A stretch of DNA of 64,000 nt. It comes from an uncultured delta proteobacterium (GTDB lineage: Bacteria > Desulfobacterota > Binatia > Binatales > Binataceae). Both the position numbers and the translations under genes were made by a program. A model generated the notes under the pieces. That model was not told where the DNA came from and made no database searches. It saw nothing but the letters and a program-made list of their open reading frames with translations. Of this stretch, positions 1 to 64,000 are shown piece after piece (positions within the stretch are counted from its first letter, which is position 1; each line of letters starts with the position of its first letter). The stretch spans positions 796,395 through 860,394 of the forward strand of contig CAWHTV010000007.1 in the NCBI GenBank assembly GCA_963832395.1, in the 5' to 3' direction.

Positions 1-930
1 GCGATTGCCGGAGCCGAGCGCGCCGATCTTCATGTTCATCCCGAGCCGATGGCGGATCGGACCGTTGACCACGATAGTCGGCGTGGCGCCGGCCGTGGTC
101 GCCATCACGCCGTGGATATTGAATTCGTCGGTGCAGACCGCCTCGAGCACCGCGATCACCACCGGCAAATACTCGGGCCTGCATCCGGCCATCACGGCGT
201 TGGCCGCGACCTTCTCGATCGTGAGCGGCGCCAGATTCGGCGGCACGGTCGCGATCACTTCCTGCGGGTCGCGCCGCGTCCCGGCGAGCATCCGCATCAC
301 GCGCTCGGGCGTGGGCGGAACCACCGGCAGGCCGTCGGTCAATCCGCGCTCGAACATGAATTCGAACGGGTCTTCGTCGGCGCCAAGCTCGATCTGGCGC
401 GCGCGCAGGCGTGAACCCGAAGCCTCGGCGGCGAGCCGTTCGGCAACGCCCGGCTCGACCGACTTCGAGCCGCATCCGGGACGCGACTCGGGATAGGCGC
501 TCCAATCGATTTGCGAGCTCGGGTCCGCCGGCCAGATGCGCCGCCTGGGAAAGCACGCTCTGCCAGTCGGACTTGCCGAAGCCCTCGAAACGGCGCAGCT
601 CGGCGCCTCCGGCGGCCGCCAGAATGATCGTCGGAACGATCTCGACATTGTAGGCGTAAGAGACTTTCAGATCCGAGTCGTCGAGCATCGGCGCCGTGAG
701 CTTGATGCCGCTCGAGAAGCAGCGCGTTGCCCGCCGCGTCCTGACCGATCGCCAGCACGTCGACTTCGCCGCGAAACGCCTGCGACGCTGCTTCGATAAG
801 CGGCATCGTCATCCCGCAGGTCGGGCAATCCTCCTTGACGAAACACAGCAACGCGCGCCTGTCCGCCAGGAAATGAATGCGCGCGGCGATGCTGGTCGAT
901 GAGCGAAAAGCTCGGCAAGGAATCCGGCAT
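1..930 (-). CDS. Thioredoxin-fold (redoxin-like, CPTC) domain fused to a conserved C-terminal domain of unknown function. The C-terminus lies outside the window and the gene is frame-disrupted.
   Basis: Minus-strand ATG at 930 (MPDSLPSFSLIDQH...). It continues as IHFLADRRALLCFVKEDCPTCGMTMPLIEAASQAF (CxxC thioredoxin fold), then KLTAPMLDDSDLKVSYAYNVEIVPTIILAAAGG. It then reads IDWSAYPESRPGCGSKSVEP...GLPVVPPTPERVMRML...FNIHGVMATTTAG through to base 1. The segments lie in different frames, with switches near ~870, ~705 and ~505. Confidence 0.5.
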
Positions 931-1002
931 CTGAATCGCTTCGGACGCGGCGCGAAATGAGCGCCCTGCTCGGCTGTGAATCCCCCCGCCGCGCGCGCTT
1001 TT

Positions 1003-2243
1003 CTAGTGCTTGCCCACCACGAAGGCGCAACTGGTCGTGCCGCTGCCACCGATATTGAGCATCGCGAAGCGCTCGGCGCCCTCGACCTGGTACTCGCCCG
1101 CCGTCGCGGTCACCTGGCGATAGCAATCGAGCATCTGGCGCACGCCGGTGCCGCCGACGGGATGTCCCACGCCGATAAGGCCGCCGCTGGGGTTGATCGG
1201 CATCCTGCCGCCCATCTCGATCGCGCCTTCCTCGATCGCCTTCCACGACTCGCCCGGCTTGGTGATGCCGAAGTGGTCGATCGCCATGTACTCGGACGTC
1301 GTGAAGCAATCGTGGGTCTCGATACCCGAGACCTCGGTGACGCCGGAGAGGCCGGCGCGGCGAAACGCGTCGAGGATCGCCTCGCGCGTATGCGGCAGTA
1401 CGTAGGTGTCTGTCGCGGCTTTCGGCGATCTTCTTGTCGAATTCGATCGGCGCGGTGTGATGGCCCCAGCCGAGGATGCGCGGCAACTCGCTCGAGTTTC
1501 AGGTTGCGCCGCTTCGCATACTCGGCGGCGAATTTCTCCGAGGCCAGGAACAGCACCGCGGTGCCGTCGGTCACCTGCGAGCAGTCGCGCACCTTGATCC
1601 GGCCCGCGATCGGTTGGTCGAACTTTTTCGCCTGCTGCGGATCGCTCTCGCTGCGGGGCCACGCGCGCGTCTGCGCGAGCGGGTTGCGCCGGGCGTTGGA
1701 GAAATTGATCGACGAGATGTGCGCCAGGTATTCGTCCTTGAGCCCGTAGCGCTTGTCGTATTCGTCGCCCAGGCGCCCGAACAGCGCCGGGAACGGATAA
1801 GCAACTCCCTTGCATTCGCGCTCGTACCATCCCGCGGTGCCGAGGAAGTCGCCGCCGGTCGCGGAATCGACGGTTTTCATCTGCTCCAGGCCAACCACCG
1901 CGGCAAGGTCGTAGTGGCCGGCTTCGATATCGGCCGAGGCGGCGAGGATGGCGATCGAACCCGAGGCGCAGGCGGCCTCATGGCGCGAGGTCGGGATGCC
2001 GAAGAATTCCGGGTCGACCTCGAGGAAGAAGGCGTTGATCTGGCCCTGCTTGCCGTAGAGTTCGGCGGCAAAGTTGCCGACATGAGCGGTCTGGATTTCG
2101 CGCGGCTCGATTCGCGCCTGTTCCATCGCGGCGTTCACCGTCTCGCGCATCACGGCGGAAAAGTGCTTGCCCTCCTTGTTCCAGTTGCGGGCGAAGTCGC
2201 TCTGCCCACCGCCGAGAATATAGACGCTCTCTGACTTGGCCAT
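1003..2243 (-). CDS. Thiolase-like protein (SCP-x / acetyl-CoA acetyltransferase superfamily), frame-disrupted
   Basis: ATG at 2243 ([21 protein letters not shown]). It contains HEAACASGS with the Cys nucleophile. The C-terminus reads [20 protein letters not shown]...[19 protein letters not shown] with the stop at 1003. The conserved parts are split over ORFs 1110-2330, 809-1486 and 1003-1830 (switches ~1490 and ~1415). Confidence 0.8.
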
Positions 2244-2487
2244 CGATGAATCTCCTTGCTGAATCGCGCCGCGTATCGTAACGCGCTGCTCGCAAACCGG
2301 CCGCGCTGTACAAACAACGTGCACGCTCAACTAATCGCTTATCGGTCTAGGCTAGCGCACCCTCTGCCCTTAGCGCCATCGGGGTGCCAGCCTATGCGCA
2401 CGCCGGCGGCTTTGCCGTAAGCGTCGCGCGCGGCTTATAATGGTGCAACCGGGAAGCGACACTCTGGACGCACGAAGGGAGCGGGCT

Positions 2488-2688
2488 ATGAAATCGATGT
2501 CGCTTAAGGCATTCGCCGCGATGATGCTGGTCGGAGTGCTGGGCACGGACGGCTACGTGCTGGCCAACGCGGGCCGCAACGCCGATACTCCCGCCTGCTG
2601 CCAGAGCAAGCAGGCGTGCTGCCCGTCACAAGCGTGCTGCAAGGGCGGCAGCCACGGGGCACAGTGCCCGATGCGTCGGCACGCCTAG
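2488..2688 (+). CDS. Small secreted cysteine-rich peptide (66 aa; three CC doublets)
   Basis: GAAGGGAG Shine-Dalgarno-like motif 5-12 nt upstream of the ATG at 2488. Signal-peptide-like MKSMSLKAFAAMMLVGVLGTDGYVLA. The mature part is NAGRNADTPACCQSKQACCPSQACCKGGSHGAQCPMRRHA. A TTATAAT box lies at ~2436. Confidence 0.5.
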   Translation: MKSMSLKAFAAMMLVGVLGTDGYVLANAGRNADTPACCQSKQACCPSQACCKGGSHGAQCPMRRHA

Positions 2689-3022
2689 AAAGCGCGCGCA
2701 GAACGACATACCAGGAACCGGCCGCAAGTTCCAATCTGCCTGTTGATAAGTCTGTCGACGGTCTGTGGACAGGCGCTTGCAGTAAGATACGGATTTGAGA
2801 CGAGAGCCTTCTCTTTGACCTCGCTCCGAGAGGCTGGACTGTAGCTACAGGTCTCGATAAGCCTCCTCGTCGTTCACCGAATTCCACTCGGGCAAAAGCT
2901 CTTCTAGGCCCAAAAGGAATTCGATATCGAACGGTTCGTTTCCGCCGTCTTCTTGAGGTGCCACGCTGTCAGCCTAACTGACAATTCTGGCCGATAATAT
3001 CTCTCCGATAATGGCTACCCGC

Positions 3023-4542
3023 CTACGGTTCGTACCACTCGCGGCCGTCGGCGCGAATCAGGTCGTCGGCCGCCTTCGGCCCCCAGGTTCCGGCCGCGTA
3101 AGGCTCCAGCGGAACCGTCGGGTCGCCCTGCCACTGATCGAGAATTCCCTGCACGAATTCCCACGAGCGCTGGACGAAACGAGAGCTGAGGAACAGCGTA
3201 TGGTCGCCCGCCATCACGTCGAGCAGCAGCCGTTCGTAGGCGTCGGGCGAGTCGCCGTCGAACTCCGCCGAGTAGCGGAGGTCCATCCGCACCGGCTGAA
3301 TCGAAAGATCCAGGCCGGGCCGCTTGGCCAGCACTTCGAGTGAGAAGCCCTCGTCGGGCTGGATGCGGATCGCCAGCACGTCGGGCGGCAACGAGACGCG
3401 GCGGTTGAACAGGATTTCGGGTACTCGCTTGAACTGCACGAAGATGGTGCTCGCGCGCCGCGGCAGACGCTTGCCCGTGCGCAGGTAGAACGGCACCCCG
3501 GCCCATCGCCAGTTGTCGACCATGCGCCTTTAGGGCGACGAAAGTCTCGGTGCGCGAAGTCTCGCGGATGCCTTCCTCCTGGAGATAGCCGGGAACGCGC
3601 TTGCCGTCGAGCTCGCCCGCCGCGTACTGGCCGCGCACCACGAGCTTGCGCACGTCGCCGGGATCGATGGGGCCGCAGCGAACGGATGGCGTTGACCTTG
3701 GCGCCGCGCACCGCGTCGGCGGCGAGCGACACCGGCGGCTCCATCGCGGTCAGCGACAGCACTTGCAGCATGTGGTTCTGCACCATGTCGCGCAGCGCTC
3801 CGGCGCCGTCGTAGTACATCGCGCGCGTGCCCAGCCCTTCCTCCTCGGAGACGGTGATCTGGACGTGGTCGACGCGGCGGTTGTTCCAGAAGTCCTCGAA
3901 GATGCTGTTGGCGAACCGCAGCACCATCAAGTTCTGCACGGTCTCCTTGCCGAGATAGTGGTCGATGCGGAAGATCTGGCTCTCGTCGAAATACTTGCGC
4001 ATCGCGCTGATGATACGCAGCGCGCTGTGCAGGTCGTGGCCGATCGGCTTCTCGACCACGATTCGAGTGAAATAGGGCGCCTCGGGCGGCGCGATCAGTC
4101 CGGCGCCGTGGAGCTTCTCAACCGTCTCGGTAATCGCCTCGGGCGGAAGCGAGAGGTAGTAGATGCGGTTGGGCGGCAGGCCACGCGCCTTTTCGATTTC
4201 CTCCAGGCGGCTCTTGAGGCGCGCGAACCCGTCGGGACGGTCGAGTCCCGAGAGGTAATCGAGGTTCTGCGCGAAGCGGTGCCAGCAGTCCTCCTCGATT
4301 TTCAGGCGCGAGTAACGCTCGGCCGCCTCGCGCGCCTTGGTGCGAAACGCCTCGAGCGACATCTCGCGGCGCGCGAAGCCGAGGATTGCGCTCTTGGGCG
4401 GGATCGCCTTCTGGCCGCAATGCTCGAGGTTGTAGAGCGCGGGCAGCAGCTTGCGCGCGGCCAGGTCGCCCGAGGCGCCGAAGATCACGATCGTGCAAGG
4501 CGGCACGGGATGGGTTTCCGCGATAGTCCAAATCTGGCTCAT
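3023..4542 (-). CDS. zwf: Glucose-6-phosphate 1-dehydrogenase, frame-disrupted
   Basis: MSQIWTIAETHPVPPCTIVIFGASGDLAARKLLPALY (NADP site) and RIDHYLGKETVQN (G6PD signature). The middle segment is PIDPGDVRKLVVRGQYAAG...ETFVALK. The C-terminus is DNWRWAGVPFYLRTGKRL...AAGTWGP. The three segments sit in ORFs 3214-4644, 3015-3653 and 3023-3523. One switch is an extra C in a CCCC run at ~3680; the other is at ~3525. Confidence 0.9.
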
Positions 4543-4749
4543 AGGTGTCAATTCCTTTCGATGAATCGTGACATCCGTAGCCGGACCTTCGAGTTCGACC
4601 GTTACGAGTTTGACCGTTCTCTTACCCATGCTAGCCTTGAGCACTGGCCCAACGAAATAGTGCGCTCACGATGAGGGGCCGTGCGCGCTCAAATGAGTTG
4701 AATTATGACAAGGACCGAGGAATGAGCGGCGCGGTCGCGGTAAATTCAG

Positions 4750-5166
4750 GTGAATCGAACCGAACGATCGTTGAACAAATGGATGCCGGTGCTGCCGTGG
4801 GCGATCGTCATGTTCGGCCTTTCGACTTCATATTTCTCGTCTGACAACACGTCGAGATTCATCGACCCGATCCTGCGCTTTCTGATGCCGGGAGCCTCGG
4901 CGGCAACGATCGCGCTCGGGCATGGCTTCGTGCGCAAGGCGGCGCACTTCACCAACTACGCGATCCTGTTCTGGCTGCTGGTGAGCGGGCCGATGCGCGA
5001 GCGCCCCTACCGCGCCTTCGGACTGTGCGTGCTCTATGCGTTTCTCGACGAAGGCCATCAGATGTTCGTGCCCGACCGCACGCCGTCGCTCTACGACGTG
5101 GCGCTGGATTCGACCGGCGCGCTGTTCAGCCGCTTCCTGCATGCGGCCGTGATCGAAATCGCCTAA
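4750..5166 (+). CDS. VanZ-family membrane protein
   Basis: Intact 138-aa ORF with 3-4 hydrophobic helices. It carries RKAAHFTNYAILFWLL and YAFLDEGHQMFVPDRTPSLYDVALDSTGAL, typical of VanZ-like proteins. Confidence 0.7.
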   Translation: MNRTERSLNKWMPVLPWAIVMFGLSTSYFSSDNTSRFIDPILRFLMPGASAATIALGHGFVRKAAHFTNYAILFWLLVSGPMRERPYRAFGLCVLYAFLDEGHQMFVPDRTPSLYDVALDSTGALFSRFLHAAVIEIA

Positions 5167-5868
5167 GCGCCGGTATCGTCCAGCGCCGCCGTGATGCGAT
5201 CGACGCGGCCGTAGAACTCGCGCAGCCGGGGAAGTTCGTGCGGAATCTTGAGCACGCCGGTGAGCGCGAGGAAGTGGAGCTGGCCGTATAGCGCGAAGTC
5301 GGCCAGCCCCGCCCCGCCCAGCAGGAACGCGCCGTGCTCGAGCGCCATCTCGAACGGCGCCAGCACTTCGCGTACGCGCAGCAGGTTGGCCTCGTGCTCG
5401 CGTTCCATCCGTTCGCAGAATCCCACTCCGTACTTGCGCTCGCGAATGAAGCGAAACAGCGCGAGGCGGTCGGCGCCTTGCCGCGCGAAGTACTCGTCCT
5501 CGTCGGGCACCGCGGCGCAAAACAGCGCCTCCTCGACTTCGCTGTCGATGTAACGGGTGAGCGCCAGATGCAGGCCGCGGCTGCGCGGCGGGAGAATCGT
5601 CGGCTCGGGGCACAACTCCTCCAGGCGCATCGCGATACGGTCCGAGTCGACGACCGTCTCGACCCCGCCACCCTGGACGTCCTCGCCATTCCTGGACATG
5701 TTCGAGCCGCAGCGCCGGGACCATGATTTGGCCCGAGGCCGCGATCAATTCCTTGCGCTCGACGTAGTCGACCTCGACGATCTGGTAGTCGAGTCCCTTG
5801 TAGTCGAGAATCTTGCGCACCTTGGAGCAGAAGGGACTGGTTGCGAACTGGTAGAGCGTGGCCTTCAT
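5163..5868 (-). CDS. Glutathione S-transferase-like protein (thioredoxin-like N-domain + GST C-domain), frame-disrupted
   Basis: N-terminus MKATLYQFATSPFCSKVRKILDYKGLDYQIVEVDY...QIMVPAL (GST_N/glutaredoxin-like). The C-terminal helical domain is ...VVDSDRIAMRLEEL...LAPFEMALEHGAFLLGGAGLADFALYGQLHFL. The two halves are in ORFs 4828-5868 and 5163-5699 (switch ~5700). Confidence 0.65.
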
Positions 5869-5928
5869 TTTTGTTATCCCGTTTGTTGTCCGTCGATTTT
5901 GTCCCGCGGTCTCTTCCCGCGCGCGCCG

Positions 5929-6818
5929 TCAGTGCTTGAGCATCTGCGCCATGGTGGCCGCGTTCATCACGCCGAAATTGCTGTAGCAGTTATTGAAGAT
6001 GACACTCGCGCGCCGCACGCCGGAAAGCGACTTCAACCGCTCGGCCCACGGCGCCAGTTCGGCTTCCGCATAGAGATACTTGAAACGCTCGGCGGCGCCA
6101 CCGTCGCGCTTGTACCAGTTCTCGCGGTTGCGGCCATGGAAGCGCACGTAGGCCTCGGAGCCGGTGACCTCGAAGATCGACTCCACGGTTCCGGGTGGAG
6201 TGTCGATCGAGACGAAGGTGAGTCCGTGGCGGTCAAGAAAACGGATCGTCTCGGCCTTCTGCGCGCCCTCGAACCAGCTATTGTGGCGAAACTCGATCGC
6301 GATCGCCGCGCCCGGCATCCGCTCCTTGAGCCCGGCGATATAGTCGAGGTTGGAGGCGCGCGCGGTGAAGTACGGCGGAAACTGGAACAGCAGATGGCCG
6401 AGCTTGCCGGCGGCGCGAAGCGGCGTCAAGCGCGCTCCAGAACATCCCGAAGGCCATCTCGAGCGCCTGGGACGGTGGGATGACGCAGGCGCGGCGCCGC
6501 GCGCTCGTCCGCCGACAGCATCGACTTCAGCGCGGCCGGGAGCCGCGCCGTGACCACCGGATGCTGCGTCAGCATCGCGAAGGCCTTGATGTTGAAGACG
6601 AAGCCGGGCGGCGTGCGTTCGGCCCATAGCTCGGCGTTGCGCTCGGAGATTAGCGCGTAGTAGGTGGCGTCGACCTCGACCGTGTTGAACTGCGCGGCGT
6701 AAAAGCGCAGCCGCTCCTCGGCGGTCTTGAGCGCGGGCGGATAGAAGACGTCCGACTTCACCAGCGTCGGATCGGTCCACGAGGCGGTGCCGACCAGGAA
6801 TTGCGGCCGCGACGGCAT
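5929..6818 (-). CDS. DUF72 family protein (UPF0759), frame-disrupted
   Basis: MPSRPQFLVGTASWTDPTLVKSDVFYPP...RLRFYAAQFNTVEVDATYYAL, then GHLLFQFPPYFTA...IAIEFRHNSWF...YVRFHGRN...WYKR...YLY. It is split between ORFs 6426-6818 and 5929-6987 (switch ~6450). Confidence 0.75.
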
Positions 6819-6830
6819 ACCCGCTTCGCG

Positions 6831-7730
6831 TCAGGCGAACATGTTCACCGCTTCGAGGCCTTGTCCGAGAGTCGACTTGAAAATCTCGAAGAGCTTGTCG
6901 ATGTCCCAGGGGCCGTCGCTGAAGATCACGCGTTCCGTCTTGATGTGCGTGTAGCGCGTGATCCGGTAGCCGGACGCGCCGAAGCATTGCCCCGTCACCT
7001 CCGCCGCCTGGTCGCTCGCGAGAAAGACGACGATCGGCGCGACGTTGGCTGGATCGCGCGGCGTGCCCTCGGCGCTCTCGCTCACCGCCAGGCCGCTCAC
7101 TCCGGGCATCCGGCCCGCCGGGATCGAGTCGGTCATCCGGGTCGCCGCGCCGGGCATGATCGCGTTGACGGTGATGCCGTACTTCTGCAGCGACGTCGCG
7201 CAGCTATAGGTGAGTCCCAGGATTCCGGCCTTGGCCGCGGCATAGTTGGGCTGGCCCGGGCTGCCGAGCGCGGAGTTCGACGAGAAGTTGATGATGCGTC
7301 CGGTCTTGCGCTCGCGCATGTGCGCGCTGGCCGGACGAATCGTGCAGTAGTGGCCCTTGAGATGGACGCGGATGACGTCGTCCCACTCCTGCTCGGTCAT
7401 GTTGAAGATCATCCGGTCGCGCAGGATTCCCGCCACGTTGACCAGGATGTCGAGCTTGCCGAATTCCTTGATCGCCTGGTTGACCAGACCCTCGCCGCCC
7501 GCCACGCTCGCGATATCCAGATGATTGGAAACCGCCTTGCCGCCCGCCGCCACGATCTCCTTGACCACGTCGTCGGCTGGCGAGACGGTTTCCTTCTGTC
7601 CCGCAAGGCTCACGCCGAGATCGTTGACCACCACCGCCGCGCCCTGAGCGGCCAGCGCGCGGGCCACTCCGCGGCCGATACCACGTCCGCCGCCGGTGAC
7701 GGCGGCAACTTTACCGTCAAGCTTACCCAT
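6831..7730 (-). CDS. SDR-family oxidoreductase
   Basis: Intact 299-aa ORF with TGGGRGIGRG (cofactor loop), NVAGI and YAAAKAG (YxxxK). AGGAG lies upstream of the ATG at 7730. Confidence 0.85.
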   Translation of the reverse strand: MGKLDGKVAAVTGGGRGIGRGVARALAAQGAAVVVNDLGVSLAGQKETVSPADDVVKEIVAAGGKAVSNHLDIASVAGGEGLVNQAIKEFGKLDILVNVAGILRDRMIFNMTEQEWDDVIRVHLKGHYCTIRPASAHMRERKTGRIINFSSNSALGSPGQPNYAAAKAGILGLTYSCATSLQKYGITVNAIMPGAATRMTDSIPAGRMPGVSGLAVSESAEGTPRDPANVAPIVVFLASDQAAEVTGQCFGASGYRITRYTHIKTERVIFSDGPWDIDKLFEIFKSTLGQGLEAVNMFA

Positions 7731-7740
7731 CGCTACTCCT

Positions 7741-7775
7741 GATTTTATTCCTGGATTTTATTCCTGGATTTTTCC
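7741..7775. repeat. 13-bp tandem repeat (gattttattcctg x2 plus a partial third copy) in the 5' leader of the SDR gene
   Basis: Read directly: 7741-7753 and 7754-7766 are identical, followed by gatttttcc. Confidence 0.9.
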
Positions 7776-7999
7776 GCAGAACTCGAATCCGCTTATAGCG
7801 CAAATCTTCGCCGTCGGAACAGTCCCGCGCGCCAGCCGAGGGCGACGTAATTCCCTTGAGGGGAAGAGAGATAGCCAACCTCGCTGCGCCGCTATTATAA
7901 GGCAATGGAGTCTACGGCGATCGCCTTTGCGCAGCCCGCTGCCCCCTCGCGACACCGGGTGATACAAGAAGGGTTAGTCATTGTCTCTTAGGTAATGCG

Positions 8000-10900
8000 A
8001 TGCGCTGCACCAAGTGCGGGACCGAAAGCACGACGGGCAAGAAATTCTGCGCCGAGTGCGGGAGCCCGCTGTTGAATCGCTGTTCGAGCTGTAGTTCCGA
8101 CAACCCACCGGGCGCGAAGTTCTGTGCCGATTGCGGCAATTCGCTCAGCCAGGACGTGCGCACGCAAGGCGGCAAGCTATCCGCGACGAAAGCCGGCGGC
8201 AGCATTCGCGTCGCGTCGGAGCCGCAAACTTCGGAAGCCGTCGAGGGCGAGCGCAAGACGGTCACCGCGCTGTTTGCCGACATCAAGGGCTCGACGGAGC
8301 TGATGCGCGATCTCGATCCCGAGGAGGCGCGCGCGATCGTCGACCCGGTGCTGCAGCTCATGATGGCGGCGGTGCATCGCTACGGCGGCTACGTTGCACA
8401 ATCGACCGGTGATGGGATCTTCGCAATCTTCGGCGCGCCCATCGCGCACGAGGACCATCCGCAGCGGGCTCTGCATGCGGCTTTGGCGATGCAGGAGGAG
8501 TTGCGTCGCTATGCCGACCGTCTGCGCACGGAAGGCAAGATTCCGGTCGAGGCGCGGGTCGGGGTGAACACGGGCGAGGTGGTGATGCGAACGGTCGAGA
8601 CCGGAGGCCACACCGAATACACGTCGGTCGGGCATGTGACCAATCTGGCGGCGCGAATGCAGACGGTGGCGCCGGCGGGTTCTGTTGCGGCAAGCGAGGC
8701 GACGCAGCGATTGTGCGAGGGCTATTTCGAATTCCGGGCGCTGGGGCCGACGACCGTCAAGGGACTCGACGCCCCGGTCGAGGTGTACGAGGTGGTGCGC
8801 GCCGGGCCGCTGCGCACGCACTTCCAGCTCTCGGCGCGGCGCGGGCTGACGCGGTTCGTCGGGCGCGAACGCGAGATGGGGGCGATGGCCGGGGCGCTGG
8901 AGCAGGCCAGGGCGGGACACGGGCAGATCGTTGCGGCGGTTGGCGAAGCGGGCGCCGGCAAGTCGCGCCTGATGTACGAGCTCAAGGCCACTATCCCGGA
9001 CGGATGCAAAGTGCTGGAGGCGTACTCGGTCTCGCACGGCAAGGCGTCGGCCTGGCTGCCGGTAATCGAGCTGCTGAAGAGCTATTTCGATCTCGCCGAC
9101 GAGGACGACGACAGTCTTCGGTCTGCGAAGGCCGAGGCCAAAGTGCTTGCTCTCGACCCGGCGCTCGCGGAGACGCTTCCCTACATCCTGAGCCTGCTGG
9201 GTATTGCTGGCGCGGGTGCGTCACTGGCGATGATGGACGCTCAGATAAGGCGCCGGCGCACGCTGGAGGCGATCAAGCGTATCATCATCCGTGAGAGCCT
9301 CAAGCAACCGCTGGTGGTGATCTTCGAGGATCTCCACTGGATCGACACAGAGACCCAGGAGCTTCTGGACCTGCTCGTAGACAGCGTGGCTAGTGCGCGC
9401 ATCCTCATGTTGGTCAACTACCGGCCCGAGTACCGTCATGAGTGGGGCAACCGCACCTGTTACACCCAGTTGCGTCTCGATCCGCTGGGCGGTCAGAGCG
9501 CCGATGAGATGCTTCACGAGCTGCTCGGCGGGGATGCAAGCTTGCAGTCTCTGAAACGGCTGATCATCGATAAAACTGAGGGTAATCCCTTCTTCATGGA
9601 GGAGATTGTGCGGGCGCTGATCGAGCAAGGTGTGCTGATCCGCAATGGCGCCACCAGGCTGACGAAACCGCTGACCGAAATTCGCATCCCCGCCACCGTC
9701 CACGGCATCCTGGTCTCACGCATCGACGCACTACCGGCGTCCGAGAAAGGTTTGTTGCAGACCTTGGCGGTCATAGGCAAGGACTTTCCCCAGAATCTGG
9801 TCAAGCAAATAGCAGCCAGCTCGGACGATCGGCTGGAGCCGATGTTGAAAGACTTGCAGGCCGGCGAGTTCATCTACGAGCAACCCGCAATGGGCGAAGC
9901 GGAATATACCTTCAAGCATGCGCTAACACAGGAGGTGGCGTACAACTCCGTACTGATGGAGCGCCGCCGGCTTTTGCATGAGCGCACGGGCGAGGCGATC
10001 GAGGCGCTGTTCAAGGATCGGATCGACGATCACCTGGCCGAGCTGGCCCACCATTACAGCCGCAGTGCCAATACGCGGAAGGCTGTAGAGTATCTGTTTC
10101 GTGCCGGGAGTCAGGACGAAGCGCGTTTCGCTTACTCCGAAGCGGTCAGCCGGCTTTCCAGTGCCTTGGGGTTCCTCAAGCATCTGCCCGATGACGCCGC
10201 AAGGGCGCGCCAGGAGCTGACAGTGCTATCCGCCTTAGGCCGAAGTCTTGGCGTAGTAAAGGGCTGGTCGGCGCCGGAATTGGAGCCTGTGTATGCGAGA
10301 GCGCGCGAGTTGTGCGCGCAAATCCGCGACCCAGTTCTCGCCTTCCCTGCCCTTTGGGGACAATGGGTAATACGTTGGTGGAAGCTGGAGCTGCACACCG
10401 CTCTGGAACTCGCCGACGAGCTTCTGGCCGCCGCCGAGGATGCGAAAGACCCGGCAATGTTTCTGGTCGGCAACCACGCGCGCGGTACTACCCTTTATTT
10501 CCTCGGCGAGTTTATCTCTGCGATTGAGCACCTGGAGAAAGCACTGGCCGTTTTTGACCTCCGGCAACCTCTTCCCGAGGAGTTGGAGGCACGTAGGTTA
10601 GATTCGCGCTTCTTCTTGTACTTTACTCTGCGGATAGTTGGCTATCCCGATCGTGCCTGGGCGATATCGCGTCAGGTGCTGGAGACGGCTCAGCGGTCTT
10701 CCGATCCTAACGTTCTGGCCCAGGCTTCCTGCTTTGAGGCCATGAACAACTTGATCGTTGGGGACGGCACAGCGGCGCAAAAGTACGCCGAAGAGTCGAT
10801 GGCGCTCAGCGAGGAGAGAGGGCTCGTGAGCTTTTCGGCCTTCGCGACCACCGTTAGTGGTGCCGCTCTGATCATCCAAGGGCGCTACGAGGAGGGCATC

Positions 10901-11359
10901 GCAGGGATGCGCCGGGGGATTGCCGCTTTATGCGCAACCGGGACGACGCCGATGGGTTGGTTGTTTGGTCTTCTGGCCTTCGGGCTCGGAGGAGTTGGAC
11001 GGCCTCAGGAAGCACTTGATGTTGTAGAAGACGGGTTAGCTTCCGTCGCGAAGACTGGGGAACAGCTGAGTAGTCCGTCGCTGCACCATGTCAAGGGTGA
11101 ACTTTTGCAAGCGCAGAACCCGTCAGACGGAGGCCAAGCGGAGCTATGTTTCCGCACAGCGATCGAAATCGCCCGTCGCCAAAGTGCGAGATTGACGGAG
11201 TTACGCGCCACGACGAGCCTCGCCCGGCTGCTTGCGAAGCAGGGTCGCCGTGACGAAGCGCGCACGATGCTCACCGAGATCTACAACTGGTTCACCGAGG
11301 GCTTCGACACAGCCGACCTGAAAGACGCCAAGGCCCTGCTCGACGAACTGAACCAGTAG
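8000..11359 (+). CDS. Double zinc-ribbon / class III adenylate-guanylate cyclase / STAND (AAA_16-like) ATPase / TPR protein, paralog 1
   Basis: Intact 1119-aa ORF. N-terminus has CTKC..CAEC..CSSC..CADC. Cyclase motifs are FADIKGST, STGDGIFAIFG, GVNTGEVV and NLAARMQ. Walker A is GEAGAGKSRL and Walker B-like is VVIFEDLHWID. A long helical-repeat C-terminus ends TADLKDAKALLDELNQ. Confidence 0.85.
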   Translation: MRCTKCGTESTTGKKFCAECGSPLLNRCSSCSSDNPPGAKFCADCGNSLSQDVRTQGGKLSATKAGGSIRVASEPQTSEAVEGERKTVTALFADIKGSTELMRDLDPEEARAIVDPVLQLMMAAVHRYGGYVAQSTGDGIFAIFGAPIAHEDHPQRALHAALAMQEELRRYADRLRTEGKIPVEARVGVNTGEVVMRTVETGGHTEYTSVGHVTNLAARMQTVAPAGSVAASEATQRLCEGYFEFRALGPTTVKGLDAPVEVYEVVRAGPLRTHFQLSARRGLTRFVGREREMGAMAGALEQARAGHGQIVAAVGEAGAGKSRLMYELKATIPDGCKVLEAYSVSHGKASAWLPVIELLKSYFDLADEDDDSLRSAKAEAKVLALDPALAETLPYILSLLGIAGAGASLAMMDAQIRRRRTLEAIKRIIIRESLKQPLVVIFEDLHWIDTETQELLDLLVDSVASARILMLVNYRPEYRHEWGNRTCYTQLRLDPLGGQSADEMLHELLGGDASLQSLKRLIIDKTEGNPFFMEEIVRALIEQGVLIRNGATRLTKPLTEIRIPATVHGILVSRIDALPASEKGLLQTLAVIGKDFPQNLVKQIAASSDDRLEPMLKDLQAGEFIYEQPAMGEAEYTFKHALTQEVAYNSVLMERRRLLHERTGEAIEALFKDRIDDHLAELAHHYSRSANTRKAVEYLFRAGSQDEARFAYSEAVSRLSSALGFLKHLPDDAARARQELTVLSALGRSLGVVKGWSAPELEPVYARARELCAQIRDPVLAFPALWGQWVIRWWKLELHTALELADELLAAAEDAKDPAMFLVGNHARGTTLYFLGEFISAIEHLEKALAVFDLRQPLPEELEARRLDSRFFLYFTLRIVGYPDRAWAISRQVLETAQRSSDPNVLAQASCFEAMNNLIVGDGTAAQKYAEESMALSEERGLVSFSAFATTVSGAALIIQGRYEEGIAGMRRGIAALCATGTTPMGWLFGLLAFGLGGVGRPQEALDVVEDGLASVAKTGEQLSSPSLHHVKGELLQAQNPSDGGQAELCFRTAIEIARRQSARLTELRATTSLARLLAKQGRRDEARTMLTEIYNWFTEGFDTADLKDAKALLDELNQ

Positions 11360-11565
11360 CCGCTTCCGCCGCACCGGCGGTCAAGTTTCTTCCCTCAGCC
11401 GAAGATTCCCAGCAATTTGCCCACTTAAAGTGGATATAGACGATTCTGAACTTGCCACATCCTAATCAGATGATACATAAGACAATCACGTGCTTTCAAA
11501 GTCTGCTGGTCACTTTCTGATGTCAGGTGATGCAGGAATGGCGACTTCTGCCTCTGGATGATTGA

Positions 11566-14500
11566 ATGCGCTGTGCGAAGTGCCTCACGGAAGGAATCCC
11601 TGGTAAGAAATTCTGTGCCGAGTGCGGGAGTCCGCTGTCGAATCGGTGTCCAAACTGTCATTCGGACAACGCGCCGGGCGCGAAGTTCTGTGCCGATTGC
11701 GGCACCTCGCTCAGCAAGGACGTGGGCACGGAAGGCGGCAAGCCATCCGCGGCCCAAGCAGCCGGCGGCATTCGCATCGCGCCGGAGCCGCAAACTTCGG
11801 AAGCCGTCGAGGGCGAGCGCAAGACGGTCACGGTGCTGTTCGCGGACATCAAGGGCTCGATGGAGCTGATCGAGGATCTCGACCCGGAAGATGCGCGTGC
11901 GATCGTCGATCCGGCGCTCAAGCTGATGATAGACGCGGTCCAGCGCTATGAAGGCTACGTCGCGCAATCGACGGGAGACGGCATCTTCGCGCTGTTCGGA
12001 GCACCCGTCGCGCAGGAGGATCATCCGCAACGTGCGCTCTACGCCGCGCTGCGCATGCAAGAGGACCTCAGACGTTATTCGGACAAGCTGCGCGAGCAGG
12101 GACAGGCGCCGCTCTACACTCGAGTGGGCGTCAACACCGGCGATGTCGTGGTGCGCATGATTAAGACCGACGAGACTCGCGCCGAGTACGTGCCGATCGG
12201 CCATTCGGCCAGTGTCGCCGCGCGCCTTCAGGCGTTCGCCGCGCCCGGCTCAGTCGTAATTAGCGAAGCGGCGCGCAGGCTGGTTGAGGGCTACTTCGTA
12301 CTGAAGCCGCTCGGACCGGCGCGAATCAAAGGCGTCAGCGAGCCGGTCAACATCTACGAGGTAACGGGGTTGGGGCCACTGCGCACGCGGCTCCAGCGCT
12401 CGGCGGGACGCGGGATGTCGAAGTTCGTCGGGCGCGAGCGCGAGATGCAAGCGCTACGGGCCGCCGCCGAGCAGGCGCGCGCCGGGCGCGGGCAGGTGGT
12501 CGCGGCCATTGCGGAGGCGGGCACCGGCAAGTCGCGGCTATTCTTCGAGTTCAAGGCGGTCGCGCAGTCGGGCTGGATGGTGCTGGAAACGCTTTCGCTC
12601 TCGTACGGAAAAGCCTCGGCATACCTGCCGGTAATCAACCTGCTTTACGGGTACTTTAGAATCGCCACCGAAGACGATGCTCGGATGCGTCGCGAGAAAA
12701 TAACGGGGCGGGTGCTCGCGCTCGAACGTTCGCTGGAGGACGCGCTGCCGTACTTGTTTGGGCTTTTGGGCCTGACCGAAGGTAACGATCCGTTGGCGGG
12801 GATGGACGCGCAGGTCCGCAAGCGGCGCACACTGGACGCGATCAAGCGGTTGCTGTTGCGCGAATCGCTCAACCAGCCGCTGGCGGTGATCTTCGAGGAC
12901 CTGCACTGGATCGACAACGAGACGCAAGCGTTTCTGAATCTGCTCGCCGATTCGATCGGCACCGCGAAAATTCTGCTGTTGGTGAACTATCGTCCCGAGT
13001 ATTCGAATCAATGGAGTAACAAAACCTACTACACCCAGTTGCGGCTTGACCCGCTGGGCAAAGAGAGCGCTGATGAGATGCTGTCTGCGATGCTCGGCGA
13101 CGCTATCGAGCTCGCGCCGCTCAAGCGCCTGATCGTTGAGAAGACCGAAGGCAACCCGTTCTTCATGGAAGAGACCGTGCAGGTGATGCTCGATGAGGGC
13201 GCGCTGATCCGCAATGGCACGGTCAGGCTCACCAAATCTCTCAATGAGCTTAGGATTCCTCCAACGGTGCGGGCGATTCTCGCCTCGCGCATCGATCGGC
13301 TACCGCCCGATGAGAAGGATCTGCTTCAGACGCTGGCAGTGATCGGCAAAGATTTCCCGCTCAGCCTCGTGCGCGCCATCACGGGACGCAGCGACGACGA
13401 TTTGGGGCGGATGCTCGATGACCTCCAACTCGGCGAATTCATCTACGAGCAACCGGCGATGGGCGATGTCGAGTACACCTTCAAGCACGCGCTGACGCGA
13501 GAGGTCGCGTATGGCTCGGTGCTGAGCGAGCGGCGCAGACTGCTGCACAATCGTGCTGGCGAAGCGCTCGAAGGCCTTTTCGCAGGCCGTCTCGATGACC
13601 ACTTAAACGGACTGGCGCATCACTTCACCCAGGGCGCTAACGCCGCCAAGGCGGTGCGGTATCTGACACTAGCCGGCAAACAGGCGCTCGAGCGCTACGC
13701 CTTCGCCGAGTCTCAGGCGCAGTTGCAGAAGGGGCTCGAGTGGGCCAAAGCGCTTCCCGAATCGCCTGAGCGTGACGAGCGCGAGCTGGAGCTTGCGAGT
13801 GCACTCGCTCAGGTGCTGTTCGTCACTATAGGCTTTACCGCGCCTGAGACTGTTGAAGCGGCGGCGCGCGCCCGCACTCTTGCCGAGAAAAGCGGCAACC
13901 TGGCCCAACTCGTTCTACAGGGCTTCGGGATCTGGCGCAGCGTTTTCGTCTCTGGCGACCACCACAGCGCGGCCGCGCTTGCCGACCAGATACTCGACCT
14001 CGCTAAGCGCGAGGGCAGCCAAGGGAGCCTCGCTTTCGCCTACTCGGCGCAACTGATCGTGCGCTTCAATCGCGGGGATCTCGTCGAAGTCGAGGAGCAT
14101 TTCGCGCGCATGAGCGGTTTCTCTGAAGCGGCCGGTTTCAGGCAGTTTCCGGGCGCGGTCTCCACAATGTTTTGGGCAAGCCTGAGCGCGTGGATCCTGG
14201 GTCACGCCGATTCGGCTCGCGAGCGTAGCGCCCACGCGAGCGCCGTCGCCCGCGATCGCAAGAACCCCTACGACCTGGCGGTCGGGCGATTCTATGAAAG
14301 CTGGCTGTACCGATGGCTCAGAGAACCGCAGCGCGCCGAGGCTGCGGCCACGCAGGCGTTAGCCCTGTCCGAAGAGCACGGCTTTTCGAATCTCCGGGGG
14401 ATCGCCCTCGTCAACCTGGGCTGGGCGCGGGCGCAACTCGGTAGCGCGCGCGAGGGCGTTTCGCTGATCCGCAAAGGATTGTCCGGCCTCGTCGAGATCG

Positions 14501-14910
14501 GCGCGCGGCTTTGCTTCACTGATTTTCTCACCTGTCTGGCCGAGACTCAGGCGCTCGACGGCGAGATTGACGACGCTCTCATCACGGTTGAGGAAGCCCT
14601 TCAGGCGAACCCCGAGGAAGTAATCTGGCGGCCCAATACTCTGACGTGTCGCGGCGGACTGCGGCTCAAAACTGGCCACGCCGACCTGGCCGCGGCCGAC
14701 TTTCACGAAGCGATCGGACTCGCCCAGAAGATGAGTGCGAAGGCCTGGGAGTTGCGCGCGACGATGAGTCTCGCGCGACTGCTAAAATCGCAGGCAAAGC
14801 ACCATGAGGCGCGCGCGACGCTCGCCGAAATCTACCGCTGCTTCACCAAAGGTTTGGACACCGCCGACCTGAAAGACGCCAAGGCCCTGCTCGATGAACT
14901 GAACGAATAG
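11566..14910 (+). CDS. Double zinc-ribbon / class III cyclase / STAND ATPase / TPR protein, paralog 2
   Basis: Intact 1114-aa ORF, colinear with paralog 1. It has CAKC..CAEC..CPNC..CADC, FADIKGSM, STGDGIFALFG, GEAGTGKSRL and AVIFEDLHWID. It ends TADLKDAKALLDELNE. Stretches of identical nucleotides are shared, for example gagccgcaaacttcggaagccgtcgagggcgagcgcaagacggtcac in both. Confidence 0.85.
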   Translation: MRCAKCLTEGIPGKKFCAECGSPLSNRCPNCHSDNAPGAKFCADCGTSLSKDVGTEGGKPSAAQAAGGIRIAPEPQTSEAVEGERKTVTVLFADIKGSMELIEDLDPEDARAIVDPALKLMIDAVQRYEGYVAQSTGDGIFALFGAPVAQEDHPQRALYAALRMQEDLRRYSDKLREQGQAPLYTRVGVNTGDVVVRMIKTDETRAEYVPIGHSASVAARLQAFAAPGSVVISEAARRLVEGYFVLKPLGPARIKGVSEPVNIYEVTGLGPLRTRLQRSAGRGMSKFVGREREMQALRAAAEQARAGRGQVVAAIAEAGTGKSRLFFEFKAVAQSGWMVLETLSLSYGKASAYLPVINLLYGYFRIATEDDARMRREKITGRVLALERSLEDALPYLFGLLGLTEGNDPLAGMDAQVRKRRTLDAIKRLLLRESLNQPLAVIFEDLHWIDNETQAFLNLLADSIGTAKILLLVNYRPEYSNQWSNKTYYTQLRLDPLGKESADEMLSAMLGDAIELAPLKRLIVEKTEGNPFFMEETVQVMLDEGALIRNGTVRLTKSLNELRIPPTVRAILASRIDRLPPDEKDLLQTLAVIGKDFPLSLVRAITGRSDDDLGRMLDDLQLGEFIYEQPAMGDVEYTFKHALTREVAYGSVLSERRRLLHNRAGEALEGLFAGRLDDHLNGLAHHFTQGANAAKAVRYLTLAGKQALERYAFAESQAQLQKGLEWAKALPESPERDERELELASALAQVLFVTIGFTAPETVEAAARARTLAEKSGNLAQLVLQGFGIWRSVFVSGDHHSAAALADQILDLAKREGSQGSLAFAYSAQLIVRFNRGDLVEVEEHFARMSGFSEAAGFRQFPGAVSTMFWASLSAWILGHADSARERSAHASAVARDRKNPYDLAVGRFYESWLYRWLREPQRAEAAATQALALSEEHGFSNLRGIALVNLGWARAQLGSAREGVSLIRKGLSGLVEIGARLCFTDFLTCLAETQALDGEIDDALITVEEALQANPEEVIWRPNTLTCRGGLRLKTGHADLAAADFHEAIGLAQKMSAKAWELRATMSLARLLKSQAKHHEARATLAEIYRCFTKGLDTADLKDAKALLDELNE

Positions 14911-14944
14911 CCGCGTCGCCGGCAACAGATCGCGAGAACTCGCT

Positions 14945-16058
14945 CTAGTCGGTCAGCTTGAACTCGGTCAGCACGCCGGCCCGTGTGAAGCGCGCAATCT
15001 TCCCCGTCGGCTCGGTGAAATAGAGATTGCCGTCCGTGCCGTCGGCGATGAACGCCGGGATTGCCGTAGCAGGCAGATTGAAGGCGGTGATCGGGGTGCC
15101 GGGGCGAAGGCGACAGATCGCATGCGCCCTGGGCACGGTCATCCAGATAGTGCCCTCGCCGTCGGCAACGATGTCGAGCGCGGGGCCGGCGACCGGCAGC
15201 TCGATCTCGGAGATCTGCCCCTGCGGCGTGATCCTGCCAATCCGGCTGGCCGCCAGCTCAGTAAAATAGATATCGCCGTCACCGCCAACCGCGAGGCTGT
15301 TGGGATGGCTATGTGGGGCTGGCAACGGATACTCGGCTATCACGGGCTGGTCGGCGTTTTGCGCCAGGGTGATTCGACCGATGCGATTGCCCGAGTTCTC
15401 GGCAAACCACAGACTGCCGTCGGCGGCGACGGCGATCCCTGCCGGTCCGCCACCCAGCGGCAGCGCAAATTCCTTGAAGCCGTGCCTCCCGGGCGAGGGG
15501 CGGTCCGCCCCGGCCGGAACCAGAGTCGCGATCTGGTTGGCCGCGTGTTCTGTGAACCAGATGGAGCCGTCGGGAGCGGCCGCAATACCTGGCGGGACCA
15601 CTCTTGGGCGTGGGCACGAAGTAATAGTCGGCCTTGTTACTGTTGGGAAAGATTCGTCCAATGCGGCCGCCCTGGGGATCGGTAAACCATACCGCTCCGT
15701 CGCGCGCGACGGTCAGCCGCTCGGGAAAGCCGTCGAGGTCTAGTTCCACCTGCCTGAACGCGCCGGGCGGCTCCATCCGTCCCAGCATCGTAGCGCTGTA
15801 CTCGGTGAACCAGACGCCGGCGCCACCGGCCGCGATCGCGTATGGAGAATGGATACCCCCACGACCCGACGGAGGATGGGCAAAGGCCGATGTGCTGGTG
15901 TCGCGGCCGGCCTCGACCCGGTTGCCAAGCTGGTTCATCGCGGCTTGCGGCGGCGCCACACCGCAGCCAGAGATGCCGAGCGCGATGAATGCTGAAAAAG
16001 CCAGCGCGCCTGCGATGGAAAGCGATGCGCCAGCAGTGTTCGTAGGGTGGCTAATGAT
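14945..16058 (-). CDS. Vgb (streptogramin-lyase)-like beta-propeller lipoprotein, frame-disrupted; N-terminal start unresolved
   Basis: Repeated blades: GVWFTEYSATMLGRM, AVWFTDPQGGRIGRI, GSIWFTEHAANQIATL, GSLWFAENSGNRIGRITL, GDIYFTELAASRIGRITP, GNLYFTEPTGKIARF. A lipobox-like FIALGISGCGV lies at ~15975. The gene is split between ORFs 15309-15959 and 14945-15661 (switch ~15610). No canonical start codon is in frame upstream of the signal peptide. Confidence 0.65.
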
Positions 16059-16179
16059 TTATGTCTCGTCGACGGCGAACCAGTACGCTGACAGGTAACT
16101 GACCATAACCGCAACTGACTTGCTCTCTCCCACCGGATCAGCTGAACGTCTTCCGGGCCGGGCCGCCCCGTGGAGGCGC

Positions 16180-17172
<993 letters not shown>

Positions 17173-17320
17173 CTACCGCCCTCCCACTCTCGCACCAGCC
17201 TTACCGGCATCGACGCCTGACAGGCCAACGTGCTGCCGACGTCGGGTCAACGTCGGGCACGGATGTAAGTCTACTACAGGAATGCGGCCCAGGCCTGAAG
17301 TGCCCGGCCCGGCACAAATC

Positions 17321-18808
17321 TCATACGAATTTCAGCCGCCTTAGCGCAAAACCTAACATCCGCAGCAGCAGCATCCCGTGGCTCCAGCGCTGGATATTGG
17401 TTTGGCCGTAGGTTCGCTCGTGATACCGCACCGGCATATCGACGATCTTGAGGTCAAGCTTGGCCGCGCCGAAGATAAGGTCAAAGTCGCCGAACGGATC
17501 GAAGTCGCCGAAGTACGAGCGATTGGCCGCGATCATGTCGTAGTCGGCCCGGCTCAGGACCTTGGTCCCGCACAGCGTGTCCTTGATGTTCTGGCCGAGC
17601 AGCCAGGAGAAGGCCAGGCTGAAAAACTTGTTACCGAGAAAATTCAAAAAGCGCATCGCCTGCTTCTCCATCGGATAGACGAAGCGCACGCCGTTGATGA
17701 ATTCGCCGCGGCCCGAACGCAGCGCGCGATAGAAGCGTGGCAAATCCTCCGGCGCAACCGTCAGGTCGGCGTCGAGGATCATCAGCACCCCGCCCTGCGC
17801 CTCGGCAAACCCCAGGCGCACCGCGTCGCCCTTGCCCGCACCGCCTTGCCTCAGCAGCCGCATCCGGCGTTCCGGATGGCGCGCGATGGCCGCCTCGATC
17901 GCGGCGTAGGTGTCGTCGCGCGAATGGCCCTCGACGAAAACGATCTCGGTGCCGGCGCCCATCTCGGGCACGCGCTGCACCACGTTCTCGATATTGCCGG
18001 CCTCGTTGCGGGCCGGCACGATCACGCTGACCACGGGCTCGGGGCCACGCGACTGCATCAAGGCTTCAGGCCCGAGACGGGCGACGATGAAGTTGGTAAG
18101 CGCCAAATGACGAAACGGCCAGAGTTTGACCAGGTAACGGTTGCAAAACGGCGCAAGCAACGGCAGCGCGGGCGGGAATAGCACCTCCTGCCACTGGCGG
18201 ACGACCTCGAAGCCGCTGAGCGCGAGCATATTGTCGACATCCGCCAGCGTGAGCCAGTTCTGGGTCAGGGCCGAATTGGCCAGGCCCATGCGCGCGGCCA
18301 TCCGCAGCGGCAGCTCCCACATCCGGCTGTAAGTGTTGATGATCACGCGAGTCGCCGGCGTGCATACCGACGCGATCCGCTCGATCGCCGTTTGCACATC
18401 CCACAGGTCGTTGATCAGGTCGGAGAGGATGACGTAGTCAAACTTGGTATTCAGACTGAGCTGATCGACGTCGCCCTGCACGAAACGGAGTTGCGGATGG
18501 CTCTGAGCAGCCCGCTTGAGCAACTCGGGCGCAAAATCGACGCCGACGCCCAGCGACGGCTCGAGCGCCGCCAGCAGGTCGCCCGTGCCGCATCCAAGCT
18601 CCAGCACCCGGCTTTGCGCTGGCACGAGGTAACGGTAAATTTCCGCGAGCCGCCGATAGTAGCCGGCGCTTGCCGGTTTGCGAACGTAGCCGTTCCAGAA
18701 CCCGATACGCTCCGCACGGTAGCGCGCGGCCGCCAATGCTTCGCCATTTGTCGCGCGCAGCGCCGCGCCATCGCTCCCAGCCGCTGAGTCTTGCCGTACC
18801 GCCTCCAT
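17321..18808 (-). CDS. Fusion of a class I SAM-dependent methyltransferase and a family-2 glycosyltransferase
   Basis: Intact ORF, with the probable start MEAVRQD at 18808. VLELGCGTGDL is the SAM motif I. Then VSVIVPARNEAGNI...ILDADLTVAPEDL...DTLCGTKV are GT2 (DxD/ED) features. Confidence 0.75.
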   Translation of the reverse strand: MEAVRQDSAAGSDGAALRATNGEALAAARYRAERIGFWNGYVRKPASAGYYRRLAEIYRYLVPAQSRVLELGCGTGDLLAALEPSLGVGVDFAPELLKRAAQSHPQLRFVQGDVDQLSLNTKFDYVILSDLINDLWDVQTAIERIASVCTPATRVIINTYSRMWELPLRMAARMGLANSALTQNWLTLADVDNMLALSGFEVVRQWQEVLFPPALPLLAPFCNRYLVKLWPFRHLALTNFIVARLGPEALMQSRGPEPVVSVIVPARNEAGNIENVVQRVPEMGAGTEIVFVEGHSRDDTYAAIEAAIARHPERRMRLLRQGGAGKGDAVRLGFAEAQGGVLMILDADLTVAPEDLPRFYRALRSGRGEFINGVRFVYPMEKQAMRFLNFLGNKFFSLAFSWLLGQNIKDTLCGTKVLSRADYDMIAANRSYFGDFDPFGDFDLIFGAAKLDLKIVDMPVRYHERTYGQTNIQRWSHGMLLLRMLGFALRRLKFV

Positions 18809-18994
18809 ATTAGCCCCGCGTATCCGCTCCCGTCTTTGCCACCGCCGCTCCCGCGCGCGGTTATTGCGCCTTGTGTCCGGCCCGAAGGTTCGGCTGCGCA
18901 CTCTGCTCTCGACCGACTCGCGAGCGATTCCGCTTACCATGTCAGCAAGTGGCCGGCAATGCGATCCACGGACACTTGAAGTCCGTTACGATCG

Positions 18995-20352
18995 TCACAT
19001 CGCGTTGTGCGCTTGTTGCGCCTTATCTATACGAATCCACCAGTTGTGAATCCGTTCGTCTCCACCCTCCTGATCGACTCGAACCGGATCGGTGGCGAAC
19101 CAGTAGAGCGAGAGATAGGCCAGCAGCCCCACCGGTGAAGCTCCAAGGCGCCACACGAGCGTGTTCGGATGCAGCGCGAGTTCGGGCGAACGCATATCGA
19201 CCGCGGTGAAATAGATCCACGCGAGTGTGTAAGCTCGCGATCCCGGCCCACAGCGCGCGCCGGCTGGTCCGGTCGTTGGCCGCGGCGGCGCTCAGCCTCA
19301 CCATCGGAATCGCCAGCAGTACCAGGTAGTAAAACCATGAGGTGGGCGAGACAAGGATCGCGGTCATGATCCACAAAATGAACACGCGCCCGTCGGGATC
19401 GTCACTGGAAGGCCTCGCGATAGTGGCCTTGACGGTGAAGGCGAGCAGTGCCAGTTCGGCCGCCAGCGACGTGGCCTTACTCGCCCACTGAAGCATGGTT
19501 CCGAGAGGCACGCCGAAGAAGTACCAGAACATCCGCAATATCGATGGGCCCAGAGCGATATTGCTCGGCAGCGCCTGCGCCCATTGCTGGGTGAGATAGC
19601 CGGGTGCAAGCAAAAAGCTGAAGCTGCGGTCCATTCCCACCAGCGCCACGGTCACCAACCCTCCGACGGCGAGCTCCGACCATCGTGTAGGCAACGGCGC
19701 GCCACCGTTTCATCAGGACCAGGTATCCGACCAGCAGCAACGGGAAAGCACGCAGCAGGATTGCGAACGCGAGGATCAGGCCGGCCGCCGCGTTCCTCCC
19801 GCGCTCCATCCACCGCAGCATCAGCACGAACATCAGAAGGACCAGCATTTTGTTCTGGCCCCAGACCAGGTGATCGGCTACTGGCGGAAAAAGGATCGTC
19901 AGCGCGGCGATCGCGAGAGCGGCATCGCGCCCGAGTCCCGGGGTCCATCGAAAAAGCAGGATAAGCGCAAGCAGGAAGGCGAGAGCATTGATCGCGGTCC
20001 ACACATAAAATCCAGTCCGCGGCGCCAACAGTGTCAGCGGCACGAAGCACATCACAAAGGTCGGCGGGTCGGTCGCGTGATTGATCTGGTCCAGCTCGAA
20101 CCCGAGCGAATGCGCAAGCGGCGTCAGATCGGCGGTGTAGGGATTCATCCCCTCGCGCATCGCCAGCGCCGAGCTGTAGTAGATGCTGTAGTCCCATTTG
20201 GTGGCGCGGCCGGGCATAGCGCGGATCAGTATCACCAGGCCGATCGCAACCGCGGCCCACAGCGGAACCAAAATTGTGGCGCGAAGCAGCAAGCTCCATC
20301 GCGGCGGCTCGGAAGCCGGGATTTCGCGCTCGACGGAGCGGCTCATCCGCAA
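18995..20352 (-). CDS. Polytopic membrane glycosyltransferase-like protein (DUF2029/GT87-like), frame-disrupted
   Basis: More than 8 hydrophobic segments, with YYSSALAMREGMNPY and NHATDPPTFVMCFVPL in the first loop region. Pieces are in ORFs 19477-20352, 19023-19694 and 18995-19195 (switches ~19690 and ~19235). The family call is from memory of DUF2029 features only. Confidence 0.5.
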
Positions 20353-20394
20353 ATCTCCATGACCTGATCCATGACCTGAGATGATTCGAGCGGC

Positions 20395-21946
20395 CTATCT
20401 GCCGCCCCGCAGCGCCATCCCGCGCAATTGTGCCATCCGTGCCGCCAGCGCGGGATCGTGGCCCATGTCTTCGATCGCGAGCGGCAAACGCCACGACCAG
20501 TTCGCGGGCCCGACGGTGCCCGGAAGATTGATCCGCTCGCGCCATCCGAAAAGATCCTGAATCGGGATCATCACCAGCCGTGACGGCGCCGCGTACAGCG
20601 CCGCCAGCATCGCGTCGCGCACCTCGTCGAACCCGACCTCCGCACGGTGCGCGGACGCCGTCGGAAGCGCCAGCAGCGCAAGCATTCGCGCCCGTTCGTC
20701 CGCCGGCGCCTCGTCCCACCACTCCGCCAGCGTATCGGTGTCATGCGTGCCGGTCGTGGCGAGCGAAAGCTCGGGATAGTCCGCGGGCGAAATGAACGCC
20801 TCGGCCGGCGTGCCCTCGTCGATTTTCTCCCAGCGCATCACCTTGTACCCCGGCACGCCCAGGGTGCTCAGCGAGGCGCGTACGAAGGGCGGTATCACGC
20901 CGAGGTCCTCGGCGATGACGATCGTCGAGCCGGCCTCGTCCAGTATCGCGTCGAGCACCGCTTCGCCCTTGCGCGCGCTGCTCGGGCTCGGCCGCCGGCG
21001 AGAAGCTGCCCTCGGCTTGAGAAACGAGATCGAATGAAAAGGTGCGATACAGGCCGACCACATGATCGACCCGGATCAAATCGTAAAGCTCGCGCGCATG
21101 CCGAATCCGCCTTCTCAGCAGCGCGAATCCGTCCGCGCGAATCCGATCCCATCGCGGCGCCGGCAGGCCCCAGTGCTGACCCTTCGGGTTGAAGTCGTCG
21201 GGCGGCGCGCCCACCGTGCGTTCGAGATCGAACAACTCCTGGTTGGCCCATACTTCGGCGCTGTCGCGCGCCGGCGAAAAGGCCAGGTCGCCGCCCAGTT
21301 TCACGCCGCGCGCGCGGGCGTGGGCGCGCAGCTCGGCCCATTGGCGATGCGCCAGGAACTGCCAGTACACGTACTTGCCGATCGCCGGCGCGAGGTCGGC
21401 CTTCGCCCGCTCGAGCGCGCGAGGCTCGCGCCGGCGCAATTCGTCGGGCCACAGTTCCCAGGCGGCGAAATCGAAACGATCCTTGAGCGCGCGGAACAGC
21501 GCGTAGTCGTCGAGCCATTCGCGATGGCGTGCGGCGAAGTCCTTCACGGCCGCGTGCTCGTCGCCGTGCGCCGTGAAATGGCGGAACGCGGCCTCGAGCA
21601 GTTCGAGGCGCGCGGCGCGAATCGTCAGTCGATCGCTCAGCGGCACGTGCGCGAGCGCGCCGCGCACGCGCTCCACCTGCTGCGGGTCGACGCCCGCGAG
21701 TCCGTCGAGGCCGATATATATCGGATCGATCGCAAACACGCTGAGCGCGCTGTAGGGACTGGCCTCGCCGGGCGCGGTTTCATCGAGCGGCAGGAGCAGG
21801 ATCCCGCGATGCTCCATCGCCGCCGCGAGGTCAGTCATCGCGGCGAGCGCCGCGATATCGCCGATTCCCGCGTCCGCGCGCGTGCGAAGCGAAAACAGCG
21901 GCACCATCACGCCGGCGATGCGCTCAATGGCGGGTCGCGAGTTCAT
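20395..21946 (-). CDS. malQ: 4-alpha-glucanotransferase (amylomaltase), frame-disrupted
   Basis: MNSRPAIERIAGVMVPLFSLRT...SPYSALSVFAIDPIYI...WQFLAHRQW...GVKLGGDLAF...FNPKGQHWGLP...IRVDHVVGLYR, then VIAEDLGVIPPFV...PGYKVMRWE...TGTHDTDT...NLPGTVGPANWSWRL. There is a switch at ~21005 (an extra G in a GGG run). Confidence 0.85.
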
Positions 21947-21975
21947 GACACAGGGGAGATTTTCAAGGAGATATT

Positions 21976-22737
21976 TCAGATCACGTAGCCGCCGTTGGGG
22001 CTCAATCACCTGGCCTACCATGAACGACGAATCCTCGCAGGCCAGGTATAGGGCCGCGGCCGCGATGTCGCGCGGCTCGCCGAAGCGGCCGATCGGCGTC
22101 CTCGCCATCACCAACTGGCGCAACTCGGGCGTCAGCGGCGCGGTCATCGGCGTCTCGATGAAACCGGGCGCGATGCAGTTGACCAGGATGCCGTGGCGGA
22201 CGACTTCGCGCGCGACGCATTTGGTGAACGAGATTATTCCGCCCTTGGCCGCGCCGTAGTCGGCGGCCAGCTCGATGCCGGTCAGGCCGACGATCGAGCC
22301 CAGGTTGATGATCCGTCCGGATTGTTTCGCGATCATCACGCTTGAGCGCCTGCGCGCGTGCAGTAGAAGGTCGCGTCGAGATGCGTGGCGAGCATCTTGT
22401 GCCAGTCCTCGTCGGTCTTGTCGACGGTGGGAGTCGCCTCGCTGCCCGGGCGCACGCGGCCGATGCCGGCGTTATTGATCAGGACATCGATAGTGCCGAA
22501 GGCGGCGACGAAGTCGGCGAACATCTTTTTGACCGCCGCACTGTCCGAGACGTCGGCGACCAGCCGCACCGCCTGCCCTCCCGCCCGTTCAATCTCGGTC
22601 ACCACGTTCTGCGCCGCCTCGGGCCGCAGGTCGTTGACGCCGATTTTCGCGCCCTCGCGCGTGAACACGAGCGCCATCTCGCGCCCCAGCCCCGAGCCTG
22701 CGCCGGTTATCAGCACCGTCTTGTCTTTGAGCTTCAT
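21976..22737 (-). CDS. SDR-family reductase (FabG-like), frame-disrupted
   Basis: MKLKDKTVLITGAGSGLGREMAL..., NNAGI, then (after a frame switch at ~22340) GRIINLGSIVG...YGAAKGG...NCIAPGFIETPM. Removing one C from the CCCC run at ~21997 gives GQVIEPNGGYVI-stop at 21976. As sequenced, the ORF instead runs on into malQ. Confidence 0.75.
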
Positions 22738-22754
22738 CGCACCTCCGCCTTGCC

Positions 22755-23102
22755 CTACTTCTTCCCCGCCACGCCTTCCTTGAGCTGGCGCTTCCAGTCC
22801 AGCCGCCGCGCTTCGGCGCCCGCCTCCTCGGCTTCTTTTATCATCCCCTTCTTCTGGTAGAACATGCTGAGGTTGGTGAACGCGAGGATGTCTTCGGGCT
22901 CCTGCGCGATATATTTTCTGGTCAGCTCGATCGCGGTGTCGAGGTCGCCCTTGGCCTGGTAGCACATCACCATCCCGTGCAAGGCATCGGTGTAGCGCGG
23001 GTCCTGCTCGAGCGCGCTCTCATACAGCTCGATCGCCTCGTCGTACTTGCCGTCGGCGTAAAGGTCGATCGCCGAATCGTAAAGCTCCTCCTTGTCGGGC
23101 AT
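22755..23102 (-). CDS. Small TPR-repeat protein
   Basis: Intact 115-aa ORF. YDSAIDLYADGKYDEAIELYESALEQDPRYTDALHGMVMCYQAKGDLDTAIE is a pair of canonical TPR units. Confidence 0.7.
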   Translation of the reverse strand: MPDKEELYDSAIDLYADGKYDEAIELYESALEQDPRYTDALHGMVMCYQAKGDLDTAIELTRKYIAQEPEDILAFTNLSMFYQKKGMIKEAEEAGAEARRLDWKRQLKEGVAGKK

Positions 23103-23251
23103 CCTGAACCTCTCACTCCCTGCTTGATTGCGGTTCGCCGGCGCGCACAGCCGTTCTTGCCGTCCGTTCCGCTCCTATATACTACAGATATCAGCGCCCC
23201 GTGCCCGCGGAAATCGCGGGTGGCTGCAGCGGCGAGCGCGGATATCGCGCG

Positions 23252-23557
23252 ATGTACAGCGAAGAAGAAGTCTACGAAGTGCTGCGCGAGTGCTACGACC
23301 CCGAAATGCCGGTCAATATCGTCGACCTGGGACTGGTCTATCACGTCGGCATCCAGGGCGGAGTGATCACGATCGAGATGACGCTGACGGCGCCCGGCTG
23401 CTCGATGGGCGCGATGATCGCGAGCGAGATCCAGGACAAGCTGCTCGGCATCCCCGGCTGCGAAGAGGCCAACGTCGAGATGGTGTGGGATCCGCCGTGG
23501 ACCCCGCACATGATGAGCCCGGCGGCGCGCAAGGCGCTGGGCCTCGACGACGATTGA
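23252..23557 (+). CDS. DUF59 / SufT-like Fe-S assembly factor
   Basis: MYSEEEVYEVLRECYDPEMPVNIVDLGLVY...MTLTAPGCSMG...V.MVWDPPWTPHMMS is the typical MIP18/DUF59 pattern. Confidence 0.75.
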   Translation: MYSEEEVYEVLRECYDPEMPVNIVDLGLVYHVGIQGGVITIEMTLTAPGCSMGAMIASEIQDKLLGIPGCEEANVEMVWDPPWTPHMMSPAARKALGLDDD

Positions 23558-23597
23558 GCGCGCAGCCGCCGTGCGTTAGCGCCAGAGCCTCCGCGCG

Positions 23598-25215
23598 CTA
23601 GCGCTCGGGATCTATCAACACACCCGGATTGAGAATCGCATGCGGGTCGAGCGCGCGCTTGGCCGCCTTAAGCGCTCGCGCGAAGCCTTCGGGCCGCTGA
23701 CGGTCGTACCATGGGCGATGGTCGCGGCCCACCGAGTGATGATGCGTGATCGTGCCGCCGAGCTTCACGATCACTTCCGACACCGCCTGCTTTGATTTCG
23801 TCCCATTGCTCCAGTTCGGAGCCGCGCTTGCCCGGCGCGAGGATCGTGTAATACGGCGCGGGCCCGTCGGGATAGGCGTGGGTGAAACGGCAGGTCATCG
23901 TGCCCTGGCCGCAGATGCGCCGTATCGCGTCGGTCCCGGTCTCCATCAATTGCGCGTGATAGTTCGCAAAGCGATCCCAGGTGATCGCGGTCTCGAACGT
24001 GTCGTTCACGATTCCCATCGAGATCAGCACGTCGCGCAGGTACGGCGCCTTGATGAACGCCTCGCGCCATGCGCCGGCCGCGCCTTCGTGCGTGGCCGCG
24101 GCATCGGTGCGCGTGCGGCCCGCGCCCTCGGGAATCTTTCCGCCGAGGTCGGCGCAGATTTCAAGCGCGCGCTTCATCCACGGCTCCAACTCGTGGTCGG
24201 CCGACTCGAAGGCCAGCACCAGCACGGCGGCCTCGCCCTGGTTGGCGCCGGCGTTGGCGGCCTCGCCCGGATCGAGCAGGCGGCAGTTGGCCGGATAGAG
24301 TCCGGCCTGCGCGATCGCGCGCACCGCATTGGCTCCGGCGATAAAATCGGGAAACGCGACCGAAGCGCCGGCGCGAAACTTCGGCCGGTCCTGCAGGCGC
24401 ATCCAGGCCTCGGTGATGATGCCGAGAATTCCCTCCGAGCCGATGAACATGCGGTCGGGACTCGGCCCGGCGCCCGAGCCAGGCAGGCGGCGCGACTCGA
24501 TCACGCCGGTCGGCGTGAGCACGCGAACCGACTCCACGAAATCGTCGATATGGGTGTAGAGCGTCGCGAAATGGCCGCCCGAGCGCGTCGCGATCCATCC
24601 GCCAAGCGTGGAAAACTCGAAAGACTGCGGGAAGTGGCGCAGCGTGTAGTTGTGCGGGCGCAACTGGTCTTCGAGCGAGGGGCCGAGCACGCCGCCCTGG
24701 ATGCGCGCCGCGCGCGAGGCGCGGTCGACTTCGAGCACGCGGTCCAACCGCGTCAGGTCGATCGACACCGAGCCGCGCCAGTCGCCATCCGCGGGCGGCT
24801 CGACCCCGCCCACCACGCTCGAGCCGCCGCCGTAAGGCGTCACCGCGATACGCTCTTTGTCGCACCATTCGAGCACGCGGGTAAGCTCGGCCTCGTCGCG
24901 CGGAAAGGCGACCGCGTCGAACGGATTGGGGTAGTAGCGGCGAAATGCGCGCACCACGTCGCGATAGCCGCGTCCGTAGCTGTGGCCGGCGCGGTCATAG
25001 ATGCTGGTTGAGAAGATCGCGGCGAGCGCGTCGGGCGGCTTTATCCGCGGCGCGCGCAGATTGAGTTCGTCTTCGCGCGGCGGCGGCGTAATCGTCAGCG
25101 GAGCCAGCCCAAAGCGCTTGGCCATCCGCTCCGCGATATGCTTTTGCTGCTCCGCGTTCGGGTGCTGATCCTCGTAGCCCCATCCCCAGAACTTGCGCTT
25201 GCGCTGCTCCGCCAT
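23598..25215 (-). CDS. FAD-linked oxidase of the alkyldihydroxyacetone-phosphate synthase (AGPS)-like type, frame-disrupted near the 3' end
   Basis: N-terminus KFWGWGYEDQ (AGPS-like W-G-W-G-Y). FAD-binding region VTPYGGGSSVVGG. Also GGWIATRSGG and SEGILGIITEAWMRL. The C-terminus GGTITHHHSVGRDH...ILNPGVLI is in ORF 23598-23783 (switch ~23785). Confidence 0.7.
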
Positions 25216-25393
25216 CGCTTGTCGCCCTCCCTCCGCTGCTCGTGAAGCGACAATTGTGCAGCCGCCCGCCCTCGGAGGCAAACCGAATCGCGCGATTCGG
25301 CCGTGCCCGTGATGCCAACGCACGCGGACTTGCGCGGCGCGCGGCCGGGTCGTATCTCTCGAAGACATCGACTCGAGACAGCCGAGGAACACG

Positions 25394-26278
<885 letters not shown>

Positions 26279-26389
26279 AAAAGGCGCGCAGTTGCGCGCA
26301 AGCGTCGCGGTTGATCTAATTGCGCACAGGCTTCGCGCAAGGTTCTCGCAAGACTTGCGCAAGACTATCGACAGACCCCGGAGGAAATC

Positions 26390-27184
26390 ATGGCCGATTA
26401 TTCGACGCTGCTCTTCGACGTGCGCAACAACGTCGCCCACATCACGCTCAACCGGCCCGAGGCCGCCAACGCGCTCAATGCCGAACTCGCGCACGACCTG
26501 ATGGAAGTGTCGTTGCGCTGCGAGGAGGATCCCAGCGTCCGCGCCGTGCTGATAAACGCCGCGGGCAAAATCTTCTGCGCCGGCGGCGACCTCAAAAGCT
26601 TCGCCGCGCAGCCCAAAGAGATGCTGCCGACCTACTTCAAGAAGGTCACCTTTCATCTGCACAAGGCTATTTCGCGCTTCAACCGGATGAAGGCGCCGGT
26701 GGTGCTGGCGATCCATGGCGCGGCGGGCGGCGCCGGGATGAGTCTCGCGTGTGCGGGCGATATCGTGATCGCGGCGGAGTCGGCGCGGTTCACGATGGCG
26801 TACACGCGGGCGGGACTCACGCCCGACGGATCGTCGACTTATTTCCTGCCGCGAATCGTGGGCCTCAGGCGTGCGATGGACCTGACGCTCACCAACCGCG
26901 TGCTCTCGGCGCGCGAGGCCTACGAGATGGGCATCGTGACCCGCGTGGTGCCTGACGGTGAGCTGATGGCGACCGCGGAGGGACTGGCGAAGGGTTTCGC
27001 GCAGGGGCCGACGCGCGCCTACCTGGGCGTGAAGCGCCTGTTCGCCGAGAGCGCGACCAGGACGCTCGAGGATCAGATGGAACTGGAGACCGAGTGGATC
27101 GCCGACATGGGGCGCACAGCCGACGGCTCCGAGGGCATCGCTGCGTTTCTGGAAAAGCGCCCGCCGAAGTTCAAAGGCGAGTAA
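26390..27184 (+). CDS. Enoyl-CoA hydratase/isomerase (crotonase) family protein
   Basis: Intact 264-aa ORF with ITLNRPEAANAL, FCAGGDLK, AIHGAAGGAGMSLACAGD and GLTPDGSSTYFLPR. Confidence 0.85.
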   Translation: MADYSTLLFDVRNNVAHITLNRPEAANALNAELAHDLMEVSLRCEEDPSVRAVLINAAGKIFCAGGDLKSFAAQPKEMLPTYFKKVTFHLHKAISRFNRMKAPVVLAIHGAAGGAGMSLACAGDIVIAAESARFTMAYTRAGLTPDGSSTYFLPRIVGLRRAMDLTLTNRVLSAREAYEMGIVTRVVPDGELMATAEGLAKGFAQGPTRAYLGVKRLFAESATRTLEDQMELETEWIADMGRTADGSEGIAAFLEKRPPKFKGE

Positions 27185-27273
27185 CGCCTGCCGACGAAAC
27201 GAAAGAAGGGGCGTGGAGCGCACCTCGCGCCCCACGCCCCTTCGTCGTACCGGACTAGGACAGACGCTTGCCG

Positions 27274-28648
27274 CTAGTGGACGCTGACGAAGCGGAGCAC
27301 TCCGTGGCTAACCAGGTTGAAGCCAGGGCTGATGACGTGAGTGCTGGGGACGCGCGGCGCTGCCAGCAACGCATTGATATCCACCACCGCAACAAACGTC
27401 CGAGTGCGGTCGAGTAGCACTCCCATCGGGTTACCCGTCGTCGGACTGACGTAGGACGTCACGCCGTGCGGGTCGAAAGTGTTATTCCAGGCACCCGAGG
27501 GAGTATTGGGGACCAAGGCCTCGACCCAGTCTTGCACGGCTGGCTTTCCGCTTCCCGAAGTGGCGGGCAGCCTGAAGCCGGCAAACTCGTTTCCGCCAAA
27601 TTCCGCCTGCATAAGCCCGACGTGCCCCCCTGGCGCTACGGTGATGCCGGTGCTGGTGAATCCGATAACATCGGCCAGGGTCTGTATCTGCGATGGCGCC
27701 GTCCATGAACCGGGAGACCCACCGGTGAACTTGGCCTGACTCAGGTCGCTTATGAACATTTGGCCTTCGGTCTCAGGGTTCGGACTGAACTCGACGCTTC
27801 CCACTGCTATGTCCGTGGTGCAATCCACCGCCGCGCCATCCAATTCCTTGCCCTCAATCACGGAGCCGCGATCGCCGTATAAGAAAACCTCCGGCTGTGC
27901 GCCGACGTCATACTTCACGATGTCGTAGTCGGCGGTCTCCGTGGCAGACAGGATCCAGTGTTTGTTCGGTTCGATCGCCGGCGATTCCGACAGCGCGGGC
28001 ACGCCAACCGATCCCAGAGAGGCTCCGTTGGAAAGCGCGAAAAATTGATAAAGGAAGATAGCTGCGCCGGGGGAGACGGCGGGTTGGCGTGTCAGACCGA
28101 CAACGCCGACCCCGAGCGGATCGACCGACGAGTTACAGTTCGTGCAACTACCGCCGCTGAAGTTGGCTGTGCCCGTGGCGATGCTGGTGACCGTCTTCGT
28201 CAGTGTCGAGCCGTTGATCAAGTAAACGTCATTGTTGTCCGCGCTGCAGATTACCGTGCCGGTTACGCTGTTACCCGAGCATGAGTTCACGATTTGCGTG
28301 GTGGGAATCGTCGCGCGGCTTACACCGCCCTCCAGCGGCACCAGGTAGACTCCGGTGACGGCGGTATCGCTCCAGTCACCCGCCGGTGCATAGACGCTCA
28401 CGTCTTTGGTCGTCGAATTGACGATAACCCCCATTGCTCCCGACGCCACACACGCCGCCGCTACGCTGGGATTTGGCGTGGGTGTGGCGGTCGGAGCCGC
28501 TGGCGTTGGCGTGACGGCCGGTGCTGGCTGAGGTGACGAAGAGTGACGAAGAGTTATTGTCTCCCCCGCAGGCTCCCAGAGCCAACGTCATTCCCAGAAA
28601 GAGCGCGAACAACCCGACCAGCCGAGGCCCGCTGAAATTTTCCACCAC
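27274..28648 (-). CDS. Lipoprotein of unknown function, frame-disrupted after the lipobox
   Basis: Start VVENFSGPRLVGLFALFLGMTLALGACGG (lipobox LGAC). A Pro/Thr linker SPQPAPAVTPTPAAPTATPTPNP is in another frame. It is followed by ORF 27274-28449, whose translated sequence I could not assign to any family by eye. Confidence 0.55.
28533..28552. repeat. Perfect 10-bp tandem duplication (gtgacgaaga x2) at the frame-switch site of the lipoprotein gene
   Basis: Read directly from the sequence. Deleting one copy joins GGDNNSSS in frame to PQPAPAVTPTP. Confidence 0.9.
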
Positions 28649-28746
28649 TATGATTTTCCCCCGCGTCAGAGTTCCGAAACGAACGCAAGTTAACGTTCAG
28701 CGATAAGTAAAGCAAGTAGAACTTGCCCGGCGCTCCCCAATGTCAA

Positions 28747-28769
28747 AATTGACGGAACAATTGACGGAA
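28747..28769. repeat. Two 11-bp direct repeats (aattgacggaa) with 12-bp periodicity upstream of the lipoprotein gene
   Basis: 28747-28757 and 28759-28769 are identical. A TTGACA hexamer (minus strand, 28741-28746) lies directly downstream of them relative to lipoprotein-gene transcription. Confidence 0.85.
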
Positions 28770-28814
28770 TTAGACTGCCGAGTTGGGCGCGCAGCGTGCG
28801 CGCCCGATGGCAGA

Positions 28815-28852
28815 TCTGAAAACAACTGCGCCGGCCGGCCGGTCCGGCGCAG
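28815..28852 (-). terminator. Intrinsic-terminator-like hairpin downstream of pepN
   Basis: Nine-bp GC stem ctgcgccgg (28826-28834) / ccggcgcag (28844-28852). On the minus strand it is followed by TTGTTTTC. It starts 7 nt after the pepN stop. Confidence 0.55.
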
Positions 28853-28858
28853 TTTCTC

Positions 28859-31447
28859 TCAGCCCTTGAGCGTGGCGGCCAGATTCGCGCCTTCGCGCTT
28901 GCGAAATGCCACCGCCACACGCAACCGCTCGAGATGCTGGTCGATTATCTTGCCGCCGAGCCTCACCCGATGAGCCTGAAAGAATTCGTGCACCTCGCCT
29001 TCGCGCTCGAGCAGTCCGACGATCGCCTCGCACATCCGGGGCAGCGCGGCGTCGGGGAACTTGCGAATCATCTCCTCCCAATGCTTCTTCACGAACTCCC
29101 ACGCCTCGTAGCGGCAAGAGGTGTTGAGCAGCAACGAATGCATCAGGTAGGGCGCGTTCTGAGTCCGCACCTCGCCACTCAGCGTCATCTCCATCGTCGC
29201 GCGCAAAAGCTCGCACGCGACGGAAGTTGGCCAGCGAAAACAGGTAGCGTTGCTCTTCCTGCGGGGTTCGCGCAGACTTAAAGTGTTGCTTGAACTCCTC
29301 GTAGCGCGCGCGGTCGCCGGAGTAGGCCAGGATTCCGATCACTGGCGGCACCAGGTCGCGGTCCACCGAGGCCGGATCCTTGAGATAGCGCGCGTAGATT
29401 TCGGCTGCGCGTCGCTGCACGTCGCGGTCGTCGCCGAGCGTGCCCAGCGCGCCCCATAGCGACCCGCGCAACTGGCGCGTCAGCTCGTCCTCGTCCGGAC
29501 GCGGATCCCATCCCAGGCGCTCCGCCGCGCCGCTGACAATCTGCGCGAACCGTCGCGGCCAGTGCTGGACGCTCGGCCTCGTTGACGATCATGTCGAGAT
29601 AGCCGAGCGGCGCGAGCATCGCGCGCCACACGTTGAGGTCGGTCTCGCCGCGCATCGCGCGCAGCATGGCGAGGAATTCCTTGAGCGGCATCATCCCGGC
29701 GACCGTCGCGGCCCACGAATCGCTCACCAGCGCGTAGCGCTCCACCGCCTGTGAGCTCGCCCAGGTTGCGGCCCAGCGCCGCGAGCAGGTCGGGCGCGTA
29801 GCGCACGCGGTAAAACCCATGGCCGCCCTCATTGAGCAGCGCCCATTCCACGCGCCCGCCCAAATCGAGCGTCGCCTCGCGGCCGTCGAGCAGCAGCCTG
29901 TGGGTCGCGACGCCGTTTTCGGTTTTCGCCCGCACCATCACCGGCACCTGCCAGAGCTGATCGTGCCCGGCGGCGGCGGCGTTTTCGGCGAGATAGAAAA
30001 AGCGCCGTTGGCGCACCACCAGCGAGCGCCCGTCGGCTCCCATGGCCGCCTCGACCATCGGAAAGCCGGGCTGGAAAATCCACGAGTCCATCAGCTTGCG
30101 CACCGGCTCGTCGGAAGCCCGCTCCAGCGCGTCCCACAGATCGCCGGTCTCCGCGTTGGCGTATTGATGCTTGCGCAGGTAGGCGGCGATACCCTTGCGG
30201 AAGCGCTCCGCGCCCAGGTACTGCTCGAGCATCCTGAGCACCGAGGCGCCCTTCTCATAGGTCAGCACGTCGAACATCGCGCGCGCGTCCTCGGGGCTCA
30301 GCACGGTGAACTCGATCGGCCGCGTGCTGCTCAGCGCGTCGATCGCCATCGCCGCCGTGCGCGAGACCGAGAAGCTCTCCCAGCGTTTCCAGTTCGGCTT
30401 CCAGGCGTCGACCGCGAGCATCTCCATGAAGGTGGCGAACGCCTCGTTGAGCCAGATGCCGTTCCACCACTTCATCGTGACCAGGTCGCCGAACCACATG
30501 TGGGCGTTCTCGTGCGCGACGACGTCGGCCACGCGCTCGAGCTCGGCGCGCGAGGCGCTGTGGTCGTCGATCAGCAACGCGGTCTCGCGGAACGTGATCG
30601 CGCCCAGGTTCTCCATCGCGCCCGAAGCGAAGTCGGGAATCGCAATCAGGTCGAGCTTGTCGCCCGGATAGGGCAGCTCGTAGTAGTTGGCGAACCACTT
30701 GAGCGAGAAGGCGCCGATCTCGCGCGCCCATGCGGTCAGCGCCCGCTTGCCCGGCACGTGCGCGACACGCAGCGGCGTTCCGGCGTCGGTCGGCTCGGTC
30801 GCCTCGAACTCGCCCACGATAAAAGCGAGCAGGTAGGTCGACATCTTGATCGTCTCCTTGTAGACGATCTCCTTCTTGCCGCCGCCGAGGCTGCGCTCGC
30901 TCTCGACTCCGGCGTTGGAAAAGGCGCTCAAACCTTCGTCGATCACCAGCCGCACCTTGAAGCGCGCCTTAAGCGCCGGCTCATCCCAGCACGGGATCGC
31001 CCGGCGCGCGTCGGTCGCCTCGAACTGGGTGCTGGCGACCAGATGGGTGTTGCCCTTGGCGTCCTTGTAAGTGCTGCGATAAAAGCCATGCAGCTTGTCG
31101 TTGAGGATGCCGCGAAAGGCGATGCGCAGCGTCCATTCGCCGGGCTCCAGCGTGCGCTCGAAACTCAGGCGCGCGCGCTCGTGGGCGGGCTCCAGCGCCG
31201 CCTTGCCGGCGACGATGACGCCGCCGCGCTCGGCGCTGATCTTGTCGATCTCCAGCTCGAGCGCGTTGAGCACCATCTCGGCGGTCGCAGTGACAACCCG
31301 CACCGCCACGTTCTCTTCACCGGCGAAGGTGAACGCGCGAAGATCGGGCGTGAGGCTTATTTCGTAGCGCTCCGGCACCACGTTCGACGGAAGTCTGTGT
31401 TCGGAAGCCTTGTCGGCGGCGAGCGGCGCGCCCTCCTGATCAATCAT
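28859..31447 (-). CDS. pepN: M1-family aminopeptidase N, frame-disrupted in the C-terminal ERAP1-like domain
   Basis: GAMENLG and HENAHMWFGDLVTMKWWNGIWLNEAFATF (HExxH-x18-E) in ORF 29480-31513. The start is MIDQEG at 31447. C-terminal helical-domain pieces are in ORFs 29278-29832, 28770-29471 and 28859-29206. Confidence 0.9.
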
Positions 31448-31628
31448 TTTAATAGCCTTCCTGAGGTTTGAGCTTGTTCGATTGGCGAGCCGCGGCTGTG
31501 CCGGCGCGGCCACATACGGGATAGAGTACCGCGCGGCGCGCCAGCGGCCAATCGCGCGCGAGCGCCAGCCAAACCGCGCGCGCGTGCTGGCTAAGGTCTG
31601 GTCCGCCGCGACGCCGGCCCTCTTCGGC

Positions 31629-32522
31629 CTAAGGAATATCGTGCGCCGCGGCCGTATCGCGGCTGTCTGTGCGGGCGAGTTCGGCGAAATTCGTCAGGCG
31701 TGCGCCCGCCCCTTCGAGCGCGACCGGCAGCAGCGGGCTGGTCAGAATTTCGACTTCGCGCTGCGCCGCCGCCGGCGGTGGGGCGCCGCCGATGTCGGCC
31801 GCCGGATGAGCATAAATCTCGGTCAACCCCGGGCCAAGCCGCGCGATCACGCCGAGCATGTACTGCTCGCTCAAGTTGCCGCTCTGATGCAGTCCGAAGA
31901 GCCAATCGGTGGACTTGATTCCGCGCTCGGTCATTTTTCGCCGCGCCCGCTTCGAGAGCGCCCGGAAGATAACCGCCTCGACCAGCTTGCGCGGCGCGTT
32001 GTCGCGCGCCAGCGCCAGGGTCGTAAACACCGGCTCGCGCGGCAGCCGGATACAGGGCACGCGGTACTCCGAGGCCAGGTCGAGCAGGATGTCGCTGATG
32101 ACCGGATGGACGTGGAAATTCAGATGGCCGTCGATATGGTTGAGATAACCGACCAGCTTCAGATGCAGCTCGATCTGCGCGCGGCATTCGTCGGCAATTT
32201 TGGTGCGCAACCCGCGGTTGAAAAAATAGCGCATCCCGCCCTTCACCGGGTTTTCGACGAAGCGGCCGGCGCTGTCGACCAGCCCGCCCAGCCGCGCGGG
32301 CGGCAACACGCTTTGTCCCTTGCACACGACAAGATGAAGGCCGACGTCGAGGCCGGGGCATTCGCGCGCCGCCGCAACGGCCGCGTCGCGCGCCGGCGCC
32401 GCCACCATCAGGCTCGCCCCGCGCAGCACGCCCTCGCGATGCGCCCGCAGGATGCCGGCGTTGACCTCGGCGGAAGCGCCAAAATCGTCGGCGGTAAAGA
32501 TGACGGATTTCGATTCCGTCAT
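31629..32522 (-). CDS. hpnK: Hopanoid biosynthesis-associated YdjC-like deacetylase HpnK
   Basis: Intact 297-aa ORF with VIFTADDFGASAEVNAGILRAHREGVL..ASLMV, GLHLV and IDGHLNFHVHP (YdjC/ChbG metal-site pattern). It is located next to hpnG and the hpn operon. Confidence 0.7.
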   Translation of the reverse strand: MTESKSVIFTADDFGASAEVNAGILRAHREGVLRGASLMVAAPARDAAVAAARECPGLDVGLHLVVCKGQSVLPPARLGGLVDSAGRFVENPVKGGMRYFFNRGLRTKIADECRAQIELHLKLVGYLNHIDGHLNFHVHPVISDILLDLASEYRVPCIRLPREPVFTTLALARDNAPRKLVEAVIFRALSKRARRKMTERGIKSTDWLFGLHQSGNLSEQYMLGVIARLGPGLTEIYAHPAADIGGAPPPAAAQREVEILTSPLLPVALEGAGARLTNFAELARTDSRDTAAAHDIP

Positions 32523-32635
32523 CGACTGAATCGCGCGCGCACAAGCCGCCGCGCTTGTGTCACAATCCTGTTGACGCGCGCCTCCACGGGCGCAATTTTG
32601 CTAGCAACCGCGACGCGGCTCAAGCTGAAACCCTG

Positions 32636-33472
32636 GTGATCCTGATCTTTTACGCATTCGCGCGCGAGGTCGGCGCTTTCAAGCGCCGCCTTGCGGACCG
32701 CACCGCTTTGGGAATCGACGGGCTGCGAGGATTTCGCGGCCGGCTCGGCTCGGCGGAAATCGTCGGCGTCGCCACGGGGCTCGGGATACGCCGGGCCGCC
32801 GATACGGCGCGCCGCGCGCTGCAATCGTTCGCGTCGGCGGATCTCGTGATTGCGACCGGGCTTGCGGGAGCGCTCAGCGAAGAGCTGCAACCCGGAGACC
32901 TGGTGCTCGCCGATCGTCTCGTTCTCGACGACGAGCGTCCGGGCCTCGCGCCGCCAACGATCGCAATTCCTCCCGCCGATCTCGCCCGCTTCAAGGCCGC
33001 GCTGGAGGCGCATCCGCTCAAGTTCGCGACCGGAACGATCCTGACCGCCGCGCAGATTCTCAAAGATGGCGCCGCCAAGCGCGACGCGCGGGCCACGACG
33101 GGCGCGCTCGCGGTCGACATGGAAAGCGCCGCCATCGCGGCCGAGGCGCATCGATGCGGAATGCGCTTCGCCTGCGTGCGCGCGGTGCTCGACACCGTCG
33201 ACGAGGAAATCGTGGGTGCGGAACTGGCGGGACCCGACGGCGAGGTGCGGCCGCTTGCGGCCGCCGGCTTCGTGCTGCGCAATCCCGCGGCGGTAATCGG
33301 GCTCGCGCGTATGATGCGCAGCCTCAATCGCGCAACGGCGGCGCTGGCCAACGCGCTCGAGGCGCTGAGCCTGCCCCGAGGCGTGACCGAGCGCGGCGTT
33401 ACGCGACGCCTCGGCGCCTGGCGGGAGATCGCGACGCTGCCGCGACTCCACACTGCAAGCGATCGCTCGTAA
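32636..33472 (+). CDS. hpnG: Hopanoid-associated phosphorylase HpnG (PNP/MTAN-fold adenosylhopane nucleosidase)
   Basis: VILIFYAFAREV...VATGLG...VIATGLAGAL...LAVDMESAAIAAEA is a PNP_UDP_1 fold pattern. It is divergent from hpnK. The start is uncertain: GTG at 32636 or TTG at 32555. Confidence 0.65.
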   Translation: MILIFYAFAREVGAFKRRLADRTALGIDGLRGFRGRLGSAEIVGVATGLGIRRAADTARRALQSFASADLVIATGLAGALSEELQPGDLVLADRLVLDDERPGLAPPTIAIPPADLARFKAALEAHPLKFATGTILTAAQILKDGAAKRDARATTGALAVDMESAAIAAEAHRCGMRFACVRAVLDTVDEEIVGAELAGPDGEVRPLAAAGFVLRNPAAVIGLARMMRSLNRATAALANALEALSLPRGVTERGVTRRLGAWREIATLPRLHTASDRS

Positions 33473-34300
33473 GGAAAGTCCGCCAGATGACGCTCCACGG
33501 CGGCGGCATCGCCCCAGCACTCGGCGCGAGTCACGATATGGAGCCCCAGCGCCAGCAGCGGGAGAAAGATAAAAATTCCCGCCCAGGCGATTTCAGGCGC
33601 GCCGATACGGAACAGCATCACGATTCCGAAGCCGACCACTCCCGCGTACAGCCCCGGCCCCCAAAGCGCGCGCGACGGCGCCGCCGGCACCGCGCCCAGC
33701 GGCTTGTCGCGGCCGCGATTGAGCCGGCGATCCAGCCACTGGAAAATCGCCACGGTTACCGCCGCGACGAAATACCATCCGAGATAGTTGCTGATCGGTA
33801 CGCCGAAATGCGGCCCCGGCGGGTCGTACCAGAAAATCCTGCCCAGAAACCAGCGATCGCCGAGCACGCTCAGCGGATCGGCCACCATGTCGATCATCAC
33901 CATGAACAGCGCCGCCATCAGCCACACCCGCGGCGAGCGTCTCAGCTCCCACGTGTCGAGCGTCCGCAGGTCAAGTCCCCGCCGATAAAGCGGCGCGCTC
34001 AGCAGCAGCGCGACCGTGTAGCTGGCGAAGGAAAGGAAGGTGAACGAGATCGAGTCCATGAACGGCACGCCGGCGACCCAGATCTCGCGGCCGCGCGTCG
34101 CCTGGACGTAGTGGTAGAGCCCGAATGGAAAGCCGTTGTGCACCGAACTCCATTCGCAGGCCCACGCGACCGCGTAAGTCAGCACCGTGAACAGCGAGCG
34201 TCGTGCGCAAGCCGAAATTGACGATCGCGATCGCCAGGTAGCATCCCAGGAACACGAACACATACGGCCGCAGTGCGATTGTCGAAAGCAGCAGATGCAT
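33473..34300 (-). CDS. Polytopic membrane protein resembling the DUF422 / CruF 'carotenoid biosynthesis protein' family; last gene of the hpn operon; frame-disrupted, 3' end unresolved
   Basis: MHLLLSTIALRPYVFVFLGCYLAIAIV (ORF 33971-34300), then LFTVLTYAVAWACEWSSVHNGFPFGLYHYV...GVPFMDSISFTFLSFASY...VADPLSVLGDRWFLGRIFWY...ISNYLGWYFVAA (ORF 32650-34263). No stop occurs in this frame until 32650. The real end is presumably near the hpnG stop. Confidence 0.45.
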
Positions 34301-34320
34301 CGCCGAGCTCCAGTCCCGCC

Positions 34321-35352
34321 TCAGGCCGGAGGCCGGCGCTGACGGCCCTGCGGCGCGGCTTGCACGGCGCCGGTCGAACGAAAGAACTCGATCGCCCGCC
34401 CAAGCGCGTCATCGATCGGACGCGGCGCGTAACCCAGCGCCTCGCGCGCCTTCGAGGAATCGAAGAACATCCGCTTGCGCGCCATCCGGACCTCGGTCAG
34501 GCTCGCGCGTGGCGGACGCCGGGTAATCGTGCGCGCGACCGCCTCGGCGCCGAGCGCGAAGGTCCACGCGACCGCGTATGGCACGCGAATCCTGGGCGCG
34601 CTCAGGCCGGACAGCTTCGCCAGGCGGCCGAGCATCTGCTCCAGCGTCAGGTTTTCGCCGCCGAGAATATATTTCTCGCCGACCACGCCGCGCTCGGCGG
34701 CCAGCAGATGGCCCGTCGCCGCGTCTTCGACGTCGACCAGGTTGAGCCCGGTGTCCATGAAGGCCGGCATCCGGCGGTTCAGGAAATCGACGATTATGCG
34801 TCCGGTCGGCGTCGGCTTGTAATCGTAAGCGCCGACCGGCGTGGACGGATTGACGATCACGACCGGCACACCCTCGCGCGCGGCCTTGAGCGCCTCCTGC
34901 TCGGCGAGAAACTTCGATCGCTTGTAATGTCCCACCATGTCGTCGAGCGATACCGGCGAGTCCTCGCGTCCGGATTCGCCGTGCGGGATGCCGATTGCGC
35001 CGACGGTACTGGTATGGACCACGCGGCGGACCTTGGCGCGATGCGCCGCGGCCAGGACGTTGCGCGTGCCCTCGACGTTGGCGGCGTACATCGGCGCGGG
35101 ATCGAGCACCCACAGCCGATAGTCCGCGGCAACGTGGTAGACCTCGTCGCATCCGCGCGTCGCCTGCTCCACCGCCTCGGCATCGCGCAGGTCGCCCCAC
35201 GCAAACTCGCATGGCAAACCTTCAAGCGCGCGCAGATCGGCGCCCTTGCGCACCAGCGCGCGCACCGCGGTCCCGCGCGCGAGCAACGCCCGCACCACGT
35301 AGCATCCGACGAAGCCGTTGGCGCCGGTGACCAGTGCGATTCGCGAAGCCAT
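34321..35352 (-). CDS. hpnA: Hopanoid-associated sugar epimerase / NAD-dependent reductase HpnA
   Basis: MASRIALVTGANGFVGCYVVRALL, HVAADYRLWVLDPAPMYAANVEGTRNVL, YKRSKFLAEQE, KPTPTGRIIVDFLNRRMPAFMDTGLNLVDVEDAATGHLLA. The ATG is at 35352. It forms the 3' part of the 784-aa track ORF. Confidence 0.8.
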   Translation of the reverse strand: MASRIALVTGANGFVGCYVVRALLARGTAVRALVRKGADLRALEGLPCEFAWGDLRDAEAVEQATRGCDEVYHVAADYRLWVLDPAPMYAANVEGTRNVLAAAHRAKVRRVVHTSTVGAIGIPHGESGREDSPVSLDDMVGHYKRSKFLAEQEALKAAREGVPVVIVNPSTPVGAYDYKPTPTGRIIVDFLNRRMPAFMDTGLNLVDVEDAATGHLLAAERGVVGEKYILGGENLTLEQMLGRLAKLSGLSAPRIRVPYAVAWTFALGAEAVARTITRRPPRASLTEVRMARKRMFFDSSKAREALGYAPRPIDDALGRAIEFFRSTGAVQAAPQGRQRRPPA

Positions 35353-35357
35353 ACGCC

Positions 35358-36736
35358 TCAGGCCGGACGTGCCGAATCGCCGACGCGCGCGGCGATGGCG
35401 GCGGCCGCGGCATGCCCCGACGTAACGGCGCTCTCGATCGTCGCCGGCAGGCCGGTCTGAATCCAATCGCCGGCGAGGAACAGGTTTGCGATCGGCGTCG
35501 CCAGGCTCGGCCGCAAGCGGTCGCACTCGGGCGACGGCGCCATCGTCGCCTGCTTCTCCTTGAGCACCAGCGCCTTGAGCAGGCGAGCGTCGCGGGAGGC
35601 CGGGATCATCGCATTCAAATCGCCGGTGACGAGGTCGAGCAGCTCTTCGTTGCCGGCGTCGACGAGCTTGCGCGCGCCGCTGATGACGAAACTCAAATAG
35701 CCATTGGCGCGCTCGCCATTTTCGGCAAAAATTCGGCGCTTGTTGAAAAGCCATTGCGTGGTCGTGCCGACGAAGCCGACGAAAGCCGCGTCGGTGATTT
35801 CGCGATCGAACCACGCATGGACGCAGATAATCGGCGACGAAGTGATCTCGCCCAGGTGCGCGAAGAACGGATCGGCGCCGGCCCCTTCCGGCAGAAGGCG
35901 CGCGAGCTGTGCCGGCGGAACCGCGGCGATAAAGTTGGCCGCCTGCAAACGGCGGCCGTCGCGCAGCCGCACGCCGGTTATTTTGCCTTCCGCGCCGAAC
36001 TCCAGCATCTCGACCACGGCGCGAGTCTCGACCAGGCCGCCGCTCGCCTCGATCAGCCGCACGGAGCCGGGGCAATAGAGGTCGCTCAGCCCGACCTTGG
36101 CGTAGACGAAGGCGGAATCGGAGCGGCGCGAGAAAAACGCGCGCTTTAGAACTTCGGCCAGCAAAGCCGCGGAGGCGAGTTCGGGATCCTCGTTGAGCGT
36201 CGCGATCGCCAGCGGATACCAAAAGCATTGCCGCGCCCGTTCGCCCTGCCCCAGTTCGTCCATCAGCGTCTTGACGGTCGCCTGGCGCAGGTGCGCGCGG
36301 TCGCGGCGATGCATCCGCAGCATCCTGAGCCCCGCCACCATCGCGCTCAGGCGCTCGCGCGGGCGTCAGCAGCCCGTAGCGCATCAGCGCGGCGGTCATG
36401 TGCAGAGGGCCCGGCAGGCGCGCGGTTTTGAGCACGCCCGCGCGCCCGTCGCGCTCGAGCATCTCGATTGCGAGATCGCGCTGGAACACCAACTGGCCGC
36501 TCTGGCCGATACGGTCGAGAAACTTGAACGTCTCGGCGTAGCAGCCCATCAGCACGTGCTGGCCGTTGTCGACGAAATCGCCGGTCTCGGCGTCGGCGAA
36601 CGAATAGGCACGGCCGCCCAGCGCCGGTTTGCGCTTCGAGCACGGCGACGCGAAAGCCCCGCCTGGCGAGCGCAACCGCGGCGCTCAGCCCGGCGAATCC
36701 GCCGCCGATCACGACGACGTCGCGCGCCTCGACCAT
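35358..36736 (-). CDS. hpnE: Hydroxysqualene dehydroxylase HpnE (FAD-dependent amine-oxidase fold), frame-disrupted
   Basis: MVEARDVVVIGGGFAGLSAAVALARRGFRVAVLE (dinucleotide fold), ALGGRAYSF...DNGQHVLMGCY..., and C-terminal NLFLAGDWIQTGLPATIESAVTSG. The pieces are in three frames. The switch at ~36640 was not examined; the one at ~36350 is an extra C in a CCC run. Confidence 0.8.
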
Positions 36737-36742
36737 CGAGGC

Positions 36743-37645
36743 CTAGCTCCTCGCCCGCAGCCGCGTGCCGGCCCAGGTGCGGCCGACCAGGTAGAGCTTG
36801 CGCGGGGTGGAGATACGATGGCGCCGGCCAACGACGCCGCAGCCCTTGCTGGCGATCCGCTCGAGCAGCGCGCGATAAATGGATCGCATCGCTTCCGCAC
36901 ACACCATCGCGGCGCGGTCCTCGGCGGCAAGCGCCTGTTCGGCCAGCGCGTAGAACGAACGCGCCCGTTCGACTTCGTACTCCAGCAAGCGGCGAAGTTC
37001 GAGCGTGTCGGCGCCGCGCAGGATCTCGTCCTCGGTCACGCCGAAATTCGCGAGGTCTTCCAGCGGCAGATAGATGCGGCCGCGGGAGGCGTCTTCGCTC
37101 AAGTCGCGGATGATGTTGGTGAGCTGGAAGGCGATGCCGAGATTTTCGGCGTACTCGCGGGTGCGCGGGTTGCGATAGCCGAAAATTTCGATACAGACCA
37201 GGCCGACCGCCGAGGCGACGCGGTAGCAGTACAAGCGAAGCTCCTCGAAGGTCGCGTAGCGCGTGCGCCCCAGGTCCATCTCGACGCCATCGATTATCTC
37301 TTCGAAGTAGCGGCGCGGGATCGCGAACCGGCGCACGTTGTGGGCGAGCGCGCGGGATATCGGATGAGCCGGCGAGCCGTTGAACACGCGCTCGAGTTCC
37401 TCGCGCCAGCGCGTCAGCAGTTCGGCGGGATTGCCGACCGACTGGTCGTCGGCGATATCGTCGACGAAACGGCAAAACGCGTAGACCGAGTACAGCGCCT
37501 GGCGGCGCTCGGCCGGCAGCAGCATGAAGGCGTAATAAAAATTGGACGAGGAACGGCGCGTGATCGACGCGCAGCGCGCGTAATCTTCCCGCAGCGCCGC
37601 ATCCGTTTCGGGCATCGGCGCAACCGCGATGCTTTCAGGTTTCAA
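36743..37645 (-). CDS. hpnD: Presqualene diphosphate synthase HpnD (squalene/phytoene synthase family)
   Basis: Intact 300-aa ORF with SSNFYYAFMLLPAERRQALYSVYAFCRFVDDIADD and YCYRVASAVG...FQLTNIIRDLSEDASRGRIYLP. Confidence 0.8.
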   Translation of the reverse strand: MKPESIAVAPMPETDAALREDYARCASITRRSSSNFYYAFMLLPAERRQALYSVYAFCRFVDDIADDQSVGNPAELLTRWREELERVFNGSPAHPISRALAHNVRRFAIPRRYFEEIIDGVEMDLGRTRYATFEELRLYCYRVASAVGLVCIEIFGYRNPRTREYAENLGIAFQLTNIIRDLSEDASRGRIYLPLEDLANFGVTEDEILRGADTLELRRLLEYEVERARSFYALAEQALAAEDRAAMVCAEAMRSIYRALLERIASKGCGVVGRRHRISTPRKLYLVGRTWAGTRLRARS

Positions 37646-38521
37646 GCCGCCCCCGCAGCGCCCGCCATCCCAGGCGCAGATAGTCCAATTTGCCGAGCGA
37701 GGGGCGGTGGCGGAACACGTCGTAGTCCGCGCGCTCGATCGCGCGCAGGATCGCCAGCCCTCCGCCCGCGAACATCATGATGTCGCGCGAGAGCCTTCTG
37801 TCCACCATCGCGGCGAGCGCCGCGCCCGACACCAGCAATTCGCGCGCGCAGGCGACCTCATACCGCATCAGCGCGGCGAAATTCGAGTTCGTGTCGTGCA
37901 GGCGCAGGTCCTCGATGCTCACGCCGAAGCGCCGCCATGTCCCGACGCGGCAGATAGACGCGCCCCTTTTCGAGATCGACGGCGACGTCCTGCCAGAAGT
38001 TGGCGAGCTGAAGCCCGCTGCACACCTGGTCGGAGAGACGCTGGCGCTCGGCGTCGCGGTAGCCGAACAGGTAGAGCACGAGGCGGCCGACGGGGTTGGC
38101 CGAGTAGCGCGAATAGCCGAGCAGATCGTCGAGGGTCTCGAAGCCGCGAAAGTCGAGGTCGGAGCGAAACGCGTGCAGCAGGTCGGCGAACGGCTCGCGC
38201 GGAATGTCGAAACGGCGCGCGGTGTCGGCCAGCGCGACGAACACCGGATGGCGCGGCGCGCCGGCGTAAGCGAGGTCGAGTTCGCGTTCCCATTGATCGA
38301 GCTTGGCCGGGTCGTGCTCCTCGTCGGCAAAATCGTCGGCCATGCGCGCGTAGGCGTAGATCGCATGCATGTGCTTGCGCATCGCGCGCGGCATCAGCCA
38401 CGACGCGACGGTGAAATTTTCGTAGTGCGAGCGCGCCAGACGCGCGCAGAACTCGTAGGCCTGGGCGAGCGCCGCCGCATCGGGCTCGACGCCGGCGGCG
38501 ACGGAATAGCGGCGCGCGCAT
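37635..38521 (-). CDS. hpnC: Hydroxysqualene synthase HpnC (squalene/phytoene synthase family), frame-disrupted
   Basis: SHYENFTVASWLMPRAMRKHMHAIYAYARMADDFADE and YSANPVGRLVLYLFG...LQLANFWQDVAVDLEKGRVYLP. The C-terminus FGVSIEDLRLH...GLAILRAIERADYDVF is in another frame (switch ~37930). A further switch lies right after the ATG at 38521. It overlaps hpnD by 11 nt. Confidence 0.75.
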
Positions 38522-38568
38522 CGGGCGCTAACGCGGAACTGGGGTTGTTGGCGCCCTCGGCGTCCACG

Positions 38569-39746
38569 TCAGAGGCTCGCGGCAGGCGCGTGTCCGATCA
38601 GCTCCTGCGCCTGGGCGCGAGCCCATCCGTCGACCTCGTAGAGATCCTCCAGGGTGCGCGCGGGGCAGTTCTGATGGCGCGTCATCACGGTCTCGATATG
38701 GCGCGGGATATCGGCGAAGTGCGCGCGCCCGCCCAGGAAGGCCGCGACCAGTTCCTCGTTGGCGGCGTTGAGGCAGGCCGCCATCGTGCCGCCCGCCTCG
38801 AGCGCCTGGTACGCGAGCCGCAGGCACGGGAAACGCGCCGGATCCGGCTCTTCGAAAGTCAGGTTGCCGCGCTCGACCAGCGAGAGCGATTTCAGATGGT
38901 CGAGCGGCAGGCGGTCGGGAAAAGCCAGCGCATAGGCGACCGGAATCGCCATGTCCGGCTCGGCCATCTCGGCGATCACCGAGCCGTCGATCATCTCGAC
39001 CATCGAATGGATGACGCTTTGCGGATGGATGACGACCGCGATGCGCTCGGCGGGAAGATCGAACAGCCAGTGCGCCTCGATCACTTCGAGCCCCTTGTTC
39101 ATCAGGGTCGCGGAGTCGATCGTAATCTTGTTGCCCATCCGCCAGGTGGGATGGTTGAGCGCCTCGGCCACGGTTATCGACGCGAAGCGATCGGGCGGGA
39201 GGCGGAGAAACGGACCGCCCGACGCGGTCAGGATGATGCGCTTGAGCGAGGCGCGGCCGCGTCCCTCCAGGCACTGGAAAATCGCGTTGTGCTCGCTATC
39301 GACCGGCAGCAGGCGCACGCCGCGCTCGCGCACCGCGGCCGTCATCATCTCGCCCGCGATAACCAGCACTTCCTTGTTGGCGAACGCGATGTCCTTGCCG
39401 GCCGCGATCGCGGCCAGCGTGGGACCGAGTCCGAGCGCGCCGACCAGGGCCGAAACCACGATCGTCGGCCGCCGGATGAGTCGCCACGGCGACAGCGCCC
39501 TCGCGTCCATGATGGATTTCCGGTCCTGCACGACGGGCCCAGCCGGCGCTTGAGTTCGCCCGCCAGTTCGGCCGTGGCGACGGAAACCAGTTCGGGGCGA
39601 TGGCGCTCGATCTGGCGGACCAAGAGATCGAGATTGCGCCCGGCCGCCATCGCCACCACGCGGAAACGGTCGCGAAAGCGATCCACCACGTCGAGCGTGG
39701 TGACGCCGACCGAGCCCGTGGAGCCGAGAATTGCGATCGACTTCAC
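38569..39746 (-). CDS. dxr: 1-deoxy-D-xylulose-5-phosphate reductoisomerase, frame-disrupted
   Basis: MKSIAILGSTGSVGVTTLDVV, GREGAVAVATHPAAD (third frame), IVVSALVGALGLGPTLAAIAAGKDIAFANKEVLV, LLPVDSEHNAIFQCL, LTASGGPF, NHPTWRMGNKITIDSATLMNKGLEVIEAH. Switches are at ~39540 and ~39470. Confidence 0.9.
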
Positions 39747-39762
39747 GTCCGCCTCTTGAGCT

Positions 39763-41742
39763 TCAATGCGCGGCGAGTTCCGTCATCCGCTTGCGCAGGC
39801 GCCCGAGCGCCATCAGCGGAAAGTAGTGCGCATAAAGATGGTAGCGCAGGTAGAAATGATTGGGAAAGCCGGTTCCGGTGAACTCGACCTCCTCCCAGTC
39901 GCCGGTTTCGCGCTGGCGCTCCACGAGCCATTGCAGGCCGCGCATCAGATGCGGACCGATACCGTCCTCGCCGGCCAGCAGCCCGATCATCGCCCACGCG
40001 GTTTGCGACGGCGTGCTGGTGCCGCGCCCGCGCCAGGCCGGGTCCTTGTCGCTCAGACAGCTCTCGCCCCATCCGCCGTCCTCGTTCTGTTTCGACTTGA
40101 GCCAGGCGACCGAGCGCTGAATCCAGGGCTCGCTCGGGCTGACGCCGATCGCGCGCAATCCCGAAAGCGCCGTGCTGGTGCCGTAAATGTAGTTGACGCC
40201 CCAACGCCCCCACCACGAGCCGTCGTCCTCCTGCTCGCGCTTGAGCCACTCGATCGCGCGGCGCGCGACCGCATGGTCGGCGCGGTAGCCGACCGCCGCC
40301 ATCATCTCGAGCACGCGGCCGGTCAGGTCGGGACAGGTCGGGTCGGTGGCCGACTCGGTGTCGGCGGCGAAGGTCGCGTGGTTGAACCAGGTCGCCTTGT
40401 TGTCGACGTCGAAGGCGGCGAAGCCGCCGTCCTTCGATTGCATGCCCATCACCCAGTTCGCGCCGCGGCTGATTGCGTTCTCGCGCGCGGCGGCATCGTC
40501 GGCGGCGGCATCCGCGAGCACCATCAGGATGACCGCCGAGTCGTCGACGTCGGGATACCAGTCGTTGAAAAACTCGAAGGCCCATCCGCCGGGCTCCAGG
40601 TCGGGCCGTTTAATCGACCAATCGCCGGGCTTGAAGATTTGATGATCGATGAGCCACTTCGACGCATCGCGCAGCGCCGGATGCTCCGGCGCGAGGCCCG
40701 AATCGATCAGCGCCTTGGCGGCGAGCGCGGTGTCCCAGTTGGGCGAAACGCAGGGCTGGAAGAGAATCGAGTCGCCTTGATCCCAGATGAGCTCGTGCGT
40801 CGCGTCGAGCGCCTTTTTGATCACCGGATGGTCGTTGCGGTAGCCGAGCCCCTTCAGCGCCATCGCGCTCAGCAAATAGCAGGGCTGGATTCCACCCCAC
40901 GATCCGTTGGCGTCCTGATGGTCGAGCAGCCAGCGCTCGGCCCGCGCCACGGCGTCGCGGCGCAGGCGCTTCAGATGATGGCGGTCGTATAAGCGCAGAA
41001 GCCGGTCGGCGAGGTTGAAGAACTGGCGCGGCGACCACCAGTGCGCCGGTCGCGGCAACTCGAACTTGGTGAAATGCGGCGGCTGGATATAAAGCTCGAG
41101 CACGCCCTCGCGCCAATCGATCTCGACAATCGGACGCCCCGCGCGCAGCAGCATCAGCGCGACCAGCGTGCCGCGCGCCCATGAAGAAAGCTCGTAGATG
41201 TTAACCGGGAGCCAGTCGGGCGTGAGAATCCATTCCACCGGCAGCGCGGTGGTGCAATCCCACGGCACCTGGTTCATGGCCGCGAGATAGAAGCGGGCGA
41301 GCGTGCCCGAGCGGGCGATTCCGCCGCGCGCGAGAATCCATCGGCGCGCCTGCATCATCTGCTCGTCGCCGGCGCGCAGCCCGGTCAGCTTGAGCGCGAA
41401 GTAGGCCTCGATCGAGGTCGACAGATCGCCCTCGCCGCCGGGAAACAGGTTCCAGCTTCCGTCGGGCTGCTGAAGATCGAGCAGATGGCGCTTGAGCTTG
41501 GCATCCATCTCGGGATCGCTGACGCCCATGAAGCGGTTGAAGATGATGTACTCGGCGTTCATCTCGCCGTTGGCCTCGAGCGCCGCCTGCCAGTAGCCCT
41601 CCGGATGCTGAAGCGCGAGCAGCGCGCGCTGGGAACGGTCGACGGTGGACTGGAGCTTCGCGGCGAACTCGTCGTGCGGCGCGGGCGCGACGAGCGTCTG
41701 CTCCAGAGCTCTGCCGTTGGCGATTTCGATAGCTTCACTCAT
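39763..41742 (-). CDS. shc: Squalene-hopene cyclase
   Basis: Intact 659-aa ORF. Multiple QW motifs (QQPDGSWN, HQDANGSWGG, EQEDDGSWWGRWG, KQNEDGGWGE, RQRETGDWEE) and the DVDDSAV (DxDD) protonation motif. Confidence 0.92.
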   Translation of the reverse strand: MSEAIEIANGRALEQTLVAPAPHDEFAAKLQSTVDRSQRALLALQHPEGYWQAALEANGEMNAEYIIFNRFMGVSDPEMDAKLKRHLLDLQQPDGSWNLFPGGEGDLSTSIEAYFALKLTGLRAGDEQMMQARRWILARGGIARSGTLARFYLAAMNQVPWDCTTALPVEWILTPDWLPVNIYELSSWARGTLVALMLLRAGRPIVEIDWREGVLELYIQPPHFTKFELPRPAHWWSPRQFFNLADRLLRLYDRHHLKRLRRDAVARAERWLLDHQDANGSWGGIQPCYLLSAMALKGLGYRNDHPVIKKALDATHELIWDQGDSILFQPCVSPNWDTALAAKALIDSGLAPEHPALRDASKWLIDHQIFKPGDWSIKRPDLEPGGWAFEFFNDWYPDVDDSAVILMVLADAAADDAAARENAISRGANWVMGMQSKDGGFAAFDVDNKATWFNHATFAADTESATDPTCPDLTGRVLEMMAAVGYRADHAVARRAIEWLKREQEDDGSWWGRWGVNYIYGTSTALSGLRAIGVSPSEPWIQRSVAWLKSKQNEDGGWGESCLSDKDPAWRGRGTSTPSQTAWAMIGLLAGEDGIGPHLMRGLQWLVERQRETGDWEEVEFTGTGFPNHFYLRYHLYAHYFPLMALGRLRKRMTELAAH

Positions 41743-41841
41743 AGGATTCGAGATTCCTGCCGGTCATCGGCGTGTTATCGGCCGGAGAGCCGCACTGCGG
41801 ATCTCCCAACACCCCCTCCCCTCCTCGCGCCGTCAGTCCCT

Positions 41842-42855
41842 TCAGGGAATGACCGCGCACTTCAACACCGTGCCACGCTCGAGCATCTCAAAGACTCCGG
41901 CGATATCCGCGAGCGGACGATGCGCATTGATGATGCGGCCGGCACCGAGGCGGCCATCCGCGAGCAGCTCGTAAGCGCGGCGCACGTCGCGCGGCCGAAA
42001 ATGAAACGGAGCGATCAGCGTGAGATTGTCGTAGTGCATGCGGCGCGTGTCGATCTCGAGCGCGGTGCCGGCGGCGCATCCGCCGAAGAACACCACCCGG
42101 CCGCCGCGCCGCACGCGCGCGAACGCGTCACGCCATCCCTCGACCTGCCCGGTGCACTCGATCACCAGGTCGGGCCCGAAGCCGTCGTTGAGCCGCGCAA
42201 CTTCGGCCGCGGGATCGCCCGTGGCGGTGTCGATCACGCGGTCAGCGCCGAGCCGTCCCGCCCATTCGAGGCGATCCGCGCCGCGCCCGGCGACCGCGAC
42301 CTCGCGCACCCCGGCCGCGCGCAGCGCCAGCATATGGAGCAGGCCGAAGGCGCCCGCGCCGATTATCAGCACGCTCTCGGCGGGCTCGGGCCGCGCGAGC
42401 GCCTGCGCATGGACGATGCAGGAAAGCGGCTCGAGCAGCGCGGCCTCTTCGAAAGAAAGCGCGGCGGGCTTGCGAAAGGCGTTGCGCGCGACCACATGGG
42501 CCGGCAGCAGCAGAAAATCCGCATACGCCCCCATCACCATCTTCTCCATCGCCTGCGGGCAGAGATTTTCCTGTCCGCGCCGGCAATAGAAACATGCACC
42601 GCAGGGCGCGGTCGGCGCCGCCATCAGCTCGTCGCCGACCTCGAACCCGGTCACGCCTTCGCCCGCCTCGGCCACCACGCCCGCGAACTCGTGTCCAAAC
42701 GGCGTGGGCAGACGCCACATCGGATGGCCGCGGCGATAGGTCTTGAGATCGGTGCCGCAACTTAGCGCGCATTTGACGCGCAGCAGAAGCTCGCCGGGGC
42801 CGGGGCGCGGCGGCGTGAAATCGCACAGCCGCAGATCGCCCGGCGCGAACAGCAC
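41842..42855 (-). CDS. Zinc-dependent medium-chain alcohol dehydrogenase/reductase
   Basis: Intact 337-aa ORF with CGTDLKTYRRGH, GHEFAGVV, structural-zinc Cys cluster CGACFYCRRGQENLC and IIGAGAFGL (Rossmann). Confidence 0.8.
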   Translation of the reverse strand: MLFAPGDLRLCDFTPPRPGPGELLLRVKCALSCGTDLKTYRRGHPMWRLPTPFGHEFAGVVAEAGEGVTGFEVGDELMAAPTAPCGACFYCRRGQENLCPQAMEKMVMGAYADFLLLPAHVVARNAFRKPAALSFEEAALLEPLSCIVHAQALARPEPAESVLIIGAGAFGLLHMLALRAAGVREVAVAGRGADRLEWAGRLGADRVIDTATGDPAAEVARLNDGFGPDLVIECTGQVEGWRDAFARVRRGGRVVFFGGCAAGTALEIDTRRMHYDNLTLIAPFHFRPRDVRRAYELLADGRLGAGRIINAHRPLADIAGVFEMLERGTVLKCAVIP

Positions 42856-42921
42856 GGCCTGGCGCGCATGCGCGCGGCGCCGGCGCGACCGCCGCGGAAA
42901 AAGCTTCGACCGCGGCTGGCT

Positions 42922-43939
42922 TCACAGTCTGCGCTCCACGGCGAAACTCGCCAGCGCCCGCAGCGGTTCGGCGCGATGGTCGAACCCGTCGAGCGCGTGA
43001 CGCGCGCGGCGCTCCAGGTCGCGCGCGAGCTGCCACGACTTGTCCAGGCCGATCAGCGCCGGGTAGGTATTCTTGCCGTGCGCGACGTCCTTACCCGTGC
43101 GCTTGCCCATCTGCTCGGTCGAAGCCTCGACGTCGAGGATATCGTCGATCACCTGGAAGGCGAGTCCGAGTGCGCGCGCGTACGCCTCCAGCGCCTCGAG
43201 CTGCGCCTCGCTGGCGCCGCCCAGGCGCGCGCCGCCGCGCACCGCGGCGATAAACAGCGCGCCGGTTTTCCTGCGATGCAGGTATTCCAGCTCTTCGATC
43301 GTCATGGTGCGGCCTTCACCGAGCAGATCGATCGCCTGCCCCGCCACCATCCCGGCCGAGCCCGCCGCCTCGGCCAGTTCGGCGACCGTCGCGAGCAGCG
43401 CCGCGGGCGGCACGCTGGCGGACGACGCGGCGGATTTGGCGAGCATCCAGAACGCGTCGGTCAGGAGCGCGTCGCCGGCCAGCGTCGCGATCGCGTCGCC
43501 GTAAATCTTGTGATTGGTCGGACGGCCGCGGCGCAGATCGTCGTCGTCCATGCAGGGCAGGTCGTCGTGAATCAGCGAATAGGTATGAATCATCTCCATC
43601 GCGCACGCGAACCCCATCGCGGCTTCCAACGAGCCGCCGACCGCTTCGCACGCCGCCAGCGCAAGCACCGGCCGCAGCCGCTTGCCGCCCGCGAGCAGGC
43701 TGTAGCGCATCGCCTCGAAGAGCCGGCCCGGCCGGAGCGTCAGTCTCCGCGACCGCGCCGGCGAGCGCCCGATCGACGATCGCCGCGCGCTCGCGCAGGT
43801 AGCGCTCGATTTCCAGCGGCGCGCCGCCGTCCGCGTGCGCGCGCCCGTTGGCCGACGCGGCGTCCGGATGCGCGTGCGCCGCGGCTTCGCGCTTCGGCGC
43901 GGGCATATGATCGGACTGATTGGGTTTCGCTTCCGCCAT
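42922..43939 (-). CDS. Polyprenyl diphosphate synthase (FPP/GGPP synthase type), frame-disrupted
   Basis: LIHDDLPCMDDDDLRRGRP (first Asp-rich motif), GQAIDL, KTGAL and FQVIDDILD (second Asp-rich motif). The N-terminal ~65 aa (MAEAKPNQ...LEIERYLRERAAIVDRAL) are in ORF 43316-44002 (switch ~43740). Confidence 0.85.
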
Positions 43940-44041
43940 CGGGTTACCGTCGTCGTCGATTACCAAAGGCCATCGCGCGGAGCAGCGTCCGCGCGCGCGC
44001 ACGCGGTGTGGCGCGGCGCCCGCGCCGGGCAGCAGCCTCGG

Positions 44042-45043
44042 TCAGGACACGTAGTGGCGCACCATCCGCCACGAATCTTTCAGATTGTCCCCAAACTGCA
44101 GCGCCACAGTGCCCTCGAAGCCGGAGTGCAGCTTGCAATCACGGCATCGAATATCCTGCTTGGTGCGATAGTACTCCCAATCGGTCGCCTCGTGCATCTG
44201 GCTGAAGGTTTTGTAGTGGCCGTTGGTGATCAGATAGCAGGGGCCCTTCCAGCCCTGCGGATTGCGCGTGACGGTGGTCCATGGGCTGCACAGCAGGTCG
44301 CGCTCGCCGACCAGGTAGTCGAGATAGATCGGCGTATTGATGATCTTGTAGTCCTCGGCGAGCTTGCGCACGCGTTTGAACTTCTGCGGCATCTCCTCGC
44401 GCTTGAGGTAGATGTCGTCGTTGGTCAGCACCTGGTAATGGTAGCCCGGCGTGAGCAGCATCCCGTCGACGCCGAGCGCGCTGAGCATCTTGATCAGCTC
44501 CTCGATCTCCTCCGCGCCGGTCTCGCGGAAGATGGTCGAGTTGGTCTGCACGCGATAGCCCTTCTCCTTGAGCAGCTTGATCATGCGCACGCAGGTGTCG
44601 AACACGCCGTCGCGATCAACCACGCGGTCGTGGGTCTCGCGCATGCCGTCGATATGGACGTTGAAGCTCAGATAAGGGCTGGGCGCGACGTGGCGGATGA
44701 AACGTTCGAGCAGGAGCGCGTTGGTGCAAATCTGCACGTGGCGCTGGCGCTCGATCAGCCCTTTGGTGAGCGGCACGATATGCTTGTACATCAACGGTTC
44801 GCCGCCGCAGATCGAGACGATCGGTGCGTCGGCTTCCTCGGCGGCGCCGAGCGCCTCCTCCAGCGGCATCTGGTCGCGAATCGTGTCCTTGTATTCCACG
44901 ATCCGGCCGCATCCGATACAGGCGAGGTTGCACGCGTGAAGCGGCTCCAACATCAGCACCAGCGGAAAGTACTTCTCGCCCGCGCGCCGCTTGCGGCGCA
45001 TGTAGCGGCCAAGATCCAGCATCAGCTTCAGCGGTACTCGCAT
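44042..45043 (-). CDS. hpnH: Adenosylhopane synthase HpnH (radical SAM)
   Basis: MRVPLKLMLDLGRYMRRKR...LMLEPLHACNLACIGCG (CxxxCxxC)...ICGGEPL...VQTNSTIF...C-terminal CRDCKLHSGFE. No frame switch is detected between the proposed start (45043) and the stop. Confidence 0.8.
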   Translation of the reverse strand: MRVPLKLMLDLGRYMRRKRRAGEKYFPLVLMLEPLHACNLACIGCGRIVEYKDTIRDQMPLEEALGAAEEADAPIVSICGGEPLMYKHIVPLTKGLIERQRHVQICTNALLLERFIRHVAPSPYLSFNVHIDGMRETHDRVVDRDGVFDTCVRMIKLLKEKGYRVQTNSTIFRETGAEEIEELIKMLSALGVDGMLLTPGYHYQVLTNDDIYLKREEMPQKFKRVRKLAEDYKIINTPIYLDYLVGERDLLCSPWTTVTRNPQGWKGPCYLITNGHYKTFSQMHEATDWEYYRTKQDIRCRDCKLHSGFEGTVALQFGDNLKDSWRMVRHYVS

Positions 45044-45081
45044 CTTGATGGTTTCCTCAGTCCTGTTCCTGAAAAGCAGGG

Positions 45082-45733
45082 TTAAGCGACGGCCTTGCCG
45101 CCCTCGGTGGAGCGTTGTGCGGGATCGCGGAACAGCCATTCCTCGAGCATCGTGACCGCTCGGCCCAGTTCGTCGGCCGTGCCGCCGCCGGCGAACAGGA
45201 AGCCGATAAGCGAGCCATTGAGCGCCGACACCATGAAGCCGGCGGCCGCCTCGGGCGCGATGTCGCGCGAGCAAAGATTCTTGTCCTGGGCACGGCGGAC
45301 AATATCGATCATCAGTTCGCGATAGCCGTCGTACAGTTTCATCACCTGCGTGGCCAGTTCTTCGGGGACCTTTTCGCCATGCAGCAGTTGGCCGAGGAAA
45401 AAACGCACGGAGGGGGCGTTGTCGCGAACGAAGAGCAGGTAGGACTGCACCAGCTTGCGCAACTGCGCGCGCTCGTCCAGCGCCCCGACCTCCTCGGCAA
45501 AGTCGATAAAATACGGCTCCAACAACCGGTTGAGGACCGCGAGGAACAGTTCCTCTTTGGTCTTGAAATGCCAGAAAATCAGCGCCTTGCTGACCTTCGC
45601 GTCGCGCGCCACCTCGGACATCGAGGTCTCGTGAAAGCCGTGGCGGGCGAACAGGCGGATACCCGCCTTGAGGATTTCATCCCGCGAATCCTGGGGTTTT
45701 TCCGGCTGAAATCGAACGCGACTCAGACGCCAT
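45082..45733 (-). CDS. TetR-family transcriptional regulator at the head of the hpn operon, frame-disrupted
   Basis: ILKAGIRLFARHGFHETSMSEVARDAKVSKALIFWHFKTKEELF (TetR HTH). The ATG at 45733 (MASESRSISAGK) is joined only if one base is corrected in the AAAAACCCC run at ~45690. Confidence 0.75.
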
Positions 45734-45926
45734 ATACTCCGGCGGATGCACCTTGGCGGCCTCCCTCGACCACCTGGGCCGACTTTCCTGGCCGGGCGAA
45801 CGGGAGAGCCTTTCGGCGGGCCTCAAAATAGGCCCCCGGCCACTCGCTAACCTACCGGTCAATGAGCACTTTATAGTCCGATTGCCTAAAGTCAATAGGG
45901 GCTGGCGACCTGAAGTAACAGGCAGT

Positions 45927-46994
45927 TCATACAAGCTTAACCTGACCGCCGCCTTGCCGACTCGATTCCTGCGCGCCGAGGGTCAGAGCCAGCGCGGCCC
46001 GCGCTTCGGCAAGGTTTTCCGCCGACATGACGGACTCGACGCCGTCCTCGACGCTCTGACGGACCGCGCGCTCGAAGTCGGCGGCCATCCCGGCGAACCA
46101 GGCCGAATGGTAGGAATCGTCGGCTTCGGGCGTCAGGGAGAGATCTTCCGAGTTTCCGGACCGCGCGGTCAGCATCACGCGGTCGCCGTCGATTTCGAGC
46201 GCCGCTTCGCTGCCGTAGAGCATCGCGCGCGTGCGCCGCACCGGTGAGCGCCAACTCAGATGGGCCGAGGCAATCCTGTCGCCGGGAAAAATCACCCTGA
46301 GGTCGGCTAAGTCCTCGACCGGCGCCGCTTCACTGACACTCATGAACGCCGCGATTGCGGCCGGGTCCAGGCCGCCCATCAGCCATCGCATCAGATAGAA
46401 AACATGCCATCCGTGATCGACCAGGATTCCACCGCCGCTCGCCGCGCCCAGCCGCCATCGCCCGCTCGCGCCGATGCCGATACCCGCCGGCGCGGTGCGC
46501 AACCGGTCGAGCGCGAGGTAGCGAATCTCGCCGAGCCGCCCTGCCCTGACGAGGTCATGGGCGAGCCGGTATGTCGCGGCATACTTCCAGTTATGCACGC
46601 ACATCAGCACGCGTCCGCGGCTTGAGGCGGCGGCGCGCAGAGACTCGAATTCGTCGGCCGCGAGGCAGAGCGGCTTCTCGACCAGCACGTGAGCGCCGGC
46701 CGCCAGCGCCATCCGCGCCGTCGCCGCATGATAGGCGGGCGGGCTTGCGACGTCGACGAAGTCCAGGCGCTCGCCGTCGAGCATCAACTCAAGGTCGTCG
46801 TAAACGCGGATGTTCGGGATGAGGCGCATCGCATGATGGCGCCGCTCGGAGACCGGGTCGTGAATCGCGACGATATTGACCTCGGGCCGCGAGCGCCATC
46901 CGGCAAGATGCGCCTGCGCGGCAACCTCGCCGAAGCCGGAAATCGCTCCGCGCAGCATCATCCTCGAACCGGCAGTCTTTTTCAGATCCGCCAA
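45927..46994 (-). CDS. Gfo/Idh/MocA-family oxidoreductase
   Basis: Intact ORF with ISGFGEVAAQAHL, FVDVASPPAYHAATARMALAAGAHVLVEKPL and CVHNWKY. Confidence 0.75.
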   Translation of the reverse strand: MADLKKTAGSRMMLRGAISGFGEVAAQAHLAGWRSRPEVNIVAIHDPVSERRHHAMRLIPNIRVYDDLELMLDGERLDFVDVASPPAYHAATARMALAAGAHVLVEKPLCLAADEFESLRAAASSRGRVLMCVHNWKYAATYRLAHDLVRAGRLGEIRYLALDRLRTAPAGIGIGASGRWRLGAASGGGILVDHGWHVFYLMRWLMGGLDPAAIAAFMSVSEAAPVEDLADLRVIFPGDRIASAHLSWRSPVRRTRAMLYGSEAALEIDGDRVMLTARSGNSEDLSLTPEADDSYHSAWFAGMAADFERAVRQSVEDGVESVMSAENLAEARAALALTLGAQESSRQGGGQVKLV

Positions 46995-47000
46995 TTCATT

Positions 47001-47857
47001 TCAGATATAGACCTTGGCGAGCCGCTCGAGTTCCGGCGCGTACTTGTCCGGGCCGAGCGCGCCGGCGACCAACGCGACTACGAAGCGGCCGACGCCGAGC
47101 GCCGCGTATCTGCCGAGTTCGTCCTGCGCCTTGGCGCGCTCGTCGCCAACCGAGCCCATCACGGTCAGGTCGAGCCTGCCGTAGTCGCGGCCGGCCTTGT
47201 GGCATTCCTCGCGCAACTCGCGGTCGCCTGTTTCATCTCGTCGACGCTGATGCGAATCGGACACCATCCGTCGCCCCACTTGGCGACGCGCTTGAGCGCG
47301 TTCTTGTCGCGGCTGCCGAGCAGCACCGGCGGCCCGGCCGGCTGCGCGGGGCGCGGATAGGATCGGATCGCGGGAAACTTGACGTACTTGCCCTCGAACG
47401 ACGCTTCGCCCTTGGTCCACAGCGCGCGCATCGCGGCGACGTACTCGGCGGTTTGCGTCCAGCGATGCGGAAAGTCGCCGCCGAGCAGTTCGGTTTCCTC
47501 GCGCAGCCATCCGGCGCCGATGCCGAAGATGAAGCGGCCGCCCGAGAAGTTGTCGAGGCTGCCGATCTGCTTGGCCAGGATCATCGGGTTGTGTTCGGGC
47601 ACCAGGCAGATGCCGGTGGCGAGCTTCAATTTTTTGGTCGCCGCCGCGGCCATGCTGAGCGCGACGAACTGATCGCCCATGTGCGAGTAAATCGGCGGGA
47701 TCGGTCCGCCCTGCGGGAACGGGGTCTTGGGGTTGGCGGGGAGAATCGGATGCTCGGGCACCCACATCGATTCGAAACCCAACTCCTCGGCGGTGCGGCA
47801 AAAGTCGGCCGGGTTGGCGGTGTCCTCGTTAAACGGCATCAGCAGTCCGATTTTCAT
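47001..47857 (-). CDS. Luciferase-like (LLM class, probably F420-dependent) oxidoreductase, frame-disrupted
   Basis: MKIGLLMPF...FESMWVPEHP...ATGICLVPEHNP...LDNFSGGRFIFGIGAGW...ALWT.....FEGKYV.F. The C-terminus GRDYGRLDLTVMG...FVVAL is in ORF 47001-47801 (switch ~47220). Confidence 0.7.
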
Positions 47858-47948
47858 GCTGTCACCCCTTGCGTCTATCAGATGAGAGACGTGATAGACG
47901 GCTGATTTCTGTCAAAAAGCGCCCACGAATGCCAGCCGGAGAATTCGT

Positions 47949-48693
47949 TCACTGAACGCTTATCGGAATTCGCACGTCGAAGGCCGAATCGATCGCCACC
48001 CCACCCTTCATCGCCGGAAAGAAGCGCCACTGCTGCAGAGTGCTGAGCAGAATCTGGTTGAGCCGCGGATCCGAAGTCGGCTTCGCGAGAGTCACTTTCA
48101 CATTTCCGTCGTAGGAGACCTCGAAGTGCGCCACCGCCACCGCTTCAAAGGCCGTATCGCGCAAGTCGTCCGGAATCTTCGGCACCGGCGAATAGATCGC
48201 CCGCGCACCAAGGCTGTCGCTGCCTAGCCCCGACCCGCCGCCGGTACCTTCTTTCGCCGGTGGCGCAGCCCCGCTCTCAGCGCTCGCGCCCGTCGTCGCC
48301 TTGGATGCGGCGGTGCTCGATTCGGCCGGCGCTTTTTGCGTGCCCGAAAGCGACGGCGGGGCTTCCGGCATGATTCGCTCCTTGTGCGGATGCGGCGGCG
48401 GAATCACTTTGCGCCGGACCTCGACGTGAGGCTTGGGCTTGGGTGGCGCCGGCGCGAGCGGATGCGGGGCAGCCGCGGGGCCGCCCTGGAGACCGCCAAC
48501 CACGGGAGGCAACTCGACGATCCGCGCCTCGATGGGTTTGAGCTCCGGCAAGGGTGGCGCCGTCTGCTTGAGCAGCAGTCGCGAAGCCGAGCAGCAGCGC
48601 CACCCAGATCGCGAGCGACAGCGGCGCGATCCAGGCCAGCCGCCGCCAGGGTTCGTCCAGGAACGGCGAAGCAGTTTGAACCGCACCGTTCAT
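47949..48693 (-). CDS. tonB: TonB-family energy transducer, frame-disrupted after the TM helix
   Basis: N-terminal anchor WRRLAWIAPLSLAIWVALLLGFA (ORF 48277-48693). A Pro-rich linker PPLPELKP...PHPLAPAPPKPKPH follows. The C-terminal domain is YSPVPKIPDDLRDTAFEAVAVAHFEVSYDGNV...FFPAMKGGVAIDS. The start overlaps the exbD stop. Confidence 0.8.
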
Positions 48694-49091
48694 TCGCGCT
48701 TGACCGCGATCAGAAAGTGCTCCACCCCGGCCCGGCGCGCCTGGAGCATCGCCTCCACCACGATACCTTCCGGCGCGGCGCCGTCCGCGTTGACCACCAC
48801 TCCCTGATCCTGTCCTTGCAGCATGCTCTTCAGCGCAAATGCCATCGTCGCGAGCGTGGTCGGGGTCTTGTCGAGAAATATCTTGCTATCCTTGGTAATA
48901 GTCAGTGCGACCGGCTCCTTGTGCTGCAGGTTGGGCGCGTCTCCCTGCGGAAGATTGACCGTGATCGAGTTGAGACTCTGCATCGACAGCGACGCCAGCA
49001 TGAACGTCACCAGCAGGAAGAACATCACGTCGATCATCGGGATGATCTCGATTCGGCCGCGCCGATAGCCTCGTCCTTTGCGCAGTTTCAT
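48690..49091 (-). CDS. exbD: ExbD/TolR biopolymer transport protein
   Basis: Intact 133-aa ORF with IIPMIDVMFFLLVTFML...VNLP. It overlaps its neighbours by 4 nt. Confidence 0.85.
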   Translation of the reverse strand: MKLRKGRGYRRGRIEIIPMIDVMFFLLVTFMLASLSMQSLNSITVNLPQGDAPNLQHKEPVALTITKDSKIFLDKTPTTLATMAFALKSMLQGQDQGVVVNADGAAPEGIVVEAMLQARRAGVEHFLIAVKRE

Positions 49092-49780
49092 CGCTTGATC
49101 CTCCCCTCTCGCGGCGTGAGCGGGGTCACGCTGGCGATTGTCTTCTTTCCATCGGTTTCCTCGTCCAGGCGGATATGGTCAATCAACTTCGACCCCAGCC
49201 GCTCCAGATGATCGAGCGCCTGCGACTGCATGCGTGCGAAGAAGTTGAATCCGAACAGCGCGAAGAGCGCGATCAGAAGGCCCAGCGCGGTCGATATCAG
49301 GGCCTGCGCCACGCCCGAAGTCACTTGCGTCGGCGCGACCAGTCCCGACCCTCCGATCACTTTGAAGGCCTGCATCATGCCGGTGATGGTTCCGAGCAGG
49401 CCCATCAATGGCGCCGCGGTAACCACCGTCTCGAGTACCCACAAGCCGCGGCCGAGGCCCTTCTCGATGTCGCCCGCTTCGTCGCCGGCGCGCGATTCGA
49501 CCCACCATGCGGGCTTATCGCGATTGTCGCCAATCACCCCGAAGAACCGCCGGTAAACATTCACCGGCGCGAGCGCCGCCAGTTGCCGGTCGAGATCTTC
49601 CCAGGAAAAGCCGTAGGTCTCGACCAACTCGGCCAGCGAACGCGGCAATCGCAAGCATCGGTAGTAAGCCACCGCCCGGTCGAGAATGATGAGCACGGCG
49701 ACAACTCCGAGAAACAGCAGCGGATATACCATCGCGCCGCCGTATTGCAGCTCACCCAAAGCAGTCCTGAGTTCATTCAT
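49088..49780 (-). CDS. exbB: MotA/TolQ/ExbB proton-channel protein
   Basis: Intact 230-aa ORF with APLMGLLGTITGMMQAF and VAQALISTALGLLIA. Confidence 0.85.
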   Translation of the reverse strand: MNELRTALGELQYGGAMVYPLLFLGVVAVLIILDRAVAYYRCLRLPRSLAELVETYGFSWEDLDRQLAALAPVNVYRRFFGVIGDNRDKPAWWVESRAGDEAGDIEKGLGRGLWVLETVVTAAPLMGLLGTITGMMQAFKVIGGSGLVAPTQVTSGVAQALISTALGLLIALFALFGFNFFARMQSQALDHLERLGSKLIDHIRLDEETDGKKTIASVTPLTPREGRIKR

Positions 49781-49837
49781 CGCTAAATCCTCGCGTGCAG
49801 TCTCTTGCGTTCACGTCAGCCCGGCATCTTCGGTGCT

Positions 49838-52232
49838 TCACTGCACGCTGGTCCGGCTGAACGAAGGAAGGTCCCATTTGATTCCGCCGAAGAAGGCGCG
49901 GCGCGGACCGTATTGCGCGGCGAAGACGCCGATCCCGGTGCCGTTGCGAATCTGGTACGTGCGATCGTTGAGATTGACTACCGCGGCGCGCACTTCCATC
50001 GCGCCGGCATTGGGCAGAACGAAGCGCTTGGTGATTCCGGCGTCGATCTGGATGTAGTACGGCAGATTGCCCGTGTTGGCGAAGCCGTCTCTGAGTCCGC
50101 TGCCGTAGATTCCGTCGATGCTGAACGTGAATCCCTGCCAATTGTAGACCGCGCCGGCCGAGGCGGAGAAAGTCTGGTCGTGATCGAGGAAGATATAGTG
50201 AGTACTGATATATTTGAGTTCATCGGGAGCGAAATTGAATTGCCCGGACTCGACCTGGGTGCCCTGTGCGACGCTGTAGTCGAAGTTCTCGTACAGATAC
50301 AGATTTTCGTGAGTGTATGAGCTGGTTTGCTCGACGCCGTAAACGCGGCCTTTGGCGTAGTTGAAGGTTTCGAAAATCAGCGCCGGTCCGAACTGTCCCT
50401 CGTCGATCAGGTCGCGCCGCCTTCTTGTAGTACGAGTCGATCCCAACGTTGAGTCCGGGAATTATCTGCTGCGTTACCCCGGCATCGAAATAGTGGTCGC
50501 GCTCGACCGTCGGATTGCCGTTGCCAAGCGAAGCCGGCGCGCCGGTAGTGGTCGCGAATTTCTGAATCGACTCGACCGTTACGAGTTCGGTCGGTGGCGG
50601 CGTGAAATAGCGGGCATAGGCGGCGTGGAGCGTGGTGCCCTTGAAGAGATTGTACACCGCGCCGACCCGCGGGCTCGCCTGGTCGGCGCGCGTCAGGCCG
50701 TCGTAGAGGTCGAAAGCGCACGCCATAGTTGATCGTGAGCTTCTCGACCGGCTTCCATTCGTCCTGCGCGTAGACACTGTAAATCCAGGTCTGTAGCGCC
50801 TTGTTGTCGACGATCGAGATCGGAACGGTCGACGGAATCCCGGTTACCTGATCGATCGGGAAGGTCGCCTCGTGATTGTCGATCTCCGCGCGCTCGGAGT
50901 CGAAGAAGCCGCCGAGGCGAAACGTATGCGTCGCGAACGCCCGGTAGGTCGTATCGACCTGGACGCCGTTTCCCCAATCGCTCCGGAATACTCTGGAAGC
51001 GGCGCCGTTATAGATCAGGTCGCCGTCGAAATCCGGGTAGAACGAGACCGTCGAATAGCGGCTGAACGGGCGCGATCTGATAGTCGAACTCGGAGCCGAT
51101 AGTGCCCTGAAGAGCGAATACCCCGAAATAGTTCTGCTCGAACTGGTTTTCATCGACGCCGGCCGACGGATAGACCGGAACTCCCGAGAGCGCAAAGACC
51201 TGCGGCTGGTCCGGGATTCGCCGGAATCTGAAAGTGATTCACCGCCGATCCCGTGATCAGACTCAGCCGCGTCGTCGGGCTCAGAAAATACGAAAAATAG
51301 CCGAATCCCTGTCCCTGGTAGGACTGATCGTGAATCGGCGAGGGACCCGGCGTCGGCGGCTCGACGCCGCGGGTGGTGCTGAAGTATTGGCCGGTCACAA
51401 AGTAGTTGAAATTGCCCTGCGAGCCGCCGTACTCGAAGCTCGGTTGAATCGTCGACCGCTGCCCGCCGTAGAATTCGACATCGCCGCCGTTGTCCAGCAA
51501 TCCGTCCTTGGTCTTGATGTCGATGATGCCGGCGGTGCGCAGTCCAAACTGTGCCGGAAGCGCGCCGGTCAGCAGGCTGATGTTCTGCGCGAAGCGCGGG
51601 CTCATCACCTGCCCAAAGCCGGTGATGCCCTCCGGCAACTGAACCCCGTTTATCCGGTACTGAAGGTTGGCATGGTCGCCCCGGACGTGGAGTTGGCCGA
51701 ATGAATCCTGCACCACGCCGGGCGCCTGAAGCAGCACCTGGTTGAGCGCGGTATTGCTGCCTTGGGGCAAATCCTGAATCGCTTTCTCACTGAAGCGGTA
51801 AACGCTGCCGCCGGTCTCAGGCGACAGGGCGTTGCGCGCCTTGTTCAGGCGCTGCGCGACCACCGCCATGCTGAGCGCCGCTTCCGACTGAAGCGCGAGC
51901 GTCAAAGGTTTTGCGCCCTGCCCCGTGACGTTGACGATCGCGGTCGCGGTCTTGAAGCTCGTCTTCGCGGCGACGATCGCGTAGACCGCGGGCGCGATGC
52001 TGGCGAAGGTGAAGCGGCCCTCGGCGTCGCTTTTCGCTTTCGCGACGATCTTGCCCGCGCTGTTCTGAAGTTCGAGCCTGGCGCCCGCAAGCGGCCTGCC
52101 AAGCGCGTCGGTAACTGTCCCAGTGATGGTTTTTCTCGCCGGCTTCGACGCCTGTGCGGCTTCAGCCGGCGACACAAATAGCTGGGTCAACAGAGTTGCC
52201 AACCCAAGCAAAAGGATCGGGAACGATCGCAT
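49838..52232 (-). CDS. TonB-dependent receptor with N-terminal carboxypeptidase-regulatory-like domain, heavily frame-disrupted
   Basis: Signal peptide MRSFPILLLGLATLLTQLFVSPAEA. ITGTVTDALGRPLAGARLELQN...GRFTF. The plug region is ALNQVLLQAPGVVQDSFGQLHVRGDHANLQYRINGV...GIIDIKTK. Barrel segments are spread over ORFs 51150-52412, 50407-51195, 50220-50777 and 49838-50446 (at least 4 switches). Confidence 0.8.
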
Positions 52233-52347
52233 CGCGTACTCCTCCAATGCTAAGCGTTGCGCCGCCGTGATCTCGCTCGCGCGGCGCCGCACGTGGCCAA
52301 AAAAAGGCCACGCGCATCGACTATTCAGCTTTTCGAAACGGGGGAGT

Positions 52348-52644
52348 TCAGACCGACGCGGGCGGAGCCCTGCCGAAGAGATGCGAAAGGTACGAGGAAC
52401 GCGGCGCGGCACTTGCCGCGCGAGGAGCCGTCAATTCCGTCAGCGCCGGCGCCGTCGGATGAGGCGTAACGACGAATGCGGCCGGGCTATGGAAGCGAAC
52501 CAGGCAGAGCGCGCAAAGGCCGTCAACGCTGACGGCGGCGCTCGTAGCATACTTCTGCTGCGACGGGAGAGGATGGAGATGCGCGGCGCCAACAGACTGC
52601 GCAAGCAACAGGATAGCGGCTGCAAAGCCAGCTATCCTGCGCAT
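52348..52644 (-). CDS. Small exported protein, DUF2946-like (CxxC, His-rich N-terminus)
   Basis: MRRIAGFAAAILLLAQSVGAAHLHPLP...GLCALCLVRFHS. It sits directly upstream of the TonB-dependent receptor, a position I remember as typical for DUF2946. The family call is from memory only. Confidence 0.4.
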   Translation of the reverse strand: MRRIAGFAAAILLLAQSVGAAHLHPLPSQQKYATSAAVSVDGLCALCLVRFHSPAAFVVTPHPTAPALTELTAPRAASAAPRSSYLSHLFGRAPPASV

Positions 52645-52814
52645 CCAGCGTCGGCGATCCGTCTTGCGACCTGGCTTGGATGTTAGGTGCATTATATTAG
52701 CTGCCGCAAGCCATCGCCCGCGGCGCTTGCGCTTCGCCCACAGACTTAGATAAATTTGTCGGCTTTCGTTGCATCGGTCAAGTTCAGCTGGCCGGACGGC
52801 CCAGACGATGTACG

Positions 52815-54469
52815 ATGCCAGTCAGAAAGGATTCATCCAGGATGCTGAAGCATCAGCTTTTCACTCGACGAAAGTTCATCACTCGACGACAATTCATGGT
52901 GGCGAGCGGCGCGCTCGTGGGAATCACGATGCTCGGCGGCAGCCGTGCGCCTCTGGATGCTGCCGAAGATGAAGCTAGCACCGATCGATACGCGCTTACT
53001 CTCGGTTATTCCGAGCGCAAGTTCGGCGAATTTCGTCTACGAACGCGAACTTACAACGGCAGTTGGCCGGGCCGTTGATAGTCACGCGGCCCGGACGCAA
53101 CCTGCGCATCGCAGTCGTCAACGGGCTTCCACCGAATCCGCCGGCGACACCGCCGCCGGGAATCGATCCGGAAAACAATCCATACGATTTCAATACGACG
53201 AATCTTCATCTGCACGGCATGCAGGTGATTCCTCATCTGTTTGCGCCGGTCGGCACGAGCAACCCGGCCTCGCGCATGATCGCGATTAACTCCGGGCAAA
53301 GGCTGACCTACGATTTTCGCCTCCCCGACGACCATCCGTGCGGACTCTATTGGTATCATCCGCACCATCACGGGTCCGCCACGGTGCAGGTCGGCGGCGG
53401 GATGGCGGGCTTGATTCTCGTCAAAGGTTCGATCGACGAGGTTCCGGAAATTGCCGCGGCGCGCGATGAACTGCTGGCGATTCAGAATCCCAAGGTGAAT
53501 CCGCTTGGGGACGGAAAATGGGGATGGGAACCGATCGCCTATAAATCGGCCGCTGAGGGCGGCTTTTCATTCACGACGGCGATCGAGTTCATCACGGTCA
53601 ATGGTCAGCCGGTCATGCTGATCGATCGTCGAGGCAAGAAGCCGGCTACGACCGCGGGCAGGCTCAAGACCTTTCGCATGAAGCCGGGCGAGGTGATGCG
53701 GCTCAGAATTCTGAACGGGACCGACGGCATCCCGACGCAATTGGTGCTGCCGGGGTTCGAAGTCTTCGTCATCGCGCAGGACGGGGTGAACTTGCTTAAG
53801 CCGGAACGGGCCGCGGAGGATGCGAAAACCGCGATCCGGATGGCGCCAGGAAACCGGACCGAATTGCTGATTCGCGCGCCGCGACATCCGGCCTCGGCGG
53901 TACTCAGCGCGCTGCCCCAGATGGCATCGTCGCCCGCACTGCTAAGCGAGGCGATGGGCGAGATGATGGCGACGCCGGAGATCAGGCTTGCGAGTTTCGC
54001 CGTGGCCGGGGCGCCGCGCAGGATGGAAATTCCCGAGACCCTGCCCCCACCGCGCCGCGAATATCCGTTGATTGCCGACAGCGAAATCGTCAAGCGGCGA
54101 CGCGTGGAATTCACCATGCGGACCGGCAGCAAGCGCATCCTGACTGGCCTCGAATTTTTGCTCAATGGAAAGCTCTACCAGGAAACGCGCGTCAACACCT
54201 CGGTGAAGCTCGGCACCGCCGAGGAATGGACGCTCGCCAACAAGTCCGACGGGATTCATCCGTTCCACATGCACGTGAACTCGTTCGAGGTGATCGGCAC
54301 GCCGTGGGATCCGAACTATCACCGCCTGCACGATACGATTTGGCTACCGCCGTTTTCGGAAACGAAGATGCGCGTGCGGTTCAAACAGTGGCAGGGCAAA
54401 TCGGTCTATCACTGCCATATCCTGCCGCACGAGGACTCAGCCATGATCGCTAACTTTCTGATTGGATGA
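52815..54469 (+). CDS. Tat-exported multicopper oxidase, frame-disrupted near the N-terminus
   Basis: Twin-arginine leader TRRQFMVASGALVG. The four copper motifs are TNLHLHGMQV, LYWYHPHHHG, HPFHMHVNSFEV and YHCHILPHEDSAMI. There is a switch at ~53065 (YNG-Q-LAGPLIV). Confidence 0.85.
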
Positions 54470-54521
54470 TCGCGAACTTTCTGATCGGGTGCTTGCGCGC
54501 GAGCCGCTCGTAATAGCCTGT

Positions 54522-54998
54522 TCACTTCCAGCCGAAAAAATCGTGCGCCCAGATGAAATGGCCGACGCCCGCCGCACGCGCCGCCGCGGCGTCGATCTCC
54601 TGATCGCCGACCATCGTCGAGCCCGCCATATCCACGCCGTAGGTCGCGCCCAACTCGGTCAGCATCCCGCCCTTGGGCTTGCGGCACGCGCATCGGTCGG
54701 CATCGTCGTGCGGACAGATCTGCCATCCGGTCACGATGTCGCCGAGCTGGCGATCGAGCTCGCCGATCGCGGCTTCGACCTGTTCGAGGCTAAGCCGCCC
54801 GCGCGCGATGCCGGCCTGGTTGGTGACGACGAAGATCAGATGATCGCGTATCGGGGCGAGCTTCTCGGCCACGCCGGGCAGCAGCTCGATCACGATTTTT
54901 CCGTCGGCGCCAAGCGGGAGCTGGCGAGTGTCATCCATCTTCACCAGCGTCCCCGCGAGGTCGCAGAACAGCCCGCGGTTTCCAGCATCCTCAGCCAT
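54522..54998 (-). CDS. HAD-IIIA phosphatase of the GmhB (heptose-bisphosphate phosphatase)-like type
   Basis: LFCDLAGTL (motif I variant), VVTNQAGIARG, Zn-loop CPHDDADRCACRKPKGGML and MVGDQEIDAAAARAAG. The ATG at 54998 lies inside the 575-aa track ORF. Confidence 0.7.
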   Translation of the reverse strand: MAEDAGNRGLFCDLAGTLVKMDDTRQLPLGADGKIVIELLPGVAEKLAPIRDHLIFVVTNQAGIARGRLSLEQVEAAIGELDRQLGDIVTGWQICPHDDADRCACRKPKGGMLTELGATYGVDMAGSTMVGDQEIDAAAARAAGVGHFIWAHDFFGWK

Positions 54999-55024
54999 TG
55001 CCTCAACTTCTCTATGTTGCCAGT

Positions 55025-56512
55025 CTAGGGAGCGTTGCGCCAGTCGAGATGGTCGCGGACGTGGGCGAAAACCTCGTCGAGAATCTCGACCCCGGCTTCG
55101 GCCTGCTCGCGCGTGATGACCAGCGGCGGGTTGATCCGCATGCGCGGGAAGTAGCCCATCACCAGGAGGCCGCGCTTGAGCGCCTCCTTGAAGATGGTCT
55201 CGGTTATCGAACGGCCGAGCATCTCCTTGGTCTTGCGATCGCGCACCAGGTCGAGCCCGATCAGCAGGCCCTTGCCGCGCACGTCGCCGACGAATTCGTA
55301 TTTCTCCTTGAGCCGCATCAGGCGCTCGAGCATGAACGCGCCGACGATCGCGGAATTTTCGACCAGCCCTTCGCGCTTGATCGTGCGCAACGTCTCGGCG
55401 ACCGCCACTGCGGCCAGCGGATTGCCGCCGTAGCTCGACGACGACGCGCTCGGCTTGCCGAACGGCTCGCTCCGCCCCAACTCGTCGCTGAGCAACACGC
55501 CGGAGACCGGGAAGCCCGGAGCCCATCCCCTTGCCGACCGTCATGATGTCGGGCTCGACGCCGCTGTGCTCGATTCCCCACATCCGCCCGGTACGGCCGA
55601 AGCCGGTGATCATTTCGTCCGCGATGAGCATCGCGCCCTGCTCGTGCGCGAGTTCCTTCACCGCGGGCAGGTAGTCGTCGGGCGGAATCACGTTGCCCGC
55701 CGTCCCTTGCATCGGCTCGACCAGCACCGCCGCGAGCGCACCCGCCGAACTATGCTTGAGCTGCTGCCGCGCGAAGTCGACGCAGTACATCCCGCACTCG
55801 GGATATTCCAGCTTGAACGGGCAGCGATAGCAGTCGGCATACGGCACCACGTACTGGCCGCCGGGCAGCGGACCGTAGCCCTGCTTGGATTCGTCGCCGA
55901 TAAGTCCGATCACGCCGCCGGTCTTGCCGTGGAAGCCGCCCCAGAAGCTCAACACCTCGTGCCGCTTGGTTTTCGATCGCGCGAGCCGGAGCGCCGCTTC
56001 AACCGCCTCGGCGCCGCCGCTATACAGATGCGCGCGGTTGAGGCCGGCGGGCGCGGCCTCGCCGAGCATCCTGAAGGCCTCCGCGCGCTCGGGCGTGGCG
56101 AAGGTGCCGACGATGAGCCGCGAGGCCTGGCGCGAGAGCGCCTGCGCCAGCGCCGGATGGCCGTGACCGAGGCTCGCGACGGCGACGCCGGCAAAAAAAT
56201 CGACGAACACGTTGCCGTCGACGTCGGTCGAGCGTCGCGCCCTCGCCATGATCGAACGCGACGCCGGCGAGCAGCGAGATACGCTGGCGGCCGGGCGCGA
56301 TATGGCTCTGCTCGTCGGCGAACAGCGCGCGCGAATTCGGTCCGGGAACCGCGGTGGATGATTTTCGGCTGGAGACCGGGCCCGCGCGGGGCCTGCGATT
56401 CATTCGCGATCGCCGATCCGTTGGCGGTCTTGGATCCGTTGGCGGTCTTGGGTCCGTCCGCGACCTTCGATCCGCCGGCCGTCCTCGGCGTCGGCGTTTG
56501 AGGTTTGCTCAT
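55025..56512 (-). CDS. Class-III (PLP) aminotransferase with a low-complexity N-terminal extension, frame-disrupted
   Basis: DVDGNVFVDFFAGVAVASLGHGHP, SGGAEAVEAALRLAR, FHGKT, EPMQGTAGNVIPP, LIADEMITGFGRTGRMWG, DIMTVGKGMG (PLP Lys), SYGGNPLA. The segments are in ORFs 55949-56512, 56020-56403, 54522-56249 and 55025-55498. Confidence 0.8.
56415..56486. repeat. Four tandem 18-bp units (two perfect, two degenerate) encoding the (T/V)A(N/D)G(S/P)K repeat at the aminotransferase N-terminus
   Basis: gatccgttggcggtcttg at 56415-56432 and 56433-56450, then ggtccgtccgcgaccttc and gatccgccggccgtcctc. On the minus strand it translates as GGSKVADGPKTANGSKTANGS. Confidence 0.85.
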
Positions 56513-56549
56513 GCTGCGGTCTGCCTGCGCCCTCCTGGAAAAGTATGGC

Positions 56550-57395
56550 TCAGAAGCCCTGGCGCGGCCGGCGCGCGAGCATCAGGCAGCGCCGCGCAAT
56601 CGCGCGGGCAGCGGCCTCGCGTACCCGGCTGAAGCTGGGCCAGTCGTTGAAATCGATCATCATAAACCGCTCGCCGTCGATCACCGCATCGCCGCCCCAC
56701 GTCTCGAGACCCAACGCGGTGGCGGCAGCCGCGGCGCTCCGCGCCAGTTCGAGCCGCACCTGGTCGGACATCGAACTCTGTTCCCCCTTCCCGCCTTCTT
56801 CATCCAGCGCCGCGAAGTATTCGCCGCCGCTGACGCCGTAGAACTTTACCACCCTGCCCTCGACCGCCTGCTGCACGTAGGCGACCGGCACTCCGCGCTC
56901 GGCCATCCCGGCCAGCGCCGAGCGCAGCGCGCCACGGCTTTCTACCCGCTGCACGTCGTCGGGCGCAAGCGCATGCAAATCGCCGCGCTTGACGAACATC
57001 GGCGCGTCGAGGTCCAGCACGCCGAGCGGCGACAGGTCGGGCGGGCGCGAACCGGTCCTGACCAGCGCGCCAGTCGGCACGGGGACGCCGGCATGGACCA
57101 GGCCGGCGCACAGGAGATCGCGGTAGCAGTTGCGAATCGCGAGCGCCGAATTGACCGCGATCGCGCCCTGCTGCTCGAGCGCCACCAGGCGACCGAGCGC
57201 GCGCTCACCCTGGCACATCGCGAGCACCAGGTCGGCGCCGGCCGGTGAATCGTCGACCAGGCGCGCGGCGCTGATGGCGGAGACTTCAACGCCATGGCGC
57301 TTGAGCTCGGCCAGCACCGCGTCGAGGATCGCGGCGTCGTGCTCGACCTTGCCCGGCGAGAATTCAGTCTCGCGATAGACGCCCAGCGCGCGCAT
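56550..57395 (-). CDS. ATP-grasp-fold enzyme (ligase or kinase; specificity unknown)
   Basis: Intact 281-aa ORF with MFVKRGDLHA, VAYVQQAVEGRVVKFYGV and GGDAVIDGERFMMIDFNDWPSF (C-terminal ATP-grasp strand/loop pattern). Confidence 0.55.
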   Translation of the reverse strand: MRALGVYRETEFSPGKVEHDAAILDAVLAELKRHGVEVSAISAARLVDDSPAGADLVLAMCQGERALGRLVALEQQGAIAVNSALAIRNCYRDLLCAGLVHAGVPVPTGALVRTGSRPPDLSPLGVLDLDAPMFVKRGDLHALAPDDVQRVESRGALRSALAGMAERGVPVAYVQQAVEGRVVKFYGVSGGEYFAALDEEGGKGEQSSMSDQVRLELARSAAAAATALGLETWGGDAVIDGERFMMIDFNDWPSFSRVREAAARAIARRCLMLARRPRQGF

Positions 57396-57397
57396 CG

Positions 57398-58169
57398 TTA
57401 TCCGGCGCTCCCGTCTGGCTTGCCGCTCTCGCTCCGGCTGTGCATCGGCTCATCGTCAATCATCGCGCGCGCGGCGGCAAGATCGGCCGCCTCGTCGACG
57501 TCGATCGTCGCCTCGAGCTCGATCGCGGCGAGGCGCATCCCGCTCGCAACCGCCATCGCGAGCAGCTTGCGCATCGCGTCGAGGCGCTCGGCGCGCGCGC
57601 GCGGCGCAAAATCGAAAATCGCCGCGGGCAACCAGTAGAAGCCCGCCGTGACCATCGCGCTCTGCCGCTCGCCGAGCGCCACGATCGTGCGGTCCGGCGC
57701 GACCTCGGCGAACAGCGGCCGCTTGTCGCCACGCCATCGCACTACCGCGAGCGCGCCGTCGAAGCGCGCCGCGTCGCCGCCGGTCAGCTCCAGCGCGCTC
57801 GCGGCGAAGCGGCACAGCTCAGCCGCATCGACCACCGCGTCGACCGTGGCGAGCAGAAAATGCCGGGCGCCGCGCATGTGCTCACCCAGCGCAAACAGCG
57901 ATTCCATCGAACTCGGCGTATCGCGCACCTGGAGTTTCATCCATGGCGGAATCGCGGACCGCGCGGGCCGCGAGGAGCCCGGCGGTCTCGGAGTTGACCA
58001 GCGCCACGACGGTCTCGGCACCCGCCCGATGCAACATTCGCGCCTGCCGCACCAGCATCGTCTCGCCCCCAAGCTCGACCAGCGGCTTGGGAAGATCGTT
58101 CACCGCGCCGCGCAGACGCTCGCCGCGGCCGGCCGCAATAATGCGCGCCGCGGAACGCCGGCTTACCAT
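57398..58169 (-). CDS. Sugar/alcohol-phosphate nucleotidyltransferase (NTP_transferase fold), frame-disrupted
   Basis: RIIAAGRGERLRGAVNDLPKPLVELGGETMLVRQ (GxGxRL...PKPL signature) in ORF 57882-58169. The remainder (FLLATVDAV...FYWLPAAIF...IDVDEAADL) is in ORF 57398-58072 (switch ~57960). Confidence 0.7.
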
Positions 58170-58914
58170 TTTCAGATCTCTTCAACTCATCGAGCGTATC
58201 GATCGTATGGTCGGCCAGCGCGGCCGCCTCTTGCGCCTGCGGATGCTCGCCGGGTCCTGCGTGCTGCGCGCGCAGCCAGATCGAGCGCATGCCAAGTTTG
58301 CGCGCAGGCGCGCAATCCTTGTGCAGCGAATCACCCACCATCGCGACCTGGTTGTGCGGCAGATCGAGCACCTTGAGCGCGGCCACGAAGATGCGCTCGT
58401 CGGGTTTGAAGACACGCATGTGCTTGGAGTCGATCGCGACCTGGATAAGCTCGCGGATGCCGGCCTCGAACAGGACGACCTGCAGGTTGCCATAGAAATT
58501 GGAGACCACTCCGAGCTTGAAGTCGTGCGATAGCTCCTTGAGCAGCTCGCGGCTGCGTGCGAGTCCGTCGGCCGACTCCTCGGCGAAACCGGACGCGATT
58601 CGATCGGCGAGGCGATGACGATCCTCGCCGAGGCTCGCGAGATGCTCGCGAACGCTGTCGGGTCCGTGGCGATGGAGATGGTCGAACTGATGGGCGACGA
58701 GAGTCCCGACCAGCTCGCGCAGGCTGTGGCGATGAATCTCGTCGCCGGCCTGGTAAGCGGTGCGCGTGGCATGCGAATAGGCAACGTCCAGCTCGGCACG
58801 GCTAAGCTGCACGCCTGCGGCATGGTAATGGCGCACGAAACGGTCCAGCCAATGGTGTGGATGGTCGAGCGTGCCGCCGAAGTCGAATAAAATCGCCCGG
58901 GTGGGACTGGCCAC
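58170..58914 (-). CDS. HAD-IA-type hydrolase; 3' end unresolved
   Basis: AILFDFGGTLD (motif I variant), GVVSNF (motif II), VFKPDERIF (motif III Lys) and MVGDSLHKD (motif IV). The ORF has no stop before 57937. In the adjacent frame a TGA lies 12 nt upstream of the NTP-transferase ATG. Confidence 0.65.
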
Positions 58915-59114
58915 GGCGCCAGCTTAGCAGCCCTCGCATTGGGCCTCTACAAATGAGACCGTTAAGAACTGGGACGGCTCGCGGTTACGCAAAAGTTAAG
59001 CGTTATGAACAGGCGGGGGACGGGTGGTGGACGAACAGGCGGACAGACCGCACGGTCAGTACATTGACTCTGCGCTTCAATTAGTCTAAAAGCCTTTGTT
59101 CAATAAGGCTTTAT

Positions 59115-60311
59115 TTGATTGAGACAGCTTTAATCAACGTTCCCGCCCGCGCGGGCAATATGATCTTCGGGCGATCGCTGCTGGAGCGCCTGATGCTTAT
59201 TTGTCAACGCGCGGGAGTGAAGCGATTCTTTATCGAGGCCGGCGACCCCGAGGACGGTGGCCTGCGCGCCTCTTTGGGCTCGTTCCGCGACCATCCCGAG
59301 ATCAATTTTGTCGGCTCGTTCGCCGAGGTCCTCGAGCAACTGCCGGCCGACGCGCCTTGTATCGCGCTTAAGGGCAACCTGGTGCTGGCGGCTTCGCAGT
59401 TGCGCGGGCTGCTCGACGAGCCAGGCCGCCCGGCCCGGCGAAGTCATCAGCGTCGGGAGCACCGATGTCGCGCGCGGCGGCAGCGTCGCGGCGGGGCCGC
59501 TCAGGCTGTTCTGGTCGAGGGCTCCAGCGCTGTGGCCTCGCAGCTCAAGCCGAGCGGGCAGTTGCCGTTCGCGCTCGACGGGCGGCCGACGGACGTTCAG
59601 GAGGCTGAACGTCGATCTGGCGCGCGAGCTGCGCCGCGAAAGCGCCGACAAGGACGCGCTGATGGCGCGATGGGTCGACCGGCGGCTGTCGTGGCGAATC
59701 AGCCTTCGCCTCGCGCGCACCGCAATCACGCCCAACCAGGTGACGCTCGCCAACACGGCGCTGGGGCTGCTGAGCGCGTGGCTGTTCAGCTCCGCGGGCT
59801 ATTGGCCGCGGGTGATTGCGGCGCTGATGTTCCTGGTCTCGGTGACCTTCGATGGTGTTGACGGCGAGCTGGCGCGGCTCAAGATGACCGAATCGCCATG
59901 GGGCGCGCGGCTTGACGTGATGACCGACAATCTGGTGCATGTCGCGATCTTCGCCGGCATCATGACCGGGTGTTATCGGGCGAGCGGCAGTCGCGCCTAT
60001 ATCTACCTGCTCGCCATTCTGCTGGTCGGCTTCGGATTGTGCGCGCTCACGACCTGGCGCGCGACTCGCGTCAACGGCGAACGGGCCGAGCAGTTCATCG
60101 CGCAGGTTGAACGAGTGAGCGGCCGCGACTTCGCCTATCTGCTGGTCGTGTTGGCGCTGCTCGACAGGATTAACTATTTCGCCTGGGGAACGGCATTTGG
60201 CACCTACATCTTTGCCTTCGTGATGTGGTGGATGACCACGCATCGGACGACGGGCAGAGCGAGCTCGAACGGCGGCCCGCGCAAGCGCGGCATCGCCAGG
60301 AGGCAGTGTGA
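59115..60311 (+). CDS. NTP-transferase-like domain fused to a CDP-alcohol phosphatidyl/phosphotransferase membrane domain, frame-disrupted
   Basis: N-domain [39 protein letters not shown]. The transferase signature [23 protein letters not shown] is an exact DG(x2)AR(x8)G(x3)D(x3)D. At least 5 TM helices follow. There are three switches (~59425, ~59510, ~59605). The track ORF runs to 60372, but a TGA at 60309-60311 in the third frame would give a GTGTGA stop/start overlap with the next gene. Confidence 0.7.
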
Positions 60312-61634
60312 AGAAACCGCGAATCCTGCTGGTACAACCGACGACCATCCATCTGGACGGTACGCCGCATAAAACCCGCTGGCGCCTCATCATGGGTTTG
60401 ATGATCCCGCTTTTGGCGGGGCTGACGCCGGACGACTTCGACGTGACGCTATGCGATGAGCGGCTGGAAGAACTCGACTTCGACGGCGGCTGGGACCTGG
60501 TCGGCATGACCACCACCATCGGCGCCTCGCTGCGCGCCTACCAGCTCGGCGATGAGTTTCGCAAACGCGGCATCCCGGTCGTGATGGGCGGGTTCCACGC
60601 CACGCTCCAGACCGAGGAAGCGCTCAAGCACGCCGACGCGGTGGTCCAGGGCGAGGCCGACCTGGTATGGGAGCCGCTGCTGCGCGACTGGCAGGACGGC
60701 AAGCTCAAGCGGATCTACAAGGCCGACAAGCTGCACGATCTGAAGAACCTGCCGCGCCCGCGCCACGAACTGCTCAAGCTCAACCGCTACCTGTTCAAGG
60801 CGGTGCCGGTGCAGGCGAGCCGCGGATGCCCGTACCGCTGCTCGTTCTGCGAAATCCCGGTCTTCTACGAGGGCAGCTATCGCACCCGCCCGATCGAGGA
60901 CATCGTCGAGGAAATCAAACAGGTCATGGCGGTCACCGGCTTTCGCCGCTTCCAGTTCATCGACGACCAGATCACCGGCAAGCACAAGTTCGCGCGCGAA
61001 CTGTTCCGCGCGCTGATTCCGCTCAACATCCGCTTCTCCTGCCTGTGGACCATCAACTCCAACCATGACGAGGACCTGCTCGAACTCGCGGCCCAGGCCG
61101 GCGTGTTCCACGTCAATATCGGAGTGGAATCGATAAGCCAGGACAGCCTGCTATCGATGAGCAAGATCCAGAACCACACCAAGGACTACAAGAAACTGCT
61201 CAAGCGGCTGGAGCACTACGGGATTTACTATTCGCTCAACTTCCTCTTCGGACTGGAGGAGGACCATCCGCAGATCTTCGACGACACCCTCGACTTCCTC
61301 CACGAGGTCAAGGCGCCCGAGGCGTTCTTCAATACGGTCACGCCGCGCAAGGGCACGCCGATGCGCACCAAGCTCGAGCAGGAAGGCCGCGTCATCATCC
61401 CCGACGCCGACATGTACACCAACAACTTCCGCTGCATGTTCGTGCCCAACAAGCTCTCGCCGCAGCAGGTCGAAGAAGGGCGTGTGGCGCTGCACCAAGG
61501 AGTTCTACTCGTTCAAGTCGATGTTCAAGCGGCTGCTGATGCCGCCGGGCAAGTTCACCTGGCAGGGGCTGACCGAGAATATGTTGTTCTGGTACGGCGC
61601 GAAGCGGCAGATCGACCCGGTCGACTATTACTAA
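60308..61634 (+). CDS. Class-B (B12-binding domain) radical SAM enzyme, frame-disrupted near the 3' end
   Basis: AGGAGG 4 nt before the GTG at 60308. RILLVQPT...VGMTTTIG...[10 protein letters not shown] is a B12-binding-like Rossmann. [16 protein letters not shown] is CxxxCxxC. The C-terminus [19 protein letters not shown]...DPVDYY-stop at 61634 is in a second frame (switch ~61480). Confidence 0.8.
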
Positions 61635-61665
61635 GACCGCGCGCCGCTATAGTCACTGACGCAAC

Positions 61666-61701
61666 GGGGCGGGAGCGGGCCGATCGGCCGGCTCCCGCCC
61701 C
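61666..61701. terminator. 36-nt near-perfect GC palindrome (possible bidirectional terminator)
   Basis: ggggcgggagc (61666-61676) pairs with gctcccgcccc (61691-61701). The centre ggccgatcggcc is itself palindromic. It lies 32 nt after the radical SAM stop, with only a short T tract (cttt) following. Confidence 0.5.
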
Positions 61702-61727
61702 GAGCTTTCCTAAGCGACGGGACTTTC

Positions 61728-62004
61728 ATGCTCCTAAGCGGCTGGGAGATTGCCATCAAGGCCCGGCTAGGCCGCCTCAGCATCGCTGGCAACGATCCTG
61801 AAGCTTTTGTGGCGCAACAGGTAAGCGCAAAGAATCTCAGTATCCTGCCGATACATCTAACCATGCGCTGAAGACCTATGCGCTGCCCGATCATCACAAG
61901 GATCCCTTCGATCGGCTCCTGGTGGCTCAATCCATCATAGAGGCCTTGCCGCTTCTAAGCGCGGATCGGCACCTGGCCGAGTATCGGGTGCGCGTCATCT
62001 GGTA
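61728..62004 (+). pseudogene. 5'-truncated PIN-domain (VapC-like) toxin remnant with one frame switch
   Basis: LLSGWEIAIKARLGRLSIAGNDPEAFVAQQVSAKNLSILPIHLT, then in the next frame ALKTYALPDHHKDPFDRLLVAQSIIEALPLLSADRHLAEYRVRVIW-stop. The N-terminal ~45 aa of a PIN domain (first acidic residues) are absent. An in-frame TAG lies at 61650. Confidence 0.65.
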
Positions 62005-62922
62005 ACGGAAACGCTGCGGGCGACACGAAGCCGCTCGCTCACGGCGCCAGCCTATGCCCAGCAAGCTCACGCCGCAGGCGGTGCAGAAGATCGCGTTATC
62101 GATGAGCCGCGTCTTCCCGACGTGCGCCGCGATAGCGACAACCACCGGCCGTTCGACCCGCGCGATCGACGCGAGCGATTCGGAGTCGACCGCCTCGATG
62201 TACTCGATCCTGAGTTCGGGCGTCGCGCTGAGCACCGCGCATGCGGCGCGTACCAGCGCGCGCGGGTCGCGCGCACCGGCGGCGAACTCGCTCCGCGCGG
62301 CTTCCAGCGCCGCGCTCAGGCTGAGCGCGCGCTTGCGCTCGTCGGCCGAGAGATAGGCGTTGCGCGAGCTCATCGCGAGTCCGTCGGACTCGCGCACGGT
62401 CGGCATCGGCACGATCTCGAGATCGAAGTTGAGGTCCTTGACCATCCGCTGGATCGCGCGCAACTGCTGAAAGTCCTTCTCGCCGAACATCGCGTAGTGC
62501 GGCTTGACGATGTTGAACAGCTTGGCGACCACCGTGGTAACGCCGCGGAAATGGCCCGGGCGATGCGCGCCGCACAACCCCTTGGTGATTTCCACCGCCT
62601 CGACCCAGGTCTGCGCGCCCGCCGGATACATCGCGTCGGGCTCCGGCGAAAAGACGAAGTCGACCGGCACGTCCTTCATCATCTCGCAGTCGCGCTCGAA
62701 AGCGCGCGGATAACGGCCGAAATCCTCGTTGGGCGCGAACTGGGTGGGATTGACGAAAATCGAAGCCACCACGACCTCCGCGCGCCGTCTGCCCTCGCGC
62801 ATCAGGCTGAGATGGCCCTCGTGCAGGAAGCCCATCGTGGGTATGAAAGCGATTCGCTTGCCCGCGCGGCGTATCGCGTCGGAGCGGCACTGCATCTGTG
62901 CTGGCGTGGTTATGATTTTCAC
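61927..62922 (-). CDS. panC: Pantoate--beta-alanine ligase with an unusual ~49-aa C-terminal tail
   Basis: GTG at 62922. FIPTMGFLHEGHLSLM (HxGH), ASIFVNPTQF, GHFRGVTTVVAKLFNIV, MFGEKDFQQL, GLAMSSRN. The conserved core ends ...GKTRLIDNAIF at ~62075. The ORF continues to 61927, antisense to the PIN remnant. Confidence 0.85.
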   Translation of the reverse strand: MKIITTPAQMQCRSDAIRRAGKRIAFIPTMGFLHEGHLSLMREGRRRAEVVVASIFVNPTQFAPNEDFGRYPRAFERDCEMMKDVPVDFVFSPEPDAMYPAGAQTWVEAVEITKGLCGAHRPGHFRGVTTVVAKLFNIVKPHYAMFGEKDFQQLRAIQRMVKDLNFDLEIVPMPTVRESDGLAMSSRNAYLSADERKRALSLSAALEAARSEFAAGARDPRALVRAACAVLSATPELRIEYIEAVDSESLASIARVERPVVVAIAAHVGKTRLIDNAIFCTACGVSLLGIGWRRERAASCRPQRFRYQMTRTRYSARCRSALRSGKASMMD

Positions 62923-63236
62923 GTTCGGCTTCCTTTTTTGGTCGCGATATCCGGCCAATTTCGCCGCGGACAAAAATGCGGGGCCACCGCGCATACCGGC
63001 ACCCCGCATCAAACGTGCTCTGAAAGCGCTCAAGCCGTTCGGGGTCCCGGTCCCGTTTCAAAGATCCAGGCGCTAGCCCAAGCCTATGTCCACACTGCTC
63101 CGTTGCCGGAGTCTTCGCTGCCTCGTCTATGTGTCTCGCCGGGTCCAAGCCTCGACGGAGTGCAATCTATTAGTACGATGCCCTACTTGAGTAAAGACCT
63201 ATTCGGTGCCTGAGCAACAACCGAATCGCCGGTATC

Positions 63237-64000
63237 CTACGGATTCAATTTCGCCGCGCTCGGCTGCGGCATCTCCACCGGCACCTGGAGACGTTTGCCG
63301 CTGCGCAGGATGTTCAGGTAGACGGTCTCGCCCGGTTGCGCATCGCGCAACTGGTCCTGAAAATCCATGAAGTTGGTAACCCGGTTGCCGTCGACTCCGA
63401 TGATCAGATCGTAGTTCTCGCCGAGCTGGATGGTTTCGATCACCGGCACGGCCAGCACCGCCGGCGGAAACACCAGCGAAGCCGCCACGGCCGCGCCCTC
63501 GAGCACGTCATGGGCCGCGCGATGGCCCGCCTGCACTCCCGGCACGCTCGGCCGGACTGCCGGGCTGCAACGCGACCACCAGCAGCCCGTCAATCTCGCG
63601 GCCGTTTTTCGCCCGCCGCGCGCCCTCCTGCAATTCAACACCGAGCGGCGAGGTGTTGACCCCTTCGTTCATGAACTCCTGCAGGCTGTGCAACTGCGGC
63701 TCATTGAGCGGCATCTGCTGATTCGCTTCGTAGTTGACGACCTGCGAGCCCGGGGAGGCGGCGCCGTCCCGGGCTCGACCGTCTGCTCCTGCGCGGCGGA
63801 TCGGGATGACGGTGGTTCCCGGCGGCGCCTCGTCGGGATTTTCGCTCTGCTCATCAGCCGCCGGAGCATCAGTGGCCGCAGGGCCGGTCGCAGCCGCGGC
63901 GCGGCTGCGATCGCGCCCGAGACGGAAGCGTCTGGCGCAGCGGAGCCATCCGGGAGGCGTCGCACGCGGCGCAGCCGTCGTTTATGAGAACAGTCCTGGG
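63237..64000 (-). CDS. PDZ-domain protein (partial, N-terminus outside the window), frame-disrupted
   Basis: GVELQEG...IDGLLVVALQPGSPAERAG / DLIIGVDGNRVTNFMDFQDQLRDAQPGETVYLNILRSGKRLQVPVEM (PDZ). The upstream Pro/Ala-rich segment is in other frames (ORFs 63508-63714 and 63669-63965). Confidence 0.6.

Follow-up and report, generated by a model that had tools for sequence, protein, structure and literature searches.

A candidate pathway for a phosphate-linked aminocyclitol lipid head group in a conserved gene cluster of the Binataceae

What is made by the gene cluster that lies at positions 54522-61634 of a 64,000-nt stretch of DNA (hereafter, the window) from a member of the Binataceae (Binatota)? 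A first-pass annotation had described a divergent cluster of eight genes. The genes, their strands and their spacing stand, but the interval holds seven genes, co-oriented or divergent, and the eighth member, a gene for a Gfo/Idh/MocA oxidoreductase, is found outside it, at 45927-46994. The minus-strand arm codes, in this order, for a HAD protein, a nucleotidyltransferase, an ATP-grasp protein, a class-III aminotransferase and a GmhB-like HAD-IIIA protein. The stop codon of the HAD gene overlaps the start of the nucleotidyltransferase gene, as in relatives, with window-specific indels at this junction, and the genes from the nucleotidyltransferase to the last of the arm are separated by 2, 37 and 26 nt. 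The two operons share an intergenic region of 200 nt (58915-59114) which, as described before, is richer in A+T (53% G+C, against 64-68% in the two arms). Within this region we found one hairpin (59089-59112), but no match to the sigma-70 consensus and no Rfam family.

The window copy is interrupted by frameshifts at about 55519, 56229 and 56359 (aminotransferase), 57952 (nucleotidyltransferase), 59418, 59503/59510, 59616, 60247/60251 and 60281 (phosphotransferase) and 61480 (radical SAM enzyme). Measured against a 91%-identical short-read contig (L085), which carries the seven genes unbroken, these are isolated +1 insertions, and the same type of insertion breaks unrelated flanking genes across the whole window, at about one per 600 nt. 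Errors of assembly or base calling would explain this pattern better than decay of the genes. The cluster is syntenic across the Binataceae; the seven genes are intact and in the same order in relatives with ATP-grasp proteins 98%, 90% and 63% identical to that of the window, and the arrangement recurs in 17-20 of the 20 Binataceae loci and is not due to chance. It is highly improbable that we are dealing with a decaying cluster of pseudogenes, as the many frameshifts of the window copy might suggest, or with a chance juxtaposition of housekeeping pathways (heptose, arginine/lysine and phospholipid synthesis), as annotations at the family level (GmhB-like, acetylornithine-aminotransferase-like, RimK-like) would by themselves permit. 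The frameshifts are absent from the 91%-identical contig, order and content are kept over 60-98% protein identity in the Binataceae, and the core of the cluster recurs across phyla with multiple gene fusions; both versions are already contradicted by this conservation and by the fusions. The first-pass annotation had also allowed that synteny might be lacking elsewhere, or that the genes might belong to separate known pathways such as LPS heptose or arginine synthesis. Gene order is strongly conserved in other genomes, fusions tie the genes together, and each protein scores below the curated equivalog cut-offs, those for enzymes of LPS heptose and arginine/lysine synthesis included (82.5 against 178 bits for GmhB, 18 against 143 for the RimK family, 218 against 700 for LysJ).

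The first gene of the plus-strand arm (59115-60311) codes for an AF2299-type CDP-alcohol phosphotransferase (Pfam PF01066), with a degenerate, nucleotidyltransferase-like cytosolic domain as an N-terminal extension and a catalytic domain of six transmembrane segments, in which the motif DGx2ARx8Gx3Dx3D is intact. In comparisons with the PDB, the best matches were AF2299 (E 5e-16) and IPCT/DIPPS (5e-8); the best NCBIfam models, both under their cut-offs, were IPCT/DIPPS (63 bits) and archaetidylinositol-phosphate synthase (57 bits). An AlphaFold model (pLDDT 80.8) gave full-length Foldseek matches to AF2299, 4mnd and IPCT/DIPPS. The protein had been described as a fusion of an NTP-transferase-like to a CDP-alcohol phosphotransferase domain; the latter holds, but the N-terminal domain is nucleotidyltransferase-like at the fold level only and lacks the GxGxR signature, while two homologues have a precomputed PF12804 match. 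The stop codon of this gene is overlapped by 4 nt by the start of the second (60308-61634, plus strand), which codes for a B12-binding radical SAM enzyme (Pfam Radical_SAM and B12-binding) of 441 residues when intact, with the motif CPYRCSFC. Assignment to HpnJ (80.8 bits against 577.6) or HpnR (51 against 650) was rejected. The enzyme is 87-95% identical across the Binataceae, and in the loci L010 and L014 two phosphotransferase paralogues flank the radical SAM gene. The homologues in other phyla, 53-58% identical, stand alone, with no cluster genes nearby. Thus, the radical SAM enzyme, earlier counted as a member of the pathway, is indeed present and coupled, but is an addition restricted to the Binataceae, presumably a lineage-specific tailoring enzyme.

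In the minus-strand arm, the first gene (58170-58914) codes for a HAD-IA family protein (Pfam Hydrolase, HAD_2 and Hydrolase_like) and aligns in tblastn searches with the intact HAD genes of two relatives (L001, L003). The same two relatives allowed the frames of the nucleotidyltransferase gene (57398-58169, minus strand) to be joined. The product is MobA-like (NTP_transf_3); the intact orthologue of L003 matches PF12804 with 46.5 bits, and there is a weak full-length match to the IPCT domain model NF041135. We presume that it is a CTP:polyol-phosphate cytidylyltransferase. The presence of this separate nucleotidyltransferase, together with a phosphotransferase of the AF2299/DIPPS type with an intact motif, bears out the CDP-alcohol logic proposed for the cluster at first reading. 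The last gene of the arm (54522-54998, minus strand), which is intact, codes for a GmhB/histidinol-phosphatase-like HAD-IIIA protein of 158 residues, below the NCBIfam cut-offs for both GmhB and the histidinol-phosphatase domain (78.6 bits, cut-off 84). Found in 17 of the 20 Binataceae loci and in none of the 62 others, it is a Binataceae-specific addition. HAD phosphomonoesterases are expected to have a general acid/base at the second position after the nucleophile Asp (Asp+2). The HAD-IA protein keeps the nucleophile but has the non-canonical motif I DFGGT, with Gly at Asp+2 (Dx[G]GT in 61 of 66 family members), and the GmhB-like protein has DLAGT, with Ala at that position. Thus, the HAD-family genes for the dephosphorylation step suggested earlier are present, but the step itself is less secure, since Asp+2 is missing in both proteins.

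The ATP-grasp gene (56550-57395, minus strand) is intact and codes for a protein of 281 residues with no Pfam match; Pfam does not cover the family, which comprises 929 cluster representatives at 50% clustering, has the invariant motif [IV]DxN[DA]WPSF and, by these comparisons, seems to be new. A model of high confidence (pLDDT 95.5) matched Ddl, LysX and ITPK1 in Foldseek at a TM of about 0.7, whereas a family profile run against the PDB found PsnB (2e-8), ITPK4 (3e-6) and RimK (4e-5). The likeness is to the ligases PsnB and RimK over most of the length, and to ITPK in the Mg-site motif only. Pfam votes were divided in a similar way (ATPgrasp_ST 14, RimK 11, Ins134_P3_kin 10). We propose that the protein is a cyclitol or cyclitol-phosphate kinase, but the family may also act as a ligase. 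That Bacteroides vulgatus, which has a gene of this family, makes plain inositol-phosphodihydroceramide (Heaver et al., 2022) argues that the enzyme would add no persistent acyl group.

The aminotransferase gene (55025-56512, minus strand) holds an 18-nt tandem repeat at 56414-56474, and its product has an N-terminal low-complexity extension. Fragments of this class-III (omega-type) PLP enzyme match Pfam Aminotran_3, as does the intact protein of L003 (322 bits), and the closest solved structures are those of archaeal GABA-aminotransferase-like enzymes. The displaced oxidoreductase gene (45927-46994, minus strand) is the immediate upstream neighbour of hpnH (44042-45274), and shc follows 4 kb beyond. 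Its product is 32-42% identical to the oxidoreductase encoded after the aminotransferase in other phyla; the best NCBIfam match of the cluster oxidoreductases is the inositol 2-dehydrogenase IolG, weakly and below the cut-off (64-74 bits, 74 for the window copy; cut-off 355). In the Binataceae loci L061 and L012 the oxidoreductase gene directly follows the GmhB-like gene and precedes hpnH, which suggests that the 7.5 kb between the two genes in the window, with a TonB receptor, ExbBD, a multicopper oxidase and a luciferase-like gene, are an insertion. Of 28 loci that code for the aminotransferase, 26 also have a Gfo/Idh/MocA gene, as against none of the 34 loci in which the aminotransferase is missing. 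This strict co-occurrence fits a conversion of a hydroxyl group to an amine by the pair. As had been noted, the window has no inositol-phosphate synthase gene; nor has it an HpnL-like gene. Inositol-phosphate synthase is, however, encoded within 10 kb in 15 of the 34 loci without and 6 of the 28 with the aminotransferase, and in the Binataceae locus L007 about 5 kb from the radical SAM gene. Both observations back the earlier idea of an amino-polyol.

How far does the pathway extend? When one genome per species was scanned, 595 encoded relatives of the ATP-grasp protein were confirmed, and the 80 loci kept are from Bacteroidota, Desulfobacterota, Verrucomicrobiota, Gemmatimonadota, Myxococcota, Methylomirabilota, Elusimicrobiota and Ignavibacteria. 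The core in many phyla consists of the HAD protein, the nucleotidyltransferase, the ATP-grasp protein and the AF2299-type phosphotransferase. The nucleotidyltransferase is fused to the ATP-grasp protein in six representatives (P0146, P0161, P0186, P0192, P0199, P0206), with the HAD protein in front in P0211; we also found fusions of ATP-grasp to aminotransferase (L036), HAD to nucleotidyltransferase (L040) and phosphotransferase to HAD (L057). The fusions suggest functional coupling of the steps that they tie together, and the cluster is real and widely conserved, as a candidate pathway.

The surroundings of the related clusters are rich in lipid genes. An HpnL-like LPG_synthase_TM protein is encoded in 36 of the 62 loci outside the Binataceae and serine palmitoyltransferase (720 bits) in eight loci; HpnN-like RND transporters are among the neighbours, Ignavibacteria clusters have MlaEFD inside, and phosphotransferase orthologues (61-64% identity) sit in clusters made up of MlaA, GT21, phosphotransferase, LPG_synthase_TM and MMPL genes. 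On these grounds, a membrane-lipid head group is favoured over a solute. Could the product instead be a surface polymer (capsule, LPS or a teichoic-acid-like chain) carrying a phospho-(amino)polyol? Inositol occurs in the capsule of B. thetaiotaomicron, and capsule genes change in a mutant of the inositol-phosphate synthase MIPS (Heaver et al., 2022). Moreover, a GmhB-like protein with a nucleotidyltransferase is typical of envelope glycan pathways, and among the Pfam families "sugar-transfer associated ATP-grasp" drew the most votes for the ATP-grasp proteins. Nevertheless, the module has no conserved partners among genes for glycosyltransferases, polymerases, Wzx/Wzy or ABC exporters; its conserved neighbours are those of lipid synthesis and transport, and we regard a polymer as quite unlikely. 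It is also unlikely that the Binataceae version makes a soluble phosphodiester, a compatible solute like di-myo-inositol phosphate. Such a route would couple a CDP-(amino)polyol with another polyol phosphate, after which one of the two HAD proteins would remove the phosphate from the product. It would parallel the logic of IPCT, DIPPS and phosphatase. The transferase is closest to AF2299 and IPCT/DIPPS, and the Binataceae, which lack the HpnL-like putative flippase of other phyla, have acquired a second HAD-type protein. Yet their transferase shares 50-59% identity with its counterpart in a Syntrophobacteraceae cluster that has an HpnL-like protein (L025), a MlaC/HpnM-like gene lies between the two operons in some Binataceae, and all other genomic contexts of the module are lipid-related. 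Moreover, such solutes are known from hyperthermophilic settings, and the Binataceae MAGs come from soils and sediments instead.

The hopanoid genes deserve separate consideration. In the Binataceae, hpnH comes next after the cluster in L012 and L061 and beyond the insertion in the window, and hpnH/I/J/K/A surround the module in two other lineages. In Desulfobacterales (L036), genes for HpnK, HpnI and HpnJ and for HpnA (509 bits) and HpnH (505 bits) precede the module, and genes for an HpnL-like and an HpnN-like protein come after it; in Myxococcales (L039), genes for HpnJ (736 bits), HpnK (247 bits) and HpnI adjoin the end of the module. Earlier taken as a sign of elaborate lipid chemistry, these genes do indicate a lipid context, but their linkage recurs physically and is more than background. 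It is possible, if doubtful, that the module decorates extended hopanoids, with a phospho-(amino)cyclitol placed on a hydroxyl of bacteriohopanetetrol or a related polyol to give phosphodiester-linked composite hopanoids, or with the aminotransferase and oxidoreductase acting, HpnO-like, on the hopanoid side chain. The linkage in three unrelated lineages would agree with this, as would HpnJ adjoining the HAD gene in L023, L026 and L073, the association of phosphotransferase orthologues with GT21 (the HpnI family), MlaA and sterol-sensing MMPL genes, a radical SAM homologue after MMPL, MlaC and MlaA in L090, and the enrichment near shc of HpnL, which has no known function. Conversely, in Verrucomicrobiota this module, with both aminotransferase and oxidoreductase present, sits amid genes of ceramide synthesis, and it also occurs in Bacteroidota that are not known as hopanoid producers, so that the aminotransferase cannot be linked to ribosylhopane specifically; the linkage could also reflect co-regulation of envelope lipids. 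We know of no phosphorylated hopanoid, and found none in the literature searched. Overall, the context points to ceramide as the acceptor lipid in Verrucomicrobiota and Bacteroidota and to a hopanoid-related one in Binataceae, Desulfobacterota and Myxococcota.

We give a probability of about one half to the reading that the pathway builds a phosphate-linked, amino-substituted head group of the inositol type (a CDP-activated aminocyclitol phosphate) for a membrane lipid. The Gfo/Idh/MocA enzyme would oxidize a cyclitol, most likely myo-inositol from inositol-phosphate synthase, and the aminotransferase would convert the product to an aminocyclitol, to be phosphorylated by the ATP-grasp protein as a kinase and activated with CMP by the nucleotidyltransferase. 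The AF2299-type enzyme would then move the phospho-(amino)cyclitol onto a lipid alcohol, and the two HAD-family proteins would deal with a remaining phosphate, one possibly acting directly on the transferase product, as suggested by the fusion in L057. The radical SAM enzyme, which only the Binataceae couple translationally to the transferase, may modify the product in this lineage. It counts against an aminocyclitol head group that the usual inosose aminotransferases are not class-III enzymes, and no phospho-aminocyclitol lipid was found in the literature searched. The first-pass interpretation is thus partly supported, and the observation on which it was built is confirmed.

The composition of the cluster had been thought to match no characterized pathway, but its core does match the putative alternative inositol-lipid cluster proposed in B. 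vulgatus (Heaver et al., 2022). The Phocaeicola vulgatus locus L032 has the order nucleotidyltransferase, ATP-grasp, phosphotransferase, HpnL-like, HAD and, further on, MIPS, and by gene order and homology its core corresponds to BVU_RS13095, 13105 and 13115. The ATP-grasp gene of that locus is absent from the published account. The Bacteroidota cluster, which adjoins inositol-phosphate synthase, corresponds on these grounds to the one proposed for the synthesis of inositol-phosphoceramide via CDP-inositol.

Six-frame translation and Pfam scans bore out the genes and coordinates listed in the first-pass annotation for the interval 54522-61634, except that the interval holds seven genes and not eight. 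Five lie on the minus strand and encode, from 5' to 3', an HAD-IA protein (58914-58170), a MobA-like nucleotidyltransferase (58169-57398), an ATP-grasp-like protein of 281 residues with no Pfam match (57395-56550), a class-III aminotransferase (56512-55025) and a GmhB/histidinol-phosphatase-like HAD-IIIA protein (54998-54522). The plus-strand arm consists of a CDP-alcohol phosphotransferase gene with an N-terminal extension of about 170 codons (59115-60311), which overlaps by 4 nt the gene for a B12-binding radical SAM protein (60308-61634). The 200-nt divergent region between the two arms is indeed AT-richer, with 53% G+C as compared to 64-68% in its flanks; no sigma-70 consensus was found in it, and an Rfam scan of the window returned no family. 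A frameshifted remnant of a PIN/VapC-like toxin gene (61650-61930, plus strand) is found between the radical SAM gene and panC, and in relatives the cluster is flanked by pan/coa genes (panB, panC, panD, coaX and coaBC).

The majority of the seven genes are interrupted by frameshifts in the window copy. The breaks were compared with L085, a short-read metagenome contig that is 91% identical and carries all seven genes unbroken. Relative to this contig each break is an isolated +1 insertion, with a frequency of about one per 600 nt across positions 46500-64000, and unrelated flanking genes, coding for a TonB-dependent receptor, a multicopper oxidase, PanC and a PIN-domain protein, are broken in the same way. 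Since unrelated neighbours carry the same insertions and L085 is intact, the frameshifts look like a systematic artefact of assembly or base calling that affects the whole window, not decay of the cluster, and a pseudogene reading is ruled out. Examples of insertion sites are 48579, 51067, 52307, 55519, 56229, 57952, 59616, 61480, 62085 and 63115; single-base insertions also occur outside homopolymers.

The ATP-grasp protein has 716 database relatives, and those that bear an organism name come from Candidatus Binataceae, phylum Binatota. Contigs on which this protein is 98%, 90% or 63% identical carry the same seven genes, intact and with order and orientation kept. When one genome per species was scanned, 595 encoded relatives of the ATP-grasp protein were confirmed; 80 loci were retained, in which the presence of each gene was counted by tblastn. 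Among the 20 Binataceae-type loci, the ATP-grasp gene was present in all, the HAD, nucleotidyltransferase and aminotransferase genes in 19 each, the CDP-alcohol phosphotransferase gene in 18, and the GmhB-like and radical SAM genes in 17 each. The last two are additions restricted to Binataceae. The ATP-grasp family as a whole comprises 929 representatives at 50% clustering, and gene fusions recur in it: the nucleotidyltransferase is fused to the ATP-grasp protein in six representatives, and P0211, a protein of 802 residues, joins HAD, nucleotidyltransferase and ATP-grasp domains. Other loci encode an ATP-grasp::aminotransferase fusion (L036), a HAD::nucleotidyltransferase fusion (L040) and a CDP-alcohol phosphotransferase::HAD fusion (L057), the latter also noted in Prevotella veroralis (Heaver et al., 2022; PMC9246714).

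Outside Binataceae, two versions of the module were found. In 34 loci, mostly from Bacteroidota, the aminotransferase is missing and the typical order is nucleotidyltransferase, ATP-grasp, CDP-alcohol phosphotransferase, an HpnL-like (LPG_synthase_TM) membrane protein and HAD. The other 28 loci typically code, in this order, for HAD, nucleotidyltransferase, ATP-grasp, aminotransferase, a Gfo/Idh/MocA oxidoreductase, CDP-alcohol phosphotransferase and the HpnL-like protein; their sources are Syntrophobacteraceae, Desulfobacterales, Verrucomicrobiota, Gemmatimonadota, Myxococcota, Methylomirabilota, Elusimicrobiota, Ignavibacteria and one betaproteobacterium. By tblastn, the Gfo/Idh/MocA gene was present in 26 of the 28 loci with the aminotransferase but in none of the 34 without it, and no other single observation says as much about the chemistry as this pairing. 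The oxidoreductase would convert an alcohol to a carbonyl that the aminotransferase would then transaminate, so that a hydroxyl of the head-group precursor would be replaced by an amine. The aminotransferase belongs to the omega-type class-III enzymes and is most similar to GABA-aminotransferase-like proteins of archaea; its identity across phyla is unusually high, at 50-63%. Its gene in the window contains an 18-nt tandem repeat (3.4 copies, 56414-56474) encoding KTANGS-like repeats within a low-complexity N-terminal extension; the extension is missing from the relatives at 63% identity, which have 450 residues as compared to 494-500.

An oxidoreductase of this kind is also encoded in the window, displaced from the seven genes. 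This Gfo/Idh/MocA gene (45927-46994) codes for a protein 32-42% identical to the aminotransferase-linked homologues outside Binataceae; its top family match is inositol 2-dehydrogenase, far under the cut-off. The next gene downstream is hpnH (44042-45274), which is followed by other genes of a hopanoid cluster, namely a polyprenyl synthase gene, dxr, hpnC/D-like genes, hpnE and hpnA, and by the squalene-hopene cyclase gene (39763-41742; 741 bits). A minus-strand gene for a Zn-dependent (alcohol) dehydrogenase (41842-42855), with threonine dehydrogenase and scyllo-inosose 3-dehydrogenase as weak top matches, is found between the cyclase and polyprenyl synthase genes, and a gene for a protein with a CruF-like carotenoid hydratase domain (32650-34263, minus strand) adjoins the hopanoid genes.

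A 7.5-kb block (47001-54469) with a luciferase-like gene, TonB-like and ExbB/ExbD genes, a TonB-dependent receptor gene and a multicopper oxidase gene separates the cluster from the Gfo/Idh/MocA gene and hpnH. The block is not at that position in two other Binataceae loci, L061 and L012, in which the oxidoreductase gene directly follows the GmhB-like gene and precedes hpnH. Because these two loci are contiguous, the block is an insertion into a once-contiguous lipid supercluster, whose original order was HAD, nucleotidyltransferase, ATP-grasp, aminotransferase, GmhB-like, Gfo/Idh/MocA, hpnH and, further on, squalene-hopene cyclase. L012 also carries an FAD/BBE-type oxidase gene in two ORFs between the aminotransferase and GmhB-like genes (positions 12258-13635 of that locus) and a gene for a TetR regulator preceding hpnH.

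Linkage to hopanoid genes is seen in other phyla as well. In Desulfobacterales (L036) the order is HpnK, HpnI, HpnJ / HpnA, HpnH, HAD, nucleotidyltransferase, ATP-grasp::aminotransferase, Gfo/Idh/MocA, CDP-alcohol phosphotransferase and HpnL-like, with an HpnN-like gene further on, and in Myxococcales (L039) it is HpnL-like, CDP-alcohol phosphotransferase, HAD, nucleotidyltransferase, ATP-grasp, aminotransferase, Gfo/Idh/MocA, HpnJ, HpnK and HpnI. In Desulfoferrobacter suflitae DRH4 (L023) the order is HpnJ, the module and HpnL-like; a BREX type 3 PglZ phosphatase gene (855 bits; positions 3216-5315 of the locus) is found just upstream of this cluster, and is probably part of an unrelated defence island.

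Complete hopanoid side-chain sets and HpnN-like RND transporters are not the only lipid genes near the module. The HpnL-like protein is encoded in 36 of the 62 loci outside Binataceae; in Verrucomicrobiota, Dyadobacter and others the neighbours are a serine palmitoyltransferase (720 bits) together with GNAT-like and epimerase-like genes; and MlaEFD genes occur inside the Ignavibacteria clusters. Since all conserved neighbours in other genomes are membrane-lipid genes, the product is more likely a lipid head group than a solute. Adjoining ceramide genes in certain phyla but hopanoid genes elsewhere, the module does not seem to be tied to one lipid anchor. That this aminotransferase is also encoded amid ceramide genes in other genomes argues against a hopanoid-specific, HpnO-like role for the enzyme in the window.

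As for the source of the polyol, no homologue of inositol-phosphate synthase (MIPS) was found in the 64-kb window, in agreement with the first-pass annotation. A MIPS gene is located within 10 kb of 15 of the 34 loci without the aminotransferase and of 6 of the 28 with it. In another member of the Binataceae (L007) it lies about 5 kb from the cluster, and Binataceae are therefore predicted to be able to make inositol phosphate.

The CDP-alcohol phosphotransferase has the complete motif Dx2DGx2ARx8Gx3Dx3D in the window frame, and alignments A2 and A3 show no variation at the motif residues. Among solved structures, AF2299 (E = 5e-16) and IPCT/DIPPS come closest to the transferase. An AlphaFold model (pLDDT 80.8), built on a database homologue, aligns over its full length with both, cytosolic domain included. 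Thus, the proposed fusion of an NTP-transferase-like domain to a CDP-alcohol phosphotransferase holds as to fold, but the N-terminal domain has no GxGxR nucleotide-binding signature, and NF041135, the IPCT/DIPPS family, is matched at 63 bits as compared to a cut-off of 580 and over the transmembrane domain only. The degenerate domain and the separate nucleotidyltransferase gene fit a transferase that would take a soluble CDP-alcohol donor. The long transferase also occurs in a second conserved context (L091, L092 and L093), as orthologues at 61-64% identity, with genes for MlaA, a GT21 glycosyltransferase, LPG_synthase_TM, CopD, a sterol-sensing MMPL protein and a sulfotransferase, the last accompanied in L091 by PAPS-synthesis genes; no HAD, nucleotidyltransferase or ATP-grasp gene was found nearby in these three loci.

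The fold of the ATP-grasp protein is not in doubt (pLDDT 95.5; Ddl, LysX and ITPK1 at a TM-score of about 0.7), and its activity could be that of a ligase or that of a kinase. A phmmer search against the PDB gave nothing significant, and a family profile found the ester-forming ligase PsnB (2e-8), followed by ITPK4 (3e-6), RimK (4e-5) and ITPK1 (3e-4). The ligases PsnB, RimK, LysX and Ddl match as well as the inositol phosphate kinases or better, and the Pfam vote over 105 family members was split; PF05770 was matched by 10 of the 105 (best 3e-5) and by the intact relative L003 with E = 0.18, under the gathering score. We nonetheless infer, and favour, a kinase, because the protein is repeatedly fused to the nucleotidyltransferase and because its invariant motif [IV]DxN[DA]WPSF resembles the Mg site of the ITPKs (DLNYLPSF in ITPK4). 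The fusion of a kinase to a nucleotidyltransferase is a usual pairing, as in HldE. The protein is also kept in Bacteroidota that have no amine and a plain inositol-phosphoceramide product, and therefore would not add a persistent acyl group. A kinase acting despite a MIPS-derived phosphate could be accommodated in two ways. Oxidation and transamination may take place on the free cyclitol. Alternatively, the kinase may phosphorylate another position, for example in a sequence from Ins3P to Ins(1,3)P2, CDP-Ins3P and lipid-P-Ins3P, with subsequent removal of the 3-phosphate; the CDP-alcohol phosphotransferase::HAD fusion would fit such a late phosphate removal.

The final dephosphorylation step envisaged in the first-pass annotation stands as far as the presence of HAD-family genes is concerned, but not as to a canonical phosphomonoesterase motif. 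Motif I of the module HADs is DxGGT (DFGGT, DYGGT, DLGGT or DMGGT) in 61 of the 66 examined among L001-L084, and that of the GmhB-like proteins is DLAGT or DLGGT; in the window the two sites are at 58880-58900 (HAD) and 54960-54980 (GmhB-like). Both types retain the nucleophilic Asp and motifs II to IV but have no general acid/base Asp at position +2. Phosphomonoesterases and mutases characteristically have this Asp, whereas ATPases, phosphonatase and dehalogenases have another residue in its place. Judging from these motifs, neither protein is a textbook phosphatase, and the phosphatase steps of the route are tentative.

The radical SAM protein (441 residues) is 87-95% identical within Binataceae. 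It is neither HpnJ (80.8 bits as compared to an NCBIfam cut-off of 577.6) nor HpnR (51.4 as compared to 650), and true HpnJ and HpnH are found at other loci or positions, separate from it. The aminoglycoside enzyme AprD4 is among the solved structures closest to it. Homologues 53-58% identical occur across phyla (L087-L090) and stand alone in Geotalea uraniireducens, Desulfobacca and others; no cluster genes were found around the homologue in Geotalea, Desulfobacca or a Binatia MAG. In L090 it follows genes for MMPL, MlaC and MlaA, the sole lipid-transport context among the homologue loci outside Binataceae. Within Binataceae the radical SAM gene overlaps that of the transferase, and in the loci L010 and L014 it is flanked by two transferase paralogues. 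It is the operon structure that would place this protein in the pathway.

We conclude that a CDP-alcohol route to a phosphodiester-linked amino-polyol, as first proposed, is the best available reading, strengthened by the conservation of the genes, by their fusions and by the aminotransferase-Gfo/Idh/MocA pairing. A more specific reading, to which we give a probability of about 0.2, is that the cluster makes an undescribed class of lipid with a phosphodiester-linked aminocyclitol (inosamine-type) head group, carried on an extended hopanoid in Binataceae, Desulfobacterota and Myxococcota and on ceramide in Verrucomicrobiota, and that three enzymes of a new kind take part. These would be an ATP-grasp cyclitol kinase, HADs without Asp+2, and a B12 radical SAM enzyme in head-group or lipid tailoring, and the hopanoid-borne product, a "phospho-hopanoid", would be the hopanoid counterpart of inositol-phosphoceramide. 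The recurrent embedding of the module in hopanoid gene sets supports this possibility of phosphodiester-linked composite hopanoids; if made by hopanoid producers, they would bear on the interpretation of hopanoid biomarkers. The prediction, if true, would also assign genes to some of the "unidentified aminophospholipids" of many soil and sediment bacteria and provide a first functional context for HpnL-type proteins. Inositol lipids are considered rare in bacteria, and to our knowledge the sole proposed CDP-inositol route is that of Bacteroides/Prevotella, a proposal with three genes. Our results suggest that this route belongs to a far larger family, spread over many phyla, with two overlooked conserved components, the new ATP-grasp protein and the HpnL-like membrane protein, and an aminating branch formed by the aminotransferase and the oxidoreductase. 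Cultivated carriers exist, among them Phocaeicola vulgatus and Desulfoferrobacter suflitae; the Binataceae are uncultured.

The genes do not derive from separate known pathways, as judged from family cut-offs, motifs and missing partners. An LPS heptose pathway, suggested by the GmhB-like protein, was rejected: NF006506 scored 82.5 as compared to a cut-off of 178 and TIGR00213 61 as compared to 150, motif I is DLAGT and not DxDGT, and no SIS or PfkB gene was found in the cluster. LysW-dependent lysine/arginine synthesis (LysX/LysJ) was rejected as well, with 18 as compared to 143 bits for rimK_fam and 218 as compared to 700 for LysJ; no LysW, LysZ or LysY homologues were found among the conserved neighbours. 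Comparable in logic are the C7N-aminocyclitol pathways such as that of validamycin, which employ a cyclitol kinase, a class-III aminotransferase acting on a keto-cyclitol phosphate, a nucleotidyltransferase and an HAD phosphatase. By description, both would phosphorylate, transaminate, NDP-activate, couple and dephosphorylate a cyclitol; the validamycin-type pathways differ in coupling by a pseudoglycosyltransferase, in a kinase that is not of the ATP-grasp type and in products that are secreted antibiotics.

With the hopanoid side-chain set (hpnH, G, I, J, K, O, L and N) the module shares its linkage to hpnH and the cyclase gene in the window and, in other phyla, to hpnH/I/J/K/A and HpnN-like genes, as well as the HpnL-like protein that accompanies it outside Binataceae. 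Enzyme types are also shared, HpnO being a class-III aminotransferase and HpnJ, HpnP and HpnR B12 radical SAM proteins. However, the module also occurs without hopanoid genes, and none of the hpn gene sets described in the literature includes a nucleotidyltransferase, an ATP-grasp protein or a CDP-alcohol phosphotransferase. IPCT/DIPPS and AF2299 have in common with the window transferase a cytosolic nucleotidyltransferase-like domain, a 6-TM phosphotransferase and the catalytic motif, and IPCT/DIPPS uses, as predicted for the window, a soluble CDP-alcohol donor that a cytidylyltransferase produces. In the window, in contrast, a separate gene putatively supplies the nucleotidyl function, and the neighbours point to a lipid and not to a solute.

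The first-pass annotation could match the composition to no characterised pathway, but its core is related to a published cluster. Searches of the literature on inosamine or aminocyclitol phospholipids, CDP-inositol with ATP-grasp, CDP-alcohol with hopanoids and inositol-bearing hopanoids turned up only Heaver et al. (2022; PMC9246714) as relevant; a paper on gromomycin among the results proved unrelated. These authors described, near MIPS, a "putative alternative inositol lipid cluster" of BVU_RS13095 (NTP transferase), BVU_RS13105 (phosphatidyltransferase) and BVU_RS13115 (HAD), invoked for inositol-phosphodihydroceramide in species without the B. thetaiotaomicron genes, the functions being stated as unconfirmed. 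In Phocaeicola vulgatus ATCC 8482 (L032) the order is nucleotidyltransferase, ATP-grasp, CDP-alcohol phosphotransferase, HpnL-like, HAD, MFS, PfkB and MIPS. Both this order and the spacing of the locus tags are consistent with the ATP-grasp and HpnL-like genes occupying the two positions between the named tags that the authors do not mention; neither intervening tag nor the term "ATP-grasp" is present in the text of PMC9246714. The published description thus omits these two components and proposes a function only. The B. vulgatus-type cluster and the window have homologous nucleotidyltransferase, CDP-alcohol phosphotransferase, HAD (DxGGT) and ATP-grasp proteins, with a relative order conserved in L032, L041 and others, the ATP-grasp gene between those for the nucleotidyltransferase and the phosphotransferase in both, and a common proposed CDP-alcohol (Kennedy-like) logic. 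Unlike the B. vulgatus-type cluster, the window adds the class-III aminotransferase, Gfo/Idh/MocA, GmhB-like HAD and B12 radical SAM genes, its transferase is of the AF2299 type with about 380-400 residues as compared to about 315, and it lies beside hopanoid genes with no adjacent MIPS or HpnL-like gene; protein identities between the two are only 23-35%. Thus, with these identities and its different equipment, the window cluster is distantly related to a cluster that has been described but not characterised.
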